NCBI GenBank assembly: GCA_964536865.1
Contig: CAZHYN010000004.1
Location: forward strand, 12,900-76,899
Direction: 5' to 3'
DNA: 64,000 bases
Origin: an uncultured Planctomycetia bacterium
Lineage (GTDB): Bacteria > Omnitrophota > Gorgyraeia > Duberdicusellales > 4484-171
Shown here: one piece after another, positions 1-64,000 of the stretch
Layout of the letters: each line of letters starts with the position of its first letter
Position numbering within the stretch: position 1 is the stretch's first letter
Translations under genes and position numbers: made by a program
Notes under the pieces: generated by a model
What the model saw: the letters and a program-made list of their open reading frames with translations, nothing else
Database searches by the model: none
What the model was told of the DNA's origin: nothing

Positions 1-1
1 A

Positions 2-1084
2 ATGGCGGTTGCAGGAATAGCTTTAGGAGTAGCAACTTTAGTAATCGTAACTAGCGTAATGAATGGATTTGATTACGATTTGACTTCTCGGCTCTTGAGT
101 TTTAACTATCATTTAGTTATAGAGAGTAAGGACAATTCCAAGCTCGATATAATTAGAGAGGAAATAAAAAAGGTTTCTCAAGTAAAAAGTGCTAGCTTGT
201 TTTTGCATACCCAAATATTTGCTAAATTCGGCGATTATATTGTTCCTCTTTTAGTAAGAGGTATTGATTTTGAAGATAAGGAAGAAAGAACTACTTTTTA
301 TAAATTCGTAAAGAGAGAAATAGCTAAACAAGGTTTCTTTGTAGGTGAAGGTTTAAGCCAGAAAATTTTCCCTAGAGAAAGAATAGAATTTTACCCCTTA
401 GAAAGAAAGCTGATTTTGAAAGAGAAAGAGATAAGGGGAATTTTTAAAGTAGGATTGTACGATTTGGATAACAATTACTTAGTATGTGACTTAGGAGAGG
501 CAAAAAGTTTAAGCAAAAATTATCTCGTTTATGTCGGCGCAAAGATTAAAAACCCCTGGGTTGTAGATGAGGTAAAGAAAGAAATAGAGAAAAGGGTGAA
601 AACACCTTTAATAATAAATACCTGGATAGGTTCCAATCGTGCTTTATTTTCTGCTCTTAAGCTTGAGAAGATTACAATGTTTGTTATCTTAAGTTTAATT
701 ATTGTGGTAGCTGCTTTTACTATTCTTTCCATTCTTATGGTGAAGGTGGCGGAGAAGGTAAAAGATATAGGGATTCTTAAGGCAATTGGATTTGATTCAA
801 ATAAGATTCTTGGGGCATTTATTTCTCAAGGAGTCATCTTAGGAATTTTAGGATTGTTAGGAGGGCTTAGTGTGGGGGGAGGGATATGTTTTCTCTTGAA
901 AGAATATCACCTCATTAAGATCCCTGAAGAGATTTACTATATTAATTACCTTCCTGTATATATAGATTACCGAGATATACTAGCTATTTCTTTTATATGT
1001 GTGTTACTTTCTTTTATTGCTAGTCTGCTTCCTGCTTTTAAAGCTTCTAAGTTATCGATTTCTGAAGCGTTAAGATATGAGTAA
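2..1084 (+). CDS. Lipoprotein-releasing ABC transporter permease, LolC/E (FtsX) family; 5' end lies outside the window
   Basis: Starts mid-ORF at the window edge. N-terminal TM helix followed by a large periplasmic domain and a C-terminal FtsX-like 3-TM bundle (ILKAIGF...). Immediately precedes LolD-like ATPase. Confidence 0.8.
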   Translation: MAVAGIALGVATLVIVTSVMNGFDYDLTSRLLSFNYHLVIESKDNSKLDIIREEIKKVSQVKSASLFLHTQIFAKFGDYIVPLLVRGIDFEDKEERTTFYKFVKREIAKQGFFVGEGLSQKIFPRERIEFYPLERKLILKEKEIRGIFKVGLYDLDNNYLVCDLGEAKSLSKNYLVYVGAKIKNPWVVDEVKKEIEKRVKTPLIINTWIGSNRALFSALKLEKITMFVILSLIIVVAAFTILSILMVKVAEKVKDIGILKAIGFDSNKILGAFISQGVILGILGLLGGLSVGGGICFLLKEYHLIKIPEEIYYINYLPVYIDYRDILAISFICVLLSFIASLLPAFKASKLSISEALRYE

Positions 1085-1754
1085 GTTGATAGAAATAAAA
1101 TCTCTCTCTAAAGTGTATCAAAGTGGGAAAGATAGGATTTTAGCTTTAGATAAAGTGAATTTGACGGTAGAGAAGAATACCTACTTATCTATAGTTGGGC
1201 CTTCAGGAGCAGGTAAGTCCACTCTCCTGCATATCCTGGGAGGATTAGAACCCCCTACCCAAGGAGAAGTATTTTTTGAGGGGATAAACATATACAGGAT
1301 GAAGGAAAGACAGCTTTCTCTTTGGCGTAGAGAAAAGGTTGGTTTTGTTTTTCAATTTTACCATCTTATAGAAGAGCTGACCGTTGCTGAGAACTTGTTT
1401 CTTCCTCTCTTGCTTAATAAAAAAAGAGAGATAAAATTTGCTTTTAAAAGAATTCAGGATTTGTTACAATATTTGGAGATAGAAGAAAAAGTAAATGCCT
1501 TTCCTAGCGAACTTAGCGGAGGAGAGAAGCAAAGGGTAGCTATAGCAAGGGCTTTGGTGGCAGAGCCAGAGGTCCTTTTATGTGATGAGCCTACAGGAAA
1601 TTTAGATTCATCTTCGGCAGAGAGAGTTAAATTTCTTCTTAAGCGTTTGCATCAGGAGAAAAATAAAACGATAATTTTGGTCACTCATAATATTGAATTA
1701 GCCAAGGAAGCGGAAAAAATTATTTATATTAGAGAAGGAAGAATCTTTTTATAA
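1077..1754 (+). CDS. lolD: ABC transporter ATP-binding protein, LolD-like
   Basis: Walker A GPSGAGKST, ABC signature LSGGEKQRVAIARAL, Walker B LLCDEPTGNLD. 8-bp overlap with upstream permease. Confidence 0.85.
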   Translation: MSKLIEIKSLSKVYQSGKDRILALDKVNLTVEKNTYLSIVGPSGAGKSTLLHILGGLEPPTQGEVFFEGINIYRMKERQLSLWRREKVGFVFQFYHLIEELTVAENLFLPLLLNKKREIKFAFKRIQDLLQYLEIEEKVNAFPSELSGGEKQRVAIARALVAEPEVLLCDEPTGNLDSSSAERVKFLLKRLHQEKNKTIILVTHNIELAKEAEKIIYIREGRIFL

Positions 1755-1766
1755 GTTGGAGGTAAT

Positions 1767-2642
1767 ATGAAGATATATTTGAATGGGAAGTTAGTTCCTA
1801 AGAAGGAAGCTAAGGTAAGTGTTCTTGACCATGGATTTCTCTACGGCGATGGAGTATTTGAGGGGGTCCGTGCTTATAATTGTGTGGTTTTTAAGCTAAG
1901 AGAACATATCCGTAGATTATTTGAATCTGCTCACTCCATAATGTTGGAGATTCCTCTCAGTGAGAAGGAGATGGTTTCTGCAGTAGTAAAGACCCTTAAG
2001 GTAAATAAATTAAAAGATGCCTACATAAGGATAATTGTTTCGCGAGGAGAGGGTGATTTAGGGCTTGATCCTACAAAGTGTCGAGGCAACGAAACAGTGG
2101 TGATTATTGCTGATAAGATTTCCCTCTATCCTAGAGAGATTTATGAGAAGGGGATGGCTATAATTACTGTACCTACTATAAGAAACTTACCTGAAGCCCT
2201 AAATCCTCAGATTAAATCTCTAAATTACTTGAATAATATCCTCGCAAAGATTGAAGCTATAAATGCGGGCTATCAGGAAGCTTTGATGCTCGACCATTTA
2301 GGTTACGTAGCTGAGTGTACTGGGGATAATATTTTCGTAGTAAAAAAGGAACAGTTATATACTCCTCCTCAATGTATGGGTACATTGAGAGGAATAACTC
2401 GAGATACCGTATTAGAAATTGCTAGAAAACTTAAAATACCTACTCATGAACATGTACTTACTCGACATGAGCTTTACATAAGTGAGGAATGTTTTTTAAC
2501 AGGGACAGCAGCAGAGGTTGTTCCTGTGGTGGAAGTGGATGGACGAAAAATCGGTAATGGTAAGCCCGGAAAACTTACTAAATTTATAATGAAGGAATTT
2601 AAGAAACTTATTCGGAAAGAGGGAGTGAAGTACGCATTGTAG
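1767..2642 (+). CDS. ilvE: Branched-chain amino acid aminotransferase (PLP fold type IV)
   Basis: 291 aa. N-terminal DHGFLYGDGVFEGVRAY...LREHIRRL is typical of short IlvE/Dat class IV aminotransferases. RBS GGAGGT upstream. Confidence 0.8.
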   Translation: MKIYLNGKLVPKKEAKVSVLDHGFLYGDGVFEGVRAYNCVVFKLREHIRRLFESAHSIMLEIPLSEKEMVSAVVKTLKVNKLKDAYIRIIVSRGEGDLGLDPTKCRGNETVVIIADKISLYPREIYEKGMAIITVPTIRNLPEALNPQIKSLNYLNNILAKIEAINAGYQEALMLDHLGYVAECTGDNIFVVKKEQLYTPPQCMGTLRGITRDTVLEIARKLKIPTHEHVLTRHELYISEECFLTGTAAEVVPVVEVDGRKIGNGKPGKLTKFIMKEFKKLIRKEGVKYAL

Positions 2643-2644
2643 TT

Positions 2645-3142
2645 ATGTTGTGTGATATCTGTCACAAAAATATTGCTACCGTTCACCTTACAGAGATTAC
2701 GGGAAATCGAATTGTGGAACTCCACCTGTGTCAGGAGTGTGCTAATTTGAAAACTGAAGAATTGAAGGCTCAGCTTGATCTCTCTGAGCTTTTAGGAGGA
2801 TTGGTAGAGAAAAAAGAAATAAAAGAGAAGCCAAGTATATCTTGTCCTAAGTGTGCTCTCACTTTAGATGAATTCAAAAAGAAGGGGAGGCTGGGTTGCA
2901 GTAAGTGTTACGAAACATTTCGAGAGAGCCTCTTTCCTTTGTTGAGAAAAATTCATGGTTCTACTCACCATGTAGGTAAATTTCCTAAAGAGGTGGAGTC
3001 AGATATTTTAGTTGAGAGAAAAATAAGAGAGTTAAAACATAGGCTCACCCGAGCAATAAAGTTAGAAGAGTATGAGGAGGCAGCCAAGATAAGAGATAGA
3101 ATAAAGGAGTTAGAAAGAAGGAGAAATAGAAAAAAAGTTTGA
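2645..3142 (+). CDS. mcsA: McsA-like UvrB/UvrC-motif zinc-finger protein (activator of protein arginine kinase)
   Basis: N-terminal CxxC...CxxC pairs (CDICHK, CQEC, CPKC, CSKC). C-terminal UVR motif EEYEEAAKIRDRIKELE. Directly upstream of mcsB. Confidence 0.75.
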   Translation: MLCDICHKNIATVHLTEITGNRIVELHLCQECANLKTEELKAQLDLSELLGGLVEKKEIKEKPSISCPKCALTLDEFKKKGRLGCSKCYETFRESLFPLLRKIHGSTHHVGKFPKEVESDILVERKIRELKHRLTRAIKLEEYEEAAKIRDRIKELERRRNRKKV

Positions 3143-3146
3143 AAGT

Positions 3147-4190
3147 ATGTTTGAGGAATTTCTCTCTAACGAGAGATGGTGGCTAAATCCTAAGGGTCCT
3201 GAAGCAGAGGTAGTGATTTCTTCTCGCTTAAGGTTAGCAAGGAATATTAAAGATCTCCCCTTTCCTTCTAAAGCTACCCACTCTCAGAAAAAGGAGGTTT
3301 TAGAGAGAGTAGAGAGTTTTTGGTCTAAAGTAGATATTCTTAAACCTGGTTTTCTTGTAAGGATGGATGAGGTAAATTTTCTCGATAGGCAATTCCTTTT
3401 AGAAAGACACCTTATTAGTCAAGAACATATTAATAGACCTCAGGGGAAGGGATTAATAGTGAGTTTTGATGAGAGAATCTCTATAATGATAAATGAGGAA
3501 GACCATTTAAGGATCCAGGTTCTTACTTCGGGATTTAACTTAGAGGAGACTTGGGAGATTATCAATAAGGTGGATGATGCTATTAGTAGATTTCTTCCTT
3601 ATGCTTTTCTCCCTGAGATAGGATATCTTACTGCTTGTCCTACTAATGTAGGAACAGCTTTACGTGCTTCCTGTATGCTTCATCTTCCAGGATTAGCCCT
3701 TACTAAAAGGATAAGTAAGATTTTGGAACTTTTAGCTAAACTCTCCTTTACTACTCGAGGACTCTTTGGAGAAGGGACACAAGCTTTAGGTAATTTCTTC
3801 CAGATCTCTAATCAGGTAAGTCTGGGTATCTCCGAGGAAGAAATTATAGATAATCTCTCGGGAGTAATTAAACAGATTAAGGATCAGGAGGAATCAGCGA
3901 GAGATTTTCTTCTAAGGAGGCATAAACCGAGCTTGGAAGACAGTATTTGGCGAGCTCTGGGAATCTTAAGGAACGCCCGTCTTATTACTACCAAAGAAGC
4001 TTTATCCCATCTTTCTCTATTGTGTTTAGGGTTGGATTTAGGTATAATTAAAGGGATAAAGAGAGATGTAATAAATAACCTTTTCATTATTATTCAACCT
4101 GCTCATCTTCAAAAAATGGAAGGGAGGACTTTAGAAGATCAAGAGCGGGATTATAAACGTGCTGCTCTATTAAGGAGTAAACTCAAGTAG
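3147..4190 (+). CDS. mcsB: Protein arginine kinase McsB (ATP:guanido phosphotransferase)
   Basis: Phosphagen-kinase active-site motif CPTNVGTALRAS. 347 aa. Sits between mcsA and clpC. Confidence 0.9.
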   Translation: MFEEFLSNERWWLNPKGPEAEVVISSRLRLARNIKDLPFPSKATHSQKKEVLERVESFWSKVDILKPGFLVRMDEVNFLDRQFLLERHLISQEHINRPQGKGLIVSFDERISIMINEEDHLRIQVLTSGFNLEETWEIINKVDDAISRFLPYAFLPEIGYLTACPTNVGTALRASCMLHLPGLALTKRISKILELLAKLSFTTRGLFGEGTQALGNFFQISNQVSLGISEEEIIDNLSGVIKQIKDQEESARDFLLRRHKPSLEDSIWRALGILRNARLITTKEALSHLSLLCLGLDLGIIKGIKRDVINNLFIIIQPAHLQKMEGRTLEDQERDYKRAALLRSKLK

Positions 4191-4200
4191 GAGGCTTTCT

Positions 4201-6624
4201 ATGTTTAATCGTTTTACCGAGAGAGCAAGAAAAGTTTTAGTGTTGGCTAAGGAGGAGGCAAGAAGATTCAATCACGACTATATCGGTACCGAGCATATCC
4301 TTTTAGGATTGATAAGAGAAGGAGAAGGTGTAGCTTGTGCCGTATTACAAAATTTAGGAATGGATCTGGATAGATTAAGAAGAGAGGTAGAGAAGTTAGT
4401 AGCTCCAGGAAGTGCCCAAGCAGTGATAGGAGATATTCCTTTTACTCCTAGAGCAAAGAAAGCTTTGGAGATTGCTGCAGAAGAGGCACGTAATTTAGGT
4501 CATAACTATATCGGTACCGAGCATATCCTTTTAGGATTGATAAGAGAAGGAGAAGGTTTAGCTAGTCAGATTCTTTACAGTTTGGGGATAGATTTAGAGA
4601 GAGTAAGAAGTGAGATCTCTTCGCTCTTAGGAGGGATGCATACTCCAGGAACTACCGCCGCTGCCTCCAAAACTCCCGCTTTAGATTCCTTCGGCAGAGA
4701 CCTAACTAAATTAGCTAAGGAAGGAAAGCTTGATCCTGTAATCGGTAGGAAGACAGAGATAGAAAGAGTAATTCAAGTGCTTTCTCGTCGTACCAAAAAT
4801 AATCCTGTACTTTTGGGAGAGGCAGGAGTTGGTAAGACTGCGATTGTAGAAGGATTAGCTCAGAGTATTTTTAGTGGTAATGTTCCTGAAGTTTTGAGGA
4901 GGAAAAGAATAGTAGGTTTAGATTTAGCTTTGATGATTGCAGGTACAAAATATAGAGGTCAGTTTGAAGAAAGGATTAAAGCAGTGATGGAAGAGATAAA
5001 GCGATCCAAAGATGTGATAATTTTTATTGATGAACTTCACACTCTGGTAGGAGCGGGAGCAGCAGAAGGAGCAATAGATGCTTCCAATATCTTAAAACCA
5101 GCGCTATCTAGGGGAGAGATTCAATGTATTGGGGCTACTACTTTGGATGAGTATAGAAAACATATTGAGAAGGATGCTGCTTTAGAGAGAAGATTCCAGC
5201 CCATAATTGTTGAACCTAATACTGTGGAGGAGACTATAGAGATATTAAAGGGTTTGAGAGATAAGTATGAGGCCCATCATAGAGTAAAATTTACTGATTC
5301 AGCATTAGAGGCAGCAGCTAAGCTTTCCGATCGTTATATATCGGGAAGATTTCTTCCTGATAAGGCAATCGATTTAATTGATGAGGCTGGAGCACGTGCA
5401 CGATTAGCAGTGCTCACTGTACCTAAGGAGATCCATGAATTGGAGAATAAGTTGAAAGAGATAGTTAAAGAGAAGGAAGCGCTGATAAAACAGCAAGATT
5501 TTGAAACGGCAGCGAGATTAAGAGATGAGGAAAAAAGTATTCGTCTAAAGTTGGAAAATGCTCGCAGGGAGTGGAGCAAGAAACGAGATCAAATTGTTCC
5601 CACTGTTAATGAAGAAGATATTGCTAGGTTGGTTTCTCAGATTACCGGCATACCTATTTACCGCTTAGAAGAGAAGGAGTCAGAGAAATTATTAAAGATG
5701 GAAGAAGAGCTCAAGAAGAGAGTAGTTGGTCAGGAGGAAGCCATTGCTTCTATCGCTAGAGCAGTTAGGCGAGCAAGAGCAGGGATTAAAGAGCCTAAAC
5801 GTCCTATAGGGTCATTCATGTTCCTTGGTCCTACAGGAGTAGGTAAGACACTTTTAGCTAAGGCATTGGCAGAGTTTATGTTTGGTGATGAGGAAGCCCT
5901 TATTCAGTTAGATATGAGTGAGTATATGGAAAAGTTTAATGTATCTCGCCTCATAGGAGCTCCTCCTGGATATGTAGGTTATGAGGAGGGAGGTCAGCTA
6001 ACCGAAAGAGTAAGAAGGAGACCGTACGCAGTAGTTCTCTTAGACGAAATTGAGAAATCTCATCCCGATGTATTTAACATCCTCTTGCAGATTTTAGAGG
6101 AAGGGAGACTTACGGATAGCTTTGGAAGGAAAGTCGACTTTAAAAATACTATTTTAATTATGACTTCTAACGTAGGAGCAGAAATTATAAGAAAGAGAGG
6201 ATCTCTGGGGTTTAAGGCTATTAAAGAAGAGATTAGTTATGAGGAAATGAGTCGCCTCCTTCTTGAGGAAGTTAAAAAAACTTTTAAACCAGAATTTTTA
6301 AATAGATTGGACGAAGTTATTGTGTTTAAGCCTTTGAATAAAGAGGCGTTAGCGAAGATTGTGGAGATTGAGATTTCTTATACCAATGCTCGTTTAGGAG
6401 AACAGGGAATCTCTATAGAACTTACCCCTGAGGCAGAGGAATTTTTCATTGAGAAAGGATTTGATCCTGTCTTTGGTGCTCGTCCTCTAAAGAGAGTAAT
6501 ACAGCGGTTTTTAGAAGATCCCTTAGCTGAGGAGATAATCAGGGGGAAGTTTGTTCGTAAAGAGAAAGAGGGAGTAATTAAGATAGTGGTGAAACGGAAA
6601 GGAGATGAATTAATCTTTGAATGA
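4201..6624 (+). CDS. clpC: ATP-dependent Clp protease ATP-binding subunit ClpC
   Basis: Duplicated Clp-N repeats (GTEHILLGLIREGEG x2). Two AAA+ modules (GEAGVGKT, GPTGVGKT). UVR-like linker. 807 aa. Confidence 0.95.
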   Translation: MFNRFTERARKVLVLAKEEARRFNHDYIGTEHILLGLIREGEGVACAVLQNLGMDLDRLRREVEKLVAPGSAQAVIGDIPFTPRAKKALEIAAEEARNLGHNYIGTEHILLGLIREGEGLASQILYSLGIDLERVRSEISSLLGGMHTPGTTAAASKTPALDSFGRDLTKLAKEGKLDPVIGRKTEIERVIQVLSRRTKNNPVLLGEAGVGKTAIVEGLAQSIFSGNVPEVLRRKRIVGLDLALMIAGTKYRGQFEERIKAVMEEIKRSKDVIIFIDELHTLVGAGAAEGAIDASNILKPALSRGEIQCIGATTLDEYRKHIEKDAALERRFQPIIVEPNTVEETIEILKGLRDKYEAHHRVKFTDSALEAAAKLSDRYISGRFLPDKAIDLIDEAGARARLAVLTVPKEIHELENKLKEIVKEKEALIKQQDFETAARLRDEEKSIRLKLENARREWSKKRDQIVPTVNEEDIARLVSQITGIPIYRLEEKESEKLLKMEEELKKRVVGQEEAIASIARAVRRARAGIKEPKRPIGSFMFLGPTGVGKTLLAKALAEFMFGDEEALIQLDMSEYMEKFNVSRLIGAPPGYVGYEEGGQLTERVRRRPYAVVLLDEIEKSHPDVFNILLQILEEGRLTDSFGRKVDFKNTILIMTSNVGAEIIRKRGSLGFKAIKEEISYEEMSRLLLEEVKKTFKPEFLNRLDEVIVFKPLNKEALAKIVEIEISYTNARLGEQGISIELTPEAEEFFIEKGFDPVFGARPLKRVIQRFLEDPLAEEIIRGKFVRKEKEGVIKIVVKRKGDELIFE

Positions 6625-6751
6625 TATTTATTTCGTCTTTAATTGCATCTTTTATTTCCCCTCTCCTCATTATAGGGTTCTCTTTTTCTCTTGTTAAATT
6701 TTGGTTTACTTTTTTAAAAATGTATTTTTTATAAAGTATGAGTGAGTCTTT

Positions 6752-7516
6752 ATGAATTTGGTTAAAAAAGTAGAAGTTCTTTTTAGTTATCTAGGAAGTT
6801 TAGGTATCTTTATAAAGAATGTTTTTTACTTTCTATTTACTCGTAAAAGAGATTTTAAAACTGTAAGTAAGGAGATTGTTTTTATAGGTATTGACAGTCT
6901 TTTCTTGGTATCATTAATTTCCTTCTTCGTGGGGGTAATTGTTGCCTTCCAGACAGCTTATCAACTTAAGAAGTTTTCTTCAGAGATTTATATCGCTTCT
7001 TTGGTAGCGCTCTCTTTAACTAGGGAATTAGGACCGGTATTAAGTTCTTTAATAGTTGCTTCACGAAGTGGTGCTTCTATTACTGCAGGAATAGGTTCCA
7101 TGAAGATAAGCGAACAAGTGGATGCTTTAGAAGCATTTGCAGTTAATCCCATAGATTATCTTGTCGTTCCTAAATTTATAGGTCTTGTTTTTTCTTTACC
7201 TATTCTAGTAACTTATGCTAACTGCTTGGGTATCTTTGGGGGGTATGCTGTGGGAGCATTAAAGTTTTCTATCCCTTTTCATTTTTACTTTAAAATGACC
7301 TTCGATGCTCTCCAGTACAAAGATATCGTTAGTGGTCTTATAAAAAGTGTTTGTTTTGCAGCAATAATTGCTTTTGTGGCTTGCTTTGAGGGTTTAAAGC
7401 CTTACAGTTCTAGTGATGTAGCTAAGGTAGTTACCCATTCAGTAGTGAGATCTTTTATACTTATTATTGTCTGCGATTGTATCCTTACTGCTTTATTTTA
7501 CTTTATTCTAGTATGA
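6752..7516 (+). CDS. mlaE: Phospholipid ABC transporter permease MlaE
   Basis: 254 aa polytopic membrane protein of the MlaE/YrbE type. Followed by ATPase and MCE-domain genes. Confidence 0.8.
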   Translation: MNLVKKVEVLFSYLGSLGIFIKNVFYFLFTRKRDFKTVSKEIVFIGIDSLFLVSLISFFVGVIVAFQTAYQLKKFSSEIYIASLVALSLTRELGPVLSSLIVASRSGASITAGIGSMKISEQVDALEAFAVNPIDYLVVPKFIGLVFSLPILVTYANCLGIFGGYAVGALKFSIPFHFYFKMTFDALQYKDIVSGLIKSVCFAAIIAFVACFEGLKPYSSSDVAKVVTHSVVRSFILIIVCDCILTALFYFILV

Positions 7517-8271
7517 ACATTATTAAAATAGAAAATCTTACTAAATTTTTTGACAGTAAAAAAGTATTGGATAAGATAAATTTAGAAATTAGTGAGGGGG
7601 AGTCGTTTTTAATTTTAGGGAGAAGTGGTGCAGGTAAAACAGTTCTTTTAAAACATATTATTGGCTTACTTAAGCCAGATTCAGGGAGAGTATTCATTGA
7701 GGGAGTAGATATTACCTCGCTTTCTAAAGAAAAGTTAGATAGAATAAGGTTGAAGTTCGGTGTAGTTTTTCAAAACAGTGCCCTCTTTGATTCCCTAACA
7801 GTAGAGGAAAATGTAGGATTTGCTCTTTACCATCACTCGGATTTAACTAGAGAACAGATCACTAAGGAAGTTTCTCATTATTTAGAAGTAGTGGGTCTAA
7901 AAGGTACTGAAAAGTTGTATCCCCATCAGCTAAGTGGAGGAATGAAAAAAAGGGTAGCTATTGCTAGAGCAGTAATCTACCATCCTAAGATAATTATCTA
8001 TGATGAACCTACTACAGGGATTGACCCTATCTCGGTAGATAAAATAATCTCCCTTATTAATGAGCTTAAAAGTAAACTTTCCGTTACCACCTTAGTAGTC
8101 ACCCATGATTTGAATGTTGGTCTTAAGATAGCAGATAGGTGTGCGTTTCTCCTTAGAGGGAGAATAATCTTTGAGGGTAAGAAAGAAGATTTAGAGCATA
8201 TTAAGGATGAGAGAATTATCCAATTCATAAGAGGAAGTTCATCTGGACCAATAAAGGAGATGGAGGTATAG
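7513..8271 (+). CDS. mlaF: Phospholipid ABC transporter ATP-binding protein MlaF
   Basis: Walker A GRSGAGKT, signature LSGGMKKRVAIARA, Walker B IIYDEPTTGID. Start taken at the internal ATG (MNIIKIENLTKFF) rather than the overlapping upstream ATG at 7477. Confidence 0.85.
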   Translation: MNIIKIENLTKFFDSKKVLDKINLEISEGESFLILGRSGAGKTVLLKHIIGLLKPDSGRVFIEGVDITSLSKEKLDRIRLKFGVVFQNSALFDSLTVEENVGFALYHHSDLTREQITKEVSHYLEVVGLKGTEKLYPHQLSGGMKKRVAIARAVIYHPKIIIYDEPTTGIDPISVDKIISLINELKSKLSVTTLVVTHDLNVGLKIADRCAFLLRGRIIFEGKKEDLEHIKDERIIQFIRGSSSGPIKEMEV

Positions 8272-8273
8272 AG

Positions 8274-9002
8274 ATGAGGAGGAAAAAGATTTTAGATCTG
8301 CGAAGATATTTGGTGGAGATAAAGATAGGAGTATTTTTATTAGGAGCAATGATTATCATATTTCTTACTACCTTATCTCTTAGAGAGGTATCTTTCTTAA
8401 GAGGAAGTTACATAGTAAAAGTCAAATTTGACTTTGCTGAGGGGCTTAGACCGTCTTCGCCGGTAAGATTATGTGGTGTAGATGTTGGTGAAATTAAGAG
8501 AGTTGAAGTAAAAGAAGAAGGAAATAATACTGTAGTTTACGTTTATGCTAAGATAGAGCGAGGGATAAAAATTCCTAAGGATTCTTATTTTTTTATTAAC
8601 AATTTAAGCCTTTTTGGAGAAAAGTACTTGGAAATTATTCCTGCTCAGCCACATAAAAAAAAGTTCTTGAAGGAAAATCAATTAGTTATAGGAACCTCCT
8701 CTACTCCACTTTTTAATATTATGGATTCTTTCTACAAAACTATGAAGAAATTAGATGAATTTATTAGAGAAGAAGAGCTAAGGAGTTCTTTAAAGAGTAT
8801 TGTGATAAATTTAAAAGGAGCAAGTCAAGATTTAAAAGAAATTTTAAGAGGAATTAAGGATAAAGAGGGAAGTTTAGGTAAGTTTATCTATGATGATTCT
8901 TTATACCTAAAGACAGAAGAATTAATTGAGGATTTAAAGGCTCATCCTTGGAAACTTCTTCATAAACCAAAAGAGAGAAAGCCAAAGAAGAGAAGAAAGT
9001 AA
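8274..9002 (+). CDS. mlaD: MCE-domain protein MlaD
   Basis: N-terminal TM anchor then an MCE domain (VKVKFDFAEGLRPSSPVRLCGVDVGEIKRVEV). Lys-rich C-terminal tail. Confidence 0.8.
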   Translation: MRRKKILDLRRYLVEIKIGVFLLGAMIIIFLTTLSLREVSFLRGSYIVKVKFDFAEGLRPSSPVRLCGVDVGEIKRVEVKEEGNNTVVYVYAKIERGIKIPKDSYFFINNLSLFGEKYLEIIPAQPHKKKFLKENQLVIGTSSTPLFNIMDSFYKTMKKLDEFIREEELRSSLKSIVINLKGASQDLKEILRGIKDKEGSLGKFIYDDSLYLKTEELIEDLKAHPWKLLHKPKERKPKKRRK

Positions 9003-9008
9003 GAAAGG

Positions 9009-10340
9009 ATGTTTGTTTGCAATAGCTGTGGTTATAAATCAGTAAAGTGGCTAGGTCGGTGTCCTATGTGTGGAAGCTGGGAGTCTTTTAGTGAAGAGAA
9101 AGAAGCAGTTTCTCCAGAATTAGAGAAATCTCCCTCTTTGCCTGTTTCTTTAGGGCAAGGTGAGGTTTTAAAGAGAGAAAGAATTTCCACTGGTATTAAG
9201 GAATTAGATAAGATCTTAGGAGGGGGGCTTATAAAAGGAGAAGTTGTGTTAGTGGGAGGATCTCCCGGGATAGGCAAATCTACCCTTCTTTTAGAGGTAA
9301 GTTCTCAGCTTGCTCATATAGGGAGAGTTCTTTACGTTAGTGCTGAGGAGTCTATTGAGCAGATAAATTTGCGGGCGGATAGATTAAAAATTTCTAATGA
9401 CAAACTCTACATCTTAAATGAAGATAATTTAGAAGAGATTTATACACATCTAAAGCAAGGGGGTTTCCAATTTTTAGTTATAGACTCTATCCAAGTAGTT
9501 TACCATCCTAAAATATCTTCTCCTAAGGGTAGTGTTTCCCAGGTGAAAGGATGTGCCGATTTTCTTGTTCAGATAGCAAAGAGTAAGGGGATTCCTGTAT
9601 TTATTATTGGTCATGTTACTAAGGAAGGATCAATAGCCGGACCTAAGCTATTGGAACATTTAGTGGATTGTGTATTGTACTTTGAAAGTGAAACTATTTC
9701 TACTTACCGTATTTTGAGAGCAATAAAGAATCGTTTTGGACCCGCAGGGGAGTTAGCATTCTTTGAGATGAGCTCTTCGGGGTTAAAAGAATTAGCTAAC
9801 TTGACGGATATTTTTCTTCCTGAAAGGGATAGGTCTATTGCTGGTAGTTGTATTGTATGTGTTATTGAGGGAATAAGACCTATTACTCTAGAAATACAGG
9901 CGCTAGTAAGTAGAGCTAGTTTTGGAATGGTAAGAAGAAGATCCTTAGGATTTGATTTCAATCGTTTCTCTCTTTTGGTGGCTATTATAGAGAAGAGGGT
10001 TAGGATTTCTCTTTCTAGCGAGGATGTATTTTTAAATGTAGGAGGAGGGATAAAGATTAATGATCCCGCCGCTGATTTAGGAGCTTGCATAGCAATTATT
10101 TCTAGTTATAAAGATAAAATAGTCCCTTTTTCCTATGTTTTTGTAGGAGAGGTAGGATTAGCAGGAGAGGTGAGGGGAGTGACTAATATAAATTTAAGAC
10201 TTAAGGAGCTAGAGAGGAGTAAGATCTTTAAGAAAGTCTTTATTCCTCGAATCAATGTAAAGGAAGTGGAAAAGGAAGTTCACCAAAGTATTAAGATAGA
10301 AGGAGTGAGTTCTCTAAAAGAAGCTTTAGATAAGTTATAA
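9009..10340 (+). CDS. radA: DNA repair protein RadA/Sms
   Basis: N-terminal C4 zinc ribbon (CNSCGY...CPMCGSW). RecA-like Walker A GGSPGIGKST. KNRFG motif present. Lon-protease-like C-terminal domain. Confidence 0.95.
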   Translation: MFVCNSCGYKSVKWLGRCPMCGSWESFSEEKEAVSPELEKSPSLPVSLGQGEVLKRERISTGIKELDKILGGGLIKGEVVLVGGSPGIGKSTLLLEVSSQLAHIGRVLYVSAEESIEQINLRADRLKISNDKLYILNEDNLEEIYTHLKQGGFQFLVIDSIQVVYHPKISSPKGSVSQVKGCADFLVQIAKSKGIPVFIIGHVTKEGSIAGPKLLEHLVDCVLYFESETISTYRILRAIKNRFGPAGELAFFEMSSSGLKELANLTDIFLPERDRSIAGSCIVCVIEGIRPITLEIQALVSRASFGMVRRRSLGFDFNRFSLLVAIIEKRVRISLSSEDVFLNVGGGIKINDPAADLGACIAIISSYKDKIVPFSYVFVGEVGLAGEVRGVTNINLRLKELERSKIFKKVFIPRINVKEVEKEVHQSIKIEGVSSLKEALDKL

Positions 10341-10368
10341 GAGTTTTTATAAAGTTAAAGGAGGTTTT

Positions 10369-11346
10369 ATGTTCAGTCTTACCATAATTAGAATTCTTTT
10401 TGTGGTTCTTCTTACTGGTGTTGGTTATCTGTTAGGGGAGAAGAATCCTTGGATGTTTGCTTTGGGAGGGTTCTTAATTGGTTCTGCTCTGGTTGTTTTT
10501 GAGATAATGGCTAGACGGGTTTCTTTAAAGGGACTTTCTGCTGCTGTATTTGGAATAGTTTTAGGGTTAATCGTAGCTAAACTTTTTGGAGGACTGCTTA
10601 GCCTTTTTAATATTCCCCAGGAGATAGATTATAACCTACGAGTTCTTTTTACTCTTATCTTTATTTATATAGGACTTACTTTAGGACTTAAGGGGAAAGA
10701 AGAGTTCCACCTGATTATTCCCTACGTAAGATTCCGTCGTCAAGAGTTAAAAGAGGAAGCTATTGTAGTAGATACCAGTAGTATAATTGACGGAAGGATA
10801 CTAGATATAGTAAGGACAGGATTTTTAGAGGCGAGGTTTATCCTTCCTCGTTTCGTTCTTAATGAATTACATGCATTAGCAGATTCTACTGAACATCTAA
10901 AAAGACAGAAAGGAAAAAGAGGTATAGAAATCTTGCATGCTTTAAAGAAAGAGCCTAACATAGAGGTAGTAATAAATGAGCAAGAGTTTGAAGGCTTTAG
11001 TGATGTAGATACCAAAATCGTTAATTTAGCTAAGATGTTAGATGCCAAGGTTCTCACTACCGATTATAATCTCAACCGTATAGCTCAATTGGAGGGAGTA
11101 AAGGTTTTAAACGTTAATGACTTAGCCAATGCTCTAAAGCCTATTTTTATTCCTGGAGAAAAACTATCTATAAAAGTTATAAAGGAAGGGAAAGAGCCTA
11201 ACCAAGGAGTAGGTTATCTAGAAGATGGGACAATGGTAGTAGTAGAGAATGCTCGTTGGCTTATAGGGAAGATAGTTGACGTTGAAGTTACCAGTGTTCT
11301 TCAGTCTCCTAGTGGACGAATCATTTTCACTAAATTGGCAGGATGA
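10369..11346 (+). CDS. PIN/TRAM-domain membrane protein (YacL-like)
   Basis: Two N-terminal TM helices, a PIN domain (IVVDTSSIIDGRI...LNELH) and a C-terminal TRAM-like beta domain. Same position as Bacillus yacL between radA and ispD. Confidence 0.75.
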   Translation: MFSLTIIRILFVVLLTGVGYLLGEKNPWMFALGGFLIGSALVVFEIMARRVSLKGLSAAVFGIVLGLIVAKLFGGLLSLFNIPQEIDYNLRVLFTLIFIYIGLTLGLKGKEEFHLIIPYVRFRRQELKEEAIVVDTSSIIDGRILDIVRTGFLEARFILPRFVLNELHALADSTEHLKRQKGKRGIEILHALKKEPNIEVVINEQEFEGFSDVDTKIVNLAKMLDAKVLTTDYNLNRIAQLEGVKVLNVNDLANALKPIFIPGEKLSIKVIKEGKEPNQGVGYLEDGTMVVVENARWLIGKIVDVEVTSVLQSPSGRIIFTKLAG

Positions 11347-12035
11347 AAGTTGCAGTCATTTTAGCTTCCGCTGGCAGAGGAAGGAGGTTAGGATTAAAAA
11401 TAGATAAACCATTTGTAAATTTAGGTGGTAAGCCTCTCCTCTTTTATAGTATAGAGACTTTTCTGAAGATAGATAGGTATATTGATCAAATTGTAGTAGT
11501 GTGTAGGAGGAAATATTTTTCCTTGATTAAGAAGGAATTCTCTTCTCCTAAGATAATTCTTACCAAAGGAGGGAGAAGACGACAAGATTCTGTTTACCTT
11601 GGTCTTAAGGCTGTGAAGGAGGGTATAGAGTATGTAATCATTCACGATGGGGCTAGGCCCTTTATAAAAGAAGAAAAAGTGAAAGAGATAGTTAACTACT
11701 TGAGAAAGGGATATCCAGGGGTAACTCTAGGTTTACCTGAGAATGATTGCTTGAAGGTGGTAGAGAGAGGGATGATAAAAAAGACTATAGAGAGAAGAGA
11801 AATTTATAGAATTCAGACTCCTCAGGGGTTTAAGAAGGAGGTATTGTTTGATGTTTATCAAAGGTTTAGAAGAAGAAAGGTTTATGATGATACTCAATTT
11901 TTGGAGCTTTTAGGTAAGAAAGTTAAGATAGTGGAAGGAGATTATTTAAATATTAAGATAACCTATCCTCAGGATTTAATCTTAGGAGAACTAATCTTAA
12001 AGATGAGAGATGAAAAAAGGTCTTTTAAGAATTAG
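11343..12035 (+). CDS. ispD: 2-C-methyl-D-erythritol 4-phosphate cytidylyltransferase
   Basis: N-terminal AVILASAGRGRRLG nucleotide-binding motif, ~230 aa. 4-bp ATGA overlap with upstream gene. Confidence 0.9.
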   Translation: MKVAVILASAGRGRRLGLKIDKPFVNLGGKPLLFYSIETFLKIDRYIDQIVVVCRRKYFSLIKKEFSSPKIILTKGGRRRQDSVYLGLKAVKEGIEYVIIHDGARPFIKEEKVKEIVNYLRKGYPGVTLGLPENDCLKVVERGMIKKTIERREIYRIQTPQGFKKEVLFDVYQRFRRRKVYDDTQFLELLGKKVKIVEGDYLNIKITYPQDLILGELILKMRDEKRSFKN

Positions 12036-12546
12036 GTTAGAGAAGGAATCATTTGATGATTTAGATCAAGCGATTTCCTCAGTAGGTTTAGGGTTCGATG
12101 TTCATAGATTTACTAAAAGAAGAAAGAGATTAGTCTTGGGAGGATGGAAGATTGACTATCCTTGGGGACTAGAAGCGGTCTCTGACGGAGATGTTGTCCT
12201 TCATGCTATCTGCGATGCTATCTTAGGAGGAGCAGGTTTAGGAGATATTGGCGATTACTTCCCTCCTTACCAAAAGAAGTTCCAAGGGATGAGTAGTAAA
12301 AAAATCGTTAATCTAGTTTTGAAGAAAATAAAAGGCAAATTTGAAATTGCAAATATAGATGTAACGGTAATTTTGGATAGATTACATCTTTCCCCTTACA
12401 AGAGGGAGATAGTAGCTTCTCTTAGAAAGATATTTAGAGTGGAAAAAATAAACTTTAAAATAAAATCAAGAGAGAGTTTAGAACTTCTCGGGGGAAAAGA
12501 CGCAGTAGCTTGTTTAGTCGTAGTTCTCCTAAGGCGAGTATGTTGA
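12010..12546 (+). CDS. ispF: 2-C-methyl-D-erythritol 2,4-cyclodiphosphate synthase
   Basis: GLGFDVHRF...ISDGDVVLHAICDAILGA motifs. The annotated ATG gives an N-terminal extension of about 25 aa, so the true start may be an internal alternative codon. Confidence 0.85.
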   Translation: MKKGLLRIRLEKESFDDLDQAISSVGLGFDVHRFTKRRKRLVLGGWKIDYPWGLEAVSDGDVVLHAICDAILGGAGLGDIGDYFPPYQKKFQGMSSKKIVNLVLKKIKGKFEIANIDVTVILDRLHLSPYKREIVASLRKIFRVEKINFKIKSRESLELLGGKDAVACLVVVLLRRVC

Positions 12547-13934
12547 AGATATTTAATACTCTAACCAGAAATAAGGAAGAGTTTAGACCACTTTCTCCTC
12601 CTTTAGTTAAGATTTATTCGTGTGGAGTAACTGTTTATGATCACTGTCACATTGGTCACGGTCGTTCCTTATATATCTTTGAGGTAATGAGAAGATACCT
12701 AAACTATAAAGGATTTAAAGTAAAATTTGTAAGAAATATTACTGATGTCGATGATAAAATAATTAATAAAGCTAAACAATGGAGCCAAGAGAGAAGAATA
12801 TCTTTGGAAGAGGCCTTTACGTTGGTAAGAGAAACCTATATTAAAAGCTACTATGAAGATTTAGGTTTATTGAAGTTACCTCCTGCGGATATTGAACCAA
12901 AAGCTACAGAGAATATTCCTTATATGATAGATTTCATAAAAAGAATAATTGATAAAGGTTACGCCTATCAGAGAGAAGGCAATGTTTATTTCAGTGTAAG
13001 GAAGTTTGCTTCCTATGGAAAACTTTCTGGTAAAAAGTTGGACGAACTTTTCCAAGGAGTACGAATAGAGAGGGATCCTTTAAAGAAGGATCCTTTTGAT
13101 TTTGCTCTCTGGAAGAGAAGAAAAGAAGGAGAACCTTATTGGTCTTCTCCTTTTGGAGAAGGAAGACCAGGTTGGCATATAGAATGTTCAGTTATGGCAG
13201 AAAGATTTTTAGGTTCACCTTTAGATATTCATGGAGGGGGTAAAGATTTGATCTTTCCTCATCATGAAAATGAGATAGCCCAATCCGAGAGTATAGGGAA
13301 TTCACCTTTTTCTCGATATTGGCTCCATCACGGTCTTATTACTTTTAACAAGGAGAAGATGGCTAAATCCCTAGGCAATTTCTTTACTATCAAAGAAGTA
13401 ACTAGAAGGTTTTCTCATGAAGCCCTCAAATTGTTTTATCTTTCTGCTCATTATACTTCTCCCCTTGATTTCGACTGGGAGAGATTAGAGGAAGCAGAAG
13501 CTCAAAGGAAGCGATTATATATTGTCTATGATTATTTAAAAGATATTCCTTCTCTTCCTATAAAGAGAGAAGAGATTCTTAATCTTACTCGAGAGTTTGC
13601 GAAAGCTATGGATGATGATTTTAACATACCTCAAGCTAAAGCTTTACTATTTTCTTTGTCTCCTTTGGTGGGAAGAGATAAAAATAGGGAATTTCTCGGA
13701 GAGGTTAAAAACTTCCTTTTGACAGTAGGGAATATATTTTCTCTTTTCCAGGAGGAAATCCAGTTACCCGAAGATTTCAAAAAGTATATTGAGGAAAGAA
13801 TCTCTCAGAGAAAGAGGTTACGTCAAGAAAAAAAATTTAGAGAAGCAGATAAAATAAGAGAGGAGTTAACACAGAAGGGGATAATCTTAGAAGATTTATC
13901 TGATGGTACTACTCGGTGGCGGATGAAACGGTGA
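12540..13934 (+). CDS. cysS: Cysteine--tRNA ligase
   Basis: HIGH motif CHIGHGRS and KMSKS motif KMAKSLGN. Start taken at MLKIFNTLTR; the upstream ATG at 12510 overlaps ispF. Confidence 0.95.
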   Translation: MLKIFNTLTRNKEEFRPLSPPLVKIYSCGVTVYDHCHIGHGRSLYIFEVMRRYLNYKGFKVKFVRNITDVDDKIINKAKQWSQERRISLEEAFTLVRETYIKSYYEDLGLLKLPPADIEPKATENIPYMIDFIKRIIDKGYAYQREGNVYFSVRKFASYGKLSGKKLDELFQGVRIERDPLKKDPFDFALWKRRKEGEPYWSSPFGEGRPGWHIECSVMAERFLGSPLDIHGGGKDLIFPHHENEIAQSESIGNSPFSRYWLHHGLITFNKEKMAKSLGNFFTIKEVTRRFSHEALKLFYLSAHYTSPLDFDWERLEEAEAQRKRLYIVYDYLKDIPSLPIKREEILNLTREFAKAMDDDFNIPQAKALLFSLSPLVGRDKNREFLGEVKNFLLTVGNIFSLFQEEIQLPEDFKKYIEERISQRKRLRQEKKFREADKIREELTQKGIILEDLSDGTTRWRMKR

Positions 13935-14563
13935 GTAAACGTGCTTTGTTTATAACCTTTGAGGGATTAGAAGGAAGTGGTAAAAGCAGTATAATATCTT
14001 TCTTGGTAAGGTATTTGAGAAAGAGGAAGCTTTCAGTAAAGGTGTTTAGAGAGCCTGGGTCTACAAAAGTTGGTGAACTTTTAAGAAATATCCTTCTAGA
14101 TAAGAGAAAGATAATTTCTCCTTATACAGAACTCCTTCTTTACTTAGCAGCAAGAACTCAGCTTATCGAAGAGAAGCTCAATAGAGCTTTTAAAGATTAC
14201 GATGTAGTCATTTGCGATAGATTCTATGATTCCACCATAGCTTATCAAGGTTATGGGTTGAAGTTGGGTAGGATGGTAGAGAAGGTAGTTAAGATTTTTT
14301 CTTTAGGGATAAAGCCTGATCTTACTATTCTCTTAGATGGTGATGTAAAAAAGGGACTTAAAAGAATTAGGGGCAAAGATAGAATTGAGAGAAGACCTCT
14401 AAGTTTTCATTACCGGCTAAGAAGAGGATATAGAATGATTGCTAAAAGAGAACCCTGGCGCCTAAAGATAGTAAACGCTGATAAAAGTTTGCGGGAAATC
14501 TCCAGAAGGATTAAGAAAATCGTTGATGATTTTTTGAGAGATAAATGTATAAAAAAGTCTTAG
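13916..14563 (+). CDS. tmk: Thymidylate kinase
   Basis: P-loop FITFEGLEGSGKSS. DRF motif ICDRFYDS. About 210 aa. Confidence 0.9.
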   Translation: MADETVSKRALFITFEGLEGSGKSSIISFLVRYLRKRKLSVKVFREPGSTKVGELLRNILLDKRKIISPYTELLLYLAARTQLIEEKLNRAFKDYDVVICDRFYDSTIAYQGYGLKLGRMVEKVVKIFSLGIKPDLTILLDGDVKKGLKRIRGKDRIERRPLSFHYRLRRGYRMIAKREPWRLKIVNADKSLREISRRIKKIVDDFLRDKCIKKS

Positions 14564-15327
14564 ATTACTTTTCTCTTCTTAAAAGGAATAATCTTGTGAG
14601 CTCTTCCTATCTATTTGTAGGAAGTAATCTGCTATCTCTTAGTTTAGATATAGCTAAACTCATAAATTGTCCAAATAGTGATTATTCCTGTAATTGTTGT
14701 GAGAGTTGTAAAGAGTTTGGAAAAAGTATTTCCTACGATATTTTCTGTGTTGATGAGCCTTATACTATAAAAATTGAGAATATTCGTGTAGCCCAGCAAT
14801 TTCTTGCTCGTAAGAGCATAAATTTACTGAAGAAGGTTTTGATTGTAAATAATATCCATAATCTTACTGAAGAAGCTTCCAATGCTTTTTTAAAGAGCCT
14901 AGAAGAGCCTCCTAAGGATTCTCTCATTATTCTTACTAGTTCTCGGGTTGATATGATTCTTCCTACAATACTTTCTCGGTGTAAAAGAATCTATTTTCCT
15001 ATGATTGAGGAGGCCTCTTTTCTTTATTCTAAAGAGGTATTGAGAAATTTCTTAGTTGATGGCAACTTACCAGTATTTAAGAGTAGAGAGGAAGCAAGAA
15101 ATTTTTTCTCTGATGTAATAATTTTCCTGAGGGATTATATGATTTTTGGTATAATTAAAAATAGAAATTTATTGATAAATTCTGGTAGTTATGAGATAAT
15201 TCCCCACTTTAAAGAAAATTTTAACAAAGTTTTAGAGATTCTAGAAAGAGCCATTATGCTAATTAATGAGTTAGATAATTTAAACATTAATTTAGCGGTG
15301 AATCTTTTAAATTTAATTTCGAGATAG
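14545..15327 (+). CDS. holB: DNA polymerase III delta-prime subunit
   Basis: Degenerate AAA+ clamp-loader fold. Zinc module CNCCESC. SLEEPP box. Position after tmk as in Bacillus. Confidence 0.8.
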   Translation: MYKKVLDYFSLLKRNNLVSSSYLFVGSNLLSLSLDIAKLINCPNSDYSCNCCESCKEFGKSISYDIFCVDEPYTIKIENIRVAQQFLARKSINLLKKVLIVNNIHNLTEEASNAFLKSLEEPPKDSLIILTSSRVDMILPTILSRCKRIYFPMIEEASFLYSKEVLRNFLVDGNLPVFKSREEARNFFSDVIIFLRDYMIFGIIKNRNLLINSGSYEIIPHFKENFNKVLEILERAIMLINELDNLNINLAVNLLNLISR

Positions 15328-15328
15328 A

Positions 15329-16102
15329 ATGAAAGTAGCTTTAGTAAGATTGAGAGAGGTAGGCAACATTTTAAGCTATCTGGCTCCCTTTGAAGTTAAG
15401 TCACAAGATAAAGTAATCGTAGAGGCAGATAGAGGTTTAGACTACGGAGAAGTTTTAGAAGTTAGTGAGGAGTACCCTTCTGCTAACTTGAAAAAGATAA
15501 TAAGGAAAATGACACCTGAAGATATAAAACAGGTAAAAGAAAACACTAAGCAGGCAAAAGATGCATTGCAGATTTGTGCACGGAAGATAAAAGAACATAA
15601 GTTAGAGATGAAGTTAGTTGAAGCAGAGTATTCCTTTGATAAGAAAAAAGTAATTTTTTATTTCACTGCAGAAGGAAGGGTTGACTTTCGTGAGTTGGTA
15701 AAAGACTTAGCTAAGATTTTTAGAATAAGGATAGAAATGCGCCAGATTGGGGTAAGAGACGAGGCTCGGCTTTTTGGAGGCATAGGACCTTGTGGTAGAA
15801 GTTTATGCTGTGTTTCCTTTCTGAAAAATTTTGAGCCGGTGAGTATCAAGATGGCAAAGATTCAACGGCTCCCTCTAAATCCTTCTAAGATATCAGGAAT
15901 ATGTGGGAGACTTATGTGTTGTTTGTTTTATGAGTATAAGAACTATCGTGATTTTTCTCGTAACCTTCCCCGTGAGGGTCAGACTATTCATACTTCCCGA
16001 GGGAAAGGGAAAGTAGTTTCTGTAAATGTTTTGAAGAGATTGGCTTATGTAGAGTTTGAAGATGGAGGGATAGAAAAAATAACTTATCCTATAAATGAGT
16101 AA
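15329..16102 (+). CDS. PSP1 C-terminal domain protein (YaaT/RicT-like)
   Basis: PSP1 domain with the conserved Cys cluster GPCGRSLCC...GICGRLMCC. Position after holB as Bacillus yaaT. Confidence 0.85.
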   Translation: MKVALVRLREVGNILSYLAPFEVKSQDKVIVEADRGLDYGEVLEVSEEYPSANLKKIIRKMTPEDIKQVKENTKQAKDALQICARKIKEHKLEMKLVEAEYSFDKKKVIFYFTAEGRVDFRELVKDLAKIFRIRIEMRQIGVRDEARLFGGIGPCGRSLCCVSFLKNFEPVSIKMAKIQRLPLNPSKISGICGRLMCCLFYEYKNYRDFSRNLPREGQTIHTSRGKGKVVSVNVLKRLAYVEFEDGGIEKITYPINE

Positions 16103-17630
16103 GTTTTATCTAACCACCCCTCTTTACTATGTTAACGCTTCTCCTCATATAGGGCATGCCTATACAAATATTGTTACCGATGTTTTAGCACGGTTTAAGC
16201 GTCTCAAAAAAGATGAAGTTTTTTTTCTTACTGGCACGGATGAACATGGTGAGAAAGTGAGAGAAGCAGCTCACGTTAAGGGTAAACATCCCAGAGAGTT
16301 TGCTGATGAAGTGGTAGTTAACTTTCAAAAACTTTGGAAAATGTTAAATATTTCTTACGATTTCTTTATAAGAACTACCGATGAGCTCCATAAAAAAGTA
16401 GTTAAGAAGGTTATTGAAATCCTTTGGGACAAAGGTGATATTTACAAATCTACCTATAAAGGTTTTTATTGTGTTCCCTGTGAGTCTTTCTTTAGTGAGA
16501 TACAAGTTAAAGAAACAAGGGGTAGGTGCCCGGAATGCAAAAGGCCCTTAGAAGAAATAAAGGAGGATAATTATTTTTTTAGGCTTTCTAAGTATCAAGG
16601 ATGGTTAAAGGACTATCTTAAAGATAATCCTCAGACTGTAAAACCGTCCATTCGTCATAATGAGGTGTTGGGATTTCTTGAGTCTAATCCTTTAAATGAT
16701 TTATGTATCTCCCGTCCCAAGCATAGAGTAAGTTGGGGGATAGAATTCCCTGGAGATATTCACTATGTAGTGTATGTGTGGTTCGATGCCCTCCTTAATT
16801 ACATAAGTGGAGTGGGATTCTACTATCAAGAAGAGAATTTTAGAAAGTGGTGGCCTGCAGATTGCCATTTTATTGGTAAGGATATCTTAAGACAACATGC
16901 TATCTTTTGGCCTATTATCTTACATGCTTTAGGTCTTTCTCCTCCCAACACTGTGTTTGCCCATGGATGGTGGTTGGTAGAACAGGAAAAGATGTCTAAG
17001 TCAAAGGGGAATATTATTAATCCATTTGATTGTATAGAAGAATTCGGTAGTGATGCTTTAAGATACTTTCTCTTAAGAGAAATTCCCCTTGGATTGGATG
17101 GTAGCTTTTCTCGAGAAAAATTTATAAAAAGGATAAATTCTGATCTAGCTAATGATTTGGGGAATTTGGTATTTAGAGTGCTTAATATGAGTGAGAAATA
17201 CTTTGGGGGAAAAGTTTCTTCTCTAAGAAGAGAACCGCCTTGGGAATTTAAATCTTCATTGGATGAGTTAAATAAGAGTTATACCTCCCTTATGGACAAT
17301 TTAGAATTTTATTCTGCTTTAGAAAAGATTTGGTCTTTTATAAATCTTATGAATAAATTTATTGAGGATAAGAAACCTTGGGTTATGTGGAAGGAAAAGA
17401 GAATAGAGGAGTTAAAATACTTTCTACTTTCTCTTCTGGAGGGGATAAGAATAGTAACAGTGTATATCTCTCCTTTCCTTCCACAAGCAGTAGTAGATAT
17501 TCTGTCTCAGTTAGGTCAAAGTAGTTTAAAAGAGAATTTAACCTTAGAGGATGTGCGTTGGAAACCTCAAGGATTTATCACTCAGAAAGGAACTCCTCTT
17601 TTTCCTCGGATAGATGAGAGTGTTCTTTAA
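16095..17630 (+). CDS. metG: Methionine--tRNA ligase (short form)
   Basis: HIGH motif PHIGHAYT, KMSKS motif KMSKSKGN, zinc knuckle CVPCES...CPEC. 511 aa, no C-terminal EMAP domain. Confidence 0.95.
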   Translation: MSKFYLTTPLYYVNASPHIGHAYTNIVTDVLARFKRLKKDEVFFLTGTDEHGEKVREAAHVKGKHPREFADEVVVNFQKLWKMLNISYDFFIRTTDELHKKVVKKVIEILWDKGDIYKSTYKGFYCVPCESFFSEIQVKETRGRCPECKRPLEEIKEDNYFFRLSKYQGWLKDYLKDNPQTVKPSIRHNEVLGFLESNPLNDLCISRPKHRVSWGIEFPGDIHYVVYVWFDALLNYISGVGFYYQEENFRKWWPADCHFIGKDILRQHAIFWPIILHALGLSPPNTVFAHGWWLVEQEKMSKSKGNIINPFDCIEEFGSDALRYFLLREIPLGLDGSFSREKFIKRINSDLANDLGNLVFRVLNMSEKYFGGKVSSLRREPPWEFKSSLDELNKSYTSLMDNLEFYSALEKIWSFINLMNKFIEDKKPWVMWKEKRIEELKYFLLSLLEGIRIVTVYISPFLPQAVVDILSQLGQSSLKENLTLEDVRWKPQGFITQKGTPLFPRIDESVL

Positions 17631-17656
17631 GTTCTTTAATTGATAATTCTGTAAAC

Positions 17657-17695
17657 CCCGAACCCCGCCCTTTCAAGGAAAGGGCGGGGTTCGGG
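17657..17695. terminator. Perfect 18-bp GC-rich hairpin with 3-nt loop downstream of metG
   Basis: cccgaaccccgccctttc-aag-gaaagggcggggttcggg read directly from the sequence. No trailing T-run, so function as an intrinsic terminator is uncertain. Confidence 0.5.
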
Positions 17696-17713
17696 ATAAA
17701 TCTTGTTTGCAGT

Positions 17714-18472
17714 TTGATGGATTCTGGCATCCTGATAGATACACACTGTCATATAAATTCTCTAGATGACCACTCCAGAGAAGAGTTATTTGTTTTGGGG
17801 AAAAAAAGGTTTATTTTTGTCGACGTAAGTACAGATTCCTCTAGTGCAAGGCTTTCTGTTGCCTTATCTTCTCAATATTCTTTTATCTACTCCTGTTTAG
17901 GATTTCATCCTTTAGGAGCTCACAATTTTAAGGAGGAAGTTATAGATGAGTTTGAAGAATTGTTTCATCAAAGTAAAAAGGTAGTAGGTATTGGAGAGAT
18001 CGGGATAGATTATAAATCTCAAGCATCTTTTAACACCCAAGTAAAGGTTTTTAAGAGATTTATAGAGTTAGCAAGAAGGTTAGATCTGCCAATAGTAGTG
18101 CATAATCGATGGAACTCTTTGTCTTTGTTTGATATTCTAGATGGATATTTTTCTTCCTATCGTAAGATAATCTTTCATTGCTTCTCTCAAGACAGAAACA
18201 CATTAGAAAGAATTTTGAGAAAAGATGGATGGGTTTCCTTCTCTCTAAATATATTAAGAGGAAAAAGAAAGCTTATTGAAGCTTTGAAAGTTGTTCCTTT
18301 CGAAAATCTTCTTCTAGAAACTGATTCCCCCTATATGTTCATAAATAGGAAAAAGTCTCACCCCTTAAATATAAAGGATGTGTATAATTTTGTTGCCCAG
18401 GTCAAGAATATCTCTTTAGAGGAGTTATCTCAAATAATTTTGGTTAACGCTAGAAAGGTTTTCAAAATCTAA
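17714..18472 (+). CDS. tatD: TatD-family metal-dependent hydrolase (YabD-like)
   Basis: N-terminal IDTHCH metal-binding motif. 252 aa. Position after metG as Bacillus yabD. Confidence 0.85.
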   Translation: MMDSGILIDTHCHINSLDDHSREELFVLGKKRFIFVDVSTDSSSARLSVALSSQYSFIYSCLGFHPLGAHNFKEEVIDEFEELFHQSKKVVGIGEIGIDYKSQASFNTQVKVFKRFIELARRLDLPIVVHNRWNSLSLFDILDGYFSSYRKIIFHCFSQDRNTLERILRKDGWVSFSLNILRGKRKLIEALKVVPFENLLLETDSPYMFINRKKSHPLNIKDVYNFVAQVKNISLEELSQIILVNARKVFKI

Positions 18473-18718
18473 ATGTCTAAAGAATTAGCTGATAGAAATG
18501 GCTTTAAATTACTCTATCCTGAAAATTCTATTATTAGAGAAGATATATCTTTATCTTGGTGGGTAGATGGATTTAAGATTGTAAACTTACCTAAACTTAA
18601 AACCCATGATATAATGGAGCTGATTTTAGTAATGAGGAATCTTTTGTGTTGTAACGAAGTATGTGAATTCTCTGCGATAAAATTGAATAAGAGTTTTCTT
18701 TTGAGACTAATTAGATAA
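18473..18718 (+). CDS. Hypothetical small protein (81 aa)
   Basis: ORF packed tightly between tatD and mtnA (1-bp gaps on both sides). No recognisable motif. Confidence 0.3.
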   Translation: MSKELADRNGFKLLYPENSIIREDISLSWWVDGFKIVNLPKLKTHDIMELILVMRNLLCCNEVCEFSAIKLNKSFLLRLIR

Positions 18719-19758
18719 TGACTTCTGCACTCATTTTTAAAAATCAGAAGCTATACTATTTAGACCAAAGAAAACTTCCTTTAAAGGAAGAATGGAAAGA
18801 ATGTAAAAATCTTAGAGAAGCCTTTTTAGCTATAAGGGAGTTAAGGATAAGAGGAGCTCCTCTTATTGGAGTATTTGCTGGCTACAGTGTGTATATTGCT
18901 ATGAAGAATCATAGAGAAAAGGGAGAGATTAAGTTTTTTAAATCCTTAGAAAGAGTGATTAGTTTTCTTAAGACCTCCAGACCCACAGCGGTAAATCTTT
19001 TTTGGGCTTTGGATAGAATAAAGAGGATTGTCTACCAAAATAAAGGCAAGAGTATAAAAGAATTGAAAGAATTGATTCTTAAAGAGGCAAAAATGATTCA
19101 TTATGAAGATATATTACTGTGTCGTAGAATATCTAGAAATGGCGTAAGGCTTATAAAAAAGGGAGATAGAATTTTGACCCATTGTAATACGGGGTTTCTA
19201 GCTACTTCAGGAGAAGGTACAGCCTTAGGAGTTATCTATGAGGGTGTTCGTCGCTATAAAAATATAAAAGTATACGTGGATGAGACCAGACCACTTCTGC
19301 AAGGTGCACGGTTAACTAGTTGGGAATTGACTAAAAGAAAGATTGACGCCACTCTTATTACTGACAATATGGCTGCTTATTTGATGCAGAGGAGAGAAAT
19401 TGATAAAATATTCGTAGGAGCAGATAGAATTACTCGATGTGGAGATGTGGCCAATAAAATTGGAACTTATAATTTAGCAGTTTTAGCAAAGTATCATCAC
19501 CTGCCCTTCTATGTAGTAGCTCCATCTACCAGTTTCGATCTCACTATAGAGAAAGGGGAGGAGATATCTATTGAGCAGAGAAGTCCTGATGAGGTGAGGA
19601 AAGTATTAGGGAGAATATATATATCTCCTAAAAGAGTTAGAGTGTATAACCCTGCGTTTGATGTTACTCCTCACCGGTTAATCTCAGCAATAGTAACTGA
19701 TAGAGGGATAATCAAACCCCCGTTTAGGGAGAATATATTGAAGGTATTTTATGGATGA
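18718..19758 (+). CDS. mtnA: S-methyl-5-thioribose-1-phosphate isomerase (eIF-2B alpha/beta/delta family)
   Basis: 346 aa. RPTAVNLFWA...HCNTG...TRPLLQGARLT motifs of the MtnA/e2b2 family. Confidence 0.85.
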   Translation: MTSALIFKNQKLYYLDQRKLPLKEEWKECKNLREAFLAIRELRIRGAPLIGVFAGYSVYIAMKNHREKGEIKFFKSLERVISFLKTSRPTAVNLFWALDRIKRIVYQNKGKSIKELKELILKEAKMIHYEDILLCRRISRNGVRLIKKGDRILTHCNTGFLATSGEGTALGVIYEGVRRYKNIKVYVDETRPLLQGARLTSWELTKRKIDATLITDNMAAYLMQRREIDKIFVGADRITRCGDVANKIGTYNLAVLAKYHHLPFYVVAPSTSFDLTIEKGEEISIEQRSPDEVRKVLGRIYISPKRVRVYNPAFDVTPHRLISAIVTDRGIIKPPFRENILKVFYG

Positions 19759-20596
19759 AATAGGTTGGGTTGATTTTCTAAAACGTTACTTAGGGAGCTC
19801 AAAAAAAGTGATAGCTTCTTTTGGAGAGGATTGCGCAATAGTAAAAGACAAGGATAAATTTATTCTTTTGAGTAGTGACTTATTCATAGAAGGTGTACAT
19901 TTTGACTTAAAGAAGATAAGTTTTAAAAACTTGGGGAAGAGAGCGGTAGCAAGAGCTGTCTCTGATATAGTTGCTTGTGCTGGTATACCTAAATTTTTAG
20001 GAGTTTCCTTAGGTATTTCTCCTTCCTTAACTTTTAGAGAATTAAAGAGTATAATCCTAGGAGTGAAGGAAATATGTAGAGCTTTCCAAATAGAGTTTGT
20101 AGGAGGAGATACTGCTAAGGCAAAGTTTTTGTTCTTGGATGTATGGGTAGTGGGAGAAACACAAAAGTATGTACTAAGAAGCTCAGCCAAGGAAGGAGAC
20201 TATATTTTTCTTACAGGAAGATTAGGAGAATTAAAGTTTAACCAAGTTCCTCACTTAAGAATTAGAGAGATTCATAGATTAGTAGAGAAGTTTAAAATAA
20301 ATGCTATGATTGATATTTCTGATGGGTTTGTTCTTGATTTATGGCGTCTTTTAAGAGAAAGTAGGAAAGGAGCTCTAATTTATTTGGAAAATTTACCCCT
20401 TACTCGAGGAATAAGAGATATCTACCGAGGAGAGGATTATGAGTTAATTTTTACTGTGTCTATAGATCAAGATTTATCACTCCTTAAGAGGAAGTATTTC
20501 CTCGTAGGAGAAATCAAGAATAAAGAATTTGGTTATAAAATAAAATCTAAAGAAGGAATCAAGAAGCTCAAGATAAAAGGATTTCTTCATTTTTAA
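19751..20596 (+). CDS. thiL: Thiamine-monophosphate kinase
   Basis: AIR-synthase-related fold. GEDCAIV...LLSSDLFIEGVHF...GGDTA motifs. Confidence 0.75.
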   Translation: MDEIGWVDFLKRYLGSSKKVIASFGEDCAIVKDKDKFILLSSDLFIEGVHFDLKKISFKNLGKRAVARAVSDIVACAGIPKFLGVSLGISPSLTFRELKSIILGVKEICRAFQIEFVGGDTAKAKFLFLDVWVVGETQKYVLRSSAKEGDYIFLTGRLGELKFNQVPHLRIREIHRLVEKFKINAMIDISDGFVLDLWRLLRESRKGALIYLENLPLTRGIRDIYRGEDYELIFTVSIDQDLSLLKRKYFLVGEIKNKEFGYKIKSKEGIKKLKIKGFLHF

Positions 20597-20598
20597 AG

Positions 20599-21018
20599 AT
20601 GGAATTTATAACCGCTTCAGAGGAAGAAACAAAACTTTTGGCTTCTAAGTTTTCTAAAAATCTAAAGATAGGAGATGTAATTCTCTTAATTGGTCCTTTA
20701 GGGGTGGGTAAGACAGTATTTGCAAAAGGGATTCTTAAAGGGTTAGGAGAGAAGGAGGAGAGAGTAAGAAGTCCTTCTTTTACTCTTATAAGAGAATATC
20801 AAACTAAGCGAGGCAAGGTATATCATATCGATTTGTATCGGGTAAGGAGAAAGAAGGAACTGATAAACTTAGGATATCAGGATTACTTTTATTCTCCATC
20901 TGCTATCGTACTGATTGAGTGGGCAAATAAAGTGGAGAGGTTAATTCCTAAAAGTAAAAAGGTAGTTATAGATTTTTTAGGAATTAATACAAGGAGAGTA
21001 AAGATAGTAGAGAAGTAA
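20599..21018 (+). CDS. tsaE: tRNA threonylcarbamoyladenosine biosynthesis ATPase TsaE
   Basis: 139 aa. P-loop GPLGVGKT. thiL-tsaE-tsaB order as in Bacillus. Confidence 0.85.
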   Translation: MEFITASEEETKLLASKFSKNLKIGDVILLIGPLGVGKTVFAKGILKGLGEKEERVRSPSFTLIREYQTKRGKVYHIDLYRVRRKKELINLGYQDYFYSPSAIVLIEWANKVERLIPKSKKVVIDFLGINTRRVKIVEK

Positions 21019-21025
21019 AAGTTAT

Positions 21026-21694
21026 ATGGTCCTTTTAGGTATTGAGGCTTCTTCAGAAATTATCTCTCTGGGTGCGGTAGACAATAAAAGAGTGATTTTT
21101 AAGTTTAAGAAAAAGCTGAGGAAAGGGGCATCCTACATAGTAGCTTATCTTGAGAGATATTTAAAAAAGAATCTTTTAAGGTGGGAGGATGTAAGTTCTC
21201 TGGTAATAGGGAAAGGACCGGGATCTTTTACTAGTTTAAGAGTGTCTTTTAGTGTAATAAAGGGATTAGCGGTAGCTTTAAATAAACCTGTAATAGCTTT
21301 GGGTAGTTTTTTTTCTATAGCTCATAAACTGAGAAGCAAGTTTCACAAACTTGCAGTAGTCTGTGATGCTCGGAGAAATCTAATTTATGCGGCTACTTTC
21401 AGAGTTAGGAATTATACTCGATTAATAAGGAAAAGGAAAGAAAATCTATATTCCTTAGAGGAGTTTGTTCAACTTTATCCCGATTATCTTTACGTAACTT
21501 ATCATAGTCATATAAGAGAAAATGCAAGGAAGATTTTCCCTCAGATAAATTTTTATCCATTAGATATATATCCTGATGTTATTTATCTTTTGGAGATAGC
21601 TAAAGATTTTTATAGGAGAAGATTGTTTACAACATTGGAGAGTTTGGAGCCTTTATATATTTACCCTAAGGAGTGCCAGATAAAGAATGTTTAG
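21026..21694 (+). CDS. tsaB: tRNA t6A biosynthesis protein TsaB (YeaZ family)
   Basis: N-terminal LGIEASSEIISLGAV of the inactive Kae1/YeaZ fold. 222 aa. Confidence 0.7.
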   Translation: MVLLGIEASSEIISLGAVDNKRVIFKFKKKLRKGASYIVAYLERYLKKNLLRWEDVSSLVIGKGPGSFTSLRVSFSVIKGLAVALNKPVIALGSFFSIAHKLRSKFHKLAVVCDARRNLIYAATFRVRNYTRLIRKRKENLYSLEEFVQLYPDYLYVTYHSHIRENARKIFPQINFYPLDIYPDVIYLLEIAKDFYRRRLFTTLESLEPLYIYPKECQIKNV

Positions 21695-22790
21695 ACCTCT
21701 ATGGATAGAGATTAAACTAGGAAATTTAAGAAAGAACTTATCTTTAGTAAGGAGATATGTTGGAGAGTCTGTAAAGATCTTAGCTACCGTTAAACAGAAT
21801 GCTTACGGTCATGGTCTTATAAGGATAGCTAAGGAGTTAGATAATTTAGGAGTGAACTTTTTTGGTGTGGGAAGTCTTGAGGAGGCTATAGCTTTGAGGG
21901 AAGCTGGGATTAAGAAGCCAATTTTAGTTCTTACTGCTTTACTTCCTTCTACAATAAAGCTTCTCATAAAGTATAGAGTGAGGCCTACTGTAGTGGATTT
22001 AGCTTTTGCTAGAAGATTAGACAAAGAGGCGAAGAGGTTAGCTAAAAAAGTTGATATACATATAAAAGTAGATACAGGAATGGGGAGATTAGGAGTTTGG
22101 TGGGAAGATGCTAAGAAGTTTATCTGCAAAGTTTGCAACCTAAAAAATCTATATGTAGAGGGACTTTTTACTCACTTTTCCTCTGCGGATACCGACTATT
22201 CTTTTACTACATTCCAGATTAAGTCTTTTAATACTCTGATTAAGGAATGTGCAAAGGAAGGGATATTTTTTAAGTACCTCCATTCCGCTAATAGTATTGC
22301 ACTCATTAAGTACAAGAGCTCGCATTTTAATTTAGTAAGGCCAGGTTTGATTCTCTATGGGATAAATCCTTACTCCAAGATGAATATTGAGTTAGCGCCT
22401 TTACTTTCTTTAAAATCAAAAGTTATATTTTTAAAGAAAGTGGACAGAGGACGAAGTATAAGCTACGGAAGGACCTATATAACTAAAAGACCTACCACTA
22501 TTGCTACTGTAGGATGTGGGTATGCCGATGGATATCCTTTTGTTCTATCTAATCGAGGCAAAGTAATTATAAAAGGAGAGTTCTTTAATATAGTAGGAAG
22601 AGTATGTATGGATCACTTTATGATTGAGGTAGGGAGTAATGAGAAGATAAAAATAAGAGATACAGTTACCCTCATAGGGAAAGAAAAAAATGCTTACTTG
22701 AAGGCAGAAGATTTGGCAAGATGGGCAAATACTATACCTTATGAGATTGTAAGTAGATTATCTTTAAGTATTCCCCGTATTTATAAATAA
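21687..22790 (+). CDS. alr: Alanine racemase
   Basis: PLP-binding lysine motif VKQNAYGHG. 367 aa. C-terminal beta domain. Confidence 0.9.
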   Translation: MFRPLWIEIKLGNLRKNLSLVRRYVGESVKILATVKQNAYGHGLIRIAKELDNLGVNFFGVGSLEEAIALREAGIKKPILVLTALLPSTIKLLIKYRVRPTVVDLAFARRLDKEAKRLAKKVDIHIKVDTGMGRLGVWWEDAKKFICKVCNLKNLYVEGLFTHFSSADTDYSFTTFQIKSFNTLIKECAKEGIFFKYLHSANSIALIKYKSSHFNLVRPGLILYGINPYSKMNIELAPLLSLKSKVIFLKKVDRGRSISYGRTYITKRPTTIATVGCGYADGYPFVLSNRGKVIIKGEFFNIVGRVCMDHFMIEVGSNEKIKIRDTVTLIGKEKNAYLKAEDLARWANTIPYEIVSRLSLSIPRIYK

Positions 22791-22792
22791 CT

Positions 22793-23878
22793 TTATCTGA
22801 GAAGAAGGAGAGCGCTTATTCCTGCAGTAAAGAAGAATAAAGGTGCTGTCCATACACACAAAGAAGGCAGAAGTACTCCTGCTTTACCTAAGGCTAAACT
22901 TACTGAAAATATTAGATAATAAAGAAAACTAAAAATAAAGGCTAAGCCTAGAGAAGAGAGGGCAACCCTGCGTTTTCTTATTTCTAATACAAAAGGAAGT
23001 GCTCCTATTATGAGAAAAAAATGAGAAAAAGGTTGTGCTATCTTCTGATGGAATTGGATAGTAAGATTAGAGAGAATATTATATGCCTTTATCTTAATAA
23101 GTCGATGTATTTCTTTTCTTAAGTCTTTGAGAGAGAGAAATTCTCCTAAGGCAGTTCTCTTGATTAAAAGCTCCTCTGGCTTTTCTTCTAACTCTATTAC
23201 TTTGGTCTTAAAGTATAAAGGTCTGTTGGAAATTTTTCCTTGGAAGTTCACCTTATAGGAGATAACCTCATTTGCTACCCACATACCTTTTAAGTAAATC
23301 ATCTTTTTTATCATCATTTTTTCCGTAATGTTCCCCTGATTATCTTCTTTAAAAATTACTACTTCCTTTAGGGATTTCTGATGAGGAATAAAGCGAGATA
23401 CAAAAAAGAACATATTTTGATATCTGAAGGTAATATTCTTCCTCTGTGAAGATATTTTTTTCTTCTTTATATATTTTATCTTTATTTCCTCTACTTTTTC
23501 TTGTGAGATAAATAGTAATCTCTCTTGAATAAGTAAAGAGGTAGATGAAACTATGAAAGATAAAATTAGTGCTGCTAAAGAGATTCTAAAGACACTTAAC
23601 CCAAAGGTTCGCATGCCCAGAACCTCGTTACTTTTATTCAACCTTGCAAATGTATAAATGGTACTTATGAGAAGAGAAAAAGGACTTACTCTTAAAAGTA
23701 TTAAAGGCAGGTTATAAAAATAGTAGGTTACTAAAATATTAAAAGGAATTTTGGTTTCTAAAAAACTTCCTAAATTAGAGAAAAGGTCCACAATTACATA
23801 TAATCCTATAAAAGCAGAAAGTACGGTGAGGTAACTTTTTACAATTTTGAGAGAAATATATCTGTCTAGAATGTACAT
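22793..23878 (-). CDS. lptG: LPS export ABC permease LptG (YjgP/YjgQ family)
   Basis: 361 aa, 6 TM helices with a central periplasmic domain. Paired with a second paralogue immediately upstream on the same strand. Confidence 0.75.
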   Translation of the reverse strand: MYILDRYISLKIVKSYLTVLSAFIGLYVIVDLFSNLGSFLETKIPFNILVTYYFYNLPLILLRVSPFSLLISTIYTFARLNKSNEVLGMRTFGLSVFRISLAALILSFIVSSTSLLIQERLLFISQEKVEEIKIKYIKKKKISSQRKNITFRYQNMFFFVSRFIPHQKSLKEVVIFKEDNQGNITEKMMIKKMIYLKGMWVANEVISYKVNFQGKISNRPLYFKTKVIELEEKPEELLIKRTALGEFLSLKDLRKEIHRLIKIKAYNILSNLTIQFHQKIAQPFSHFFLIIGALPFVLEIRKRRVALSSLGLAFIFSFLYYLIFSVSLALGKAGVLLPSLCVWTAPLFFFTAGISALLLLR

Positions 23879-24948
23879 CTTATTAGAAGGTAGATGCCCA
23901 ATATTAGAAAGATTATGTTAGGGATCCACATTCCTAAAGAGGAGACTACGATATTAGATTTCGCCAGAGTTTCTCCTAAGATTAAAAGGAGATAGTAACT
24001 AACGGCAAGAAGAAAAGTTACCCCAAAGTTAATCGATTTCTCTCTATGCCGCACCCGTGTTGCTATTCCAAACCCCAAGATTACGAATATTAAAGGTGAA
24101 AGGGAGATGCTAATTCTTTTGTGAAATTCTATAATGAGGTCTTTGGGGAAAATTTTAAGATTTCTGAGATAAGCTATTTTTTCTTTTAGCTCTTCCATAG
24201 TTAAATCTTTCGGTTTCTTTTTAATTGGAGTTTTAATTTTCTCTTCTATAGGTATATCCATAAAAAATATTTTGAAACTTAATCTGTAGAGTTCGTTTCT
24301 GTCCTTAGGATTTATTTCATCCCTAAATCCATTTTCTAATTTCAATTTTAAAATTTTTTCCTGAGAGATGAATTCTCCTTTTTTAGCAAAAGTAATCTGC
24401 TTCAAACTATCATTTTCTATCTGATAAATAAAGATATTCTTCATTTTATTTCCTTTAACATCTCCCACATAAAGGATGTAGTTACCAAAATTTTCCAAAA
24501 ATATGCCTGGTTCAATCACTGCAGAGATATTCTTTCTATATAAGTTTTTTATGCGTCGATAATAGCGATAGTGAAAATTAGGGAGTATCTTATCATTGAG
24601 AATGAAGAGGCACGCAGAGAAGATGACCCCTAAGATTAGGAATATTCTTAAGATTCTTGCTAAGGATATTCCTGCCACATGCATAGCTACAATCTCATTA
24701 TCAGCAATTAGCCTTCCTAAGGAGAGGAGGATTCCTAAGAGGAGAGATAGAGGTATAGTAAATCTCAAAAGATAAGGAACAAAGAAAAGAAAAAGTGCTG
24801 TTGCATCTTTTAAAGCTACGCCCTTCCTTATTACCATATCAGAAAGCTTTATAAGGTTACCCAAGACCATTACCATAGTAATGGAAAGAAGAGAAAAGGT
24901 GAATGCGGAAAAAAAATCTTTGAGGATATAGTTTCTGAGAATTCTCAT
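23866..24948 (-). CDS. lptF: LPS export ABC permease LptF (YjgP/YjgQ family)
   Basis: 360 aa YjgP/YjgQ-type permease. 13-bp overlap with lptG. Confidence 0.75.
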   Translation of the reverse strand: MRILRNYILKDFFSAFTFSLLSITMVMVLGNLIKLSDMVIRKGVALKDATALFLFFVPYLLRFTIPLSLLLGILLSLGRLIADNEIVAMHVAGISLARILRIFLILGVIFSACLFILNDKILPNFHYRYYRRIKNLYRKNISAVIEPGIFLENFGNYILYVGDVKGNKMKNIFIYQIENDSLKQITFAKKGEFISQEKILKLKLENGFRDEINPKDRNELYRLSFKIFFMDIPIEEKIKTPIKKKPKDLTMEELKEKIAYLRNLKIFPKDLIIEFHKRISISLSPLIFVILGFGIATRVRHREKSINFGVTFLLAVSYYLLLILGETLAKSNIVVSSLGMWIPNIIFLILGIYLLIRCTF

Positions 24949-25655
24949 CGTACTCTAGCTAAGGTTATAACGGTAATAGATGAGGCTCCTTTTTCTTTCA
25001 GTACCTTACTGCACTCCGAGACAGTAGCTTTTGTAGTTACTACATCATCAACTAATATTATATTTTTCCCTGTAAGGTCGCCTTGAGCATAAAATTTCCC
25101 TTTTATATTTATGATTCTTTCTCGGAAGTTAAATTGAGTTTGTGTTTTGTAGTATTTTGTGCATATAAGAGTATTTTTGCTGTGGGGAATATTCAGAGAG
25201 AGAGATAACTCCTCAGCTAGAAGTTGAGATTGATTATATCCCTTTTCTCTTATCCGGAGAGGGTGAGAGGGTACGTTTACTATAAGGTTATAGGGGATAA
25301 AATCAAAGCCTATTCTTTTTAGATGAGTTACCATCAGGGAAGTAAAGAACTTTTTTAAGAAGGCATACTCTTTATATTTAAAAAGGTGAATAAGAGAGCT
25401 CAAGGGATTTTGATAAAGAGCTACACTTATAAGCTGGTCATAAAAGAAATATTTATTTCTACAGTTTCTACATAAGTTCGTTTCTGGATTTACAGGAAGG
25501 GAGCACATTTTACATAGGGGAGGAGTTAAAAAGACTATTTTTTCAAAGCATGACTGGCAGAGAATTCCTTCTTTTATTTTTCTTTCACATATAAAACATA
25601 CAGAAGGAAAGAAGATTCCTTTTAGAGTTTCCCACCAAGAGTTACTTCCTTTCAT
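24945..25655 (-). CDS. comF: ComF-family protein (double zinc ribbon plus phosphoribosyltransferase domain)
   Basis: N-terminal CxxC...CxxC...CxxC ribbon. C-terminal PRTase motif ILVDDVVTT. Confidence 0.8.
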   Translation of the reverse strand: MKGSNSWWETLKGIFFPSVCFICERKIKEGILCQSCFEKIVFLTPPLCKMCSLPVNPETNLCRNCRNKYFFYDQLISVALYQNPLSSLIHLFKYKEYAFLKKFFTSLMVTHLKRIGFDFIPYNLIVNVPSHPLRIREKGYNQSQLLAEELSLSLNIPHSKNTLICTKYYKTQTQFNFRERIINIKGKFYAQGDLTGKNIILVDDVVTTKATVSECSKVLKEKGASSITVITLARVR

Positions 25656-25786
25656 GGATTTTATTTTAATTTATTAACAGAGGATTGTAAACTGATTTCT
25701 TAAAAGCTTATTTTTGAATTCCTCTGAATTTCTTGATTTGAGGGAGTAAATATGGTAAAAAGAAAGCAGAGAGGAGGTGATAAATT

Positions 25787-26497
25787 ATGAAAAGGGGTTA
25801 TTCCCTCATAGAAATTATAATGGTAGTAGTAGTCAGTCTTGTTATTGCTACCTTTACTGTGGTGGGGTATCGGCAGCTTTTGGAGAATGCTCGTCAAAGA
25901 GTATGTTCTACCAATTTAAAAGCCTTAGGGGCAGCGGTAGAGATTTATGCTTTAGAAAACGATGTTTTGCCCGCTACTTTGGGAGATTTAAAACTAGAGC
26001 ATCTTCTAAAAGGTTATGCTAAGGTGATAGATAGTAGAGATTGGTTTACAAAATTTTCTTATTTTTTTATCAAAATTAATACTCCCCCTGATGTTTATGC
26101 TCAGTTTTTAACCCCTGAAAACTTAAAAAAATATGGGGTAACTCCAGAAATATTTAGATGTCCTGCAGATACAAATGGTCCTCCTTCTTATGGTATAAAC
26201 GCTAACTTGGCAGGTAAGAAGTTAGAGAATATTCCCCCGGGAGAGATTATAGTTGCTGAGTGCGACCACTATACTTTTACTTCCCAGGATGAACTTTCCT
26301 TTCGTCACTTCTCTGGTTTTGGTCTTAAGAAGCTTGCGCAGATGTTAGTAGTTGCTGAGGAAGGGAAAGGGCAAGAAAAAGGGAAAAAAATGAAGATGAT
26401 GAAGAGGAAGATGATGAAGATGAAGAAGACGAAGATGATTGAAATTCCTCTGAAGGGAAGGTTAAAAAATAAGAGGAGGGATAAACAGGAGAAGTAG
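25787..26497 (+). CDS. Prepilin-type N-terminal cleavage/methylation domain protein (pilin or pseudopilin-like) with a Lys/Met-rich C-terminal tail
   Basis: Class III signal KRGYSLIEIIMVVVV. RBS GGAGGTGA 7 nt upstream. Tail KKMKMMKRKMMKMKKTKM is encoded by a (GAW)n purine triplet repeat that follows an A7 tract. Confidence 0.7.
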   Translation: MKRGYSLIEIIMVVVVSLVIATFTVVGYRQLLENARQRVCSTNLKALGAAVEIYALENDVLPATLGDLKLEHLLKGYAKVIDSRDWFTKFSYFFIKINTPPDVYAQFLTPENLKKYGVTPEIFRCPADTNGPPSYGINANLAGKKLENIPPGEIIVAECDHYTFTSQDELSFRHFSGFGLKKLAQMLVVAEEGKGQEKGKKMKMMKRKMMKMKKTKMIEIPLKGRLKNKRRDKQEK

Positions 26498-26525
26498 ATA
26501 GTAGACTCCATAGTATCTTTTTATA

Positions 26526-28889
26526 ATGAAATTTTTCAAGGATAAAGATTTTCTCTTCCCTTTAATAATTTGGTTTATAATTATTTTCTGGTATTTAATC
26601 TTTGCGTATAGTTTTTTTTACCCTTTTCGTATTCGTCTACAGGATAAACTGAATTGCCAGGCATTTTATGTATTTTCTCATCCTCCTTCCTCTGTAAACA
26701 AAGTAGTAATTGTAGCTATTGACTCAGCTTCACGCCAGTATCTTCAGCTTAAATGGCCATGGCCAAGGAGGATTACCGCTCGTCTTCTTCGTAACATTAT
26801 GGAGTTCTCTCCCAAAGTTATAGGATTGGACATTATCTTTGCGGGTAAATCCTCTTCCGAAGATGATGAAGAGTTGCTCAGTGTGTTAAAAAACTATCCT
26901 CATACAGTATTAGCGTATACTCTATCTGAAAAAAGCTGCGAATATCCCTGGGAAGGATTTAAAAGAGTGGCTCCTTCTTTAGGATTCATAAATAAGCCAG
27001 GAGAGAAAGATAGGGTAGTGAGAAGTATCCGTACCTTCTATATAGATAGAGAATGGAGGACGCATTACTCTTTAGATACCCAGATTTTAATTCACTATTT
27101 TAATATTAAAAAAGAAGATATTAAGGTTGAGCTGGCTAAAGGAATTTTCTTAGGAGAGAGACTTTTTGTGCCTTCATCAGGGGGAATAACTCCTCTTAAT
27201 TACTTGGCCCATCCTAGTGATTTTATCACCGTCCCTGCTTTTTTGGTGTTAAATAAGAAAGTCGACTCCGATATATTTAAAGATAAAATTGTCCTTGTAG
27301 GTGCTACCGACCCTTTGATTCATGATGTTTGCTCTACGCCCATAGGAGTTTTCCCAGGAGTAACAGTCATAGCTAACTCCTTGGTAATGATGTTAAGTGG
27401 ACGTTTCCTCTACTATCTTCCTTTAGGAGTAACTGTTCTTCTTTCCTTGGGTGTAGGTATTGGAATTATGATGATTAATAAGAAATTTTCTTTGAGTTTT
27501 TCTTCGCTAATTACTTTTGTAATTTTAATTTTTTCTTATTTTTTACTTCTCTACTTAAGGGCAAAAGATATTCAGATTGACTACTTTACTTTTTTCTTTC
27601 TAGGAGTTTCTGCTTATTTGGTTCCCAATGTATACAAGTATAGCTATGCCATATATATGGGCACTACACTCAAGAACCTGGCTATAAGAGATCCTCTTAC
27701 AGGATTCTACACCTTCCGTTACTTTTCCTTAAAAATTGAGGAGGCATTGAAGGAGAAATCAAAAAGTATAGGATTAGTTATCATTATGTTTTCTAATTAT
27801 AAAAAGCTTTCTCTAAAGTTAAGTTTTGAGCACTTGAAAAGACTGGTTAAGCTACTTTCTAATTTTCTTCAGGTGAGTGTCTCTAAGGAATTTAAGCGGT
27901 TCTTCTTCTCCCGTATTTCTGAAGATTCAATAGCAATAGCTCTTTTAGAAGAAGATAGGGAAAAGATAGAAAAATTTTTAAAAATTATGTTAGAGGAGTC
28001 CAAGCATAAAGAGTTTAAGGTGGAAGATTATTCTGTAAAAGTCTTTTTTAGAGGAGTGATATTCTACAAGAGGAAAGGGATTCGCCTGAGCAGAGAAGTT
28101 TTGCTTTCTAAAATAGAGAGTTTCTTGAGAGAATTCCGCAAAAAGAGTGATGAACTTGCTATTTTGGAATTAGAAGAAAGTAAGGAAGAGACAAGGGATA
28201 CTCTTTTGCCATGGGAAAGTTGGGATTTTTTGATTACTGATCTGGAGGAGAGAAATAAAGAATTAGAGAGGGCATTGAAAGAGACTCTCGATACCAAAAG
28301 AGAGACAGAAGAAGCATATTTTGGGCTAATTTATTCTCTTGTCAAAGCGTTGGAGGAAAAGGATACTTATACTCAAGGACATTCGGAGAGAGTGGCTAAC
28401 TATGCTAAAGCTATCGCTGAAGAAGTGGGTTTAGACGAGGAGGAGTGTGAGTTAATTTACAAAGCAGGACTTTTACATGATATAGGCAAAATTGGCATTC
28501 CTGATTATATTCTCCATAAAAAGAAAGAGCTTACCTCCCAGGAAAGGGAGTTTATAAGAAAACACGAAATAATGAGTGTAGAAATACTTAGGCCTATCAA
28601 AGCCTTCCACCGGTTGCTTCCTATAATTTTGCATCATCATGAGCGTTTCGATGGTACCGGTTACCCTTATGGTTTGAGTGGAAATATGATTCCTCGTGGT
28701 GCTCAAATTTTGGCAGTGGCAGATGCTTTTGATGCTGTAACCTGTGGTAGGGGATATAAGAAAGGAATAAGTTTTGAGGAGGCGATTAGAGAATTAGAGA
28801 ATAATAGTGGTACACAATTTAATCCTGTTTATGTTGAGGCACTGAAGAAGGTAATTAACAGGTCTTTTAAGAATGAAGATTTTTCCTAA
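26526..28889 (+). CDS. CHASE2 sensor, degenerate GGDEF domain and HD-GYP c-di-GMP phosphodiesterase
   Basis: N-terminal CHASE2 region bounded by TM helices. RDPLTG start of a GGDEF-like domain that lacks the GGDEF motif. C-terminal HD-GYP domain (HSERVANYA...LHDIGKIGIP...HHHERFDGTGYPYGL). Confidence 0.85.
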   Translation: MKFFKDKDFLFPLIIWFIIIFWYLIFAYSFFYPFRIRLQDKLNCQAFYVFSHPPSSVNKVVIVAIDSASRQYLQLKWPWPRRITARLLRNIMEFSPKVIGLDIIFAGKSSSEDDEELLSVLKNYPHTVLAYTLSEKSCEYPWEGFKRVAPSLGFINKPGEKDRVVRSIRTFYIDREWRTHYSLDTQILIHYFNIKKEDIKVELAKGIFLGERLFVPSSGGITPLNYLAHPSDFITVPAFLVLNKKVDSDIFKDKIVLVGATDPLIHDVCSTPIGVFPGVTVIANSLVMMLSGRFLYYLPLGVTVLLSLGVGIGIMMINKKFSLSFSSLITFVILIFSYFLLLYLRAKDIQIDYFTFFFLGVSAYLVPNVYKYSYAIYMGTTLKNLAIRDPLTGFYTFRYFSLKIEEALKEKSKSIGLVIIMFSNYKKLSLKLSFEHLKRLVKLLSNFLQVSVSKEFKRFFFSRISEDSIAIALLEEDREKIEKFLKIMLEESKHKEFKVEDYSVKVFFRGVIFYKRKGIRLSREVLLSKIESFLREFRKKSDELAILELEESKEETRDTLLPWESWDFLITDLEERNKELERALKETLDTKRETEEAYFGLIYSLVKALEEKDTYTQGHSERVANYAKAIAEEVGLDEEECELIYKAGLLHDIGKIGIPDYILHKKKELTSQEREFIRKHEIMSVEILRPIKAFHRLLPIILHHHERFDGTGYPYGLSGNMIPRGAQILAVADAFDAVTCGRGYKKGISFEEAIRELENNSGTQFNPVYVEALKKVINRSFKNEDFS

Positions 28890-29481
28890 GACTTTCTTTC
28901 TTTTTTTCTTCCTTCCTTCGTTAATTTTTGGATGCAGTTATCCAATTAAAAACTTAGATTCTCCAGGAGAGATAATAATATGTTTTGGAGATAGTATAAC
29001 CCGGACAGAGGGAATTCCTTTAGAGAAAACCTACCCTGCAATTCTAAGTGAACTTTTACATAGAGAAGTTATAAATGCCGGTGTTTCTGGTGATACAACT
29101 GCCACTGCTCTAAGAAGATTAGAGAGAGATGTTTTAAGGAAGAATCCCTACTTGGTTATCGTGGAGTTAGGAGGCAATGATTTTTTAACTGGGATCTCTA
29201 AAGAAATCACTTTAAGGAACTTGGAAGAGATAATCGTTAAGATTCAAGAAGTGAAAGCTATAGTTGTTCTTTGCGATATAAGCTGTGGTTTCATCCTCTC
29301 AGGGTATAGGAAAGATTTTTACCAGTTGGCTAAGAAGACAGGTGCCATTTTCGTTTCTCAACTACTGGAGGGAATCTTAGATAATCCTTCTGCAAAACAG
29401 GATTATATCCATCCCAATGTTGAAGGTCATAGACTTATCGCTCAAAAAATCTACCAAGTGATAAAGCCCTACCTCAAATAA
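28873..29481 (+). CDS. SGNH/GDSL hydrolase lipoprotein (TesA/arylesterase-like)
   Basis: Lipobox LIFGCS. Catalytic block I IICFGDSIT. Block III GGNDF. DxxH near the C-terminus. Confidence 0.85.
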   Translation: MKIFPKTFFLFFFLPSLIFGCSYPIKNLDSPGEIIICFGDSITRTEGIPLEKTYPAILSELLHREVINAGVSGDTTATALRRLERDVLRKNPYLVIVELGGNDFLTGISKEITLRNLEEIIVKIQEVKAIVVLCDISCGFILSGYRKDFYQLAKKTGAIFVSQLLEGILDNPSAKQDYIHPNVEGHRLIAQKIYQVIKPYLK

Positions 29482-29581
29482 TTAAGGTAAATGTCGGACA
29501 GCAGACTTCTAATAGTTTCCCTTGATTTTAGTTATAAATCTCCAGTTCAAAGAAAAAGTTAATGAATGTGAGGTTAAACCA

Positions 29582-29598
29582 TGCCGAGGGCGGGAGTC
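29582..29598 (-). repeat. Orphan copy of the 3' end of tRNA-Leu, inside a 43-bp direct repeat (29556-29598 and 29907-29949)
   Basis: tgccgagggcgggagtc with the 5' flank aagttaatgaatgtgagRttaaaccatg matches 29907-29949 almost exactly. Confidence 0.8.
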
Positions 29599-29808
29599 AA
29601 GGCACTGAGTGCTTCGCACTATTTTAACCAGTGCCTTCATAGGGACTCTGTCCACTTGAGGCTCGGCTCATAGGAAAAAATCACAGAAAATAACTTCGCC
29701 TCGCTGTCACCCTGAAGTATTATCAAAGAAGATATTGTTAATAATTATTTTTAGAAGGTATTTAAAAAGAATAATGTAGACCCCAATTCTGACTTTAAAA
29801 ACAAAAAG

Positions 29809-29826
29809 TGCCGAGGGCGGGAGTCG
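29809..29826 (-). repeat. Second orphan tRNA-Leu 3'-end fragment (18 nt) with a different flank
   Basis: tgccgagggcgggagtcg is identical to the tRNA-Leu 3' terminus. It is followed by hairpin tcgcc-aaa-ggcga at 29835-29847. Confidence 0.8.
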
Positions 29827-29932
29827 TAACAAATTCGCCAAAGGCGATTTCCCTTATTTGTTCCGACAATACTTTCGTTTCAGAGTTAACTTCTAGCTTA
29901 AAAAAGAAGTTAATGAATGTGAGATTAAACCA

Positions 29933-30016
29933 TGCCGAGGGCGGGAGTCGAACCCGCACAGAGTTACCTCTACCGGTTTTTGAGACCGACGCGTCTGCCA
30001 ATTCCGCCACCTCGGC
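29933..30016 (-). tRNA. tRNA-Leu(CAA), class II with long variable arm; CCA not encoded
   Basis: Hand-folded from the sequence. Acceptor GCCGAGG/CCTCGGC. Anticodon stem TCGGT/ACCGG with loop CTCAAAA. 15-nt variable arm. T arm GCGGG-TTCGACT-CCCGC. Discriminator A. Confidence 0.85.
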
Positions 30017-30185
30017 ATTTACTTTATATTATTATCCTACTCCTATTAGTCTTGCTCCTTAACAACTTCTCTCTTCTATTAACTACACGGGAACAACTAA
30101 ATTGAGCTTCGCTGTAATAACAGCGAAAGTTGTTACCGCCACCTCGGCATTTACTTTATATTATTATCCTACTCCTATTAGTTCT
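30000..30185. repeat. ~49-bp direct repeat (30000-30048 and 30137-30185) copying the tRNA-Leu 5' end plus its upstream flank
   Basis: ccgccacctcggcatttactttatattattatcctactcctattagt occurs twice, 137 bp apart. The spacer contains palindrome cgctgtaataacagcg. Confidence 0.85.
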
Positions 30186-30421
30186 GTCTATAGGATTTTT
30201 TCTATTAACTAATAATAACTACTAAATTAGTCTTTACCTCTTGACGGAGAAGACTATTTTTTCTTGGTCTCTATTTCTTTATTTGTTCCGGGAACTTTAA
30301 AATCTTAGCATTAGCAAAATTCTTTGTCAATTGACAATTTTTCTGTTAGATGATATATTTTAGTTTAAAGTTTCTCCCTAAAGTAGACAGAGCATATAGA
30401 TAGATGAGAGAGGCCGTAGTT

Positions 30422-31170
30422 TCCGCCAAAGGCGGACCCACTTATGAGGGGCGATCCTTGATGGGCCATTTAAAAATAAATAAATTTCTTCTTTGGTCAT
30501 ACTCTAGGGGTGACAGCAAGCCGTGTTTAACTACCTCGGATTTACTTATAGGCTTGCGTCAGAGGGGCAGAGCCCCTATGAGGAGCGTAAGCGACAGGGC
30601 CGTAGTTTCCGCCAAAGGCGGACCCGCTTATGAGCGGGCAGCAGGGAGTAAGTTGTCTGCAACGTTAAGTTGCAGTATTCTTAAATATACAACTTCCTCC
30701 ATTGTTTATGATGTTAAAGATAGGCTGTCTCTTTAAAATAGAAGCTAAAGAAAAGTGATGGGGCCGTAGTTCAGCAGGGAGAACGCTACGCTGGCAGCGT
30801 AGAGGTCAGGGGTTCAAATCCCCTCGGCTCCACCAGTTAGATTGTTAAATTCTCATTTTTAGGTGATATAAATGTTTTTATTAATAGATGGTAATTTTTA
30901 AGGTTTTCCAGTAAAATTGCGGGGCCGTAGTTTCCGCCAAAGGCGGACCCGCTTATGAGCGGGCAGCAGGGAGTAAGTTGTCTGCAACGTTAAGTTGCAG
31001 TATTCTTAAATATACAACTTCCTCCATTGTTTATGATGTTAAAGATAGGCTGTCTCTTTAAAATAGAAGCTAAAGAAAAGAGATGGGGCCGTAGTTCAGC
31101 AGGGAGAACGCTACGCTGGCAGCGTAGAGGTCACGGGTTTCCGCCAGAGGCGGACCCGCCTTTAGGCGGG
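30422..31170 (+). repeat. Four copies of a ~31-nt GC-rich double-hairpin mini-element (30422-30451, 30608-30639, 30933-30964, 31140-31170)
   Basis: Consensus tccgccaRaggcgga-cccgcYtWtRaGcggg. Copies 1-3 follow gccgtagtt, a tRNA-Ala 5'-end mimic. Copy 4 lies inside the T-loop of the second tRNA-Ala. Stem 2 shows compensatory T:A to C:G change between copies. Confidence 0.8.
30760..30835 (+). tRNA. tRNA-Ala(GGC) with G3:U70 identity pair; CCA encoded
   Basis: GGGGCCGTAGTTCAGCAGGGAGAACGCTACGCTGGCAGCGTAGAGGTCAGGGGTTCAAATCCCCTCGGCTCCACCA. Anticodon loop CTGGCAG. T arm AGGGG-TTCAAAT-CCCCT. Confidence 0.9.
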
Positions 31171-31191
31171 CAAATCCCGTCGGCTCCACCA
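31085..31191 (+). tRNA. tRNA-Ala(GGC) second copy interrupted by a 31-nt double-hairpin insertion in the T-loop (possible pseudogene, or an intron-like insertion)
   Basis: Identical to copy 1 through the variable loop. Insert tccgccagaggcggacccgcctttaggcggg sits between T-loop TT and CAAAT. T-stem pair 50:64 changed G:C to C:G, which preserves pairing. Confidence 0.6.
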
Positions 31192-31208
31192 GCCAATTCC
31201 TTAAAGAG

Positions 31209-32066
31209 TTGTTAAGGTTAGGTGTTCAAGTTTCAATTGCTGGTGGTATCCATTTCTCCGTAGATAGAGCGTTGAAATTAGGGTGTAATGCTATGCAGAT
31301 ATTCTCTCGTAATCCACGGAAGTTTAGAAAGAGTTTTCTAAAAGTGGAAGATATAGAACTTTTTAAAAAAAAGATCAGTGGTTCTTCTATCTTTCCCCTG
31401 GTTATTCATACTCCTTATACCTTAAATTTAGCTACCCCTCAAAAATTCCTTCATTGGATTACTACTAAGGAGTTTATCGCTGATTTAATAGAGGCAGACA
31501 AGTTAGGCGCTCACTACTTAGTTACTCATCCAGGCTGTTATAAAGGAACTACTAAAGAGGGAGGGTTAAATCAAGTAGTAAAGGGTTTAAGGAGAATATT
31601 GAAAAATACTCAAGAGGTAAAGACAGAGATTCTTTTAGAAAATACTGCAGGGGGTGGCACGTGTCTGGGATCTAAAATTTCTCAGTATAGATTCATATTG
31701 GAAAAGTTGGATTTCACTCCCCGGATAGGTATATGTTTAGATACTGCTCATGCATGGTGTGCAGGTTATAGGATAAATACTCACCAAGGTTTAGAAGAAC
31801 TACTTCAAGAGATAGAAAAAGAGGTAGGTATCCAAAGATTAAAACTTATTCACCTTAATGATACCCTTGAAGAATTGGGTTCAAAGAAAGACCGTCATTA
31901 TCATATTGGGGAAGGTATGATTGGGAGAGATGGTTTTTCTTTGATAGTTAACCATCCTTTTCTTAAGAACTTACCTTTTATTTTAGAGACACCTAAAAAG
32001 AACGATAGGGATGATATAAAGAATTTAAATACTGTAAGAGCACTTTATAGAGATGAATTACTCTAA
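31209..32066 (+). CDS. nfo: Endonuclease IV (AP endonuclease family 2)
   Basis: TIM-barrel xylose-isomerase-like fold. ILLENTAGGG. LGICLDTAHAW. 285 aa. Confidence 0.85.
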   Translation: MLRLGVQVSIAGGIHFSVDRALKLGCNAMQIFSRNPRKFRKSFLKVEDIELFKKKISGSSIFPLVIHTPYTLNLATPQKFLHWITTKEFIADLIEADKLGAHYLVTHPGCYKGTTKEGGLNQVVKGLRRILKNTQEVKTEILLENTAGGGTCLGSKISQYRFILEKLDFTPRIGICLDTAHAWCAGYRINTHQGLEELLQEIEKEVGIQRLKLIHLNDTLEELGSKKDRHYHIGEGMIGRDGFSLIVNHPFLKNLPFILETPKKNDRDDIKNLNTVRALYRDELL

Positions 32067-34509
32067 AGAGATTGACAAAAAGTGGCAAGATTACTGGAAA
32101 GAGATTAGGCTTTTTAACGTTGATGTGAAAGATAAGTCAAAGCCCAAGTATTACTGCCTGGTGATGTTTCCTTATCCTTCCAGTGAGCTTCATGTAGGGC
32201 ATGCACGGAACTATATTATTGGCGATGCTGTAGCTCGGTATAAGATAATGCAGGGCTATAAAGTTTTGTCTCCTATGGGATGGGATGCTTTTGGATTGCC
32301 CGCAGAGAATCAGGCTATAAAACATAATATCCATCCTAAGAAGTGGACATTCGATAATATAAATCGGATTAAAGAGCAACTTAACAGTTGGGGCATTGGT
32401 TACGATTGGGATAAAGAGGTAAATAGTTGCCTCCCTGAGTATTATAGATGGACACAGTGGATTTTTTTAAAACTTTACTCCCAGGGCTTGGCTTATAAGA
32501 AAGAAGCTTCGGTAAACTGGTGCCCCCATTGTTTAACTGTGTTAGCTAATGAGCAGGTAGTTGGAGGAAGGTGTGAGAGATGCTCTTCAGAAGTAGAGCA
32601 GAAAAAATTAAAACAATGGTTCTTTAAAATTACTGATTATGCCGAAAGACTCCTCAAGGATTTAGATTTATTAGAGGATTGGCCAGAGAGAGTTAAGATA
32701 ATGCAAAAGAATTGGATTGGTAGATCTGAGGGGGTAGAGATTTACTTTCCTTTGAAAGATACCCAGCTTAGGATTAACTGTTTTACTACCCGTGTTGATA
32801 CAATCTTTGGAGCTACGTTTTTAGCCTTAAGCTGGGATCATCCTTTTATAGAAGTTCTTCTTCACAATAACCCTAAAAGAGAGGCGATAGTTAACTTTAT
32901 TGAGAAGATTAAAAATCAACCATACTCAATAAGACTTTTGGATAATTTTGAAAAAGAAGGCATTTTTACTGGTAAATTTGCTATTAATCCTATGACTAAT
33001 AAAGAGATTCCTATCTGGGTTGCTAATTATATCCTTTCTGAATATGGTACAGGAGCAATAATGTGTGTGCCTGCTCACGATAAGAGGGATTTTGATTTTG
33101 CAAAGAAATACGGACTTCCCATTGTGGAGGTAATTAGAGATTTTCAGAAGGAGAGGGAAGTTACTTTGGAGGAAGCTTATGAAGGGGAAGGTGTTTTGGT
33201 TAATTCAGGAGAATTTAGTGGGCTTAGTTCTCAACAAGCTAAAGAGAAAATTGCTGATTTTATGGAGGAAAACGATATAGGTAAAAGAAAAATTAATTAT
33301 AAATTGAGAGATTGGCTTATATCTCGACAGCGTTACTGGGGCACCCCCATTCCTATTGTTTACTGTGATAAGTGTGGAGAGGTTCCTGTTCCTGAGGAAC
33401 AACTTCCTGTCCTCCTTCCGGAGAAGGTTAAATTTCTTCCTACCGGGCAGTCACCTCTAACTTATGTGGAAGATTTTATTAAGACTAGTTGTCCTCGTTG
33501 TGGAGGGCCTGCGCTTAGAGAAACTGATACTATGGACACATTCGTGGATTCCAGTTGGTATTATCTCAGATACATCTCTTCCAAAGATGAAAAGTCTCCT
33601 TTTATTAGGGAAGATGTAAATTACTGGTTACCTGTAGACCAATACATTGGAGGAGTAGAACATGCTATTCTACATCTTATGTATGCACGTTTTATCAATA
33701 AGTTCTTTTATGATTTAGGTCTAATAAATTTTAAAGAACCGTTCAGGCGTCTATTTACTCAGGGAATGATTGTAAAAGATGGAGCAAAAATGTCCAAATC
33801 TAAAGGGAATGTGGTTTCCCCCGATTATATTATAGATACCTATGGCGCTGATACTATGAGGCTTTACATCCTTTTTATTGGTCCTCCCCAGAAAGACGCA
33901 GAGTGGCATGATGAGGGGCTTTTAGGCTGTTTTCGATTTATAGGTAGAGTGTTAAGACTTCTGGATTTATTTTCTCAGTATAAAGAAATTGATGTTGATA
34001 AAGATAATCCCCATCAAAAGTTACTCCTTAGAAAAATGCATCACACAATTAAGGAAGTTACCCAAGATTTGGAAGGCAATTTTCAATTTAATACTGCTAT
34101 AAGTAAGATTATGGAATTAGTGAATCAGATATACAAGTCTTTAGATACCGCACAAATCAGTAAAGAGTTATTTCGTCAGGCAATAGATACCGTATTTTTG
34201 CTTTTGGCTCCTTTTACTCCCCATATAAGCGAAGAGGCAAATAAAGCTTTAGGCAATTCCGGTTCTATTTTTCATAGAAATTGGCCTATTTATGAGCCTA
34301 AGTATCTAGAACAGGAGGAGACAGAGATTGCTATTCTTATCGATGGAAAATTGAGAGCTCACCTTAAGATAAATACTACCTGGAGTGAAAAAAAAGTAGT
34401 AGAGGAAGCCCTCTCTTTAGAGAAAGTAAAAAATTATCTTAAAGGCACCCTTCCTAAAAAAACCTTCTACGTAAGAAATAAAGTTCTTAATCTCGTTACT
34501 AAGAAATGA
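32053..34509 (+). CDS. leuS: Leucine--tRNA ligase
   Basis: HIGH motif PSSELHVGHARNY. KMSKS motif KMSKSKGN. CP1 editing domain and zinc knuckles. 818 aa. Confidence 0.95.
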   Translation: MNYSKEIDKKWQDYWKEIRLFNVDVKDKSKPKYYCLVMFPYPSSELHVGHARNYIIGDAVARYKIMQGYKVLSPMGWDAFGLPAENQAIKHNIHPKKWTFDNINRIKEQLNSWGIGYDWDKEVNSCLPEYYRWTQWIFLKLYSQGLAYKKEASVNWCPHCLTVLANEQVVGGRCERCSSEVEQKKLKQWFFKITDYAERLLKDLDLLEDWPERVKIMQKNWIGRSEGVEIYFPLKDTQLRINCFTTRVDTIFGATFLALSWDHPFIEVLLHNNPKREAIVNFIEKIKNQPYSIRLLDNFEKEGIFTGKFAINPMTNKEIPIWVANYILSEYGTGAIMCVPAHDKRDFDFAKKYGLPIVEVIRDFQKEREVTLEEAYEGEGVLVNSGEFSGLSSQQAKEKIADFMEENDIGKRKINYKLRDWLISRQRYWGTPIPIVYCDKCGEVPVPEEQLPVLLPEKVKFLPTGQSPLTYVEDFIKTSCPRCGGPALRETDTMDTFVDSSWYYLRYISSKDEKSPFIREDVNYWLPVDQYIGGVEHAILHLMYARFINKFFYDLGLINFKEPFRRLFTQGMIVKDGAKMSKSKGNVVSPDYIIDTYGADTMRLYILFIGPPQKDAEWHDEGLLGCFRFIGRVLRLLDLFSQYKEIDVDKDNPHQKLLLRKMHHTIKEVTQDLEGNFQFNTAISKIMELVNQIYKSLDTAQISKELFRQAIDTVFLLLAPFTPHISEEANKALGNSGSIFHRNWPIYEPKYLEQEETEIAILIDGKLRAHLKINTTWSEKKVVEEALSLEKVKNYLKGTLPKKTFYVRNKVLNLVTKK

Positions 34510-34826
34510 TTCCCCTTACTTATAGAGAAAGGAAGATTCTTTTGTTAATAGGGGTTCTCCTCCTTTTAGGAGGGATACTAAGACTCTCTAAGATTAGCTA
34601 TCCTTCTTTTGAAGAAGAAAAGCCTACCTCTTTAAAGAAGGTTAATATAAACACTGCTACCTTAGAAGAATTAACTACCCTTCCCTATATAGGAGAAAAA
34701 ATCGCTCTCAGAATTATTAATCATCGCAAACTCCAAGGGGAGTTTAAAAGCTTAGAGGACCTTCTAAAGATTAAAGGGATAGGTCATAAAAAATTAGAGC
34801 TGATTAAGGATTATGTAATCTTTTAA
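34506..34826 (+). CDS. comEA: ComEA-like helix-hairpin-helix DNA-binding protein
   Basis: N-terminal TM anchor. C-terminal tandem HhH (VNINTATLEELTTLPYIGEKIALRII...IKGIGHKKLELI). Confidence 0.8.
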   Translation: MIPLTYRERKILLLIGVLLLLGGILRLSKISYPSFEEEKPTSLKKVNINTATLEELTTLPYIGEKIALRIINHRKLQGEFKSLEDLLKIKGIGHKKLELIKDYVIF

Positions 34827-34838
34827 GACTTTAAGAGT

Positions 34839-36323
34839 TTGCATAATTTCTTCCTCTTTATTTCTTTAATTGTAGGTATCCTTATAGGGCGTGTTGCTAA
34901 AGATTTTTCCCTCTTCATTGTTTTCTTAGCAATCCTTTTCTTCTTTTCTTCTTATTTTTTCCACAGGAAAAATAAACCGATTGCCTGGGGAATTTGTTTT
35001 TTCTTATTTTTTACAGTTTTAGGTACTCTTTGGAGTTTACCTAAATATTTTACTACTCCTGAGGAAGCGTTAGCAAAAAGTAAGAGATTTCATCTCAAGG
35101 TAATATCCTTTCCTAAGAGAGTTTCAATCAAACAAATTTACTTTGCCCAGATATTTAGAGTAGATGACTCTCCCTTTTATCTTAAGACAAGAGTTGTGGA
35201 TTTCTCTCCTCTATCGAAGGAATACTTAAGTAAATATCAAGTGGAAGGAAAACTTTCTCTCCATATCTATAAGGGGAGGAAATTTTATACTCTCTGGATA
35301 AGTAAAGATACTTTCCAACTTAAGTGTAAAGATAAATGGATTGATAATCTTTTAAAAAAGGTAACGTTTTTTTTGACTAACCTCTATAAGTCTAAATTAT
35401 CTGCCCAAGCATATTCTTTTCTCTCTGCAACATTTTTAGGAAGGAGAGAATTACTTCCAAGGAAAGTAAAGAAAATTTTTGCTGCTTCAGGAACCTCTCA
35501 TCTTCTAGCTATAAGTGGATTACATATAGGGATGACAGCTTTGGTATTAATCTACCTTTTAAGATTTTTTAAACTAATCTTTCCTAAAAGGATAGTTATT
35601 TCTATTCTTTTTCTCTTTTTCTACACATTTCTGGTGGGGGCAAGAGCCTCCACTCTAAGGGCTGCTATTATGTATACAATTTTTGGTATAAGTTTTCTTT
35701 TGCAGAGAAAGACTCATCCTCTTAACTCTTTAGGTCTATCTGGAATAATTTCTTTATTCATAAATCCTTTATGGGTTTTTGATGTAGGATTTCAGCTCTC
35801 CTTTATCTCAGTATTGGGAATTATTTTAGGATATAGAACTTTTAGAGTAAGTATATCTTCATCAACTTTTCTGGTTACTTACTTTAAAAACATTCTCTTT
35901 ACTTCTCTATTCGTTTTACTATCTATTGGGGGATTGACTTCTTATTACTTTGGAAAGGTTTATATCTCCAGTATATTGACTAACTGGATTCTAATTCCTC
36001 TTTTTGTATTTATTATCTTTGTTAATTTTCTGTTCATAATTTTATCTTTTTTCCCCTTCTTAGGAGAGTGTATGGGCTCTTTAGTTTCTTTCCTCATCTT
36101 TGGTTTCATAAAGATTGCAAGTTTTCTTTCTTGGTTAAGTAGGATTAATTTGGACTTTTATTTTTCTAGGGAAGGGGTCATCGCCTACTATTTAATTTTA
36201 ACCTCCTTAGGAAGTTTGATGTATAGATTTAGAGGAAAGTTTGGAAAGATTAATTCTGTTTTCAAAAGGCCAGCTTTATGTATAATAAATATAATATGGA
36301 AAAAATTCATAAATCTAAAGTAA
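34839..36323 (+). CDS. comEC: ComEC/Rec2-family competence membrane channel (no metallo-beta-lactamase domain)
   Basis: 494 aa polytopic. Core competence-domain motif AASGTSHLLAISGLHIG. Confidence 0.75.
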   Translation: MHNFFLFISLIVGILIGRVAKDFSLFIVFLAILFFFSSYFFHRKNKPIAWGICFFLFFTVLGTLWSLPKYFTTPEEALAKSKRFHLKVISFPKRVSIKQIYFAQIFRVDDSPFYLKTRVVDFSPLSKEYLSKYQVEGKLSLHIYKGRKFYTLWISKDTFQLKCKDKWIDNLLKKVTFFLTNLYKSKLSAQAYSFLSATFLGRRELLPRKVKKIFAASGTSHLLAISGLHIGMTALVLIYLLRFFKLIFPKRIVISILFLFFYTFLVGARASTLRAAIMYTIFGISFLLQRKTHPLNSLGLSGIISLFINPLWVFDVGFQLSFISVLGIILGYRTFRVSISSSTFLVTYFKNILFTSLFVLLSIGGLTSYYFGKVYISSILTNWILIPLFVFIIFVNFLFIILSFFPFLGECMGSLVSFLIFGFIKIASFLSWLSRINLDFYFSREGVIAYYLILTSLGSLMYRFRGKFGKINSVFKRPALCIINIIWKKFINLK

Positions 36324-36961
36324 TTTTTCTAGAGATCTTAAGAGGAGTACTTCTACCTTTCTTTTTCCTTATTCTCTTAGGAAGTTTATACTCTATCTAT
36401 AGGTACAGATTTGCTAATTCTTTATCTAGTGCTATCCAGAGTCAAATTGTAAAATACATCCGCACTTTTTTTATCGTTAATATTACTTTTCTTTTTCAAA
36501 GAGCAATAGGAGGGGCTTTCTCTTGGTATGAAAAGAAAGTCGCTCCTCAGACAAAGACTCATTTAGATGAGGAATTAATTCCTCTCCTAAGAAGAACAGC
36601 GAAGATTGGACTATGGGTTATCTCCTTACTTATAATTCTACCTCTATTTGGTGTAAACATTACTGCCTTAGTTACTGCTTTAGGAGTGGGTTCCTTAGCT
36701 ATTGCTTTAGCTGCCCAAGATACAATTGCTAATATAATTGCAGGATTTATGATTATGATAGATAGACCTTTTAGGATAGGGGACAGAATAAAATTACCTA
36801 CGGGAGAGATGGTTACTGTCTTAGATATCGGAATAAGACGCTCTAAATTCTCATTGGATGAGCAAGCGATAGTGATCGTTCCTAATTTAGAATTAAGTAA
36901 AAACAAAATTGTGAATTTTACCTATGCTGAGGAGAGGCAAAAAGAGTCTGCTAAGAAATGA
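36278..36961 (+). CDS. mscS: Small-conductance mechanosensitive channel, MscS family
   Basis: TM3 pore helix GVGSLAIALAAQDTIANIIAGFMIMIDRPFRIGDRI. The true start is probably the internal Met (MEKIHKS); the annotated start overlaps comEC. Confidence 0.75.
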   Translation: MYNKYNMEKIHKSKVIFLEILRGVLLPFFFLILLGSLYSIYRYRFANSLSSAIQSQIVKYIRTFFIVNITFLFQRAIGGAFSWYEKKVAPQTKTHLDEELIPLLRRTAKIGLWVISLLIILPLFGVNITALVTALGVGSLAIALAAQDTIANIIAGFMIMIDRPFRIGDRIKLPTGEMVTVLDIGIRRSKFSLDEQAIVIVPNLELSKNKIVNFTYAEERQKESAKK

Positions 36962-37030
36962 AACAACTAATAGGAAAGATTTAGTTTTTAGAAGAATAAA
37001 GAGAGACATTTAGGAGGTTTAGTTTTTCCT

Positions 37031-39358
37031 ATGGAAGAGTATTATCGTTCCTACTGCGATGATGATCTCTGGTTAATTAGAGAAACTGTATGGGCCCCTT
37101 CTCTTCAAAATATCCGTGAATCCCAGTTTACCTTGGGCAATGGTTACTTTGCTAGTCGAGGAGTTTTAGAGGAGATCCCTTACCAGGCTATGTCTGGCAC
37201 CTACATTGCAGGAATTTACGATGGAATTGGTTCTCAGGTTAAGGAGTTAGTAAATTTCCCTAATCCCTTCAATTTCCGTTTTACAGTGAAGGGAGAAAAA
37301 GTTGGTTTAGCAACAATGAGGAATGTATTTCATAAGCGTATCTTAAATACTAAGAAGGCAGTCTTGGTAAGGCATACACTTTTTGAGAATGTAAGAAGAC
37401 ACAGATTCGATTACCAGTCTATAAGGTTCGTTTCTCTAGATAATAAGAATTTAGGAGTCATGCAGATTATCTTTACTCCCCTAGATAAAAATTGCCTTTT
37501 AGATATCTATACAGGAATTGATACTTCAGTTTTTAATGTAGGTACAGTTACTGAAGGTAAGAAAAGACACTTTAAAGTTAAGGAAGCAGGTCAGTTCAAA
37601 GACGCAGGTTATTTGGCAGTTGTAACTTTAGAGAAGAAGTATGTAGTGATTTACTGGGCAGGATTTTACTATGAAGTTGATGGGAAAAAGATACCTGCTT
37701 CTGACAATGTTTTTCAACTCGAACTTAAGAAAGACCAGAGTGTGAAATTTACTAAATTATTTTTTATAAAACATTTTCCTTATCGAGAAGATATCCACCT
37801 TTACAAAGAAAGGACATTTGTTAGATTTTCTCAAGCCTTCCGCACGGATTTTAATAAGCTTATCACTCAACATATAAAGAAGTGGGAGAGTGTATGGAGA
37901 AAGGTAGATATACTCATTGAGGGGACAGCTAATCTGCAGCAAAATTTAAGATTCAACCTCTATCATCTTCTCATAGCTGCTCCCCAAGATAGAGGATTTT
38001 CCAGTATTGGTGCTCGAACTTTAAGTGGAGAAGGTTACCGGGGACATGTCTTTTGGGATACTGAGTTATTTGTGATGCCTTTCTATCTTTATACTCTCCC
38101 TCAAGTTGCCAAAAATATTCTTCTCTATCGCTACCGAAGGTTACCTAAAGCTAGGGAGTTAGCCAAGAATGAAGGATATAATGGAGCTAAATTTCCTTGG
38201 GAATCTGCAGATACGGGAGAGGAAGAAACACCTGCCTGGGCAAGAGATTTCGATAGTTCCATTATAAAGATTCAAACCCATCTTTACGAACATCATATAA
38301 CTGCGGATGTAGCTTATGCTTTCTATAGATACTACTTAGCTACTGGTGACGAAGAGTTCTTAAAAAAATATGCCTGCGAAGTTATTTTTGAGACAGCACG
38401 TTTCTGGGCTTCTCGAGTTTTTTACAATAGAACTACTAAGAGATACGAGATAAGAGGGATAATTGGGCCAGATGAGTTTCACATTAATGTGAATAACAAT
38501 GCTTATACTAATGGCTTGGTACAGTGGATTCTTTCTTTAGGTCATACTCTCTTTTTCTACCTTAAAAAGAGAGCGCCATCATCTTTCTCTCAACTTAAGG
38601 AGAAATTAGGACTTAGGGAGAAGGAAGTAAAGGAGTGGGTAAAGATCGCTAAGAAGCTTAAGTTAAATATAGATAAGAAGAGTAGAGTTATTGAACAATT
38701 TGATGGATATTTTAAATTGAGAGAGATAGAACTTGAGAAAACCGATGAGAATGGCATTCCTCTTCTTCCTAAGTACCTTAAAGCTAAAGACTTAAGGTAT
38801 ACAAAACTCATAAAACAGGCTGACGTTTTGATGCTTCTCTATATCTTAACGAATAAGTTTAGTTCCTCCGTAATAAGAGCCAACTATAATTACTACATAA
38901 AAAGGACTCTTCATAAATCCTCTCTCAGTGCTCCTATTCATGCCATAATGGCAGTAAAGTGTGAAGACATGCACCGGGCTTATAATCTTTTTAATGTTTC
39001 TCTCCGTACTGATATAAGCAATCTTTACGGTAATACTCAGGAAGGTATTCATGCGGCAAGCTTAGGAGGAACGTGGCAAGCGGTAGTTTTTGGTTTTTGT
39101 GGGATAGAATTTATAGATGATATAATTAGTGTTACCCCTAAATTTCCTCGTACCTGGCAAAAGGTGAAATTCTCTCTCACTTATCGAGGCGATAGAGTAG
39201 AATTTGATTTGACAAATGAGGAGGTGAGAGTAAAAATAGTATCTAAAAAGAAGAAAAAAACGAAAGTGGTAGTATTTGGTAAACCTTATTCTATTTTGAC
39301 TAATAAAAAGTATAAGTTTTTCAAAAAAGGTGTTAAGAAGGAGGAGTACTATTACTAA
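37031..39358 (+). CDS. GH65 glycoside hydrolase family disaccharide phosphorylase (kojibiose, trehalose or maltose phosphorylase type)
   Basis: 775 aa. N-terminal beta-sandwich, (alpha/alpha)6 catalytic barrel with RGHVFWDTE...PWESADTGEE motifs, C-terminal beta-sandwich. Confidence 0.8.
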   Translation: MEEYYRSYCDDDLWLIRETVWAPSLQNIRESQFTLGNGYFASRGVLEEIPYQAMSGTYIAGIYDGIGSQVKELVNFPNPFNFRFTVKGEKVGLATMRNVFHKRILNTKKAVLVRHTLFENVRRHRFDYQSIRFVSLDNKNLGVMQIIFTPLDKNCLLDIYTGIDTSVFNVGTVTEGKKRHFKVKEAGQFKDAGYLAVVTLEKKYVVIYWAGFYYEVDGKKIPASDNVFQLELKKDQSVKFTKLFFIKHFPYREDIHLYKERTFVRFSQAFRTDFNKLITQHIKKWESVWRKVDILIEGTANLQQNLRFNLYHLLIAAPQDRGFSSIGARTLSGEGYRGHVFWDTELFVMPFYLYTLPQVAKNILLYRYRRLPKARELAKNEGYNGAKFPWESADTGEEETPAWARDFDSSIIKIQTHLYEHHITADVAYAFYRYYLATGDEEFLKKYACEVIFETARFWASRVFYNRTTKRYEIRGIIGPDEFHINVNNNAYTNGLVQWILSLGHTLFFYLKKRAPSSFSQLKEKLGLREKEVKEWVKIAKKLKLNIDKKSRVIEQFDGYFKLREIELEKTDENGIPLLPKYLKAKDLRYTKLIKQADVLMLLYILTNKFSSSVIRANYNYYIKRTLHKSSLSAPIHAIMAVKCEDMHRAYNLFNVSLRTDISNLYGNTQEGIHAASLGGTWQAVVFGFCGIEFIDDIISVTPKFPRTWQKVKFSLTYRGDRVEFDLTNEEVRVKIVSKKKKKTKVVVFGKPYSILTNKKYKFFKKGVKKEEYYY

Positions 39359-40553
39359 GAAGGAGAAAGTTCACAAAAAAAAGTTAAGTATTGCTCACCT
39401 CCATTGGGGATTCCCCCCTATTATAGGAGGGGTAGAAACCCACCTTACCATAATTCTCCCTCAGATGGCAAAAAAAGGTTATAAGGTGTCTCTTTTAACT
39501 TGTTCTGCAGAAAAGGCGAAAGCAAGAGAAAGTTACTGTGGTGTAGAAGTTTTTCGTTATCCCATTATGGACTTAAACTGGCTCTATAAAAGAGGGTTAC
39601 AGGGATTGGAGGAGGAGGTAACTCACATTTTCACTTCCTTTATAGATAAGACTAAACCTCATATTCTTCATGCCCATAATATGCATTATTTTAGTGAGAT
39701 TCACGCTTTCACTCTAGAAAGAATAGCGAAGAAGAAGGGTATTCCTTTGATTCTTACTGCTCATAATGTTTGGGATGACGTTTTATTTTTAGAACTTACT
39801 CATAAGATAGATTGGCAGCATATTATTGCGGTAAGCCACTATATTAAGAGAGAAATTATAGGGATAGGTGTTGATGATAGAAAAATTACTGTTGTTCATC
39901 ATGGTTTAGATGAAACTAAGTTCCATCCTCGGATCAAATCATCACGAATTTTGAAAAAATATCCTCAGCTTAAGGGTAGGAAAGTAATTTTTCATCCTGC
40001 AAGAATTGGTTTAGCTAAGGGATGTGACATAAGTATTAAGGCTGTAAATATCGTAAGAGAGAAGTATCCCGAAGTAATTTTAGTATTAGCGGGTTCTAGA
40101 AATATCATCGATTGGGGAGCGACTCAGCAGAAAGATATCGCTTACATGGTAAATCTTATAAAACATTTTAGGTTAGAAAAAAATATTCTCATTGATTTCT
40201 ATTCTTTGGAAGAGATGCGTGAACTTTATGCTCTGAGCGATATTTGTGTTTATCCTTCTACAGTTCCTGAACCTTTTGGATTGACGATGCTGGAGGCTCA
40301 GGCTTGTGGCAAACCCATGGTAGTTACTAACTCAGGAGGAATGCCTGAGATAATAAAAGATGGGGTAAATGGTTTTGTTATTAATATTAGAGATTTTGAG
40401 AACTTAGCAGCTAAAATTGTTCAATTGCTAGAAGATAGGCGTTTGCGAGAAAGATTAGGTTATACAGGGAGGCAGATTGTGGAGTCTTATTATACTAAGG
40501 AGAGGGTTACTCACGATACACTTGCAGTTTATAAGAAGTTTATTAATTTTTAG
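39330..40553 (+). CDS. GT4-family glycosyltransferase
   Basis: GT-B fold. C-terminal EPFGLTMLEAQACGKPMVVTNSGGMPEII motif. Start codon uncertain: a GTG at 39330 overlaps the GH65 stop, and an A8 tract lies near the 5' end. Confidence 0.75.
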   Translation: MLRRRSTITKKEKVHKKKLSIAHLHWGFPPIIGGVETHLTIILPQMAKKGYKVSLLTCSAEKAKARESYCGVEVFRYPIMDLNWLYKRGLQGLEEEVTHIFTSFIDKTKPHILHAHNMHYFSEIHAFTLERIAKKKGIPLILTAHNVWDDVLFLELTHKIDWQHIIAVSHYIKREIIGIGVDDRKITVVHHGLDETKFHPRIKSSRILKKYPQLKGRKVIFHPARIGLAKGCDISIKAVNIVREKYPEVILVLAGSRNIIDWGATQQKDIAYMVNLIKHFRLEKNILIDFYSLEEMRELYALSDICVYPSTVPEPFGLTMLEAQACGKPMVVTNSGGMPEIIKDGVNGFVINIRDFENLAAKIVQLLEDRRLRERLGYTGRQIVESYYTKERVTHDTLAVYKKFINF

Positions 40554-40562
40554 AAGTTAGAT

Positions 40563-42032
40563 ATGCTTAGGGGATGGAGCAAAAAAACTGTAATAGACCT
40601 AGTAAAGACTAAGTTAGAGAGGGCCTTATTTGTCGTTGTCTCTAACCGCCAACCTTACATCCATAAATTTATTAAAGGGAAAATTCATTGTTTAAAAGGT
40701 CCGGGAGGAGTGGTAACCGCTATTGATCCTGTAATGCAGGAGATTAAAGGTTTATGGGTCTGCTGTGGTAGTGGAGATGCCGATAAAATTGTGGCTAAAG
40801 ATAGTAAAGTGAATGTTCCTCCGGAGATGCCATCTTATCAAGTTAAGTATGTATGGTTAACTAAGGAAGAGAATTTAGGTTATTATTATGGATTTTCTAA
40901 TCAAGCTCTCTGGCCTCTCTCTCATCTGGTTTTTGTTAAACCAATATTTAGAGACGAGGATTGGAGAATCTATAAAGAGGTGAATAAAAAATTTGCTCAA
41001 AGTATCTATGAAGAAATAAAGGATAAGAGGGCAGTAGTGTTTATTCAGGATTATCATCTTGCTATGGTAAGTAAGTATTTAAAGGAGAGCAAACCCGATG
41101 TTGTTACTATTCTTTTTTGGCATATTCCCTGGCCTACTTACGATGTGTTTAGAATCCTTCCCTGTAAACAAGAATTTTTAGAAGGTTTACTTAGTTATAA
41201 TCTCTTAGGGTTTCATATAAGGTACTTCTGTAACAATTTCTTTGAGGCAGTAGCAAACGAACTGGAGAGCAAAATAAATAGAGAGACTTCTACTATTATC
41301 TATCAAGGTAAATCTACATTAGTAAAAGCTTATCCTATAAGTATTGATTTTGAAGGGATAAGTAATAAGAGTGGAGAAAAAGATGTAGAAGAGGCTATGG
41401 TGTCTTTAAAAGAAGAGTTTGGTTTAGAGGGTTACAAGATTATTGTGGGGTTAGATAGAATAGATTATACCAAAGGAATAGTAGAGAGAATTCTAGCCAT
41501 AGATAAACTCCTTCAGTTGCACCCCGAGCTTAGAGAGAAGATTATATTCATTCAGATGGGTGAAATATCTCGTATTCATATAGCTCAGTACAAACAACTC
41601 AACGATCAAATAAATGCCTTGGTAGAGGAGGTAAACTTTAAGCATTCTACCGATAGTTGGCGACCTATAATTTTTGTAAGGAGACACCTTTCTTTCAGTG
41701 AACTTTTAGCCTTCTATAGATTAGCAAATGTATGTATAGTAAGTTCTCTCCATGATGGAATGAATCTGGTAGCTAAGGAATTTATCTCTTCTCGGTGTGA
41801 CGAATTAGGAGTACTCCTCTTAAGTAGGTTTACAGGAGCAGCACGAGAGCTTAAAGAAGCGGTTCTTATCAATCCTTACTCTCAAAGGGAGAGTGCAGAA
41901 GCGCTTTTCTTTGCTCTTGGTATGAAGGAAGAGGAACAAAAAAGGAGGATGAAAGCTTTAAGAGTGTATATTCAGCGTAACAATATCTGGCGTTGGATTG
42001 GTAAAATAGTTGTTGATATTCCTTGGAAGTGA
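40563..42032 (+). CDS. otsA: Alpha,alpha-trehalose-phosphate synthase (GT20)
   Basis: 489 aa. GT20 motifs WVHDYHL-like VFIQDYHLAM, HIPWP, and RGVNLVAKEF-like DGMNLVAKEF. Confidence 0.85.
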   Translation: MLRGWSKKTVIDLVKTKLERALFVVVSNRQPYIHKFIKGKIHCLKGPGGVVTAIDPVMQEIKGLWVCCGSGDADKIVAKDSKVNVPPEMPSYQVKYVWLTKEENLGYYYGFSNQALWPLSHLVFVKPIFRDEDWRIYKEVNKKFAQSIYEEIKDKRAVVFIQDYHLAMVSKYLKESKPDVVTILFWHIPWPTYDVFRILPCKQEFLEGLLSYNLLGFHIRYFCNNFFEAVANELESKINRETSTIIYQGKSTLVKAYPISIDFEGISNKSGEKDVEEAMVSLKEEFGLEGYKIIVGLDRIDYTKGIVERILAIDKLLQLHPELREKIIFIQMGEISRIHIAQYKQLNDQINALVEEVNFKHSTDSWRPIIFVRRHLSFSELLAFYRLANVCIVSSLHDGMNLVAKEFISSRCDELGVLLLSRFTGAARELKEAVLINPYSQRESAEALFFALGMKEEEQKRRMKALRVYIQRNNIWRWIGKIVVDIPWK

Positions 42033-43624
42033 TGGATGATGTTGCTTTTCCTTTCCAAGCAGTTGTTTTTGATTTAGATGGTGTAATTACCCAAACTGCC
42101 TACCTTCATTTCCAAGCTTGGAAGCAAACCTTTGATGAGTATTTACGTTTCAGAGAGAAAGAAAAATTTAGAGAATTTACTGAGCAAGATTATCTTAACT
42201 ATGTAGATGGAAGACCACGCTATGATGGAGTTAAGACTTTTCTTTCCTCTCGAGGGATTCAAATTAGTTGGGGAGAGCCTACTGATTCTCCTGGTGAGGA
42301 AACAATCTGCGGGTTAGGGAATAAAAAAAATGTGATTTTTAAAAATCTTTTAGAAAGTAAAGGAGCCAAAAAGTATCCTACCACAGTAGAGTTTATCCAA
42401 GAGCTTAAAGAAAAGGGAATAAAGATAGGTGTAGCCTCTTCCTCTAAAAATTGTCGTGCTATTCTCAGCTCTACCCGAATTATAGATCTCTTTGATGCTT
42501 GTGTAGATGGGATAGTTTCTCAACAGTTTAATCTTCAGGGTAAACCTGAACCAGATATATTTCTCTTAACTAGTAAAGATTTGAAGGTTTCCCCTTCCAA
42601 GACAGTTGTAGTTGAAGATGCTAGTTCAGGGGTAGAGGCAGCTCGCAATGGAGGTTTCGGATTAGTCATAGGAGTTGCCCGCAAAGATAATAAAGAAGAT
42701 CTCTTAAATTCGGGAGCGGATTTAGCATTGAGTGATCTAAAGTTCATAGATATAGAGTGGATCAATGAATGGTTTAAAAAAAGCCCTTTTTACCTTTTTG
42801 ATTTCTGGGATAGAGGAACAAGAGAGGAATTAGGAGTTTTTAAGAAGAACGAAGATATAGTTTTAAACCCCTGGTATTTTTTGAGCTTTAAAGATGCTAT
42901 TTTTTCCAGAAAGCAGTTAGCCTTTTTCTTTGATTATGATGGCACACTTACCCCTATTGTTAAGAGACCAGAATTAGCAGTGTTATCTACCCAGATGCGC
43001 TCCTTAATTAAAAAAATAGCTAAGAAATACCCTACCGCCATAGTGAGCGGAAGACAGAGAGAAGAGGTAGAAAAGTTAGTAGGAGTAGAAGGCATTTACT
43101 ATGTAGGAAGCCATGGTTTTGATATAAAAGGAGGCGGTTTTTCTTATATTCATCCCCAGCTAAAGGGAATAGTTCCTTTAATCTCTCATATAGCAGAAGA
43201 GTTTTCTACCAAGTTGAGAAGTATCCAGGGGGTGATCATTGAGAATAAGAAGTTCAGTGTTGCTCTCCATTATCGTCTGGTAGAGGATAAGTTCTTAGAC
43301 AATATTAAGAAGGTAGTAGATGAAGTAAAGAGAGAGTATTCTAACTTGCGGTTAATGTGTGGCAAGAAGGTTTTTGAATTTATGCCTGATATTGATTGGG
43401 ATAAAGGTAAAGCCATAAGATGGCTTCTTAGTATACTAAATATTTCTTGGAGAGAGTATGCAGTAATTTATATTGGCGATGATACTACTGATGAAGATGC
43501 ATTCAGAATGGTGCGGACTAGGGGAATAGGGATTCTAGTTTCTGAAGGTAAGGCTACTTCAGCAGCTGATTACTTTGTTCACTCTCCCCAGGAAGTTAGA
43601 AAGCTTTTAGAAAGATTTGTATGA
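42023..43624 (+). CDS. Fusion of a beta-phosphoglucomutase-like HAD domain with trehalose-6-phosphate phosphatase
   Basis: N-terminal half has HAD motif I VVFDLDGVIT and a beta-PGM-like cap. C-terminal half restarts with FFFDYDGTLTP and ends in OtsB-like motifs GDDTTDEDAF. 10-bp overlap with otsA. Confidence 0.8.
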   Translation: MEVMDDVAFPFQAVVFDLDGVITQTAYLHFQAWKQTFDEYLRFREKEKFREFTEQDYLNYVDGRPRYDGVKTFLSSRGIQISWGEPTDSPGEETICGLGNKKNVIFKNLLESKGAKKYPTTVEFIQELKEKGIKIGVASSSKNCRAILSSTRIIDLFDACVDGIVSQQFNLQGKPEPDIFLLTSKDLKVSPSKTVVVEDASSGVEAARNGGFGLVIGVARKDNKEDLLNSGADLALSDLKFIDIEWINEWFKKSPFYLFDFWDRGTREELGVFKKNEDIVLNPWYFLSFKDAIFSRKQLAFFFDYDGTLTPIVKRPELAVLSTQMRSLIKKIAKKYPTAIVSGRQREEVEKLVGVEGIYYVGSHGFDIKGGGFSYIHPQLKGIVPLISHIAEEFSTKLRSIQGVIIENKKFSVALHYRLVEDKFLDNIKKVVDEVKREYSNLRLMCGKKVFEFMPDIDWDKGKAIRWLLSILNISWREYAVIYIGDDTTDEDAFRMVRTRGIGILVSEGKATSAADYFVHSPQEVRKLLERFV

Positions 43625-46047
43625 AAGATTCTACCTGGACGATTACCTACACTCACTTTGAACCTGCTCATGAGGGACTACGGGAGGCCCTATGTACTTT
43701 GGGTAACGGTTACTTTGCTACTCGAGGAGCCGCTCCTGAAGGGATAATCTCAAAAATTCACTATCCAGGAACTTACATTGCTGGAGTTTATAATAAACTC
43801 TCTACTAACCTAGCAGGGAAAATAGTAGTTAATGAAGATTTAGTAAATTGTCCTAACTGGCTCTATATTACCTTTAAGGTCGGAGAGGAAGATTGGTTTA
43901 TTCCTTCAGAAGCTAACCTCACCTTTTACCATCAGGAGTTAGATATGCGTGAAGGCATATTGAAGAGAACACTTAAATTTAAAGATAAACAAGGAAGAGT
44001 TACTCAGGTATTTACCGAGAGGTTAGTTCATATGAGGTATCCCCATATAGGAGCATTGAGGTATCTTATTGCTCCTTTAAACTATGACGGTTGGATTACT
44101 GTAAGAGTTATGCTTGATGGAGCAGTAGAGAATAGAGGAGTGGAGAGATACCGGCAATTGAATTCCAAACATCTTAAACCTTCTGCCTTAGGTAGCTTTG
44201 GAAAAGATGGTATATACTTGGTTATGGTTACTTCTCAATCGAAGATAAAAATAGCCCAAGCTTGCAGAGTTTCGTTCTTTATAAATGGAGAGAGAGCAAG
44301 GCCAGTGATAAAGACCGTACGCCGGCGATTGATGGAAGGTAGAGAAAGGATTGGTCAGGAGTTCCGTTTCTTCGCTCGTCGGAGAGTTTCCTATGAGGTG
44401 CAGAAGATTGTCTCTATATATACCTCTAAAGATTTCTTGAAAAGAGACCCTGCCAAAGAAGCAATCAGAGCGGTAAAGAGGGTGCCCTCTTTTATTAAAT
44501 TGGTAGCTCATCAAAGGCAAACCTGGCAAAGTCTTTGGAATAGATTCGATATAACTATTCAGGGAGATAAATTTTCTCAGTGGGCGTTAAGGGTCCATAT
44601 TTTTCATCTTTTGCAAACAGCCTCTCCTAACAATGTCAATTTAGATGTAAGCATTCCTGCTCGTGGTCTTCATGGAGAAGCTTACCGAGGTCATATCTTT
44701 TGGGATGAGATTTTTATTATGCACTTTTATGATCTTCACTATCCTCAGATTTCTAAGGTCTTTCTCTTGTACCGTTACCGGAGATTAGAGAAAGCAAGAC
44801 AGTTAGCTAAGAGATTCGGTTACAAAGGGGCTATGTATCCTTGGCAAAGTGCCTCAACGGGAGATGAGGAGACTCAGATGTATCACTTGAATCCTCTCTC
44901 GGGTAAGTGGGGACCCGATTATAGTTCTTATCAAAGACATATCTCTTTTGCTGTTGCTTATAACGTATGGAAGTACTGGGAAAGAACTTTGGATTTTCAA
45001 TTCCTTATTCACTTCGGTGCAGAGATGATTCTTTCTATAGCTCAGTTTGGAGCAAGCCTTGTTAGTTACAGTAGAAAAGATAAGCGCTACCATACTGAAA
45101 GAGTGATGGGGCCAGACGAATTTCATGAAAGATATCCTCATGCTAAGCAACCAGGGCTTAGAGATAATACCTATACTAACTTTATGATTGTCTGGACTCT
45201 CAATAAGGCCAAGGAGGTTATTAAAATTCTACCTTCCTCTTATAAAAACAGACTTTTCAAAAAACTAGGAATAACTGAGAAGGATTTGAAACTTTGGGAT
45301 GATATTACCAGAAGGATGAATATAGTGATCAATCGCAGGGGTATCATTGCTCAATTTGATGGTTACTTTGCTCTTAAAGAATTAGATTGGAAAAAGTACA
45401 TGTTTGAGTACGGGGACGTTAAAAGGATGGATAGAATCTTAAAAGCCGAGGGGAAAACTCCTGATGAATACAAGGTAACTAAGCAGGCAGATGTCCTTAT
45501 GATTTTTTATCTTTTCTCTCTTCGAGAAATCAAGAAAGTTTTTAATGAGTTAGGATATAGATTTGATCTTAAAATGTTGAGAAAAAACTATGAATACTAT
45601 AGTAGGAGAACCTCTCATGGTTCTACTCTGAGCAAAGTTGTACATTGTTTTGTAGCTCATAGTCTAGGGAAGAAAGAAGAAGCGTGGGATTGGTTTGTAG
45701 ATACGTTAGAATCAGATATATATGATACTCAGAGAGGGACTACTCCTGAAGGAATTCATACGGGAGTTATGGGAGGTTCCATCGATGTAGTAGTAAGAGC
45801 ATTTGCAGGTTTAAGTCTGGGTGATTCTATCAGGATAAATCCTTCTCTTCCTAAAAAATGGAGAAAACTCAGTTTAAAATTTCTCTACAGAGACCTGTGG
45901 TTTACTCTTTCTATTAGAGATAGAGCTTTTACACTCTCTGTAGATAAGGAAAAAAGGAGTAAAATATCTACTTCCATAGATATTGTAGTAGGGAATAGAG
46001 TTTATAAATTCCCCTTAGTAAGGAAGGCTACCTTCTCTATAAAGTAA
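43621..46047 (+). CDS. Second GH65-family disaccharide phosphorylase
   Basis: 808 aa paralogue of the 37031 gene (RGHIFWDE...PWQSASTGDEE). ATGA overlap with upstream gene. Confidence 0.8.
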   Translation: MKDSTWTITYTHFEPAHEGLREALCTLGNGYFATRGAAPEGIISKIHYPGTYIAGVYNKLSTNLAGKIVVNEDLVNCPNWLYITFKVGEEDWFIPSEANLTFYHQELDMREGILKRTLKFKDKQGRVTQVFTERLVHMRYPHIGALRYLIAPLNYDGWITVRVMLDGAVENRGVERYRQLNSKHLKPSALGSFGKDGIYLVMVTSQSKIKIAQACRVSFFINGERARPVIKTVRRRLMEGRERIGQEFRFFARRRVSYEVQKIVSIYTSKDFLKRDPAKEAIRAVKRVPSFIKLVAHQRQTWQSLWNRFDITIQGDKFSQWALRVHIFHLLQTASPNNVNLDVSIPARGLHGEAYRGHIFWDEIFIMHFYDLHYPQISKVFLLYRYRRLEKARQLAKRFGYKGAMYPWQSASTGDEETQMYHLNPLSGKWGPDYSSYQRHISFAVAYNVWKYWERTLDFQFLIHFGAEMILSIAQFGASLVSYSRKDKRYHTERVMGPDEFHERYPHAKQPGLRDNTYTNFMIVWTLNKAKEVIKILPSSYKNRLFKKLGITEKDLKLWDDITRRMNIVINRRGIIAQFDGYFALKELDWKKYMFEYGDVKRMDRILKAEGKTPDEYKVTKQADVLMIFYLFSLREIKKVFNELGYRFDLKMLRKNYEYYSRRTSHGSTLSKVVHCFVAHSLGKKEEAWDWFVDTLESDIYDTQRGTTPEGIHTGVMGGSIDVVVRAFAGLSLGDSIRINPSLPKKWRKLSLKFLYRDLWFTLSIRDRAFTLSVDKEKRSKISTSIDIVVGNRVYKFPLVRKATFSIK

Positions 46048-46058
46048 ATAGTTCATAA

Positions 46059-46715
46059 GTGGGAGGAGAATACTTTCATTTCCATACTCGGGTAACTCAG
46101 GTAGAGCTTTTAGGGTATACCGCTCGCAATGTAAAGGAGTTGTATCAAGGGATAAAAAGAGTTCCCTCTTCCAGTATATATCACCACACCCATCGTTATC
46201 TTGAGCAACACCGGTATTTTTCTCCTGAACATCCCAATGATTTTTCTTATTGGATTAATAATAGTTTAGGACTTAGGAAGTTGGGAGAGAGGATTGCTAG
46301 TGTTGATATCTTTCAGTTTTCTGATATAGAGGATTTACGAAAAGAATTTCTAATAATTTTAGATGAATATCTTAAAACTGCTCCTGCTTTAAGAGGTTGT
46401 CTTCCAGGGGAGGAGTTTCGTTTCCTTTCTTCAAAGATTTTTATTCTTCCTACACCTTTCAAGGCACATAATCTTGAAGAGTTTTCTCTTTATCTTAAGA
46501 GGGTTACTGTACACTCTCTCTACTTTCATATATTTGAAGCAAAGGTAAGATTAAAAAGAGCAGATAATGATTTCTCCTGTTGGCTAAGAGATCTAGGATA
46601 TAAGGAGTTAGCAGAAAAGATTTCCAAAATCGATCCATATACACATACTTTAGAAGGACTTAGGCAAAAGATCATAAATCTTGTAAGTGAACACCTATAT
46701 GGCAAGGATAGATGA
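46059..46715 (+). CDS. Conserved hypothetical protein in the trehalose cluster (218 aa)
   Basis: No TM segments, no recognisable motif. Tightly packed between GH65 and treT. Confidence 0.4.
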   Translation: MGGEYFHFHTRVTQVELLGYTARNVKELYQGIKRVPSSSIYHHTHRYLEQHRYFSPEHPNDFSYWINNSLGLRKLGERIASVDIFQFSDIEDLRKEFLIILDEYLKTAPALRGCLPGEEFRFLSSKIFILPTPFKAHNLEEFSLYLKRVTVHSLYFHIFEAKVRLKRADNDFSCWLRDLGYKELAEKISKIDPYTHTLEGLRQKIINLVSEHLYGKDR

Positions 46716-47919
46716 TTACCGTCCCATCGTAGGCAACCAGACTATTGATGAGCTTTACCTTCTGGGAGAAAAGCTAAAGAATATCACTATTCAAAATATA
46801 AATTCGACTCCTTCGGGGGGAGGTGTGGCAGAGATTCTTTCTCGAATGGTACCTCTCATGAAAGATGTAGGGTTAGATGTATGGTGGGATGTGATCAGAG
46901 GAGATGATCGTTTTTTTCAGATTACCAAAAAGATTCATAATGCTCTTCATGGAATAGAGGTTTCTCTTACTAGAGAGGAATTATCTTATTTTTTAGAGGT
47001 TAATCAAGAGAACGCTAAATCTATTAAAAAGTGGGCAGATATTGTTTTTGTCCATGATCCCCAACCTATCTACCTAGTTAGAGAGAAGAGAAAGCTTAAA
47101 AATAAATGGATCTGGCGTTGTCATATTGATTTCTCTAACCCTAAAAGAGATGTATGGCTATTTTTGAAGAAGCTCATTGAGAAGTATGATGCTAGTGTAT
47201 TTTCCGCTCCTACGTTTGCTCGGAGATTATCTATCAGACAAGTTCTTATTTACCCTTCTATTGACCCTTTAAGCGATAAGAACAAAGAGTTGGATCAAAG
47301 ATTTATCGATAACGTTTTAGAAAGGTTTGGTATCGATAGACAGAGGCCCATCGTCACTCAGATTTCCCGCTTTGATTATTTAAAAGACCCTATGGGAGTG
47401 ATTAAAGCCTTTCGCTTGGTAAAAAAGTATATAGATTGCCAGCTTATTTTAGCAGGAGGAGGGGCTAGAGATGATCCTGAAGGGGAGAGAGTGTTAAACG
47501 AGGTGAGGGAAGAGGCTAGGAAGGAGAGAGATATTCATATTATTTATCTTCCTCCAGAAAGTAATTTAGAGATAAATGCCTTACAACGTGCTTCTACGGT
47601 AATTCTTCAAAAATCTTTGAAAGAGGGCTTCGGTCTTACTGTAGCAGAAGCTTTGTGGAAAGAAAAACCAGTTATTGCTTCTTGGGTGGGAGGCATACCT
47701 TTGCAGATTGCTCATAAGTATTCAGGGATTCTTACTTACACTATCGAGGGGACCGCCCACTGGATAAAGCGACTAATTAATGAGCTGGAGTATGCCAAAA
47801 GATTAGCTAGGAATGGTAAGCAACATGTCAAAAATAATTTTCTTATTCTCCGTCAGATTCAAGATTACTTCCTCTTATTTTTATCCCTTTTTAACCCTCA
47901 AGATATAGTGTACCTTTGA
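46687..47919 (+). CDS. treT: Trehalose glycosyltransferring synthase TreT-like (GT4)
   Basis: N-terminal INSTPSGGGVAEILSRMVPLMKDVGLDVWWDVI closely resembles archaeal and Thermus-type TreT. 410 aa. Confidence 0.75.
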   Translation: MNTYMARIDDYRPIVGNQTIDELYLLGEKLKNITIQNINSTPSGGGVAEILSRMVPLMKDVGLDVWWDVIRGDDRFFQITKKIHNALHGIEVSLTREELSYFLEVNQENAKSIKKWADIVFVHDPQPIYLVREKRKLKNKWIWRCHIDFSNPKRDVWLFLKKLIEKYDASVFSAPTFARRLSIRQVLIYPSIDPLSDKNKELDQRFIDNVLERFGIDRQRPIVTQISRFDYLKDPMGVIKAFRLVKKYIDCQLILAGGGARDDPEGERVLNEVREEARKERDIHIIYLPPESNLEINALQRASTVILQKSLKEGFGLTVAEALWKEKPVIASWVGGIPLQIAHKYSGILTYTIEGTAHWIKRLINELEYAKRLARNGKQHVKNNFLILRQIQDYFLLFLSLFNPQDIVYL

Positions 47920-47943
47920 AGGAAGCTGGAGGGCAAATTGCGT

Positions 47944-47972
47944 TTGACAAATTCTAGTGGTTCTGATATAGT
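47944..47972 (+). promoter_or_regulatory. Near-consensus sigma70 promoter: TTGACA, 17-bp spacer, TATAGT
   Basis: -35 at 47944-47949 and -10 at 47967-47972. The ATG of the downstream gene is only 9 nt after the -10, which implies a very short or leaderless 5' UTR. Confidence 0.55.
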
Positions 47973-47981
47973 TTTTTTCTC

Positions 47982-48932
47982 ATGAAGAAAGTATTTATTG
48001 CTGTCTTTTTTTCTTTTCTGGTTTTTTCTCAAACTTATCCTTTTTGGATATGGTCTCCTAAAACCCAGAAGTGGAAAAATCCACAACTTTCTCCATTAGC
48101 TACCCCTAAGCTCCAGTTAGAGAAAGCGTTAAAGGAGTTTAATGCTGGAAGGTATAAATCTGCTCTTCGAGAGTTCAAGAAAGTTATAGTTCACTATCCA
48201 GATTCTTATCAAGCTTCGGAAGCTCGGTATTATATGGGTAGGTGTTGGGAAGAGTTAAAAAGACCTTATCAGGCTTTTTTGGAGTACCAAAAAGTAATCG
48301 ACTCTTATCCTAACAGTACTCGTATTCAGGAGATTATAGAAAGAGAGTATAAAATTGGAGAGTACTTTTTGAACCAGAAGCTTCAAAAATGGTTTGGGAT
48401 CTCCTTATACGATTTAGTAGAGCACCCTTCTATAGAGATTTTTAGGAAAATAGTAAAAAGTGCTCCTTACTCAGAATACGCTCCTAAAGCTCAATATAAG
48501 TTAGGAATTCTCCTGCTCAATCTGGGTAGGCATGAGGAAGCAAGAGAAGCTTTCCAGAAACTTGTGGATAACTATCCTGATAGTGAATGGGCAGACGCTG
48601 CTAAGTATCAACTTGCTACTTCTAGCGTTAAGGCTTCTTTAGGGGTAGATTACGATGATACCTATCGGAAAGAGGCTATGAGGGGGTTTAAAGAGTTTAT
48701 TTCGCGTCATCCCGAAGCAGAGTTTTCCCAAAAGGCTAAGGAGCAGCTAAAAATCTTGAGAGAAGAGGAGGCAAAGAAGAATTTTGATATTGCTGCTTTT
48801 TATGAGAAACAGAAGAAATTTAAAAGCGCCATCCTTTACTATAAGTTAGTGGCTGAGGACTTTAAGGATACACGGTGGGCTAAAGAAGCAGAAAGGAAGC
48901 TGTCAGAGATCAAAGATAAAGTTAAAGAATGA
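47982..48932 (+). CDS. TPR-repeat outer membrane assembly lipoprotein-like protein (BamD/YfiO-like)
   Basis: Signal peptide. Repeated TPR-like helices with conserved YP[DN]S motifs (YPDSYQASEARYYMG, YPNSTRIQE, YPDSEWADAAKYQL). Confidence 0.5.
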   Translation: MKKVFIAVFFSFLVFSQTYPFWIWSPKTQKWKNPQLSPLATPKLQLEKALKEFNAGRYKSALREFKKVIVHYPDSYQASEARYYMGRCWEELKRPYQAFLEYQKVIDSYPNSTRIQEIIEREYKIGEYFLNQKLQKWFGISLYDLVEHPSIEIFRKIVKSAPYSEYAPKAQYKLGILLLNLGRHEEAREAFQKLVDNYPDSEWADAAKYQLATSSVKASLGVDYDDTYRKEAMRGFKEFISRHPEAEFSQKAKEQLKILREEEAKKNFDIAAFYEKQKKFKSAILYYKLVAEDFKDTRWAKEAERKLSEIKDKVKE

Positions 48933-49450
48933 AGAGGGTAATTCTTTTGTTTCTCTTACTAGGAGGCTGTGGTTATACTACCTACCTTGTGAGTTCCTCA
49001 TTAGGAGAAGGTAAAATTTATGTAAAACCAGTAGCTAATGAGGTCAGAATAACTTCTGAAGATAGAGCCTATTCTGATTATACTGTTTATCCTGTTCTCT
49101 TAGATAAAGATTTGACCAATGCTATCATTGATGAGTTACAAATAAGAACTCCTCTTAAAGTAGTAAGCTCTCCCGATGGTGCCTATACTTTAGAGTGTAA
49201 GATTGTTAACTATAAGAAGGAAGCACTAAGATACACTGATACTGACGAGGTTAATGAGCAAAGATTGAGATTATACGTTAAGGTAATAGTTTATGATGCT
49301 GAAAAGAATTTAATTAAAGAGAGAGAAGTGGTAGGAGAAGCTTCTTACTTTTTTTCGGGACGCCTGGCTTCTTCAGAGTCCGAAGCTTTAAATGAGCTTA
49401 TAGAAGATACAGCAAAGAGAGTAGTAGATACCCTTTCCCAAGACTGGTAA
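48929..49450 (+). CDS. LptE-like small lipoprotein
   Basis: Lipobox LLLGGCG. 173 aa. Sits directly upstream of holA, as E. coli lptE does. Confidence 0.5.
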   Translation: MKRVILLFLLLGGCGYTTYLVSSSLGEGKIYVKPVANEVRITSEDRAYSDYTVYPVLLDKDLTNAIIDELQIRTPLKVVSSPDGAYTLECKIVNYKKEALRYTDTDEVNEQRLRLYVKVIVYDAEKNLIKEREVVGEASYFFSGRLASSESEALNELIEDTAKRVVDTLSQDW

Positions 49451-50133
49451 TGGAAGGGAAAATTTTCTGTGTTATTGGTTTAGATTTCGAGCATCGTCAA
49501 AGAGCTATAGAAAATATAAAGAAAGGGTTATTAAAAGAAAAGACAACTTTCTTAAATACAGTGGTTCTATACTGCAAGAATTTGAATCTTCAGGAGTTAA
49601 AAAACACACTCTATACTTTTCCTTTAGAAAAAAAAAGAGTTGTTATTTTTAAGGGTGCTGAATATCTCTCTCAAGAAGTAAAACTATTTCTCTTAAAGAA
49701 GTTAAAGGATTTGCTCTCCTTGAATTATTTAATCTTTGAGATAGAGAGAGACCACGCTCAGTTTATTTACGACAGAAAAGTAAGAGAGGATAAGTTCTTT
49801 TCTTATCTTTTAAAGAGATGTATTTTAAGAAGAATTATTTCTATACAAGAAGATTATTCTCTAAATAAATTAATATCTCTGGTAAGGAGAAATGAACGAG
49901 CCCAGGCTTTTTCCACTTTAGAAAAGATGTTCTTGCAGCCCAAGAAAAGCGAGAATTTAGCAACTCAGATTTTAGGAGCATTAACTCGTGAATTTTCTTA
50001 TCTTACTAATCCTTACCAAAAGAGTAGATACTTTCAACTTTTCTGGGAGGCAGATAGATTAATAAAAGAAAAGGGTATTCCTTCTAAGTTAGCCTTGGAG
50101 ATACTTTTAGCAAAGTTGTTTGAGATAAGTTAA
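49450..50133 (+). CDS. holA: DNA polymerase III delta subunit-like protein (short)
   Basis: 227 aa helical protein in the conserved position after lptE. Weak delta-like pattern only. Confidence 0.45.
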   Translation: MEGKIFCVIGLDFEHRQRAIENIKKGLLKEKTTFLNTVVLYCKNLNLQELKNTLYTFPLEKKRVVIFKGAEYLSQEVKLFLLKKLKDLLSLNYLIFEIERDHAQFIYDRKVREDKFFSYLLKRCILRRIISIQEDYSLNKLISLVRRNERAQAFSTLEKMFLQPKKSENLATQILGALTREFSYLTNPYQKSRYFQLFWEADRLIKEKGIPSKLALEILLAKLFEIS

Positions 50134-50393
50134 GTTAATTGGTTGATGAGGGAAGCATATTTAGATTTCTCGCGGGCGGCCTTCTTAGGATGGATAGTTT
50201 TCTTACGTGCGGCTTTATCTAATGCTTTATAAACTTCCCTTAAAGCCTGTTTAGCATTCTCTAAGTCTTTATTCTGTAGAAATTTTTTGTATTTTTTTAT
50301 TGCTTCCTTGATAATTTTTTTTCTAATTAAATTTAGCTTACGTCTTTTTATGCTTTTTTTTAGCTCTTTTTTGGCAGACTTTCTTTGAGGCAT
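50130..50393 (-). CDS. rpsT: 30S ribosomal protein S20
   Basis: 87 aa, basic and helical. SAKK...RKLNL...HPKKAAREKS pattern. Confidence 0.9.
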   Translation of the reverse strand: MPQRKSAKKELKKSIKRRKLNLIRKKIIKEAIKKYKKFLQNKDLENAKQALREVYKALDKAARKKTIHPKKAAREKSKYASLINQLT

Positions 50394-50457
50394 CTTGACT
50401 CCTTTTTAAGGAACTTTTATACCAGAGAGATTCAAACCTGTCAAGATATTTTAATTT

Positions 50458-51990
50458 ATGCTTAAAAGACTGGCGAAAAATACCACAGTATTAAGTTTGG
50501 GGACACTGTTTTGTAGGATTTTAGGGTTAATAAGAGATATCCTCATCGCTACTTATTTTGGAACTTCCAAGATATTAGAAGCTTTTATTGTAGCATTTAG
50601 GATTCCCAATGTATTTAGGAGCCTGTTAGGAGAGGGATTTAGCGATTCTGTAGCCACTCCTGTACTTTCAGAGTACCATAACCAGAGAGAAAGACTCCTG
50701 ACCTTAGGAAGGAGATTGTTTTCTGTTAGTTTAATAATTTTAGGAATAGTTGTTATTTTAGGGATACTCTTCAGTAAATACTTAGTGATAGCTATTGCTC
50801 CGGGTTTTCTTAAGGAGAGCTACAAACTTAGCTTAGCAAATATCTTTACTAAAATTACTTTCTTCTACCTTTTCTTCATGGGGTTGGTAGCGGTAATGTG
50901 TTCTTTTTTGTACGCTTTGAAAAAATTTGCTCTTCCTGCATTTGTTCCTTCTCTATTTAATATCTCTTTGATATGTGGAATACTTTTCTTCCATCGCTAT
51001 CTACACAACTATATCCTTGTCTTATCAGTACTAGTAGCAGGCCTCTTACAGTTTCTCTCTCTCTATCTTTATCTAGCAAGTAAAAAGATGAGGTTGACCT
51101 TTGAGTTCAGAAACTCCTTTAAAGATAAAGATATCATTAGAATGTTTAAACTATTTGTCCCCCGCATATGGTCAAGCATCGTTTACCAATTAAACATTTT
51201 TGTAGATACGATCTTTGCATCGTTGAGTTGGATTGTAGGTAGTGGAGCTTTGGCAGCGATTTACTATGCTAATAGAATTATTCAATTCCCTTTAGCTCTC
51301 ATAGGTATATCTATTGCTAGAGTAGCGATAGTTGATTTGTCGGGTTTTTATAAAGAAAACAATTTAGAGGATTTCAAAAAAGTTTTGATTTTTTCATTTC
51401 AGAATATCCTTTTTTTTATTATTCCCATAACCTTTCTTTTTCTATTTATGGCTCAAGAGATTATTGAGGTAATATTTGTCCATGGAAAATTTAGTACCTA
51501 TTCTCTTGTTCTTACTTACCCAGTTTTAGTTTTCTACAGCTTAGGATTGTTTTTTTTCTGTGGGATTAAGCTTCTGGTGAATTCCTTCTACTCTTTAAAG
51601 GATACGCTCACCCCTGCAAAGACTGCTACCTTTGCTCTTATAGCAAATGTTATTCTTAGTGCTATCTTTATCTTTCCTTTGCAAGTTGCAGGAGTAGCTT
51701 TAGCAAGTAGCTTGGCAGGACTTTTTAATTTTCTCCTTCTCTATCATCTCCTAATAAAAAGGATTGGGTTAATAAAGTGGGAAGGAAGTTTGTGGGAGGT
51801 GGTAAAGTTATTTATTTTAGGAGTGTTAACTGCAGGGGCAGCAAAGGTTGTTTGGATGATTTTAGGATATAATAAGTATATAAGAATAGGATTAAGTTTT
51901 CTTGCAGGAGGAATTATTTTTTTATTGGTAGGGCTATTTTTGAAGTTGAGATACTTTATTTACCTTAAGAGATGGATTTTAAGGAGATAG
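50458..51990 (+). CDS. murJ: Lipid II flippase MurJ (MviN)
   Basis: 510 aa, 14 TM. N-terminal GTLFCRILGLIRDILIATYFG...AFRIPN motif. Confidence 0.85.
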   Translation: MLKRLAKNTTVLSLGTLFCRILGLIRDILIATYFGTSKILEAFIVAFRIPNVFRSLLGEGFSDSVATPVLSEYHNQRERLLTLGRRLFSVSLIILGIVVILGILFSKYLVIAIAPGFLKESYKLSLANIFTKITFFYLFFMGLVAVMCSFLYALKKFALPAFVPSLFNISLICGILFFHRYLHNYILVLSVLVAGLLQFLSLYLYLASKKMRLTFEFRNSFKDKDIIRMFKLFVPRIWSSIVYQLNIFVDTIFASLSWIVGSGALAAIYYANRIIQFPLALIGISIARVAIVDLSGFYKENNLEDFKKVLIFSFQNILFFIIPITFLFLFMAQEIIEVIFVHGKFSTYSLVLTYPVLVFYSLGLFFFCGIKLLVNSFYSLKDTLTPAKTATFALIANVILSAIFIFPLQVAGVALASSLAGLFNFLLLYHLLIKRIGLIKWEGSLWEVVKLFILGVLTAGAAKVVWMILGYNKYIRIGLSFLAGGIIFLLVGLFLKLRYFIYLKRWILRR

Positions 51991-53192
51991 AAAAGTTACC
52001 CTCAAGTTGTGGTGTCTATATTATGAAATCCAGACAAGGGGAGGTTCTTTACGTAGGAAAAGCTACTGATTTGAGGAAAAGAGTAGCAGGCCACTTTAAA
52101 GGTAGAGGTTCTTTAAGGTCTCCTCTTTTTTTAGATAAAGTGAGCGATATAGATTACATTCTCTGTTACACCGAAGAGCAGGCTCTTATTTTAGAGGCTT
52201 CCCTGATAAAAGAATTTCAACCAAAGTATAATGTAGCACTAAAAGATGATAAAAGTTACCCCTATGTAGTAGTTACTAATGAGACCTATCCTCGAATATA
52301 CGTAGGTAGACCTAAAAAGATAGAGGAAGGCATGGTTTATTTCGGTCCATTTGCTAATGCTAAACTTCTTAAATCTGCTTTAAAGATAATTCGCAAAATA
52401 TTTCCCTACCGTTCCTGTAAAAGATTTGCTAAAAAACCTTGCCTTTACTTCCATCTTAATTTATGTCCCGGTCCTTGTAAAGGAGATGTTGATATTATTG
52501 ATTATAAGAAAAATGTAGAAGGGGTGTGCAAAATAATCCAGGGAGAAAGGAAAGAGTTGATAGAGGAATTCCATAAACTTATGGAAAAATTTTCTCAACA
52601 AGCTAAGTTTGAGGAGGCAGCAAAAGTAAGAGATAAGTTGTTGGCTATTTACAATCTTTATACTGGTAAAAGAGAATTCAGTCAATTAAGTGTGTTAAAA
52701 GAGACTTTGAGTCTTGAGAAAATTCCTTTTACTATTGAAGCGATAGATGTTTCTTCTCTTGTAGGTAAGGAAGCTACAGGGTCAGTAATCGTCTTTAAGG
52801 ATGGTATTCCTGACAAAAGTAGCTATCGCCGTTATCGTATAAAAGAGGTGAAAGGTATTGATGATTATAAGATGATTGCTGAGGTAGTAAGGAGAAGGTA
52901 TCGCCGTTTAAAAGAGGAAAGAAACCCTCTACCGGATTTGGTGATTATTGATGGAGGTAAGGGACATTTGGGTGTAGCTAAGAAGGAGTTAGATAAGTTA
53001 GAGTTAAAGATACCAGTTATAGGGATAGCTAAAAAAAATGAAGAGATATGGTTGCCTGGGAAGAATAAGCCTTTAATTATTTCTAAAGATAGTGCTGTGC
53101 TTCATCTTATCCAGAGGATAAGGGACGAGGCTCACCGTTTTGCCCATGCTTATCATCGCCTTCTAAGAAGAAAGAATTTAATAAAAAAATAA
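51972..53192 (+). CDS. uvrC: UvrC-like excinuclease (GIY-YIG, UVR and RNase H-like domains) lacking the C-terminal (HhH)2 domain
   Basis: GIY-YIG motif SCGVYIMKS...LYVGKA. UVR motif EEAAKVRDKLLAI. RNase H-like region ends at IRDEAHRFA, where full-length UvrC continues. Confidence 0.75.
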   Translation: MDFKEIEKLPSSCGVYIMKSRQGEVLYVGKATDLRKRVAGHFKGRGSLRSPLFLDKVSDIDYILCYTEEQALILEASLIKEFQPKYNVALKDDKSYPYVVVTNETYPRIYVGRPKKIEEGMVYFGPFANAKLLKSALKIIRKIFPYRSCKRFAKKPCLYFHLNLCPGPCKGDVDIIDYKKNVEGVCKIIQGERKELIEEFHKLMEKFSQQAKFEEAAKVRDKLLAIYNLYTGKREFSQLSVLKETLSLEKIPFTIEAIDVSSLVGKEATGSVIVFKDGIPDKSSYRRYRIKEVKGIDDYKMIAEVVRRRYRRLKEERNPLPDLVIIDGGKGHLGVAKKELDKLELKIPVIGIAKKNEEIWLPGKNKPLIISKDSAVLHLIQRIRDEAHRFAHAYHRLLRRKNLIKK

Positions 53193-53199
53193 GAGAGGT

Positions 53200-53475
53200 G
53201 TGGAGATGAAGGATTTTGAAAAGAAGGTTTTAAGAGCAGTTTTAAAAATTCCTCTGGGAGAGGTTCGTACCTACAAAGAGATAGCTAAGATGGCTGGGAG
53301 GCCTTCTGCATGGAGGGCAGTGGGTGGCGTGCTTAAGAAGAATCCCTTTCCTTTGTTTATTCCCTGTCACAGAGTGATAAAAAGCAGTGGTCAGTTGGGA
53401 GAATACTCTTTAGGGAAGAGGTTAAAGAAAGATTTAATAAATTTGGAGAAAAGAATAAAAAATATGTTAAAATAA
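53200..53475 (+). CDS. ogt: Methylated-DNA--protein-cysteine methyltransferase, C-terminal domain only
   Basis: 91 aa. HTH and active-site motif IPCHRVI. Confidence 0.85.
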   Translation: MEMKDFEKKVLRAVLKIPLGEVRTYKEIAKMAGRPSAWRAVGGVLKKNPFPLFIPCHRVIKSSGQLGEYSLGKRLKKDLINLEKRIKNMLK

Positions 53476-53500
53476 TTTTAGATCAAAAAGGGAGGCAGGG

Positions 53501-54571
53501 ATGCGTCTTAGCGAAATTATTGAGAAGATGATTGAGGTTAATGCTTCCGATATATTCATAAGGGCAAATAGTAACTTGAGGGCAAGAGTTTACTCTCAAA
53601 TAATAGGAATTTCTGATTATATCTTTAACACCGAAGATGTGAACAGAATTATTGAGGAGATCACCCCTTCTTATCTTAAGGGAGAACTTATGGAAAAGAA
53701 GAACTGTGAGTTTGCTCTTTGGTATAAAGAGAACTGGCGGTTACGTGTGGGGGCTTTTTTCCAGAGGAATACCCTTTCTATCGTAATAAGAAAAATTGAC
53801 CTACGTATCCCTACTTTCAAAGAACTTAATCTCCCTGCTTCAGTATTAGAGAGATTCTGTAAAGAGAGAAGGGGTCTAATTCTTCTTACGGGAGTAACAG
53901 GAAGTGGAAAATCTACTACTATTGCGAGTATGATAGAGTATATAAATAAAAATTTCGGTAAGCATATTCTAACAGTAGAGGAGCCTATAGAATTTACCTT
54001 TACCGATAAGAAGTCCATAATAAATCAAAGAGAGATAGGTAAGGATGTCTTTTCCTATGCAGAAGCGTTAAGGCAATTTGCTATTCATTCTCCTGATGTT
54101 ATCTTTATAGGAAACATCAGAGATAAAGAGACCTGTCACGCTGCTTTGACTGCTGCTGAAACAGGTGTTTTGGTATTTTCTACCCTTCATACCGTTAATG
54201 CTACTTCTACTATCGAGAGAATAATCAACTTTTTCCCCCCTCATCAGCATCACTTTATCTTATCTCAGCTTTCTACTCTTCTTAAGGGAGTGGTTTGTTT
54301 AAGGCTTCTACCTCGAGCTGATAAGGAGGGATTAATTCCTGCTTATGAAATTATGACATTAAGCCCTACTATCTCTCGGCTTATTAGAGAGAATCGATTA
54401 TGGGAGGTACCTAAATACCTCGCTTCGGGAGATATTTATGGAATGAAGAGGTTTGATCAATCACTTTTAGAATTGGTAGAAAAAGGAATTATTTCTTCTC
54501 AGTTAGCTTTGGAGTATGCAGATAAAAAGGAAGAGTTGGAACTTCAGCTGAGAAACAAAGGGTTAATGTAA
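53501..54571 (+). CDS. pilT: Type IV pilus retraction ATPase PilT-like
   Basis: Walker A GVTGSGKST. Asp box. His box. AIRNLIRE-like ISRLIRENRLWEV. Confidence 0.8.
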   Translation: MRLSEIIEKMIEVNASDIFIRANSNLRARVYSQIIGISDYIFNTEDVNRIIEEITPSYLKGELMEKKNCEFALWYKENWRLRVGAFFQRNTLSIVIRKIDLRIPTFKELNLPASVLERFCKERRGLILLTGVTGSGKSTTIASMIEYINKNFGKHILTVEEPIEFTFTDKKSIINQREIGKDVFSYAEALRQFAIHSPDVIFIGNIRDKETCHAALTAAETGVLVFSTLHTVNATSTIERIINFFPPHQHHFILSQLSTLLKGVVCLRLLPRADKEGLIPAYEIMTLSPTISRLIRENRLWEVPKYLASGDIYGMKRFDQSLLELVEKGIISSQLALEYADKKEELELQLRNKGLM

Positions 54572-54572
54572 G

Positions 54573-55676
54573 ATGGAAGAGATTATAGCAAAGTTAGATA
54601 TGTTGACTACTCAGATTAGAGGGCTCAAAAGAGTTTTGAATATAGAGAGTAAAAAGAAGAAGATAGAAGAGCTTCAGCTTCGTATGGGCTCTCCTTATTT
54701 TTGGCAAGATCAGGATACATCTTCCTTAGTGATAGAGGAACTAAAGGGATTAAAAGAAGAAGTTGAGAGTTTTTCTAATTTAGAGGAAAGGATTAATGAG
54801 CTTAAAGAACTTGCTAAATTAGGAGATTCCTCTTACTCTAAAGAGCTCCTAAGGGAGGTGGAGAGGATAGAGGAGGAGGTAAAAAAATTTAAACTGAGGA
54901 TTTTGTTCTCGGAGAAATTTGATGAAGCTAACGCTATTGTGGAGATAAATTCTGGAGCAGGAGGAACAGAGGCTTGTGACTGGGCAGGTATGCTTTTGAG
55001 AATGTATACACGTTGGGCACAAAAGAAGGGTTTTAAGGTGAAGATTCTTAATGAGGTAAGAGGAGAAGAAGCGGGAATAAAAAATGTTACATTTCTAGTA
55101 GAAGGAAGATGGGCCTACGGATACTTAAAGGCAGAAAAAGGAGTTCACAGATTGGTAAGAATTTCTCCCTTTGACGCTAATCGTCGTCGACATACTTCCT
55201 TTGCCTCTGTGGATGTTCTTCCTGAAGTAAAAGAAGATATAGAGTTAAAGCTGGAACCTGAGGATTTAAAGATAGAGACCTTTAGAGCTTCTGGACACGG
55301 TGGTCAACACGTAAACCGCACTGATTCAGCAGTAAGAATTACTCACCTACCTACAGGGATTGTGGTAAGTTGCCAAAATGAGCGTTCTCAATATCAGAAT
55401 AAACAGACTGCTTTAAGGATTTTGAAGGCAAAGCTTTACAAACTAAAAGAAGAAGAGAAAAAGAAAGAAATGGAAGAAATTTCTGGTCAGAAGAGAAAGA
55501 TAGAATGGGGTTCTCAAATTCGTTCCTATATTTTACACCCCTATCTCTTAGTTAAGGATCACCGTACCAACTTTGAAGTAGGTAGGGCAAGAGAAGTTCT
55601 TGATGGGGAGTTAGATGAGTTTATCCATGCTTATTTGGTTAAAAATTTAGAAGATGTTAAAAAGATTTCTTCTTAA
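54573..55676 (+). CDS. prfB: Peptide chain release factor 2, encoded in a single frame
   Basis: SPF tripeptide (RISPFDANRRRHTSFASV). GGQ motif (SGHGGQHVNRTDSAVRITH). Continuous 367-aa ORF. Confidence 0.9.
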   Translation: MEEIIAKLDMLTTQIRGLKRVLNIESKKKKIEELQLRMGSPYFWQDQDTSSLVIEELKGLKEEVESFSNLEERINELKELAKLGDSSYSKELLREVERIEEEVKKFKLRILFSEKFDEANAIVEINSGAGGTEACDWAGMLLRMYTRWAQKKGFKVKILNEVRGEEAGIKNVTFLVEGRWAYGYLKAEKGVHRLVRISPFDANRRRHTSFASVDVLPEVKEDIELKLEPEDLKIETFRASGHGGQHVNRTDSAVRITHLPTGIVVSCQNERSQYQNKQTALRILKAKLYKLKEEEKKKEMEEISGQKRKIEWGSQIRSYILHPYLLVKDHRTNFEVGRAREVLDGELDEFIHAYLVKNLEDVKKISS

Positions 55677-58512
55677 AAAGTATCAGGGAAAGATTGATAA
55701 ACTTAAGCCTCCGGTAGATATTAAGCTTAATCGAGAAATACCTTTACCTTCAGCAAGAGAGATTGTCCATCTTGCAAAAGTAGTAAGAGAGGTTAACTCT
55801 TTGGAAGAAGAGATTGAGAAAAAACCTGATAGTTTTTTTAAAGAGAAGACAGAGGAGTTTAAAAAGAAAGTAGCAGAGAGAACCAAAGGATTAGAAGGGG
55901 AGGATTATAAGTTAGCTTTAGAGGAGGTATTAGACCAAATACTCCCTTACTACTTTGCTATGGTGAGAGAAGCAGCTCGACGTACAGTAAGAATGCGTCA
56001 TTTCGATGTTCAGATTTTAGGAGGGATAGTTCTTCATAAAAATAAGATAGCAGAGATGGCTACCGGTGAAGGTAAAACTCTTGTAGCTACTTTAGCCGCT
56101 TCCTTAAACGCCCTTTCTCAAAAAGGAGTTCATATTGTTACTGTCAATGACTACTTAGCAAAGAGGGATAGAGAATGGATGGGTCCAATATATGAGTTCC
56201 TAGGATTAAGTTGTGGAGTGATTCAGCAGGAGATGAATAAAGAGGAAAGAAAATTAGCTTATTCCTGTGATATTACTTATGGCACTAATAATGAGTTTGG
56301 ATTTGATTATTTAAGAGATAATATGGCTACCACCCTTGATGAGGTAGTACAAAGGGCTCATTTCTATGCTATTGTAGATGAAGTTGACTCTATCCTTATT
56401 GACGAAGCTAGAACTCCTCTTATTATCTCTGGACCTGCAGAGATTTCTGTAGAGAAGTATTATGCTGCTGATAGAGTTGTCCGACAGCTTAAGACCAAAG
56501 TAGTAATCTCCCGCCATGATACAAAAGATGGAGTGGTAATATTAAAAAATCCTGATGGTAGTGAGCAAAGACTTTCTCCTGAAGAGTTAGAGGAAAAATT
56601 TGACGCTCTCATAGAGGAGAAGACTCATAATGCTTATCTTACCAAACGGGGAGAGGAGAGGTGCGAATCTCTTTTAAGGATAAAGAGTGTTTCTGAAGAT
56701 ACTCCAGATAGATTCTCTAGTAGTTGGACACACTACCTTAGTCAAGCCTTGAGAGCTCATTACCTCTTTAAACGTGATAGAGATTATGTCGTTAAGGATG
56801 GCAAGGTGATAATTGTGGATGAGTTTACCGGCCGTCTTATGCCGGGTAGACGTTGGTCTGAAGGTTTACATCAGGCTATTGAAGCAAAAGAGAAGTTAAA
56901 GATTCAAGAAGAATCACAGACTCTGGCAACCATTACCTTACAGAACTATTTCCGAATGTATGAGAAGCTAGCAGGGATGACTGGTACCGCTTACACTGAA
57001 GCACCAGAGTTTAAACATATTTACAATCTGGAGGTAGTAGTAATTCCTACTAATCGACCTTTAGTAAGAGTCAACTATCCCGATAGAGTCTATAAAACTA
57101 AACGTGCTAAGTTTAAAGCGGTAATCTCTGAAATTGAGGAGCTGTATAAGATCAAAAGACCAGTTTTGGTAGGCACCACTTCCATTGAAGACTCGGAGGA
57201 ACTTTCTTCCCTCCTTAAAAGGAAAGGTATTCCTCATAACGTTCTTAATGCTAAGTATCATGAGCAGGAAGCCTACATTGTTGCTCAAGCAGGTCGAATA
57301 GGTCAGATTACTATTGCTACCAATATGGCAGGAAGAGGTACAGATATAATTCTGGGAGGTAATATCGATTACTTCGTCAAGGATATGTTAAGAAAGAATA
57401 ACATCCTTCCCGATGCTCCTAACTATAAGGAGTTATACGAAAGAATGTATACCAAGTATAAGGGAGAGTTGGAAAGAGAACATAAAAAAGTAGTGGAGTT
57501 AGGAGGCTTGCACATTATTGGAACTCAACGTCACGAAGCAAGAAGAATTGATAATCAGTTAAGAGGGAGAGCAGGTCGTCAAGGAGATCCAGGATCTTCA
57601 CGTTTCTATATTTCTTTAGAAGATGATTTAATGAGACTCTTTGGTTCAGAGAGAATCTATTTCCTCATGGAGAAATTAGGTTTTCCTGAAGACGAACCCA
57701 TTGAGCATCCTTTGGTTACTCATTCTATAGAGATTGCTCAAAAGAGGGTTGAGGCTCATAACTTTGAGATAAGGAAGCAACTCTTAGAGTACGATAATGT
57801 GATGAATAAGCAGCGAGAGGTAATTTACACTCAGCGACGTATGATTTTAGAGAAAGGGGATATAAAGGAAGAGATTATTCAGATGATTGAGAATGTGATA
57901 GAAAAGAATTTACCTTTTTACTATGAGCAGGCAGACTGGGAAGGAATGGTGGATTGGTTAAGAGCAAGGTTCGGTTTAATTACAGACATTCAAATTGTAA
58001 AGGAGAAAGAGCTAACAGAATTGATGGAGGAGGTTAAAGAAGAAGTACTTAAAATTTATTCTCAAAGGGAGATAGAGAGCGGAAGAGAACTTGTCCGTAG
58101 TATAGAGAATACTATTGCTCTTTGGGTAATAGATTCTCGTTGGAAAGAGCACCTTCTGATGATGGATTCTTTAAAAGAAGGGATACATTTAAGAGGCTAC
58201 GCTCATACTGATCCTTTAGTAGAGTATCAGAAGGAGTCTTATTTCCTCTTTAATCAGACTATAGATTCCATAAAGGAGGGAATTGTAGATTTCCTCTTTA
58301 AGACTAAGGTAACCCCCCAGAAAGAGATGGTTAGTGTTTTCAGTAGTTTGCCTAAGAGTTTCCTGCACTCCTCATATTCCTCTTTGAGAGTCTCTCCTCA
58401 AGAGGAGAAAGATACCCCACCAGTAAAGAAAACTCCTCACAAGAAAGTAGGGAGAAATGATCCTTGTCCCTGTGGGAGTGGGAAAAAATATAAGAAGTGC
58501 TGCGGAAGGTAG
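55654..58512 (+). CDS. secA: Preprotein translocase ATPase SecA
   Basis: DEAD-motor motifs (MATGEGKTLVATL, DEVDSILIDEARTPLIISG). C-terminal zinc finger CPCGSGKKYKKCCG. Confidence 0.95.
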   Translation: MLKRFLLKKYQGKIDKLKPPVDIKLNREIPLPSAREIVHLAKVVREVNSLEEEIEKKPDSFFKEKTEEFKKKVAERTKGLEGEDYKLALEEVLDQILPYYFAMVREAARRTVRMRHFDVQILGGIVLHKNKIAEMATGEGKTLVATLAASLNALSQKGVHIVTVNDYLAKRDREWMGPIYEFLGLSCGVIQQEMNKEERKLAYSCDITYGTNNEFGFDYLRDNMATTLDEVVQRAHFYAIVDEVDSILIDEARTPLIISGPAEISVEKYYAADRVVRQLKTKVVISRHDTKDGVVILKNPDGSEQRLSPEELEEKFDALIEEKTHNAYLTKRGEERCESLLRIKSVSEDTPDRFSSSWTHYLSQALRAHYLFKRDRDYVVKDGKVIIVDEFTGRLMPGRRWSEGLHQAIEAKEKLKIQEESQTLATITLQNYFRMYEKLAGMTGTAYTEAPEFKHIYNLEVVVIPTNRPLVRVNYPDRVYKTKRAKFKAVISEIEELYKIKRPVLVGTTSIEDSEELSSLLKRKGIPHNVLNAKYHEQEAYIVAQAGRIGQITIATNMAGRGTDIILGGNIDYFVKDMLRKNNILPDAPNYKELYERMYTKYKGELEREHKKVVELGGLHIIGTQRHEARRIDNQLRGRAGRQGDPGSSRFYISLEDDLMRLFGSERIYFLMEKLGFPEDEPIEHPLVTHSIEIAQKRVEAHNFEIRKQLLEYDNVMNKQREVIYTQRRMILEKGDIKEEIIQMIENVIEKNLPFYYEQADWEGMVDWLRARFGLITDIQIVKEKELTELMEEVKEEVLKIYSQREIESGRELVRSIENTIALWVIDSRWKEHLLMMDSLKEGIHLRGYAHTDPLVEYQKESYFLFNQTIDSIKEGIVDFLFKTKVTPQKEMVSVFSSLPKSFLHSSYSSLRVSPQEEKDTPPVKKTPHKKVGRNDPCPCGSGKKYKKCCGR

Positions 58513-59939
58513 ATAGCTATAAACTTTTAATTTTTGCTGCCTTGAGTGGCCTTTTAGGGGGAATGAGTTTTTTTCGCTCTCAGTTTTCTTTTCTGGTATG
58601 GTTTTCTTTTGTTTTCTTCTTCTTCGTTATAGAGAAAGTAAAGAGACACACTCTTTTTCTTTACTCCCTCCTAGCAGGTTTTGGCTATTTTATTACTATC
58701 CTTTTTTGGGTAGGTTATGTTACCAAGATAGGACTTTTTTTTCTCACGCTTTATCTAAGTTTATATTGGGTTGCCTTTGCTTATTTAGGTAAATTCTTTC
58801 TGAGGATTCCTTTTAGCTGGATTACTCTACCCTCACTGTGGGTAATTTTAGAATTCTTTAGAGAGAATATTTGGACAGGATTTGGCTGGGCAATCCTGGG
58901 TTACTCTCAGTATCCAAATAGCTTTCTTATTCAGAGTGCAGACCTCTTAGGAGTAAAGTTCATTTCTTGGTTAATTCTTCTTTTTAATGTGGTACTTTAT
59001 GATCTAATTAAAAAGAAAAAAGGAGTTTTAAGAGAAGTGATTTTTCTCTCTATTTTAATTCTAGCAAACTTAGGATATTCTATATATCGAATGAATAGTT
59101 TAGATACTCATTCAGAGAAGATTAGTTTAGCTCTAATTCAGACAAATGTCCCTCAGGATTTGAAATGGAAATCTTTTTATGCTCACCAGATTATTAGGAG
59201 GTTAGAGAATTTAGCAAAAAAAACGTCTTCCACTAGTTTAGTAATCTACCCCGAAGCTAGTTATCCTTTCGTGGTTAAAGAAAGTAACTTCGAAGAATTT
59301 ATGAATTTTTTTGCTGAATTTAAGAGAAATATTCTTATAGGAGTGGTAGAGAAAGAAGAGGATAAATTTTATAACTGTGCTTTCCTGATTAATAGGAAGG
59401 GAGAATTTGTTGATAAGTATCGTAAGCTTAAGTTGGTTCCCTTTGGAGAGTATATTCCCCTAAGGAGGTTTCTCAAATTCATTGATGTAATAAATGCTAT
59501 GGGCGATATCTCTCCGGGAAGAGAGTTTAAGATTTTTAACTATCAAGGCAAAAGATTTGCTGTACTTATCTGTTTTGAAGATACTTTCCCCTTTGTTGTT
59601 GCACGCTTTGCTAGGAACTCCGACTTCTTAGTTAATATAACTAACGATGCTTGGTTTAAAGGCAACCCCGAAGCTCAACAGCATTTAGGTATTCTAATTT
59701 TCAAAGCTATAGAGAATAGAATTTCAGCAGTAAGAGTAGCTAATACAGGAATAACCGGATATATCTCTTTTAAGGGAGAAGTAGAGAAATTTAGAAAGGA
59801 TGGGAGAGAATTATTTACTCAAGGTGTATTTAATGTTGAACTTCCTATTAATCAAGAGAGAAGCTTTTACTCTCGTTATCCGGAGTTATTTCTCTTGATA
59901 GCAAGCATTTCTCTTCTTTTTTCTATAATAAAAGTATGA
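58497..59939 (+). CDS. lnt: Apolipoprotein N-acyltransferase
   Basis: N-terminal polytopic region and a CN-hydrolase domain with catalytic Cys in VLICFEDTFP. Confidence 0.85.
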   Translation: MLRKVDSYKLLIFAALSGLLGGMSFFRSQFSFLVWFSFVFFFFVIEKVKRHTLFLYSLLAGFGYFITILFWVGYVTKIGLFFLTLYLSLYWVAFAYLGKFFLRIPFSWITLPSLWVILEFFRENIWTGFGWAILGYSQYPNSFLIQSADLLGVKFISWLILLFNVVLYDLIKKKKGVLREVIFLSILILANLGYSIYRMNSLDTHSEKISLALIQTNVPQDLKWKSFYAHQIIRRLENLAKKTSSTSLVIYPEASYPFVVKESNFEEFMNFFAEFKRNILIGVVEKEEDKFYNCAFLINRKGEFVDKYRKLKLVPFGEYIPLRRFLKFIDVINAMGDISPGREFKIFNYQGKRFAVLICFEDTFPFVVARFARNSDFLVNITNDAWFKGNPEAQQHLGILIFKAIENRISAVRVANTGITGYISFKGEVEKFRKDGRELFTQGVFNVELPINQERSFYSRYPELFLLIASISLLFSIIKV

Positions 59940-61051
59940 AGGAGAACTATTATCGATTATCTTTTAAGGTAAGTTTCTTAAGTATAGGTATTAACCTCCT
60001 TTTAGGAATAGTTAAGTTGATTCTGGCAATCCTTTCTCAGAGTATAGCCATACTTAGTGATTGCGTTCATAGCTTGTCGGATATGGCTACTACCTTAATA
60101 GTAATTCTTAGCTTAAAGGTGAGTAAAAAGCCGGCAGATAAGGACCATCCTTTTGGTCATGGGAGGGTAGAGGAAATAGGAGGGTTACTGATTGCGGTAG
60201 TTATCTTTCTATTAGGGATTAATTTTTTAAAATCGTCATTTTTAAGGTTATTTTCTCTTCCTCCTGTTATGGTAACCAATCTTTTTATCGTGATAATCTT
60301 TATTACTGCCTTCATAAAATTATTTCTAGGAATAATTACTTTTGTAGTATCTAAAAAGACATCTTCAAATCTTCTTCTGGGGGATGCTTACCACCACGGG
60401 AGTGACTTCTTTATCAGTTTCTGTATAGGGTTGGGATTAATCTTTATAAAGAAGGGATTTATGCTTTTTGATCCGTTAGGAGGTATTCTTGTTTCTTCTT
60501 TAATCGTATTCTGGGGTTTAGATTTAGGGAGGAAGTTTATTGATAAACTGATAGGGAAAAGCCCTTCTGTAGAGATCTGTGAAAAAATTAAGAGTATCGC
60601 AAAGAAATTTCCTCAGGTTAAAGGGGTTCATGAAATTTACGTACACTCTTATGGAAGGGAAAATATTATTTCTTTCCATATTGAGTTAGATGAAGATTTG
60701 TCGTTAGAAGAGGCACACAGCGTAGCTGATAGGATAGAGAAAGAGATATTTAAGGAAGGTTTAGGAAAGTGTATTGTACATATGGATCTTTTTAAGAAAG
60801 CATCTTTTACCGAGAAAAAGAAAGTTATTGCTACTTTAAATCATATTACTCACTTAGTAAAAGAGATTAAGGATTTCCATGGTTTAGAGATAATCACTAC
60901 CGAAGGAGGAAGAATGCTTAACTTCCATCTTATGCTTGATAAAGATACTTCTCTAGAGGAGTCTCATCAGATTTCTCATAGAATAGCAGGGATCTTGAAA
61001 GAAAAGTTTGGTTTCTCATCAGTGAATATTCATCTCGAGCCCTATAAATAA
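59936..61051 (+). CDS. Cation diffusion facilitator transporter with a duplicated C-terminal cytoplasmic domain
   Basis: TM motifs HSLSDMATT and DAYHHGSDF. Two successive ZT-dimer-like domains (VHEIYVHSYG...IVHMD and LEIITTEGGRMLNFHLMLD...NIHLEP). Confidence 0.8.
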   Translation: MKENYYRLSFKVSFLSIGINLLLGIVKLILAILSQSIAILSDCVHSLSDMATTLIVILSLKVSKKPADKDHPFGHGRVEEIGGLLIAVVIFLLGINFLKSSFLRLFSLPPVMVTNLFIVIIFITAFIKLFLGIITFVVSKKTSSNLLLGDAYHHGSDFFISFCIGLGLIFIKKGFMLFDPLGGILVSSLIVFWGLDLGRKFIDKLIGKSPSVEICEKIKSIAKKFPQVKGVHEIYVHSYGRENIISFHIELDEDLSLEEAHSVADRIEKEIFKEGLGKCIVHMDLFKKASFTEKKKVIATLNHITHLVKEIKDFHGLEIITTEGGRMLNFHLMLDKDTSLEESHQISHRIAGILKEKFGFSSVNIHLEPYK

Positions 61052-61165
61052 ATTTCCTCTCCTTGATATTAAAGGTCTGCTTAAGGAGACTAGCGATATA
61101 AATCCGCTACACTACACCATAAAATCAATTGACACACTTTAGTTATTTTCATAAACTAATTAAAT

Positions 61166-62506
61166 ATGGAGGAGTTAATCTCTAAAATAAAATCCTTGCT
61201 TGTTAAGAGAAAGCTTTCCGAAGTAAAAAGTTTACTTCCTCTTCACCCAGAAGATGTTGCTAACTTAATATCCCGCCTTGAGAAACCTTCTCATAAGTTG
61301 CTAGTTTTCCGTATGATTCCCCATGATAGAGCAGTAGAGGTATTTGAGTATCTTCCTGATGATGAACAGGAGACCCTTTTACGTTCTTTGACTGACCAGG
61401 AGGTTAAAGAGATATTGGACGATATGTCTCCTGATGATAGAACTGAACTTTTTGAGGATATGCCTGCAGAGTTAGTTAAGCGCTCTATAAACCTTTTATC
61501 AACCCAAGAACGTAAGCTTGCCCTGGAGATTCTTAATTACCCTCCTGATTCTGTGGGAAGGCTCCTTACCCCCGATTTTGTTCAGTTCTACGACGACATG
61601 ATGGTTAAGGAGGCTTTAGATCATTTAAGAGTTGCAGGGATGGGCAAGGAGACAATTTATCATTGTTATGTTTTGGATAAGGAGAAAAAACTTAAAGGAG
61701 TGGTTTCTTTAAAGAAGTTAGTTTTAGCTGACCCTTCAACTAAAATTTCAGAGATTATGTACAAAGATGTAATAAAAGTTAACGTTAATACTGATAGAGA
61801 AGAAGCAGCAAATATATTTAAGAAGTACGACATAATAGCTCTCCCTGTAGTAGATAACAACGACAAATTGTTAGGAATTGTAACTTTTGATGACTTAGTT
61901 GATGTCTTAGAAGACGAAGCTACAGAGGACTTTGAAAAAATCGCTGCAGTATTACCGGTAGATAAGCCCTATATGGAAGCGGGCTTTTTTAATATAGTAT
62001 GGAGGAGGAGTTTTTGGTTGATAGTTCTTGTCACTCTGGAGTCAATCTCCAGTTTAGTTTTACAGAAGTATCAGTCAAGTATCCAGAAGTGGGTAGCTCT
62101 AAGTTTCTTTCTTCCTATCCTTATTGATACCGGTGGTAATGCAGGAACTCAATCTGCTACTATAATTATAAGGAGTTTAGCTATCGGAGAGGTAGGAGTA
62201 AAGGACTTTTTTAAGATTATCTTCAGAGAGTCTTTCATTGGTTTCTTTATTGGAGGTATTTTAGCGGTAGTAGGGATAATTAGAGTTTTCCTTCAGCAGA
62301 ATAATTGGCTTTTAAGTGTTGCTGTAGGAATATCCATAGGATTTACAGTAGCTGCTGCGGCAGTTATTGGAGCGTCCCTTCCTCTTATCTTTAGAAAGAT
62401 TAAACTGGATCCTGCATTAATGAGTGGACCTCTAATTACTACCATTGTCGATGTAGGGGGCATCTTTATCTACTTTGAGATAGCTAGATTAATCCTTGGT
62501 TTATGA
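61166..62506 (+). CDS. mgtE: Magnesium transporter MgtE
   Basis: N domain, CBS pair (IIALPVVDNNDKLLGIVTFDDLVDV), and a 5-TM MgtE domain with DTGGNAGTQSAT. Confidence 0.9.
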   Translation: MEELISKIKSLLVKRKLSEVKSLLPLHPEDVANLISRLEKPSHKLLVFRMIPHDRAVEVFEYLPDDEQETLLRSLTDQEVKEILDDMSPDDRTELFEDMPAELVKRSINLLSTQERKLALEILNYPPDSVGRLLTPDFVQFYDDMMVKEALDHLRVAGMGKETIYHCYVLDKEKKLKGVVSLKKLVLADPSTKISEIMYKDVIKVNVNTDREEAANIFKKYDIIALPVVDNNDKLLGIVTFDDLVDVLEDEATEDFEKIAAVLPVDKPYMEAGFFNIVWRRSFWLIVLVTLESISSLVLQKYQSSIQKWVALSFFLPILIDTGGNAGTQSATIIIRSLAIGEVGVKDFFKIIFRESFIGFFIGGILAVVGIIRVFLQQNNWLLSVAVGISIGFTVAAAAVIGASLPLIFRKIKLDPALMSGPLITTIVDVGGIFIYFEIARLILGL

Positions 62507-63540
62507 GTAAGCACTTTTTAGTTATCTTAGTAGCGCTTACTTTATGTGGATGTGTGACCTTGCCTAAAAGAGCTGTTCTTCCTTCCCTTTCAAAAGCAGA
62601 GTTTGTAGAGGTAAGTAAATTCTGCCAGAGAAATGGATTGACTTATTCTTATAACACTTTAGATGATATTGTGGAGTTAACCTCTAAGGATAAAGATATT
62701 CGATTACTTTTAAACTCCTTACTAATCTATTACAATGGAAAGTTCTTTCATCTCAAGAATTCTCCTTTTTACCGAGAAGGTAGAGTATTTGTTCCTCAGG
62801 AATTGGAGGATATTGTCCTTAAAAAAATACCTAAGATTTTTGCTCCTCTACCAATAAAGAGGATAGTTATTGATCCTGGCCATGGAGGTAAAGACCCAGG
62901 AGCAATTTCCCCTAGGGGGACAAAAGAGAAGGATATTAATCTCCGGATAGCTAAGCTTCTTAAGAGAGAATTAGAGAAGAAAGGATTTACAGTTTACCTT
63001 ACTCGAAGAAGTGATGTTTACCTTTCTCTCCAGAAGAGGGTAGAGATAGCTAAAGATAAGAGGGCAGATCTATTTATAAGTATCCATGCTAATTCTAACC
63101 GCAATCCCAAAGTAAATGGAGTGGAAGTTTACTACCTTTCCCCTAAGTACTTTAACTGGAAAAAGAGATTGCTTTGGTTATCTAAATATCTTCCTCCTGA
63201 CTTAAGAGGTACTTATTCTCCTCGCCAAAGGGAGATTATCTGGAAGAATATCTGTGTTAAAAATGATACCATCAGCCGCCAGGCAGCTCACTGTTTAGTT
63301 ACCATCTTTAGGGAGTTAGGATTTAAAGTTAGATATCCTAAAGGCGCGCCTTTCTATGTTTTAAGGTATGGGTATGTACCTAGCATTCTGGTAGAAGTAG
63401 GGTATTTAAGCAACAGTCGAGAAGAAAGACTTCTAAAGAGTTCTCGTTACCAACACCAGGTTGCTTGTGCAATTGCCTTAGGAGTTTCTTCTTTAAATAG
63501 GCGTTATGCACACTTAGTAAAGAGGTATGGGAATAGATAA
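62503..63540 (+). CDS. N-acetylmuramoyl-L-alanine amidase lipoprotein (Amidase_3)
   Basis: Lipobox LTLCGC. Catalytic domain IVIDPGHGGKDPGA...ISIHANS...EVGYLSN. Confidence 0.85.
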   Translation: MSKHFLVILVALTLCGCVTLPKRAVLPSLSKAEFVEVSKFCQRNGLTYSYNTLDDIVELTSKDKDIRLLLNSLLIYYNGKFFHLKNSPFYREGRVFVPQELEDIVLKKIPKIFAPLPIKRIVIDPGHGGKDPGAISPRGTKEKDINLRIAKLLKRELEKKGFTVYLTRRSDVYLSLQKRVEIAKDKRADLFISIHANSNRNPKVNGVEVYYLSPKYFNWKKRLLWLSKYLPPDLRGTYSPRQREIIWKNICVKNDTISRQAAHCLVTIFRELGFKVRYPKGAPFYVLRYGYVPSILVEVGYLSNSREERLLKSSRYQHQVACAIALGVSSLNRRYAHLVKRYGNR

Positions 63541-64000
63541 AAGACCTATTGGAATTTTCGATTCTGGAATAGGGGGACTCACCGTTTTTAAGGAGATAGA
63601 AAAAGCTCTACCTTGCGAGTCTCTTGTTTATTTTGGAGATACCGCAAGGGTTCCTTACGGAAATAAATCTAAACAGACGGTAATTCGCTTCACTACGGAA
63701 AATATTCTTTTTCTTCTTAAGAAAAAGGTTAAACTTATAGTGATAGCTTGTAATACTTCATCTAGTTTGGCTTTAAAGTATGTAAGAAAAATTTTTAACA
63801 TTCCTATCATAGGAGTAATTAGGCCTGCTATTGAGAAAGCAATTAAGGTCTCTAAAGGAAGGATTGGGGTGATCGGCACAAAATCTACGATAGCTAGTAG
63901 AGCTTATGAGGAGGAGCTAAAAAGGAAAGATAAGAGTAGTTTAATCTTTTCCCGTCCCTGCCCTCTGTTAGTTCCTTTCATTGAGGAAGGTCTTATAAAG
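63527..64000 (+). CDS. murI: Glutamate racemase; 3' end lies outside the window
   Basis: MGIDKRPIGIFDSGIGGLTV...IVIACNTSS...RIGVIGTKSTI. Frame stays open to the window end. Not in the supplied ORF track because it is truncated. Confidence 0.85.
   Translation, partial: MGIDKRPIGIFDSGIGGLTVFKEIEKALPCESLVYFGDTARVPYGNKSKQTVIRFTTENILFLLKKKVKLIVIACNTSSSLALKYVRKIFNIPIIGVIRPAIEKAIKVSKGRIGVIGTKSTIASRAYEEELKRKDKSSLIFSRPCPLLVPFIEEGLIK

What the first reader, a model, noticed from the sequence alone, without database searches (positions are those of the whole stretch)
31085..31191. Second tRNA-Ala(GGC) copy carries a 31-nt T-loop insertion together with a compensatory T-stem change
Copy 2 is identical to the intact tRNA-Ala (30760-30835) through the variable loop. 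A 31-nt insert then follows T54-T55, and the 50:64 T-stem pair switches from G:C to C:G (cagggg/cccctc becomes cacggg/cccgtc), keeping the stem intact.

A preserved stem on a disrupted gene suggests the RNA is still under structural selection. Candidates are an unconventional processed or intron-containing tRNA, or a tRNA-derived regulatory RNA. The alternative is a young pseudogene.

Bacterial tRNA introns are normally group I and sit in the anticodon loop, so a short structured T-loop insertion would be unusual.
Basis: partly seen in the sequence, partly recalled or inferred. Interest (0 to 1): 0.65.

Follow-up and report, generated by a model that had tools for sequence, protein, structure and literature searches.

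The report
tRNA-Ala gene split by hairpin repeat
The second tRNA-Ala copy is this bacterium's original gene, recently broken by a 31-base hairpin-forming repeat that recurs inside tRNA-derived sequence; the "compensatory" stem change is simply the gene's normal allele, so this is a young pseudogene rather than an intron-containing tRNA.

Summary
Copy 2 (31085-31191) equals copy 1 (30760-30835) plus a 31-nt insert between T55 and C56, and has C50:G64 where copy 1 has G50:C64.

The main inference fails. C50:G64 is the normal allele of the uninterrupted, single tRNA-Ala(GGC) gene in the eight closest related loci. G50:C64 is the allele of more distant Omnitrophota. The pair therefore predates the insertion.

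The insert ("X") is a GC-rich double-hairpin repeat. Three more copies lie within 720 nt upstream, each at GTT|C inside tRNA-Ala 5' fragments.

A relative with 97% nucleotide identity has neither the insert nor the duplication, so the event is recent. Two independent assemblies reproduce it.

There is no bulge-helix-bulge motif, no group I intron core, and no transposase or integrase in 64 kb.

Best reading: the native gene was knocked out by a small tRNA-associated repeat, and copy 1 supplies the function.

One point remains open. A distant Omnitrophota clade has the same live-plus-interrupted tandem. There X and its flanks stay about 96% conserved while the rest of the dead copy decays. X also marks tRNA fragments in Patescibacteria. 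The family appears undescribed and its mode of spread is unknown.

The parts
31085..31139 (+). tRNA-Ala(GGC) copy 2, nt 1-55. This is the native gene. C50 is at 31134.
   Evidence: Sequence. Identical to copy 1 except nt 50. Rfam tRNA model 49.3 bits with permissive filters.
31140..31170 (+). X_T: the 31-nt double-hairpin insert TCCGCCAGAGGCGGACCCGCCTTTAGGCGGG, between T55 and C56.
   Evidence: covariance model 55.9 bits. Folds at -21.2 kcal/mol as RNA and -13.4 kcal/mol as DNA, z -4.6 and -5.3. Identical 31/31 to the L012 insert at the same site.
31171..31191 (+). tRNA-Ala copy 2, nt 56-76 including the encoded CCA. G64 is at 31179.
   Evidence: The downstream flank matches that of the single native gene in L031 and L023.
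30760..30835 (+). tRNA-Ala(GGC) copy 1, intact. G50 is at 30809 and C64 at 30823. Probably the working gene.
   Evidence: ARAGORN. Rfam 66.9 bits. The T-arm allele is that of L038, L040-42 and L046-51.
30836..30920 (+). Spacer between copy 1 and FragB. Positions 30836-30856 match the start of the post-tRNA spacer of the L046 clade. Positions 30861-30920 match that clade's promoter -10 region and leader, and include TGATATAAAT.
   Evidence: Local alignments with shuffles give z 5.3 and z 6.9.
30921..30973 (+). FragB: tRNA-Ala nt 1-12 (30921-30932), X_D (30933-30963), then tRNA-Ala nt 13-22 (30964-30973).
   Evidence: 57.1 bits.
30597..30648 (+). FragA: tRNA-Ala nt 2-12 (30597-30607), X_D (30608-30638), then nt 13-22 (30639-30648). 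The next ~56 nt weakly resemble the rest of a tRNA-Ala.
   Evidence: Residual similarity z 3.3-3.6. Present in L023, L031, L032, L033 and L037.
30410..30468 (+). Frag0: a tRNA 5' piece GAGGCCGTAGTT (30410-30421), a 30-nt degenerate X (30422-30451), then CGATCCTTGATGGGCCA, which looks like the 3' side of a T loop plus the 3' end of a tRNA.
   Evidence: 47.6 bits. Orthologous copies in L023, L031, L032 and L033.
30597..30814 (+). First arm of the 218-nt direct repeat. The second arm is 30922-31139, and the start-to-start spacing is 325 nt.
   Evidence: the repeat finder family D1, 99% identity. Mismatch list.
30331..30359 (+). Sigma-70-like promoter TTGACA-17-TATATT. It is one half of a divergent pair around the palindrome TTGTCAATTGACAA and probably drives Frag0, FragA, copy 1 and downstream sequence.
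   Evidence: Promoter scan, 11 of 12 positions matched. The same promoter lies ~45 nt upstream of tRNA-Ala in L034 and L035, which lack the fragments.
31209..32066 (+). nfo (endonuclease IV). Its start lies 18 nt after the CCA of copy 2. It anchors the orthologous loci.
   Evidence: Pfam AP_endonuc_2, E 1.6e-40. Homologues named deoxyribonuclease IV in Candidatus Omnitrophica.

Best explanation
Copy 2 is this lineage's original tRNA-Ala(GGC) gene. It sits where every relative has its only tRNA-Ala, immediately upstream of nfo-leuS. It has recently been interrupted between T55 and C56 by a 31-nt GC-rich double-hairpin repeat (X).

X is a repeat family. Three further copies lie 0.2-0.7 kb upstream. 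Each is inserted at the same GTT|C motif, but in the D stem (T12|C13) of leftover tRNA-Ala 5' fragments.

The C50:G64 pair is the ordinary allele of this gene in the closest relatives. The G50:C64 pair of copy 1 is the ordinary allele of a more distant Omnitrophota clade. Copy 1's T arm and the spacer behind it resemble that clade's locus. The stem difference is therefore normal covariation between two functional alleles brought together by duplication or recombination, and it predates the insertion.

Inferred steps. Copy 1 supplies tRNA-Ala(GGC). Copy 2 is probably transcribed, but it cannot form the T-loop/D-loop elbow because the insert separates residues 55 and 56, and nothing indicates that the insert is removed. 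Copy 2 is therefore a pseudogene in the making.

Also inferred: X spreads among tRNA-like sequences in one of two ways. One is enzyme-mediated site-specific insertion without target duplication. The other is recombination that uses the highly conserved tRNA flanks as homology arms. Either way, interrupted copies then decay and leave the series of tRNA fragments seen here.
For: SHOWN.
- Precise 31-nt insertion with no target duplication. Excision in silico restores a callable tRNA.
- X is repeated. There are four copies in 64 kb, all at this locus, with covariance-model scores of 47-57 bits and nothing else above 20 bits.
- C50:G64 occurs in eight uninterrupted orthologues. G50:C64 occurs in eight others.
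- L031 (97.3% nucleotide identity over nfo-leuS) and L023, L032 and L033 (88.7%) have one uninterrupted gene and no duplication.
- Independent assemblies L043 and L044 carry the interrupted gene.
- The spacer behind copy 1 matches L046-clade spacer and leader sequence, z 5.3 and 6.9.
- The same live-plus-interrupted tandem, with X at 55|56, exists in the L012/L046/L051 clade. There the interrupted copy has lost its acceptor and anticodon stems.
- Of 40 X-like hits in the fetched loci, only the window's T-loop copy sits in an otherwise complete tRNA. The tRNA-associated hits lie in tRNA fragments. These include Patescibacteria (L001, L019, L010, L002) and unclassified metagenome contigs (L024, L026, L029), where X lies at 12|13 or 55|56.
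- No transposase, integrase, splicing endonuclease or RNA ligase domain was found in 60 window ORFs scanned (58 of the 59 ORFs of at least 110 aa plus one of 106 aa).

FROM ESTABLISHED KNOWLEDGE. Psi55 and C56 pair with G18 and G19 to build the tRNA elbow.
Against: Copy 2 carries no other lesion. It still folds as a cloverleaf with an extra arm (-53 kcal/mol, z -3.4) and scores 49.3 bits with the tRNA model. Function after some unknown processing is therefore not excluded by sequence alone.

In the L012/L046/L051 clade, X plus 16 nt upstream and 21 nt downstream is 65/68 identical between lineages. Their nfo-leuS is 77% identical and their neighbouring non-coding DNA is 50-77% identical. That argues for constraint, or repeated refreshing, of the X module rather than simple decay.

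No mobilising enzyme has been identified, and both modes of spread have a difficulty. The T-site copies of X resemble one another, and so do the D-site copies; this fits spread together with the flanks better than free transposition. But the native C50 and G64 lie only 5 and 8 nt from X in the window, which is hard to reconcile with import by homologous recombination from a G:C-type donor.

There are no expression data.
Confidence: 0.78

Rival explanations
1. Copy 2 is a functional interrupted tRNA gene. X is an intervening sequence removed from the precursor by a protein endonuclease plus ligase, or by an unknown route, to give a second tRNA-Ala(GGC) isodecoder.
For: The cloverleaf is otherwise intact, and X folds into a compact, stable extra arm. 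The tRNA model scores 49.3 bits. Small introns at positions such as 53/54, 56/57 and 59/60 exist in archaea, and similar introns at different sites suggest intron transposition (PMC4090602).
Against: No bulge-helix-bulge can be drawn. The nucleotides next to both junctions (CGGG/GGCG, and CGCC/AATC) do not form the required 4-bp helix between 3-nt bulges (manual check on the sequence; motif definition from PMC4090602).

The host is bacterial and the window encodes no EndA or RtcB.

Every other tRNA-associated X copy sits in a tRNA fragment that cannot make a tRNA.

The orthologous X-bearing copy in L012, L046 and L051 has lost its acceptor and anticodon stems.

An intact copy 1 makes copy 2 dispensable.
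Confidence: 0.05
2. The X-interrupted T arm plus the 3' acceptor strand is a selected cis-acting module in its own right. It would not be a tRNA. It could be an RNA processing or 5'-stabilising structure for the downstream nfo-leuS-comEA-comEC transcript, or a DNA site used in recombination. The window's copy would be a fresh instance of that module.
For: In the L012/L046/L051 clade the block of 16 nt + X + 21 nt is 65/68 identical between L012 and L051. The 5' half of the same dead copy is 30/39 identical, the next 110 nt are ~50% identical, and nfo-leuS coding DNA is 77% identical. The two differences between X in L012 and X in L051 fall in hairpin loops and not in stems.

The module lies upstream of nfo in both clades. 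In the window the nfo start is 18 nt after the CCA.

The sequences directly flanking the D-stem copies of X also stay identical to the live tRNA. D-loop nt 16-17 covary between fragment and gene in four lineages.
Against: Eight closer relatives manage without it at this position, so it is not needed for nfo expression.

In Patescibacteria the left flank is not conserved.

The conservation could instead reflect repeated re-insertion or gene conversion.

No U-tract terminator or known motif is present, and there is no Rfam match.
Confidence: 0.15
3. The tRNA fragments and the duplicated gene are attachment-site scars of integrative elements that target tRNA-Ala, and X is part of the element end or att site rather than an independent insertion.
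For: [quoted passage not shown] The locus is a mosaic, with foreign-looking DNA behind copy 1. tRNA-Leu 3' and 5' fragments flank the neighbouring gene. In the dead copies of the L046 clade the conserved block runs from about nt 40 to the 3' end, like an att identity block.
Against: There is no integrase in 64 kb, and none is visible in the called genes of the orthologous loci.

The units between fragments are only ~110-190 nt.

In the window X has tRNA sequence on both sides, with nothing else inserted. It also interrupts the T loop, which would be the crossover region of a T-loop-targeting integrase.

There are no matches in viral contigs, phage records or plasmid records.
Confidence: 0.08
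4. Assembly artefact: two strain variants of one tRNA-Ala locus were joined into a false tandem, or the insert is a chimeric join.
For: The region contains a 218-nt near-perfect repeat. The independent contigs L043 and L044 both end inside it, so the tandem junction itself is seen only in the window.
Against: The insert and its junctions to nfo are reproduced exactly in two other assemblies. A contig break at the repeat is what a genuine duplication produces. The same tandem architecture is assembled on long contigs in another clade (L046-L051).
Confidence: 0.03

Closest known systems
REP/BIME-type and MITE-type small palindromic repeats of bacteria (REP elements with RAYT transposases; IS200/IS605-derived miniature elements)
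   Same: Short, GC-rich, hairpin-forming and non-coding. Present as multiple copies. Shows an occupied/empty polymorphism between close relatives. Inserts precisely on the 3' side of a short conserved motif, in one orientation, without target duplication. The family properties are recalled from my own knowledge; the features of X are.
   Different: Only 31 nt, made of two directly adjacent hairpins with no room for subterminal guide sequences. Only 4 copies in 64 kb, all inside tRNA-derived sequence, rather than dispersed in intergenic DNA. No Y1/HUH transposase was found in the window. GTAG precedes only the D-stem copies, and there it is tRNA sequence.
Mitochondrial double-hairpin elements and mobile GC clusters (Allomyces, yeasts and other fungi)
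   Same: Tiny elements consisting of two adjacent GC-rich hairpins in an AT-rich genome (window GC ~36%). They are inferred to be mobile and tend to land in or next to structural RNA genes. The term and its literature appear; the details are from my own knowledge.
   Different: Those are organellar; X is in free-living or episymbiotic bacteria. There is no sequence relationship. Those elements are not known to be restricted to the GTT|C of tRNA T loops and D stems.
Archaeal protein-spliced tRNA introns at non-canonical positions, including 'intron transposition' in Thermoproteales
   Same: Small inserts (median 12-25 nt) at D-arm and T-arm positions. Near-identical inserts occur at different positions and in different tRNAs, and are thought to spread at the DNA level (PMC4090602).
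   Different: The defining bulge-helix-bulge motif is absent. The host is a bacterium with no splicing endonuclease in view. The hosts of X are pseudogenes and fragments, not working genes.
Group I introns in bacterial tRNA genes (anticodon loop, including 35/36 in Patescibacteria)
   Same: Interruption of a bacterial tRNA gene that makes standard tRNA finders miss it (PMC13011429).
   Different: Group I introns are hundreds of nt long, have a conserved catalytic core and sit in the anticodon loop. X is 31 nt, sits in the T loop or D stem, and gives no Rfam intron hit.
tRNA gene fragments left by integrative elements
   Same: Partial tRNA copies sit next to a live tRNA gene, and the locus is a mosaic between strains (PMC9897764).
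   Different: No integrase or element body is present. The fragments are 5' as well as 3' pieces. Each carries the same hairpin insert at a fixed tRNA position.

Membership tests
Canonical functional bacterial tRNA | Cloverleaf with a contiguous 7-nt T loop (T54-Psi55-C56 adjacent), so that the elbow can form with G18/G19. | tested here: not met
   31 nt separate T55 and C56. ARAGORN and the Rfam gathering-threshold run do not call copy 2. It is recovered only with permissive filters, at 49.3 bits against 66.9 bits for copy 1.
Canonical functional bacterial tRNA | Acceptor, D and anticodon stems and identity elements intact (G3:U70, A73 for alanine). | tested here: met
   Nt 1-49 are identical to copy 1. 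G3:U70 and A73-CCA are present.
Archaeal-type (protein-spliced) tRNA intron | Bulge-helix-bulge at the exon-intron junctions: a 4-bp helix flanked by two 3-nt bulges. | tested here: not met
   Neither possible register gives a 4-bp helix. CGGG with GGCG gives 2 of 4 pairs, and CGCC with AATC gives 0 of 4. This was a manual check on the sequence and the and 65 folds, using the motif definition in PMC4090602.
Archaeal-type (protein-spliced) tRNA intron | The host encodes a splicing endonuclease and an RNA ligase. | tested here: inconclusive
   None was found among the 60 ORFs scanned in the 64-kb window. The rest of the genome was not available.
Group I intron in tRNA | Catalytic core (P3-P9, roughly 200 nt or more) located in the anticodon loop. 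| tested here: not met
   The insert is 31 nt and lies in the T loop. No intron family was found by Rfam even at E <= 5.
Small non-autonomous mobile repeat (MITE/REP-like) | Multiple similar copies in one genome and in relatives. | tested here: met
   Four copies in the window. Copies are also present in L012, L023, L024, L031-33, L037, L046-51 and in Patescibacteria loci.
Small non-autonomous mobile repeat (MITE/REP-like) | The same site is occupied in some close relatives and empty in others. | tested here: met
   The T loop of the nfo-adjacent tRNA-Ala is occupied in the window, L043 and L044. It is empty in L031 (97.3% nt identity), L023, L032, L033 and L034-37.
Small non-autonomous mobile repeat (MITE/REP-like) | Terminal inverted repeats and a target-site duplication (classical MITE). 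| tested here: not met
   There is no duplication at either junction, and the two hairpins are direct neighbours rather than terminal inverted repeats.
IS200/IS605- or RAYT-mobilised hairpin element | Insertion on the 3' side of a fixed short motif, without duplication, in one orientation, with hairpins at the ends. | tested here: met
   The tRNA-associated copies read GTT|X|C(A/G) in the tRNA sense, with small deviations in L010, L016 and L002.
IS200/IS605- or RAYT-mobilised hairpin element | A cognate Y1 HUH transposase in the genome, and guide sequences next to the hairpin feet. | tested here: inconclusive
   No such protein is encoded in the window and the rest of the genome was not searched. 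The hairpins abut both ends of X, leaving no internal guide sequence.
tRNA pseudogene | A disrupting lesion, together with an intact paralogue that covers the function, and absence of the lesion in orthologues. | tested here: met
   In another clade the equivalent copy has gone on to lose its stems.
Integrative-element att remnant | An integrase gene or element body bounded by direct repeats of the tRNA segment. | tested here: not met
   No integrase was found. Inter-fragment units are 110-190 nt. There are no viral, phage or plasmid matches.

The most novel reading that the evidence does not exclude
X is an undescribed kind of ultra-small (31 nt) selfish element that lives only in tRNA sequence, precisely at the GTT|C of the T loop (55|56) and of the D stem (12|13). 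It is shared by Omnitrophota and Patescibacteria. It would propagate either through an unknown site-specific enzyme or by riding on the near-universal tRNA flanks during recombination in naturally competent cells. It would repeatedly inactivate tRNA genes, force their replacement by duplication or imported copies, and persist with its immediate flanks long after the rest of the dead gene has decayed.
Probability: 0.4. Interest if true: 0.65.

Novelty: new variant of a known kind. Interest (0 to 1): 0.42.

Why it matters
For the finding as written, the result is sobering. A "compensatory" pair next to a lesion is not evidence of selection unless the pair is shown to be younger than the lesion. 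Here orthologues show that it is older.

For genome annotation, the case shows that tRNA finders silently drop a gene carrying a short structured insert, and that tRNA-like fragments can pile up around live genes.

The wider interest is the element. A 31-nt hairpin pair that recurs at two fixed tRNA positions in two phyla of mostly uncultured, small-genome bacteria is unusual. It accompanies rows of dead tRNA copies and stays conserved while its host copy decays.

If X is truly mobile and tRNA-specific, it would be among the smallest target-specific elements known. It would also be a driver of tRNA gene turnover in these lineages.

Tried and rejected
1. Archaeal-type intron: no bulge-helix-bulge can be drawn in either register. 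Rejected.

2. Group I intron or any known RNA family: Rfam at gathering threshold and at E <= 5 gives only tRNA hits and sub-threshold noise.
   - A permuted-tmRNA hit (32.5 bits, below the cut-off of 47; 30808-30929) is the by-product of a tRNA-Ala 3' end followed by a tRNA-Ala 5' fragment.

3. Small ribozyme (hammerhead-like three-way junction formed by the T stem and the two hairpins): the junction has only 7 unpaired nt and none of the conserved core. Rejected by inspection.

4. Integron attC, IS91 (GTTC target) and CRISPR-repeat analogies: the junction sequences do not fit. X lies inside GTT|C rather than after GTTC or at G|TT. Rejected by inspection, using my own knowledge of those systems.

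5. A transposase, integrase or splicing enzyme nearby: 60 window ORFs scanned with Pfam are all housekeeping, or have no match.

6. Phage or plasmid origin: no match in viral contigs, phage records or plasmid records.

7. Exact look-up of the window's own Nfo protein: not on record. ComEA worked instead.

8. Origin of the 85-nt spacer from the window's own nfo leader: only weak similarity (z 3.0). It was superseded by the much better match to L046-clade spacer and leader.

9. ARAGORN at relaxed threshold on FragA and Frag0 after removing X: nothing called.

10. The X-like hits in Phycisphaerales, Streptomyces, Bacteroidales hairpin arrays and Syntrophorhabdus-type multi-hairpin elements have no tRNA context. 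I treated them as unrelated or only distantly related GC hairpins. The search pattern itself fixed both stems, so stem conservation across hits is not independent evidence.
Full report
**Observation**

The window holds an intact tRNA-Ala(GGC) at 30760-30835. ARAGORN calls it and the Rfam tRNA model scores it at 66.9 bits.

A second copy lies at 31085-31191. It is identical to the first through nt 49. It carries C instead of G at nt 50 (31134) and G instead of C at nt 64 (31179). It also contains exactly 31 extra nucleotides, TCCGCCAGAGGCGGACCCGCCTTTAGGCGGG (31140-31170), between T55 and C56.

- The junctions cannot be shifted and nothing is duplicated.
- Removing the 31 nt in silico gives a tRNA-Ala that ARAGORN calls, with the junction at position 55.
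- Over the 239 nt shared by the two repeat units, the only differences are one leader base and the paired 50/64 change.
- The 107-nt RNA folds as a cloverleaf with an extra arm (-53 kcal/mol, z -3.4).
- Two independent assemblies carry the same interrupted gene next to nfo: L043, a 43-kb ENA contig, and L044, a Logan contig. Both contigs end inside the 218-nt repeat.

**Organism and locus**

The window is bacterial, with about 36% GC and dense housekeeping genes. Its Nfo protein is 99% identical to one named deoxyribonuclease IV from a Candidatus Omnitrophica genome.

The layout is as follows:
- tRNA-Leu(CAA) on the minus strand (29932-30017).
- A divergent sigma-70-like promoter pair around TTGTCAATTGACAA. 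The plus-strand promoter is TTGACA-17-TATATT at 30331-30359.
- The tRNA-Ala region.
- nfo, whose start lies 18 nt after the CCA of copy 2, followed by leuS, comEA and comEC.

**The "compensatory" pair is the native allele**

I fetched the nfo-upstream region from relatives, using Nfo homologues and DNA pattern scans. Every one has a single uninterrupted tRNA-Ala(GGC) there.

| T stem | Loci |
|---|---|
| CACGGG/CCCGTC (C50:G64) | L031, L023, L032, L033, L034, L035, L036, L037 |
| CAGGGG/CCCCTC (G50:C64) | L038, L040-42, L046-50, L051 |

These alleles are listed, with the underlying sequences. Nucleotide identity to the window over nfo-leuS is 97.3% for L031, 88.7% for L023, L032 and L033, 72-73% for L034-36, and 69.6% for L012.

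Copy 2 has the allele and the downstream flank of the closest relatives. It is the native gene. Both pairs are ordinary alleles of working genes. The covariation arose under normal tRNA selection before the insertion, so it says nothing about selection on the interrupted RNA.

**The insert is a repeat**

The same double hairpin occurs three more times just upstream. A covariance model built from family members scores these copies at 47-57 bits and finds only these four in 64 kb.

| Copy | Coordinates | Note |
|---|---|---|
| Frag0 | 30422-30451 | Degenerate, 30 nt |
| FragA | 30608-30638 | |
| FragB | 30933-30963 | |

- Each is preceded by GGCCGTAGTT, which is tRNA-Ala nt 3-12.
- In FragA and FragB it is followed by CAGCAGGGAG, which is nt 13-22.
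- These are therefore tRNA-Ala 5' fragments with X inserted between T12 and C13 of the D stem. This is the same GTT|CA context as the T-loop site.
- The D-site copies (X_D) differ from the T-loop copy (X_T) at 5 of 31 positions. One hairpin pair has switched from T:A to C:G.
- As DNA, both fold into two adjacent hairpins (-13.4 and -13.5 kcal/mol, z about -5.3). As RNA they reach -19 to -21 kcal/mol.

**Recency and mosaic origin**

L031 and the L023 group have Frag0 and FragA. They lack FragB, copy 1's allele and X_T. The duplication and the T-loop insertion are therefore younger than about 3% sequence divergence, unless they were lost in all those lineages.

The 85-nt spacer behind copy 1 is informative:
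- Its first 21 nt (GTTAGATTGTTAAATTCTCAT) match the start of the sequence that follows the live tRNA-Ala in the L046 clade (z 5.3).
- The remainder matches that clade's promoter -10 region and leader, AGGTGATATAAAT...GGTAATTTTTAAG...GTAAAATTGC (z 6.9).

Copy 1's G:C T arm and this spacer therefore look like DNA of that clade's type. They are joined in the order expected from a tandem unit. By inference, copy 1 is a hybrid or imported copy, and the window's locus is a recombinant mosaic. The exact sequence of events cannot be reconstructed from these data.

**The same architecture elsewhere**

The clade containing L012 includes L046-L050 (Nfo 90% identical to L012) and L051 (78%). Its Nfo is only about 55% identical to that of the window's closer relatives.

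This clade has a live tRNA-Ala(GGC). About 135 nt downstream lies a second copy with X at 55|56, followed by about 110 nt and then nfo. X there is identical (L012) or differs only in loop bases (L046, L051).

That second copy is clearly dead. Nt 1-39 are only 21-25 of 41 aligned positions identical to the live gene, with indels, and no acceptor stem remains.

The block formed by the 16 nt before X, X itself and the 21 nt after it is a different matter:
- It is 65/68 identical between L012 and L051.
- The 5' half of the same dead copy is 30/39 identical.
- The next 110 nt are about 50% identical.
- nfo-leuS coding DNA is 77% identical.

This block is either under constraint or is repeatedly refreshed. 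What is maintained cannot be a tRNA.

A similar pattern holds for X_D. The 22 tRNA nucleotides around it stay identical to the resident gene. D-loop positions 16-17 covary between fragment and gene: CA/CA in the window, TT/TT in L023, CT/CT in L037, and TG/CG in L031. The following about 56 nt retain only faint similarity to a tRNA (z 3.3-3.6).

**Other phyla**

A pattern scan of one genome per species found 20 loci, and a metagenome scan found 10. Several hits have no tRNA context and may be unrelated GC hairpins. These include Phycisphaerales, Streptomyces, Bacteroidales hairpin arrays and Syntrophorhabdus-type multi-hairpin elements.

Others repeat the pattern seen in the window:
- Parcubacteria L001 and Saccharibacteria L019 have a tRNA 5' piece ending ...CGTAGTT, then X, then CAA...
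- Falkowbacteria L010 and the unclassified contigs L026 and L029 have X followed by CGA(T/G)TCC and a tRNA 3' end. In L026 this lies 13 nt behind a live tRNA-Leu.
- L024 has a dead tRNA-Ala-like gene split around the live tRNA-Ala(TGC) of an rRNA spacer. It carries X in its D stem and a covarying X-like hairpin pair in its T loop.

After in-silico excision, only the window's T-loop copy yields a complete tRNA.

The search pattern fixed both stems. Stem identity across these hits is therefore imposed by the search and is not independent evidence of conservation.

**Tests of the intron and other hypotheses**

- No bulge-helix-bulge can be drawn at the junctions (motif definition from PMC4090602).
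- Group I introns are excluded by size, position and the absence of any Rfam match. The recently described Patescibacteria tRNA introns are group I and lie at 35/36 (PMC13011429).
- No transposase, integrase, splicing endonuclease or RNA ligase domain occurs among the 60 ORFs scanned.
- There is no match in viral contigs, phage records or plasmid records.
- Twenty GTTCRA hexamers elsewhere in the window are unoccupied. The association with tRNA-like sequence is therefore not explained by the hexamer alone.

**Mechanism**

Shown:
- The insertion is precise and has no target duplication.
- It lies at a fixed tRNA position.
- It shows an occupied/empty polymorphism among close relatives.
- It recurs at the same site in a distant clade.
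- Its host copies are dead or fragmentary everywhere else.

Inferred: copy 2 is non-functional, because residues 55 and 56 must be adjacent to build the elbow with G18 and G19 (established tRNA structure). Copy 1 carries the load.

How X spreads is open. There are two candidate routes.

- Site-specific, duplication-free insertion on the 3' side of GTT in a fixed orientation resembles single-strand HUH transposition (IS200/IS605, REP/RAYT; my own knowledge). However, X is too short for the known end architecture and no enzyme is in view.
- Spread by recombination, with the conserved tRNA flanks as homology arms, would explain several things: the restriction to tRNA sequence, the conserved flanks, the separate T-site and D-site subfamilies, and the lack of an enzyme. 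These organisms encode ComEA and ComEC. However, the native C50 and G64 lie only 5 and 8 nt from X in the window, which argues against import from a G:C-type donor.

**Verdict**

The finding is a real, recently interrupted native tRNA gene, in effect a young pseudogene. The "compensatory" pair is inherited and not adaptive. The insert is a member of a small, apparently undescribed hairpin repeat family tied to tRNA sequence.

The element family gives it moderate interest.

Noticed in passing
window 29541-30182: The neighbouring tRNA-Leu(CAA) gene (29932-30017, minus strand) is surrounded by partial copies of itself. There are 3' fragments beginning at about C56 (29581-29599 and 29808-29826) and a duplicated 5' end with its upstream flank (30004-30050 and 30136-30182). 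Each fragment abuts a different hairpin element, for example TCGCCAAAGGCGA flanked by AACAAAT...ATTTGTT.
   Followed up: partly
L038:1900-2460: In another Omnitrophota genome, tRNA-Leu(CAA) lies upstream of nfo. It is preceded by three tandem ~155-nt units. Each unit starts with the tRNA-Leu 5' end GCCGAGGTGGCGG followed by two GC hairpins and GGTTGTTCCCGC. This is the same 'row of dead copies with hairpins' architecture, built with a different hairpin element.
   Followed up: partly
L024:1380-1900: In an rRNA operon spacer, a live tRNA-Ala(TGC) sits between the 5' part and the 3' part of a dead tRNA-Ala-like gene. The anticodon-stem halves of the dead gene (CTGCAC / GTGCAG) are complementary. 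The dead gene carries X in its D stem and a covarying X-like pair (TCACCAAAGGTGA, TCCGCTGAGGTGGA) in its T loop.
   Followed up: partly
window 30808-30929: The Rfam permuted-tmRNA model gives a sub-threshold hit (32.5 bits, cut-off 47). It spans the tRNA-Ala 3' end, the spacer and the next tRNA-Ala 5' fragment. It is most likely a by-product of that arrangement, since only 60 of 213 model positions match.
   Followed up: partly
window 31171-31230: The nfo reading frame starts (TTG 31209) only 18 nt after the CCA of the tRNA, with no terminator between them. tRNA-Ala, nfo, leuS, comEA and comEC are probably one transcription unit. The spacer upstream of FragB carries an extended -10-like TGATATAAAT (about 30864-30873).
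   Followed up: no
window 30404-30736: A 110-aa ORF with no Pfam match runs across Frag0, FragA and their hairpins. It is almost certainly not a gene.
   Followed up: partly
L001:2290-2375 (minus strand): About 50 nt downstream of the X-bearing fragment in this Parcubacteria contig, a sequence starts like a tRNA (GCCCCCATAGCTCAACTGGATAGAGCAAGTCCG...). ARAGORN does not call it. It may be an intron-containing tRNA of the kind reported for Patescibacteria.
   Followed up: no
L005, L009, L018, L021, L022, L025, L030: In Syntrophorhabdus and Thermodesulfobacteriota contigs an X-like double hairpin (TTTCCGCCTGAGGCGGACCCGCTCTCCGGCGGGC) forms the core of a longer multi-hairpin repeat. That repeat is bounded by inverted ends (GTCATTCC...GGAATGAC) and has no tRNA context.
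   Followed up: no
L004, L008, L020: Short contigs of a Bacteroidales genome consist of long arrays of different GC-rich hairpins (GCACCGCCAGGTGC, GCGCCGCCAGGCGC, TCCGCCAGAGGCGGA, CCCGCC....GGCGGG) separated by TCAAAT-like linkers.
   Followed up: no
window 37031-47919: A cluster of trehalose-related genes: two GH65 phosphorylases, a GT4 glycosyltransferase, a GT20 trehalose-6-phosphate synthase, a trehalose phosphatase fused to a HAD domain, DUF5752 and a TreT-like synthase.
   Followed up: no
window 51972-53192: The UvrC-like ORF (GIY-YIG domain plus UvrC RNase H domain) is only 406 aa, which is shorter than typical UvrC.
   Followed up: no

Follow-up and report, generated by a model that had tools for sequence, protein, structure and literature searches.

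A double-hairpin element among partial copies of a tRNA-Ala gene at a rearranged locus of an Omnitrophota genome

REPINs are intergenic, species-specific sequences of about 100 nt that are mobilised by a Y1/HUH enzyme. Ogata et al. (2000) reportedly described palindromic elements in Rickettsia, and Elhai et al. (2008) are said to have described small dispersed repeats of about 21–27 nt in cyanobacteria; the latter are not known to be linked with partly duplicated tRNAs or with any nuclease gene. In fungal mitochondria, Paquin et al. (2000) reportedly treated the double-hairpin elements (DHEs) of Allomyces and Schizosaccharomyces; how these elements move has, to our knowledge, been an unsettled question since the 1990s. 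The group of Paquin et al. is said to have described an endonuclease insertion in Allomyces atp6 that comes with a duplicated gene end. The mitochondrial DHEs of these two genera are among the closest known systems (PMC10085805; PMC2800124). Among nucleases, SegB of phage T4 is reported to be a GIY-YIG homing endonuclease that lies in a tRNA cluster and drives segmental amplification (PMC13096335). Here we analyse a locus at which a small double hairpin, which we call E, lies within broken copies of a tRNA-Ala gene.

The window, the whole stretch of 64,000 nt that was analysed, carries this locus at 29.5–31.2 kb. Every sequence feature that a preliminary description had listed there is present at the coordinates given. 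Two direct repeats of 218 nt, R (30597–30814) and R′ (30922–31139), are 99% identical; the bases that differ are T30756 against A31081, and G30809 against C31134. A duplication had been proposed and indeed exists, but not as a tandem unit of 324 bp: its period is 325 bp and its layout is R-S-R′, no clean tandem repeat, with a unique, AT-rich spacer S of 85 nt (30836–30920, + strand) that links the CCA end of one tRNA-Ala sequence with the 5′ end of the tRNA-Ala fragment that follows. Tandem Repeats Finder reported no repeat between 28 and 33 kb because the remainder of the unit is unique and interrupts the repeat, and S matched nothing else in the window, nothing in a set of 194 loci and nothing in the JGI metagenomes (0 metagenome hits). 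As had been recognised, the repeat opens as a 5′ fragment of the same tRNA: (g)gggccgtagtt, nt 1/2–12 of tRNA-Ala, is followed by E and then by cagcagggag, nt 13–22. E is here the 31-nt TCCGCCAAAGGCGGACCCGCTTATGAGCGGG, at 30608–30638 and 30933–30963. The two copies of this truncated gene (fragment 2, + strand) occupy 30597–30648, starting at tRNA nt 2, and 30921–30973, starting at nt 1; in the first, E is inserted exactly between GTAGTT and CAGCAGGG, which are uninterrupted in the resident tRNA. The leader that follows on the + strand (copy 1, 30649–30759, 111 nt; copy 2, 30974–31084, with A at 31081 versus T at 30756) contains in both copies the perfect hairpin ctgcaac-gttaa-gttgcag already pointed out (30657–30675 and 30982–31000), with which copy 1 opens and which has a terminator-like score. 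Leader copy 1 has no detectable coding remnant and is 93% identical to its counterparts in the related loci L125 and L126. The promoter-like TTGTCT-17-TATTCT of the preliminary description is present as sequence; it matches the consensus at 8 of 12 positions and falls below the scan cut-off.

Each unit had also been thought to end in tRNA-Ala. This holds for the gene at 30760–30835 (+ strand), a tRNA-Ala(GGC) found by ARAGORN and Rfam that is the sole intact tRNA-Ala of the locus, and not for the second (31085–31191, + strand), which is split by a variant E, TCCGCCAGAGGCGGACCCGCCTTTAGGCGGG, at 31140–31170. This insertion lies in the T-loop between nt 55 and 56 (GGGTT and CAAAT) without target duplication, and is predicted to inactivate the gene. 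ARAGORN overlooks the interrupted copy because the variant E splits its T-loop; Rfam still gives it a tRNA score of 49.3 bits, and in silico deletion of the variant E restores a perfect tRNA-Ala(GGC). The T stem of the intact gene reads AGGGG/CCCCT versus the ancestral ACGGG/CCCGT, a compensatory pair at nt 50 and 64; the T stem of the interrupted copy, together with its flank on the nfo side, identifies it as the ancestral gene.

Upstream, a divergent pair of sigma-70-like promoters occupies 30302–30359 on both strands. The strong + strand member (TTGACA-17-TATATT, 30331–30359, 11/12 consensus matches) is predicted to be the ancestral tRNA-Ala promoter; the other (TTGACA-17-TAAGAT, 30330–30302, − strand, 10/12) is directed at tRNA-Leu. 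The pair is kept in L125, L126 and L128, and in L128 about 50 nt separate it from the clean tRNA-Ala downstream. A third fragment, previously placed near 30412, extends over 30410–30451 (+ strand): it comprises tRNA-Ala nt 1–12 (gaggccgtagtt, 30410–30421) and a decayed E (30422–30451), and it begins downstream of the promoter where the original tRNA 5′ end would have been. Its orthologue in L126 carries an undecayed E, and L128 lacks the fragment. Between fragments 3 and 2 lies X (30452–30596, + strand), a 145-nt filler with a conserved core at 30483–30588, compensatory changes in its stems and a paralogue at 29630–29736 on the − strand. A covariance model of X, run against 80 sources, found matches in this lineage alone, so that X is no general cargo. 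At its gathering and E-value thresholds, Rfam returned only tRNA matches besides a sub-threshold tmRNA, and assigned neither E nor X nor the leader to a family; a permuted (two-piece) tmRNA was rejected, since RF04321 scored 32.5 bits against a cut-off of 47 and ARAGORN found no tmRNA, the resemblance being due to the tRNA-Ala sequence. A database look-up of the 110-aa ORF at 30404–30736 returned no record.

The relatives order these events. L128, a distant relative, has a single clean tRNA-Ala and no fragments; the closer L125 and L126 have fragments 3 and 2 and one intact tRNA-Ala, with neither the T-loop E nor the duplication. The filled T-loop site of the window, GGGTT-E-CAAATCCCG, is matched by an empty GGGTTCAAATCCCG in L125, L126 and L128. 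Fragments 3 and 2 are old, being common to relatives whose nfo DNA is only 84% identical. The 325-bp repeat and the T-loop insertion are recent, as a strain whose nfo DNA is 98% identical has neither. The anatomy of the locus and the order of events are established.

E belongs to a family. A genome scan found it at 120 loci or more, in Omnitrophota, Patescibacteria, Planctomycetota and other phyla, as a GC-rich double hairpin of 30/31 nt with constant stems and variable loops; among the copies listed, 107 of 124 are exactly 30 nt long. The GC content of the window is 33–40%, and 100 shuffles of it gave 0 matches to E. Folded as single-stranded DNA, the window E forms two 6-bp hairpins (−13.5 kcal/mol, z = −5.3), and an inverted E doublet can fold into one long hairpin. 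At the one stem pair that the search pattern did not fix, there are 6 compensatory variants and 6 G-T pairs. E inserts after TT without target duplication: among the 122 copies listed, 91 have T at −1 and 98 have T at −2. The mini-element of the preliminary description is a discrete insertion that sits exactly at the breakpoints; at the level of sequence, its mobility and target preference are established. Long open frames hold 48 of the 118 copies listed, about 39 of these 48 in one single phase that encodes SAxGGPAxGG or PAxGGSAxGG in frame, and RecG and many other proteins contain it. This phase bias means that E is translated and not spliced. RNA-level splicing was rejected on the intact tRNA copy nearby together with the phase bias in proteins, and a tRNA intron (group I or bulge-helix-bulge), which would lie in the anticodon loop, was ruled out: the insertions are of 31 nt at positions 12/13 and 55/56, and no Rfam intron family matched. 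Searches of the literature on Omnitrophota and CPR concerning tRNA, hairpins and GIY-YIG, and of that on UPF0213, turned up no account of such a system, and E sequence strings searched in literature text gave chance matches only (e.g. primers); the family appears to be undescribed. A scan of 2.9 million viral contigs gave 1 match, so that phages are no evident vector.

Some 25 of the 123 copies listed are hosted by tRNA-derived sequence, at least 18 of them with an intact tRNA in the same locus, and there is strong enrichment of E in truncated copies of tRNA or 5S genes that adjoin an intact copy. The fragments typically run from tRNA nt 1–3 to just 3–10 nt past E; a 5S rRNA fragment has the identical layout, and the combination of a truncated E-bearing copy with an intact gene recurs in 9 or more tRNA species and 5S rRNA, in several phyla. 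Among the E-pattern loci listed, a GIY-YIG ORF adjoins E in 11 of 120 (Pfam E = 1e-12). A related-loci search used 3 close GIY-YIG sequences; in 64 loci picked by protein similarity alone, a GIY-YIG nuclease of about 85 aa lies between fragment and intact tRNA. Where these protein-selected loci have an adjacent tRNA, 41 of 48 have a partial copy of that tRNA across the ORF; among the 41 closest relatives, 24 carry a canonical E in the anticodon loop of the fragment, and the rest mostly carry decayed, nested or half elements. Many of the tRNA-Ser units share a common ancestry, and their E copies are non-independent observations. The nuclease profile matches UPF0213 and SLX1, which are structure-specific nucleases (PMC7017083), and whole units form tandem arrays in at least 10 loci (e.g. 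L139, with a 343-bp period). Across the loci compared, E is statistically coupled both to partial gene copies and to the nuclease gene. Counter-evidence comes from the window itself, which has no small GIY-YIG gene (UvrC only) and whose leader, X and S hold no convincing nuclease coding remnant, the best match (3.4 bits) adjoining tRNA-Leu and not tRNA-Ala. Its R-S-R′ also speaks against, with 218 nt duplicated upstream of E, versus 7–9 nt in three of four comparable units (L019, L064, L085).

The preliminary description had explained the locus by element-mediated recombination between tRNA copies. In that form the account is unsupported, and three things speak against it: the age of the fragments, the foreign T arm and S, and the recurrence of the layout across tRNAs and phyla, often with a small GIY-YIG nuclease gene and tandem arrays of whole units; a foreign T arm and a unique 85-nt spacer exclude a plain crossover between resident copies as the source. 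The recurrent layout points instead to a selfish-element system, and we hold it probable, with real reservation, that 29.5–31.2 kb is the footprint of such a system attacking structured-RNA genes through E insertion, healing cassettes and a nuclease. By this mechanism, E landing in a tRNA gene would destroy it, and the broken copy would persist only alongside a restored one, made by a short cassette that supplies the missing gene part; the end product would be a truncated E-bearing fragment, a filler and an intact gene, in that order. The tRNA-Ala would have been struck three times: twice in the D-stem between nt 12 and 13 (the old fragments 3 and 2) and a third time, recently, in the ancestral gene, whose T-loop was hit between nt 55 and 56. 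The last strike would have been compensated by a new upstream copy composed of the 218-nt resident duplicate, the foreign T arm and the 85-nt spacer, which would account for the 325-bp repeat. Elsewhere, a live gene for a GIY-YIG nuclease of about 85 aa, related to UPF0213/SLX1, takes the place of the filler. This nuclease may cut at or near E; its breaks would lead to homologous, tRNA-guided copying and to tandem amplification of units. Leader, X and spacer would then be relics descended from nuclease cassettes, and we infer that the window holds a nuclease-less relic of the system plus one recent round.

A two-part, cross-phylum "break-and-heal" drive for structured-RNA genes, in which E, extruded as a hairpin or cruciform, would be the substrate of the UPF0213/SLX1-like mini GIY-YIG nuclease, would inactivate a tRNA or 5S gene and would mark the cut, with cassette repair through conserved tRNA homology arms healing the gene, installing the nuclease and building arrays on repeated cycles, is a speculative proposal of low probability. 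The catalytic domain of about 85 aa has no obvious means of sequence recognition, which counts against the nuclease model, and strand transfer is beyond what a hydrolytic nuclease alone can do, which counts against the nuclease moving E into protein genes. A rival of similarly low probability makes E an independent hairpin transposon, moved by an unseen enzyme (e.g. of the Y1/HUH, IS200/IS605 or RAYT type) that prefers TT in loop-forming DNA; E-bearing tRNA copies would survive where a spare copy already existed, and GIY-YIG cassettes would make the spares but be functionally unconnected with E. In IS200/IS605 single-strand transposition, insertion typically follows a short motif and makes no target duplication, as E does; about 100 of the copies listed are without a GIY-YIG gene in the vicinity, eight type-B nuclease units are devoid of E, and RecG is one of many proteins that contain it. 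No Y1/HUH transposase (TnpA or RAYT) was noticed in the neighbourhoods of the copies. Against this rival, E lies consistently 3–10 nt from the fragment boundary, and of the 41 closest units picked by protein 24 carry it, with remnants in most others. Its stems are perfect while spacers and nuclease drift to 55–60% identity, and the E-less units still hold an insertion of 13–26 nt at the same place in the partial copy.

A more prosaic possibility is that the repeat is an assembly artefact, either a mis-resolved loop or a two-strain chimera, the true genome resembling L125 in having one unit. None of the independent short-read contigs extends across R-S-R′, each of them ending inside the region; S was not found in the JGI metagenomes, and a sister strain has one unit. 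Yet R on both sides of S requires R-S-R on one molecule, and the places where contigs begin are informative: an ENA contig built with k=141 begins at 30940, at most 1 nt from 31081 minus 140, and Logan contigs built with k=31 begin at 31104, exactly 31134 minus 30. Contigs starting where the k-mers lose the copy-specific bases imply that both R variants co-occur, in three samples. The E-interrupted copy beside nfo is also found in three other assemblies (L122–L124), and comparable tandem units have been assembled in many unrelated metagenomes. We consider the artefact improbable, and the observation of a duplication confirmed as real.

The neighbouring tRNA-Leu(CAA) gene (29932–30017), within a scarred region at 29541–30182 (− strand), bears on another reading. 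It has two 3′-end fragments (29581–29598 and 29810–29826), each with duplicated downstream flank, and one 5′-end fragment with duplicated upstream flank (30136–30182, matching 30004–30050); other hairpin fillers are present in the region, none of the E sequence type, and the tRNA-Leu of L128 is clean. Since tRNA genes are classic integration sites and such 3′-end fragments with duplicated flank resemble attR, the fragments could be att remnants of deleted tyrosine-integrase elements into which E inserted later and independently. We regard this as quite unlikely: there is no integrase, and the genes within about 5 kb are all housekeeping; the tRNA-Ala fragments are 5′ ends, 110–190 nt apart; the genes between copies elsewhere encode a GIY-YIG nuclease and no recombinase; and of about 19 cases, on many tRNA types, most have E 3–10 nt from the edge of the fragment, a closeness not expected of independent later insertion. 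Least credible of all, and very improbable, is that fragments, X and leader form a selected, functional 5′ leader of the tRNA-Ala operon (e.g. a processing or decoy RNA) whose duplication raises dosage, for even though the arrangement is kept in three lineages, X and leader are 87–93% identical where nfo is 84%, the X stems show compensatory changes and one promoter must read through the whole stretch, it is missing from L128, whose locus looks fully functional, the second gene copy is broken and does not raise dosage, the non-coding DNA is 90–93% identical to that of L125 against 97–98% for coding DNA, and many unrelated tRNAs show the layout, with fillers that are unrelated as well.

If the selfish-element reading is correct, a 30-nt sequence with invariant stems moves within and between divergent, mostly uncultivated phyla (Omnitrophota, Candidate Phyla Radiation or Patescibacteria, Planctomycetota, Kiritimatiellia) and rewrites tRNA, 5S rRNA and protein genes. 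It would account for short-read assembly breaks at the tRNA loci of such genomes and for tRNA predictors missing or miscounting genes there, would be a source of recurrent Gly/Ala/Ser/Pro decapeptide insertions in proteins, would give the large orphan UPF0213/YhbQ mini GIY-YIG family a concrete role, and would provide a bacterial counterpart to the mitochondrial DHEs. Were the break-and-heal drive also true, it would add a new class to the bacterial mobile elements, one whose portable homology arms are tRNA genes and whose recognition handle is a 30-nt hairpin.

Set against the known systems, the locus compares as follows: (i) The tRNA fragments of integrase att sites come with a recombinase and a kb-scale island with the tRNA 3′ end, neither of which is found here. 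(ii) E is like REP/REPIN-RAYT and IS200/IS605 elements in being hairpin-based, in lying 3′ of a short motif and in making no target duplication; it differs from REPINs in its 30 nt, in stems that are constant across phyla and in its position inside genes, including the 48 of 118 listed copies in ORFs. (iii) With the cyanobacterial repeats it shares a very small, hairpin-forming, mobile nature and nested and intragenic insertions, whereas sequences and hosts are others; the Rickettsia palindromic elements measure 100–150 bp and are confined to Rickettsia, in contrast to an E of 30 nt that crosses phyla. (iv) Free-standing GIY-YIG homing endonucleases (SegB and the fungal mitochondrial ones that displace gene ends) likewise have their gene beside or inside tRNA genes, leave a partial target duplicate that keeps the target functional, and are associated with segmental or tandem amplification. 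As in a homing cassette, a partial target duplicate accompanies an intact gene both in the window (fragments 2 and 3) and in the 41 of 48 loci described above; a GIY-YIG ORF beside the target is absent from the window and present in related loci. The nuclease differs from those enzymes in consisting of the catalytic domain only, of about 85 aa and with no DNA-binding domain, in having UPF0213 and SLX1 as its closest relatives, in being chromosomal in free-living or episymbiotic bacteria, and in the hairpin at the breakpoint. (v) Partial-tRNA enrichment, in-frame protein insertion and a mini GIY-YIG partner are features of E that have not been reported for DHEs. By structure and description the two are alike in several ways: both are short and GC-rich in AT-rich genomes, are built of two adjacent hairpins, are dispersed, can occupy rRNA genes, lack a flanking duplication and have identical copies across species, with the difference that DHEs are known from mitochondria only, whereas the hosts of E are bacteria, among them Omnitrophota and Patescibacteria.

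Between a gene for a GDSL lipase (28873-29481) and nfo (~31209-32066), the window carries a tRNA-Leu(CAA) on the minus strand (29932-30017) and, on the plus strand, an intact tRNA-Ala(GGC) (30760-30835), the sole tRNA-Ala detected by ARAGORN and by Rfam at its gathering threshold. A 218-nt block (R) is present here in two copies, 30597-30814 and 30922-31139, which are 99% identical and 325 bp apart. Each consists of (i) tRNA-Ala nt 1/2-12, ggggccgtagtt; (ii) a 31-nt insertion, TCCGCCAAAGGCGGACCCGCTTATGAGCGGG, belonging to a GC-rich double-hairpin element that we call E; (iii) tRNA nt 13-22, cagcagggag; (iv) a 111-nt leader with the perfect hairpin ctgcaac-gttaa-gttgcag, scored as terminator-like, at its start; and (v) tRNA-Ala nt 1-55. 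The preliminary description was right about the tRNA-like opening of this leader, about the hairpin, and about a third, diverged fragment, which comprises tRNA-Ala nt 1-12 followed by a decayed E (30410-30451). All four occurrences of E in the window lie in the tRNA-Ala locus, and 100 shuffled versions of the window gave zero matches. As single-stranded DNA, the window's E folds into two 6-bp hairpins (-13.5 kcal/mol, z = -5.3).

The second tRNA-Ala (31085-31191), previously taken as whole, is in fact interrupted: a variant E, TCCGCCAGAGGCGGACCCGCCTTTAGGCGGG (31140-31170), splits its T-loop at nt 55/56 (GGGTT|CAAAT). The interrupted gene scores 49.3 bits in Rfam, and removing this E in silico yields a perfect tRNA-Ala(GGC). 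The T stems also differ, AGGGG/CCCCT in the intact tRNA-Ala versus ACGGG/CCCGT in the interrupted one, and a unique 85-nt spacer (S, 30836-30920) follows the 3' end of the intact gene and ends exactly at the start of the next fragment's GGGGCCGTAGTT. Because of the spacer, the interruption and the differing T stems, the layout is R-S-R'; of the 324-bp tandem duplication originally described, the repeat itself stands, but neither its period nor its clean tandem form. The proposed promoter (TTGTCT-17-TATTCT) did not hold up, matching at 8 of 12 positions, below what our scan reports; the only strong promoter in the region is a divergent pair at 30302-30359. A permuted tmRNA at 30808-30929 can be dismissed (32.5 bits in Rfam against a cut-off of 47; no tmRNA by ARAGORN), the sub-threshold match arising because the T arm and CCA end of tRNA-Ala are followed by the spacer and then by a tRNA-Ala 5' end.

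Homologues of Nfo are named as Omnitrophica or Omnitrophota proteins. Three other assemblies have flanking genes identical to those of the window, and all end inside the region. An ENA contig (k=141) starts at 30940, at most 1 nt from 31081 minus 140, and Logan contigs (k=31) start at 31104, exactly 30 nt short of 31134. These ends fall where k-mers lose the base distinguishing the R copies, so both R variants are present in those samples. The nfo-adjacent tRNA-Ala with its interrupted T-loop was reproduced three times in independent assemblies; none of their contigs crosses the entire R-S-R', so the copy number rests on the window's assembly and on the k-mer break points.

Four relatives at the nfo/tRNA-Ala locus, L125 to L128, order these events. 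In L128 (nfo DNA identity 73%), a conserved promoter directly precedes one clean tRNA-Ala (ACGGG/CCCGT), the tRNA-Leu is clean as well, and both fragments and E are absent. L126 and L127 (84%) carry fragment 3 with E, a filler (30452-30596 in the window), fragment 2 with E, the leader and one intact tRNA-Ala (ACGGG/CCCGT) adjoining nfo, and the tRNA-Ala locus of L125 (98%) is in the same state. Thus, both D-stem fragments are old and the nfo-proximal tRNA-Ala of the window is the ancestral gene; the recent, strain-specific features are the T-loop E, the 218-nt duplicate, S and the foreign T arm. A TTATGA loop is common to the two D-stem E copies, whereas the loops of the T-loop E differ, so the latter derives from another source copy. 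The window's promoter segment is 94% identical to that of L126 and 67% to that of L125, and this mosaic identity along the locus shows that recombination took place there. E has hit tRNA-Ala three times in the window's lineage, the last time recently, and the 325-bp repeat is recent as well.

An exact-pattern scan, run on a single genome for each species, places E at no fewer than 120 loci, with hosts, among the matches listed, in Omnitrophota, many Patescibacteria, Planctomycetota, Kiritimatiellia, Chloroflexota, and MAGs labelled Gammaproteobacteria or Deltaproteobacteria; one viral contig among 2.9 million carries it. The consensus is TCCGCC-nnn-GGCGGA-CCCGCC-nnn-GGCGGG and, among the matches listed, the length is exactly 30 nt in 107 of 124 copies, T occupies position -1 in 91 and position -2 in 98 of 122, and the 3' flank prefers C/A, then A. 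The search pattern left a single stem pair unconstrained, and there 97 copies have G-C, 6 have A-T or T-A and 6 have G-T. Loop 2 is often the reverse complement of loop 1, and copies with complementary loops have an alternative single 12-bp hairpin (-17 kcal/mol). E is mobile and targets TT, and its insertion leaves the target unduplicated. Odd forms lie inside defunct tRNA-Ser fragments of other genomes (L135, ~1417-1470; L150, ~1130-1480; L164, L166 and L148): E nested in E, runs of repeated hairpin modules, and single 15-nt half elements (CCCGCCnnnGGCGGG), which suggest a 15-nt hairpin as the basic module.

Among the matches listed, tRNA-derived sequence holds about 25 of 123 E copies, at least 18 with an intact tRNA in the same locus, mostly within a few hundred bases of the E-bearing fragment. 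The usual fragment starts at tRNA nt 1-3 and ends merely 3-10 nt beyond E, the lengths before and after E being 12+10 nt in the window, 36+10 in L116, 34+7 in L055, 18+10 in L103 and 21+5 in L013; a mirror form (L019, L085, L064) begins 7-9 nt before E and extends toward the 3' end. Only in the window's copy and in L019 does removal of E in silico give a full tRNA. A breakpoint near E across many gene types argues for coupled insertion and partial duplication. Locus L035 (2509-2538 and 2603-2711) has the same layout on 5S rRNA: a 5S 5' fragment, which ends 4-5 nt after its E (GAAGTT|E|AAGC), lies downstream of 23S and precedes the intact 5S by ~65 nt. In L103 (4735-4900), a larger double hairpin of other sequence, CTCCGAC...GTCGGAG TCCCGAC..AGAGCGTAAGCGAGC..GTCGGGA, splits a second tRNA-Arg fragment (GCTCAA|TTGG) at a place where the assembly has an N run; the hairpin's loop motif GAGCGTAAGCGA recurs at 30583-30594 of the window.

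E also occurs inside proteins, where it is translated, not spliced. Among the matches listed, 48 of 118 copies lie within long stop-free stretches, compared with 70% of random 30-mers from the same loci, and ~39 of these 48 share one phase, coding SAxGGPAxGG (PAxGGSAxGG on the other strand). Four divergent Patescibacteria (L026, L037, L068, L106) have E at the identical site of a putative RecG-like helicase gene, read by eye (HGKL|E|K..EK..VM; product PAxGGSAxGG), with stems perfect or compensated (CCCTCC/GGAGGG) and adjacent codons diverged.

Of the 120 E-selected loci among the matches listed, 11 encode an 80-95-aa ORF that separates the E-bearing fragment from the intact tRNA and matches Pfam GIY-YIG (E-value 1e-12). 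The profile built from these ORFs matches UPF0213 structures (1zg2, 1ywl) and SLX1, a structure-selective nuclease family including YhbQ and YazA (PMC7017083). In a second sample, 64 metagenome loci picked solely by similarity to the nuclease protein, 48 have an adjacent same-strand tRNA and 41 of the 48 a partial copy of it across the ORF, many of these units being of common ancestry and thus not independent observations. Type A units (fragment, ORF, intact tRNA; 30 loci) all have E-like hairpins; type B units (intact tRNA, ORF, 3' partial copy; 11 loci) include 8 without E, whose partial copy still has 13-26 nt of inserted sequence at or close to the anticodon loop (e.g. L160, L177, L182, L183, L186). 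A canonical E sits at anticodon-loop 36|37 of a tRNA-Ser fragment in 24 of the 41 closest relatives, the others having mostly decayed, nested (L135) or half (L164, L166) E. Whole units form tandem arrays in at least 10 loci: in L139, fragment, E and ORF recur as a near-perfect 343-bp repeat ahead of the intact tRNA. ORF-less units form arrays too (L031, L055, L103). Mini GIY-YIG genes and tandem arrays co-occur with E and with partial copies of structured-RNA genes across phyla; within the window, neither a gene for the small GIY-YIG nuclease nor a convincing remnant was found.

We propose that the nuclease would break DNA at E, close to it or at the cognate gene, and that repair would copy a cassette with the tRNA sequence itself as homology arms, which would explain why duplicated segments begin at tRNA position +1; arrays would arise via re-cutting or unequal exchange between repeats. 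Amplification driven by a nuclease at tRNA loci has a precedent in T4 SegB (PMC13096335). The filler, leader and S of the window would then be nuclease-less relics.

The tRNA-Leu region (29541-30182, minus strand) bears scars of the same kind: two 3'-end fragments whose starts lie in the T-loop (29581-29598, 29810-29826), each with ~40 nt of duplicated downstream flank, and a 5'-end fragment with duplicated upstream flank (30136-30182, matching 30004-30050). Their fillers are other hairpins, e.g. AACAAAT..TCGCC-AAA-GGCGA..ATTTGTT (29827-29866), with compensatory changes to its inner stem in L125. Despite its 98% nfo identity, L125 (575-790) has the tRNA-Leu acceptor stem GCCGGGA versus GCCGAGG in the window (29932-30182), and its upstream tRNA-Leu 5' fragment co-varies with this stem. 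A weak 3.4-bit match to the C-terminal third of the GIY-YIG profile (~30032-30128, minus strand) sits between the 5' fragment and tRNA-Leu, the position of the nuclease gene in type A units, and could reflect either chance or a decayed remnant. Both scars contain a structured element, X, of ~105 nt (30483-30588, plus strand, at tRNA-Ala; 29630-29736, minus strand, at tRNA-Leu), in identical orientation relative to its tRNA. X has the conserved core CTTCTTTG..ATACT..GGGTGACAG ... ACAGAG.CCCTATGA; its 7-bp stem shows several compensatory changes, and matches to its covariance model are confined to the window's lineage.

E could not be placed among the strict REPINs (intergenic elements associated with RAYT), nor among tRNA introns, integrase att remnants or permuted tmRNAs. 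A search of the open-access literature by sequence and by topic returned no description of E, and both its cross-phylum reach and the coupling of a hairpin element with a nuclease appear to be undescribed. Nearest to it in form are the mitochondrial double-hairpin elements, GC-rich pairs of hairpins that lack flanking duplications and occur as identical copies across species (PMC10085805, PMC2800124); nearest in behaviour are the free-standing GIY-YIG homing endonucleases and the Rickettsia palindromic elements. We rate E as akin to known kinds of selfish DNA.

Follow-up and report, generated by a model that had tools for sequence, protein, structure and literature searches.

Gene content and layout of the cluster

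The cluster occupies positions 36278-47919 of the window, our name for the whole 64,000-nt stretch of DNA that was analysed. It comprises eight consecutive plus-strand open reading frames, with exactly the coordinates given in a preliminary description of this DNA. Families were assigned by Pfam and NCBIfam profiles, and the features are as follows, with the fusion gene entered by domain.

36278..36961, + strand: short MscS-like mechanosensitive channel, 227 aa (PF21088 7.6e-10, PF00924 2.6e-15)
37031..39358, + strand: GH65-1, kojibiose-phosphorylase-type glycoside phosphorylase, 775 aa (signatures, best PDB match 3WIQ)
39330..40553, + strand: GT4 retaining glycosyltransferase (PF00534 2e-37, PF13439 1e-22)
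40563..42032, + strand: OtsA-type (GT20) trehalose-6-phosphate (T6P) synthase, 489 aa (PF00982 1.1e-122)
42023..42790, + strand: fusion N-domain, beta-phosphoglucomutase (beta-PGM)-type HAD with a long cap insert, about residues 1-256 (TIGR02009)
42890..43624, + strand: fusion C-domain, HAD-IIB T6P phosphatase, about residues 290-533 (PF02358 3.7e-51, TIGR00685)
43621..46047, + strand: GH65-2, T6P-phosphorylase-type glycoside phosphorylase, 808 aa (PDB match, motif, tree)
46059..46715, + strand: DUF5752, OrfY-like protein, 218 aa (PF19027 7e-67)
46687..47919, + strand: TreT-type trehalose glycosyltransferring synthase, 410 aa (PF21269 7.7e-56)

Neighbouring genes overlap at four of the seven junctions and are separated by 9, 11 and 69 nt at the other three; no terminator-like site was found in the intergenic gaps of the cluster. 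The comparisons reported here establish which genes are present, their family and specificity signatures and their conservation, as well as the gene fusion and the synteny, and they support the view of the cluster as trehalose and osmoadaptation genes accompanied by a mechanosensitive channel. The mscS, GT4 and otsA families named in the preliminary description were recovered by Pfam (GT20 at 1e-122), and OtsA with a phosphatase, as well as TreT, are present as it had claimed. Scores for the fusion N-domain, OtsA, TreT and GH65 fall below NCBIfam equivalog cut-offs. Homologues are named Candidatus Omnitrophota or Omnitrophica, and the DUF5752 protein is 100% identical to one from an Omnitrophica MAG.

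The channel gene, for which an alternative ATG start at 36296 is possible, encodes a TM region and beta domain only. Its hydrophobic segments lie at residues 13-42 and 103-161, it aligns to E. coli MscS over residues 62-186 only, and the C-terminal cytoplasmic alpha/beta domain is absent (no PF21082 match in Pfam). The same short form occurs in the relatives L002, L003 and L021. The channel of the cluster would release solute upon hypo-osmotic shock. The GT4 protein (407 aa counted from GTG, its start codon being uncertain) reached no NCBIfam equivalog, and its best PDB match was BshA at only 2e-22; the EX7E motif E314-E322 is intact. OtsA scored 428 bits against TIGR02400, under the equivalog cut-off of 564.85, and its best PDB matches are all T6P synthases (top match 5JIJ, 6.4e-80).

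The two GH65 proteins differ in predicted specificity

Pfam detected all three GH65 domains in both phosphorylase genes (E 1e-118 to 1e-122). The best PDB match of GH65-1 was the C. saccharolyticus kojibiose phosphorylase (CsKP; 3WIQ, 6.3e-167), with which it also pairs in an NJ tree. It carries the WET motif (W390/E391/T416), E-E-A-P at CsKP positions 64/392/394/402, the catalytic E482 and the phosphate site R329/Y336/S630/S631/H674. From these signatures GH65-1 is predicted to be of the kojibiose-phosphorylase type and not a trehalose phosphorylase.

GH65-2, whose start overlaps the stop of the fusion gene by 4 nt, matched best to 9LB6, entitled 'Trehalose-6-phosphate hydrolase' (4.1e-141). 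That protein is 63% identical to an L. lactis 769-aa GH65 named T6P phosphorylase by JGI, to which GH65-2 is itself 35% identical (461 bits). At the four CsKP positions GH65-2 has D-Q-A-Q, where the characterised T6P phosphorylase of Caldithrix has D-Q-G-Q; its phosphate site is intact, and in the NJ tree it is sister to the T6P phosphorylase (TrePP) clade of lactic acid bacteria. The T6P-specificity motif is matched robustly at only three of six positions, residue 394 being A and not G, and the residues read at positions 416 and 585 vary with the alignment. The catalytic Glu and the phosphate site do not vary among 65 neighbouring GH65 proteins, and D-Q-[GSA]-Q occurs in 61 of these, with S or A at position 394 in 13 of the 65 GH65-2 orthologues. 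By these comparisons GH65-2 groups with T6P phosphorylases rather than trehalose phosphorylases, and the trehalose-phosphorylase signature is absent from both proteins. The preliminary description had counted the two GH65 genes as a trehalose route and suggested a fit to a TrePP pathway; phylogeny upheld the latter suggestion for GH65-2, in agreement with the PDB match and motif, and placed GH65-1 with the kojibiose phosphorylases, a specificity other than trehalose of the sort that the description itself had said would refute it.

A beta-PGM::T6P-phosphatase fusion recurs with GH65-2 in many phyla

The N-domain of the fusion protein scored 171.6 bits against TIGR02009 (cut-off 153.35) and 130 bits against the beta-PGM equivalog TIGR01990, under its cut-off of 189.4. 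Its best PDB match was 8H5S, 'Beta-phosphoglucomutase' (2.1e-48), a long-cap beta-PGM that we take to be M. tuberculosis Rv3400, and it matched L. lactis beta-PGM 1LVH at 9e-22. The C-domain scored 181 bits against TIGR00685, where the cut-off is 68, and matched best to the trehalose-phosphate phosphatase 5GVX (1.4e-53). HAD motif I does occur twice, as first noted, with AVVFDLDGV at residues 13-21 and FFFDYDGT at 301-308. In 80 homologues the equivalents of D8, D10, T16, H20, G46, R49, S114, S116, K145, E169 and D170 are present and conserved in the N-domain; in the C-domain D304, D306, G343, R344, K448, D486, D487 and D490 are invariant, and position 342 is S in 77 and T in 3. Both active sites are thus preserved, and the beta-PGM-like domain fused to the T6P phosphatase is intact.

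The fusion is present in at least 585 species genomes. Of 71 species genomes from many phyla for which downstream sequence was available, 66 have a GH65-2-like gene directly downstream (median distance from the fusion stop 13.5 nt), and at least seven genomes encode all three domains as one polypeptide. These complete single-ORF triple fusions, one of which (1399 aa) was confirmed by Pfam, come from Desulfobacterales, Desulfohalobiaceae, Actinomycetota, Ca. Ethanoperedens and Ca. Argoarchaeum. M. tuberculosis OtsB1 (Rv2006, 1327 aa) presumably shares their HAD, T6P-phosphatase and GH65 architecture; its length matches that of the triple fusions, including one from the Actinomycetota genome L083. 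An OtsA gene neighbours the pair in the window and at about a dozen of the 80 genome loci; at most loci none occurs within 10 kb, and in other phyla the pair is flanked by unrelated genes. Some genomes, L028 and L073, have a separate OtsB-OtsA adjoining the pair; in these the fused domain is not merely the phosphatase of the OtsAB pathway. The fusion gene and GH65-2 are a conserved, self-contained and widespread unit, as yet uncharacterised.

Relation to the Thermoproteus trehalose operons

The published operon of T. tenax is msc-gt-tpsp, with an msc of 197 aa consisting of the TM region only and a gt of family GT4; it was proposed as a stress-response unit and stated to be unique to Thermoproteales (PMC3634074; Zaparty et al. 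2013). By analogy, the short MscS, GT4, OtsA and T6P phosphatase of the window (module a) are its likely bacterial counterpart, in which OtsA would join NDP-glucose and G6P into T6P, from which the phosphatase domain would then free trehalose. The two differ in that synthase and phosphatase are fused in T. tenax (TPSP), whereas the window fuses beta-PGM to the phosphatase and places a GH65 gene between msc and gt. The T. tenax genes form a single transcription unit, while co-transcription in the window is probable, and it is only for T. tenax that GT has been shown to activate the synthase.

The gene that had been labelled unknown encodes a DUF5752 protein. Its AF2 model (pLDDT 88) has an internally duplicated fold, and the only structural match was 4CSO, OrfY of Thermoproteus tenax (E 1e-12, TM 0.57). 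It lies directly upstream of the TreT gene in all four other bacterial loci checked, from other phyla, and is a conserved partner of TreT. TreT scored 361 bits against NF041139, under the 775 cut-off, and matched best to 6ZJ4, 'Trehalose phosphorylase/synthase' (1.7e-120), which we take to be Thermoproteus TreT, and to P. horikoshii TreT 2X6Q at 9.4e-96. Kouril and co-workers are said to have described, in 2008, a unidirectional TreT pathway in Thermoproteus in which TreT sits with OrfY (orfY-treT). As there, the OrfY-like gene of the window is directly upstream of, and overlaps, the TreT gene; here, however, the host is bacterial and the pair lies inside a larger operon. DUF5752 and TreT (module c) would make trehalose out of NDP-glucose and glucose by a route of the Thermoproteus type.

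The preliminary description had suggested an osmoadaptation island obtained by horizontal transfer, in which OtsA with a phosphatase, TreT, and the two GH65 phosphorylases served by beta-PGM are three independent routes to trehalose, with a TreT-GT-MscS trio common with Thermoproteus tenax, a reading that we now regard as very improbable. All the families that it named are present, and the proximity of TreT to 6ZJ4 and of DUF5752 to OrfY leaves room for an old archaeal-bacterial exchange of modules. Nevertheless, GC, GC3, codon usage and tetranucleotide content of the cluster were indistinguishable from those of its flanks, and the flanking genes are housekeeping genes. A relative carries these eight genes as well, flanked by LeuRS-ComEA-ComEC on one side and BamD-LptE-MurJ-UvrC on the other, the whole arrangement recurring at about 85-90% protein identity, so that there is no sign in composition or synteny of recent horizontal acquisition. 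The T. tenax operon holds tpsp and not treT (PMC3634074), and two of the supposedly independent routes converge on T6P, sharing one phosphatase domain. GH65-1 has the full kojibiose-phosphorylase signature and GH65-2 carries glutamine rather than arginine at CsKP position 392; the reading is already contradicted by these specificity signatures and by the composition.

A possible synthetic role for the fusion and GH65-2

The substrates of the enzymes and the direction in which flux runs are inferred from the data above, as are co-transcription and the physiological role. The interpretation towards which we lean, with slightly better than even confidence, is that the eight genes are a vertically inherited chromosomal Omnitrophota operon of four modules for making and controlling the compatible solute trehalose, in which the fusion and GH65-2 (module b) work synthetically. 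The beta-PGM domain would equilibrate G6P and beta-G1P, GH65-2 would run in the synthetic direction (beta-G1P + G6P -> T6P + Pi), and the fused phosphatase would draw the sequence irreversibly to trehalose; in sum, 2 G6P -> trehalose + 2 Pi, with no need for a nucleotide sugar. GH65-1 with GT4 (module d), the least certain assignment, would join an alpha-1,2-glucoside to the same beta-G1P pool; the link is based on only three arrangements, in which GT4 is directly downstream of a GH65-1-like gene (L002, L009, L021). All four modules occur separately too, in other genomes.

Several points count against a synthetic direction. The equilibrium of beta-PGM lies far on the G6P side, so beta-G1P would be scarce and the flux perhaps small, and with OtsA and TreT already in the operon a third trehalose route looks redundant. 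M. tuberculosis OtsB1 reportedly lacks T6P phosphatase activity, and its mutant is without phenotype (PMC11046441). GH65 with beta-PGM is catabolic in lactococci and mycobacteria: the Lactococcus T6P phosphorylase acts so with beta-PGM in its characterised physiology (reviews, including PMC11442529), and growth of M. tuberculosis on trehalose requires the Rv3400 beta-PGM. The catabolic precedents favour the main rival, which we consider possible but rather unlikely, namely that the module drains T6P or keeps it in balance, with OtsA upstream as the sole T6P source and the module itself synthesising none. GH65-2 would then phosphorolyse surplus T6P to beta-G1P and G6P, beta-PGM would return beta-G1P to G6P and the phosphatase domain would convert T6P to trehalose, serving T6P partitioning or detoxification, or post-stress carbon recovery. 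Because all three activities use T6P or its products, their fusion is explicable in this way too, and OtsA does adjoin the pair here and at the dozen or so loci mentioned. Phosphatase and phosphorylase would, however, compete for one substrate inside a single polypeptide; gene fusions usually unite consecutive steps. The many loci that lack a nearby OtsA and have unrelated neighbours, and the genomes with a separate OtsB-OtsA, also speak against a drain, as does the cost of a UTP-consuming futile cycle to energy-limited anaerobes.

It is improbable that GH65-2 and the HAD-IIB domain act instead on another phosphorylated alpha-glucoside, making or degrading a compatible solute other than trehalose. 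The modest identity to the L. lactis enzyme, the variable residue 394 and the well-documented acceptor promiscuity of GH65 are consistent with such a substrate, but the C-domain is far above the T6P phosphatase cut-off and nearest to a trehalose-phosphate phosphatase structure, and in several genomes the module lies among trehalose genes.

By way of comparison, L. lactis TrePP (EC 2.4.1.216) and beta-PGM belong to the same two enzyme families and share the same reversible reactions (T6P + Pi <-> beta-G1P + G6P; beta-G1P <-> G6P). Lactococcus obtains its T6P by PTS uptake and directs the flux to catabolism, whereas the window has no PTS context and its mutase is fused to a T6P phosphatase, which has no role in catabolism. 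In vitro, T6P phosphorylase and beta-PGM run in the synthetic direction (PMC11442529; PMC13121652). Published cascades join maltose phosphorylase with TrePP and beta-PGM (Taguchi 2020 via PMC11442529; PMC13121652) and, like our proposal, combine a synthetic T6P phosphorylase with beta-PGM interconverting beta-G1P and G6P and use no nucleotide sugar; as described there, these artificial, 'new-to-nature' systems lead from maltose to T6P and end there. The fusion gene and GH65-2, unlike them, occur in nature as a conserved unit, in some genomes fused into one polypeptide, and the phosphatase is part of it. Trehalose was accumulated, not consumed, in Ca. Ethanoperedens cultures (PMC13597711), and the Ca. 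Ethanoperedens thermophilum genome L033 encodes a triple fusion.

The window thus offers a comparable bacterial arrangement of the msc-gt-tpsp operon stated as unique to Thermoproteales (PMC3634074). Its two-gene unit may make trehalose from G6P alone, without a nucleotide-activated sugar, a route that in the literature searched appears only as an in-vitro 'new-to-nature' cascade.

The eight-gene cluster lies among core genes

The preliminary description had placed eight consecutive genes at 36278-47919, and plus-strand open reading frames (ORFs) are present at exactly those coordinates. Pfam and NCBIfam matches give the following order.

Genes of the cluster, 5' to 3'
36278-36961, +, short MscS-like protein (Pfam PF21088 and PF00924)
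37031-39358, +, first GH65 protein (GH65-1)
start within 39330-39470, +, GT4 glycosyltransferase
next gene, +, GT20/OtsA
42023-43624, +, two-domain HAD protein, beta-phosphoglucomutase (beta-PGM) type fused to trehalose-6-phosphate (T6P) phosphatase
43621-46047, +, second GH65 protein (GH65-2)
next gene, +, DUF5752 protein
last gene, +, TreT-type glycosyltransferase (Pfam PF21269)

Four of the seven gene junctions overlap and the remaining three are gaps of 9, 11 and 69 nt, a spacing that suggests co-transcription of the eight genes. A pattern scan found no terminator-like site between cluster genes, and the top-scoring promoter-like match (47944-47972) lies just 3' of treT. Promoter- and terminator-like matches did not exceed their frequency in shuffled sequence and are weak boundary hints only. 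Rfam and tRNA scans revealed no riboswitch or other RNA element in or beside the cluster.

Homologues of the fusion protein carry the name Candidatus Omnitrophota, and a hypothetical protein from a Candidatus Omnitrophica MAG matches the DUF5752 protein at 100% identity. The cluster is bordered by comEC and a bamD-like gene, and core genes occupy both flanks (LeuRS, ComEA-like and ComEC upstream; BamD/YfiO-like, LptE, rpsT, MurJ, UvrC, RF, SecA and Lnt downstream). All eight genes recur between the same neighbours in a relative, at ~85-90% protein identity. We judged a genomic island by three marks: a composition that deviates, a border with mobility genes or a tRNA, and a locus missing from relatives. 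Cluster and remaining window are alike in GC (0.366 vs 0.355), GC3 (0.309 vs 0.306), codon-usage distance (0.145 vs 0.149 +/- 0.020) and tetranucleotide distance (0.146 vs 0.147 +/- 0.014). Since composition resembles that of the flanks and synteny is kept in the relative, a recent island was rejected, and with it the earlier proposal of a horizontally acquired island. The only tRNAs, tRNA-Leu(CAA) at 29932-30017 (-) and tRNA-Ala(GGC) at 30760-30835 (+), lie ~5.5 kb upstream of the cluster; because housekeeping genes intervene, they do not form an island border.

Two further features of the flanks were recorded. The window has uniformly positive GC skew and very few genes on the minus strand; one of these is rpsT (small ribosomal protein S20; 50150-50410, -), located between murJ and a 227-aa ORF without a family match (49450-50133). 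The latter, flanked by lptE and rpsT, is syntenic in the relative; like a second conserved ORF of 236 aa (25787-26497), it has no Pfam match.

A bacterial counterpart of the Thermoproteus tenax operon

The cluster had been likened to a trio of TreT, glycosyltransferase and MscS in Thermoproteus tenax. This comparison needs correction, since the published T. tenax operon that combines a glycosyltransferase gene with one for a mechanosensitive channel has tpsp and not treT (PMC3634074). Its MSC protein, of 197 aa, resembles the membrane part of MscS only, and its GT4 protein activates the synthase through complex formation (PMC3634074). Like that operon, the window groups msc, GT4, TPS and TPP genes on one strand in a single cluster, and its MscS is likewise a short form. 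Unlike T. tenax TPSP, the TPS (OtsA) is separate and the TPP is fused to beta-PGM. Judged by gene content, the window therefore holds a counterpart of this operon in a bacterium (short MscS, GT4, OtsA, phosphatase), with the phosphatase fused differently. The msc-gt-tpsp arrangement was called unique to Thermoproteales by its authors (PMC3634074), and a similar msc-gt-tps/tpp arrangement is now seen in a bacterium. As a whole, the cluster is a new variation, from a phylum that has been little studied, on trehalose operons already known. The observations of the preliminary description have largely held, and its interpretation was right in part only.

The MscS-like protein contains PF21088 and PF00924, lacks PF21082 and ends ~12 residues past the beta domain. 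A canonical MscS combines a TM3 pore helix, a beta domain and a C-terminal alpha/beta vestibule domain; here this last, cytoplasmic domain is wholly missing. A truncated pseudogene was rejected, since the same short form is kept in relatives at 54-87% identity. Naturally short MscS structures (171 aa) are found in the PDB (9SDG). The ORF, 36278-36961, shares 46 nt with the end of comEC; a promoter-like match (36259-36286) would point to the second ATG, at 36296, as its start.

The EX7E motif of the GT4 protein is intact, and NCBIfam and PDB comparison found no characterised close relative. By analogy with T. tenax, this protein could be an activator of OtsA. In three different arrangements, however, its gene follows GH65-1 and not OtsA, so it may instead partner that kojibiose-type phosphorylase; the substrate of the two may be an alpha-1,2-glucoside in exchange with a pool of beta-glucose-1-phosphate (beta-G1P). 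This is the least certain of our assignments. The GT4 start is ambiguous (39330-39470), as gene calls in the relative begin ~45 codons later and yield 362 aa. The later start would remove an N-terminal strand and a Gly-rich loop (KLSIAHLHWGFPPIIGGVETH); since the upstream stretch is conserved as protein in the relative, the longer ORF, from a GTG, is more likely.

OtsA matches PF00982 at 1.1e-122 and its top PDB matches are all T6P synthases, although its score of 428 is below the equivalog cut-off of 564.85. The gene previously listed as unknown can now be assigned to a family: its product matches PF19027 (DUF5752) at 7e-67, and its AF2 model (pLDDT 88) shows an internal duplication and has a single structural match by Foldseek, OrfY of T. 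tenax (4CSO, E 1e-12, TM 0.57). TreT contains the TreT-specific N-terminal domain (PF21269, 7.7e-56) and scores 361 vs the NF041139 equivalog cut-off of 775, below it. The closest structure is 6ZJ4, titled 'Trehalose phosphorylase/synthase' (1.7e-120), which we take to be Thermoproteus TreT, followed by 2X6Q (9.4e-96). A DUF5752 gene lies directly upstream of a TreT gene in the window and in four of four loci from elsewhere, three of them from Nitrospirota, WOR-3 and Elusimicrobia. TPSP or OtsA-OtsB precedes the two genes in three of these four, and a full-length MscS follows in one. OrfY/DUF5752-TreT is thus a widespread bacterial gene pair. Kouril et al. 2008 reportedly described orfY upstream of treT, and a 'unidirectional TreT pathway'; our literature search for OrfY together with TreT found no relevant report.

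Both HAD sites of the fusion protein are intact

The N-terminal domain (residues 12-213) passes the beta-phosphoglucomutase-family model TIGR02009 (171.6 vs cut-off 153.35) and falls below the beta-PGM equivalog TIGR01990 (130 vs 189.4). Its closest structure, 8H5S (2.1e-48), is named beta-phosphoglucomutase and has the same long cap insert; we take it to be M. tuberculosis Rv3400. A beta-PGM role of Rv3400 has genetic support in M. tuberculosis. Lactococcal beta-PGM is more distant (9e-22). Using the L. lactis residues D8, D10, T16, H20, G46, R49, S114, S116, K117, N118, K145, E169 and D170 as reference, we found all equivalents (D17, D19, T25, H29, G63, R66, S139, S141, K142, N143, K174, E198 and D199), and these are kept in 80 homologues except for K/R at 142. 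Lactococcal K45 is replaced by D62. The distal phosphate site that marks mutases is represented by S-x-S-K-N and the cap Arg. Since every catalytic residue is present, the N-terminal HAD is intact at sequence level and not the catalytically dead domain that had been named beforehand as a refuting result.

The C-terminal domain (residues 297-532) passes the trehalose-phosphatase equivalog TIGR00685 (181 bits vs cut-off 68), has the trehalose-phosphate phosphatase 5GVX as its nearest structure (1.4e-53) and carries HAD-IIB motifs I-IV (D304/D306, S342-G343-R344, K448 and D486/D487/D490). Catalytic residues of both HAD sites are kept in 23 close and 80 distant homologues (S342 is T in 3 of the 80). 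The N-terminal region of 5GVX (residues 87-154) also aligns, to fusion residues 178-245 at the end of the beta-PGM-like domain. This second alignment suggests a shared two-domain ancestry, in which 5GVX-type phosphatases would descend from the same architecture with the first domain decayed.

Other combinations of the N-terminal domain were also seen. An 871-aa homologue (P0003), which matches the N-terminal 46% of the fusion protein at 52% identity, joins a beta-PGM-like HAD to a PF19796 domain and has no T6P phosphatase. In another Omnitrophota locus, L021, a stand-alone beta-PGM-like HAD gene (L021:5713-6345) is located between MscS and a GH65-1-like gene, and OtsA is absent within the locus.

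The two GH65 proteins differ in predicted specificity

GH65-1 and GH65-2 share 32% identity. We assessed their specificity with published determinants (PMC11442529, PMC8537180), numbered as in the Caldicellulosiruptor kojibiose phosphorylase 3WIQ (CsKP), which is the closest solved relative of GH65-1 (6e-167). The catalytic acid E482 (CsKP E483) and the -1 subsite F341, W342, D343, K595 and Q596 (CsKP F342/W343/D344/K596/Q597) are present in GH65-1. Phosphorylases are distinguished from hydrolases by the phosphate site K/R330, Y337, S631, S632 and H675 in CsKP numbering (PMC11442529), which is complete in GH65-1 as R329, Y336, S630, S631 and H674. The kojibiose WET motif of the +1 subsite is found as W390/E391/T416 (CsKP W391, E392, T417), and the correlated positions read E-E-A-P-Q-K, matching the kojibiose pattern EEAPxx. 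GH65-1 is accordingly predicted to be of the kojibiose-phosphorylase (EC 2.4.1.230) type.

For GH65-2 the closest solved relative is 9LB6 (4e-141), a GH65 protein of lactic acid bacteria that bears the PDB title 'Trehalose-6-phosphate hydrolase', and for which our literature search found no relevant report. 9LB6 shares 63% identity with a 769-aa Lactococcus lactis protein annotated by JGI as trehalose 6-phosphate phosphorylase. GH65-2 scores 475 bits against 9LB6, 358 against CsKP, 275 against BsGGP and 166 against LbMP; against the L. lactis protein it scores 461 vs 274 for GH65-1. The biochemically confirmed Caldithrix T6P phosphorylase (subgroup 22) has the motif D-Q-G-Q-D-E (PMC11442529, PMC8537180). 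At the four robustly aligned positions (CsKP 64, 392, 394 and 402), GH65-2 reads D-Q-A-Q vs D-Q-G-Q in Caldithrix, with matches at 64, 392 and 402 and A in place of G at 394. The reading at positions 416 and 585 changes with the alignment (D/K or W/E), and 9LB6 behaves alike. L. lactis and Ca. Kuenenia are further sources of characterised T6P phosphorylases. Since its phosphate-binding residues are intact (R348, Y355, S668, T669 and H713, together with the catalytic E500), GH65-2 should be a phosphorylase despite the PDB title of 9LB6. By its scores, it is nearer to characterised T6P phosphorylases than to GH65 enzymes of other specificity, and it is predicted to be of the T6P-phosphorylase (EC 2.4.1.216) type. 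A 948-aa relative of 9LB6 from lactic acid bacteria (P0342) has a HAD domain (PF13419/PF00702) fused to GH65, a two-domain beta-PGM::GH65 fusion that lacks the phosphatase.

Trehalose phosphorylase (EC 2.4.1.64), an activity weighed for both proteins, is marked by T-R-I-G-P-P, by W-R-A in the +1 subsite and by short loops 3 and 7 (PMC11442529, PMC8537180). Neither protein has the T-R-I-G pattern, loop 3 is long in both, and at CsKP position 392, where trehalose phosphorylase would need R, GH65-1 has E and GH65-2 has Q. On this misfit at the specificity positions, trehalose phosphorylase was rejected for either. In a neighbour-joining tree, drawn without bootstrap support values, GH65-2 is sister to the T6P phosphorylase (TrePP) clade of lactic acid bacteria, and GH65-1 groups with kojibiose phosphorylase, a non-trehalose specificity that counts against the earlier reading.

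A conserved pair of fusion gene and GH65-2

When a single genome was screened for each species, which yields a lower bound, the fusion gene was found in at least 585 species genomes. Among the matches listed, these represent Omnitrophota, Planctomycetota, Atribacterota, Desulfobacterota, Alpha- and Gammaproteobacteria, Nitrospirota, Binatia, Bacteroidota, Acidobacteriota, Actinomycetota and ethane-oxidising archaea. A GH65-2-like gene lies directly 3' of the fusion gene, on the same strand, in 66 of the 71 best loci with sufficient downstream sequence, and is divergent and upstream in one further locus. Cultured carriers of the pair include Modicisalibacter xianhensis CGMCC 1.6848, Kineobactrum sediminis F02, Marinimicrobium sp. 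ABcell2 and Lutibaculum baratangense AMV1, and CP070684.1, CP070797.1, CP070807.1, OZ243979.1 and OZ253473.1 are among the complete genomes that have it. All 65 neighbouring GH65-2 orthologues keep the Arg, the Tyr, the catalytic Glu, the first of the two Ser and the His; at CsKP-632, 56 have T and nine have S, and D-Q-[GSA]-Q is present in 61. Moreover, seven complete cases (L028, L029, L033, L036, L057, L075 and L083) encode all three domains in a single ORF of ~1300-1400 aa. Their hosts are two Desulfobacterales, two Desulfohalobiaceae, one member of the Actinomycetota, Ca. Ethanoperedens thermophilum and Ca. Argoarchaeum ethanivorans; the 1399-aa ORF of the last (L036:9728-13927) matches HAD, Trehalose_PPase and GH65 N/m/C in Pfam. 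M. tuberculosis OtsB1 (Rv2006, 1327 aa), which likewise has a GH65 domain, matches these triple fusions in length. The fusion gene and GH65-2 thus constitute a conserved unit, the part of the cluster most worth attention, and one that, though very common, goes under no annotation beyond 'trehalose-phosphatase' and 'GH65 family protein'.

A candidate nucleotide-sugar-free route to trehalose

In the route we propose, the N-terminal mutase would convert glucose-6-phosphate (G6P) to beta-G1P, GH65-2 would act in the synthetic direction (beta-G1P + G6P -> T6P + Pi), and the C-terminal phosphatase would release trehalose (T6P -> trehalose + Pi). The net reaction would be 2 G6P -> trehalose + 2 Pi, with no nucleotide sugar. 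Andersson 2001 reportedly found that the T6P phosphorylase equilibrium favours T6P and that of beta-PGM favours G6P ~30-fold; millimolar G6P could thus sustain T6P if the phosphatase pulls. Synthesis by T6P phosphorylase and beta-PGM works in vitro and was regarded by its authors as artificial (PMC11442529, PMC13121652), and synthetic use of T6P phosphorylase is described as engineered and 'new-to-nature' (PMC13121652). Reviews list five or six trehalose routes, with a nucleotide sugar in every T6P route, and T6P phosphorylase solely as a degradative enzyme. We found no description of natural TrePP-based trehalose biosynthesis in a literature search that most subscription journals fell outside, and the supplements of the Omnitrophota paper contain no trehalose table.

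The main rival explanation is that the unit drains T6P supplied by OtsA, or serves T6P homeostasis as a branch of that pathway. An OtsA gene stands in the same cluster, and T6P phosphorylase and beta-PGM operate catabolically in Lactococcus. In the direction known from Lactococcus the phosphatase has no role; the three activities can be joined in a single linear pathway only, the anabolic order proposed above. Elsewhere, the pair is isolated in one complete Omnitrophota genome, its neighbour genes in other phyla bear no relation between loci, and two Desulfobacterales genomes have a separate adjoining OtsB-OtsA pair. Circumstantial support for the anabolic reading comes from Ca. Ethanoperedens: trehalose reached 75% of extracted metabolites in its cultures, which left added trehalose unconsumed (PMC13597711), and the Ca. 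Ethanoperedens thermophilum genome encodes the triple fusion. Taken together, conversion of G6P through beta-G1P and T6P to trehalose is the most likely function of the unit, with a chance that we put at about even.

That the unit is a natural pathway of this kind, made of two genes or one ~1300-aa polypeptide, widespread in energy-limited anaerobes and offering a testable function for OtsB1, we hold to be slightly less probable. A natural version is indicated by the adjacency at 66 of 71 loci, the repeated three-domain fusions and the catalytic residues invariant in all three domains. If true, it would yield a specific hypothesis on what M. tuberculosis OtsB1 does, and trehalose or T6P could be produced biotechnologically by three enzymes or a single polypeptide. 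The pathway would be a cheaper route to trehalose, saving one NTP per molecule, and GH65 'TreP/MalP' matches in metagenomes, now taken as trehalose degradation, would need to be reread, for example in trehalose-accumulating alkane-oxidising consortia.
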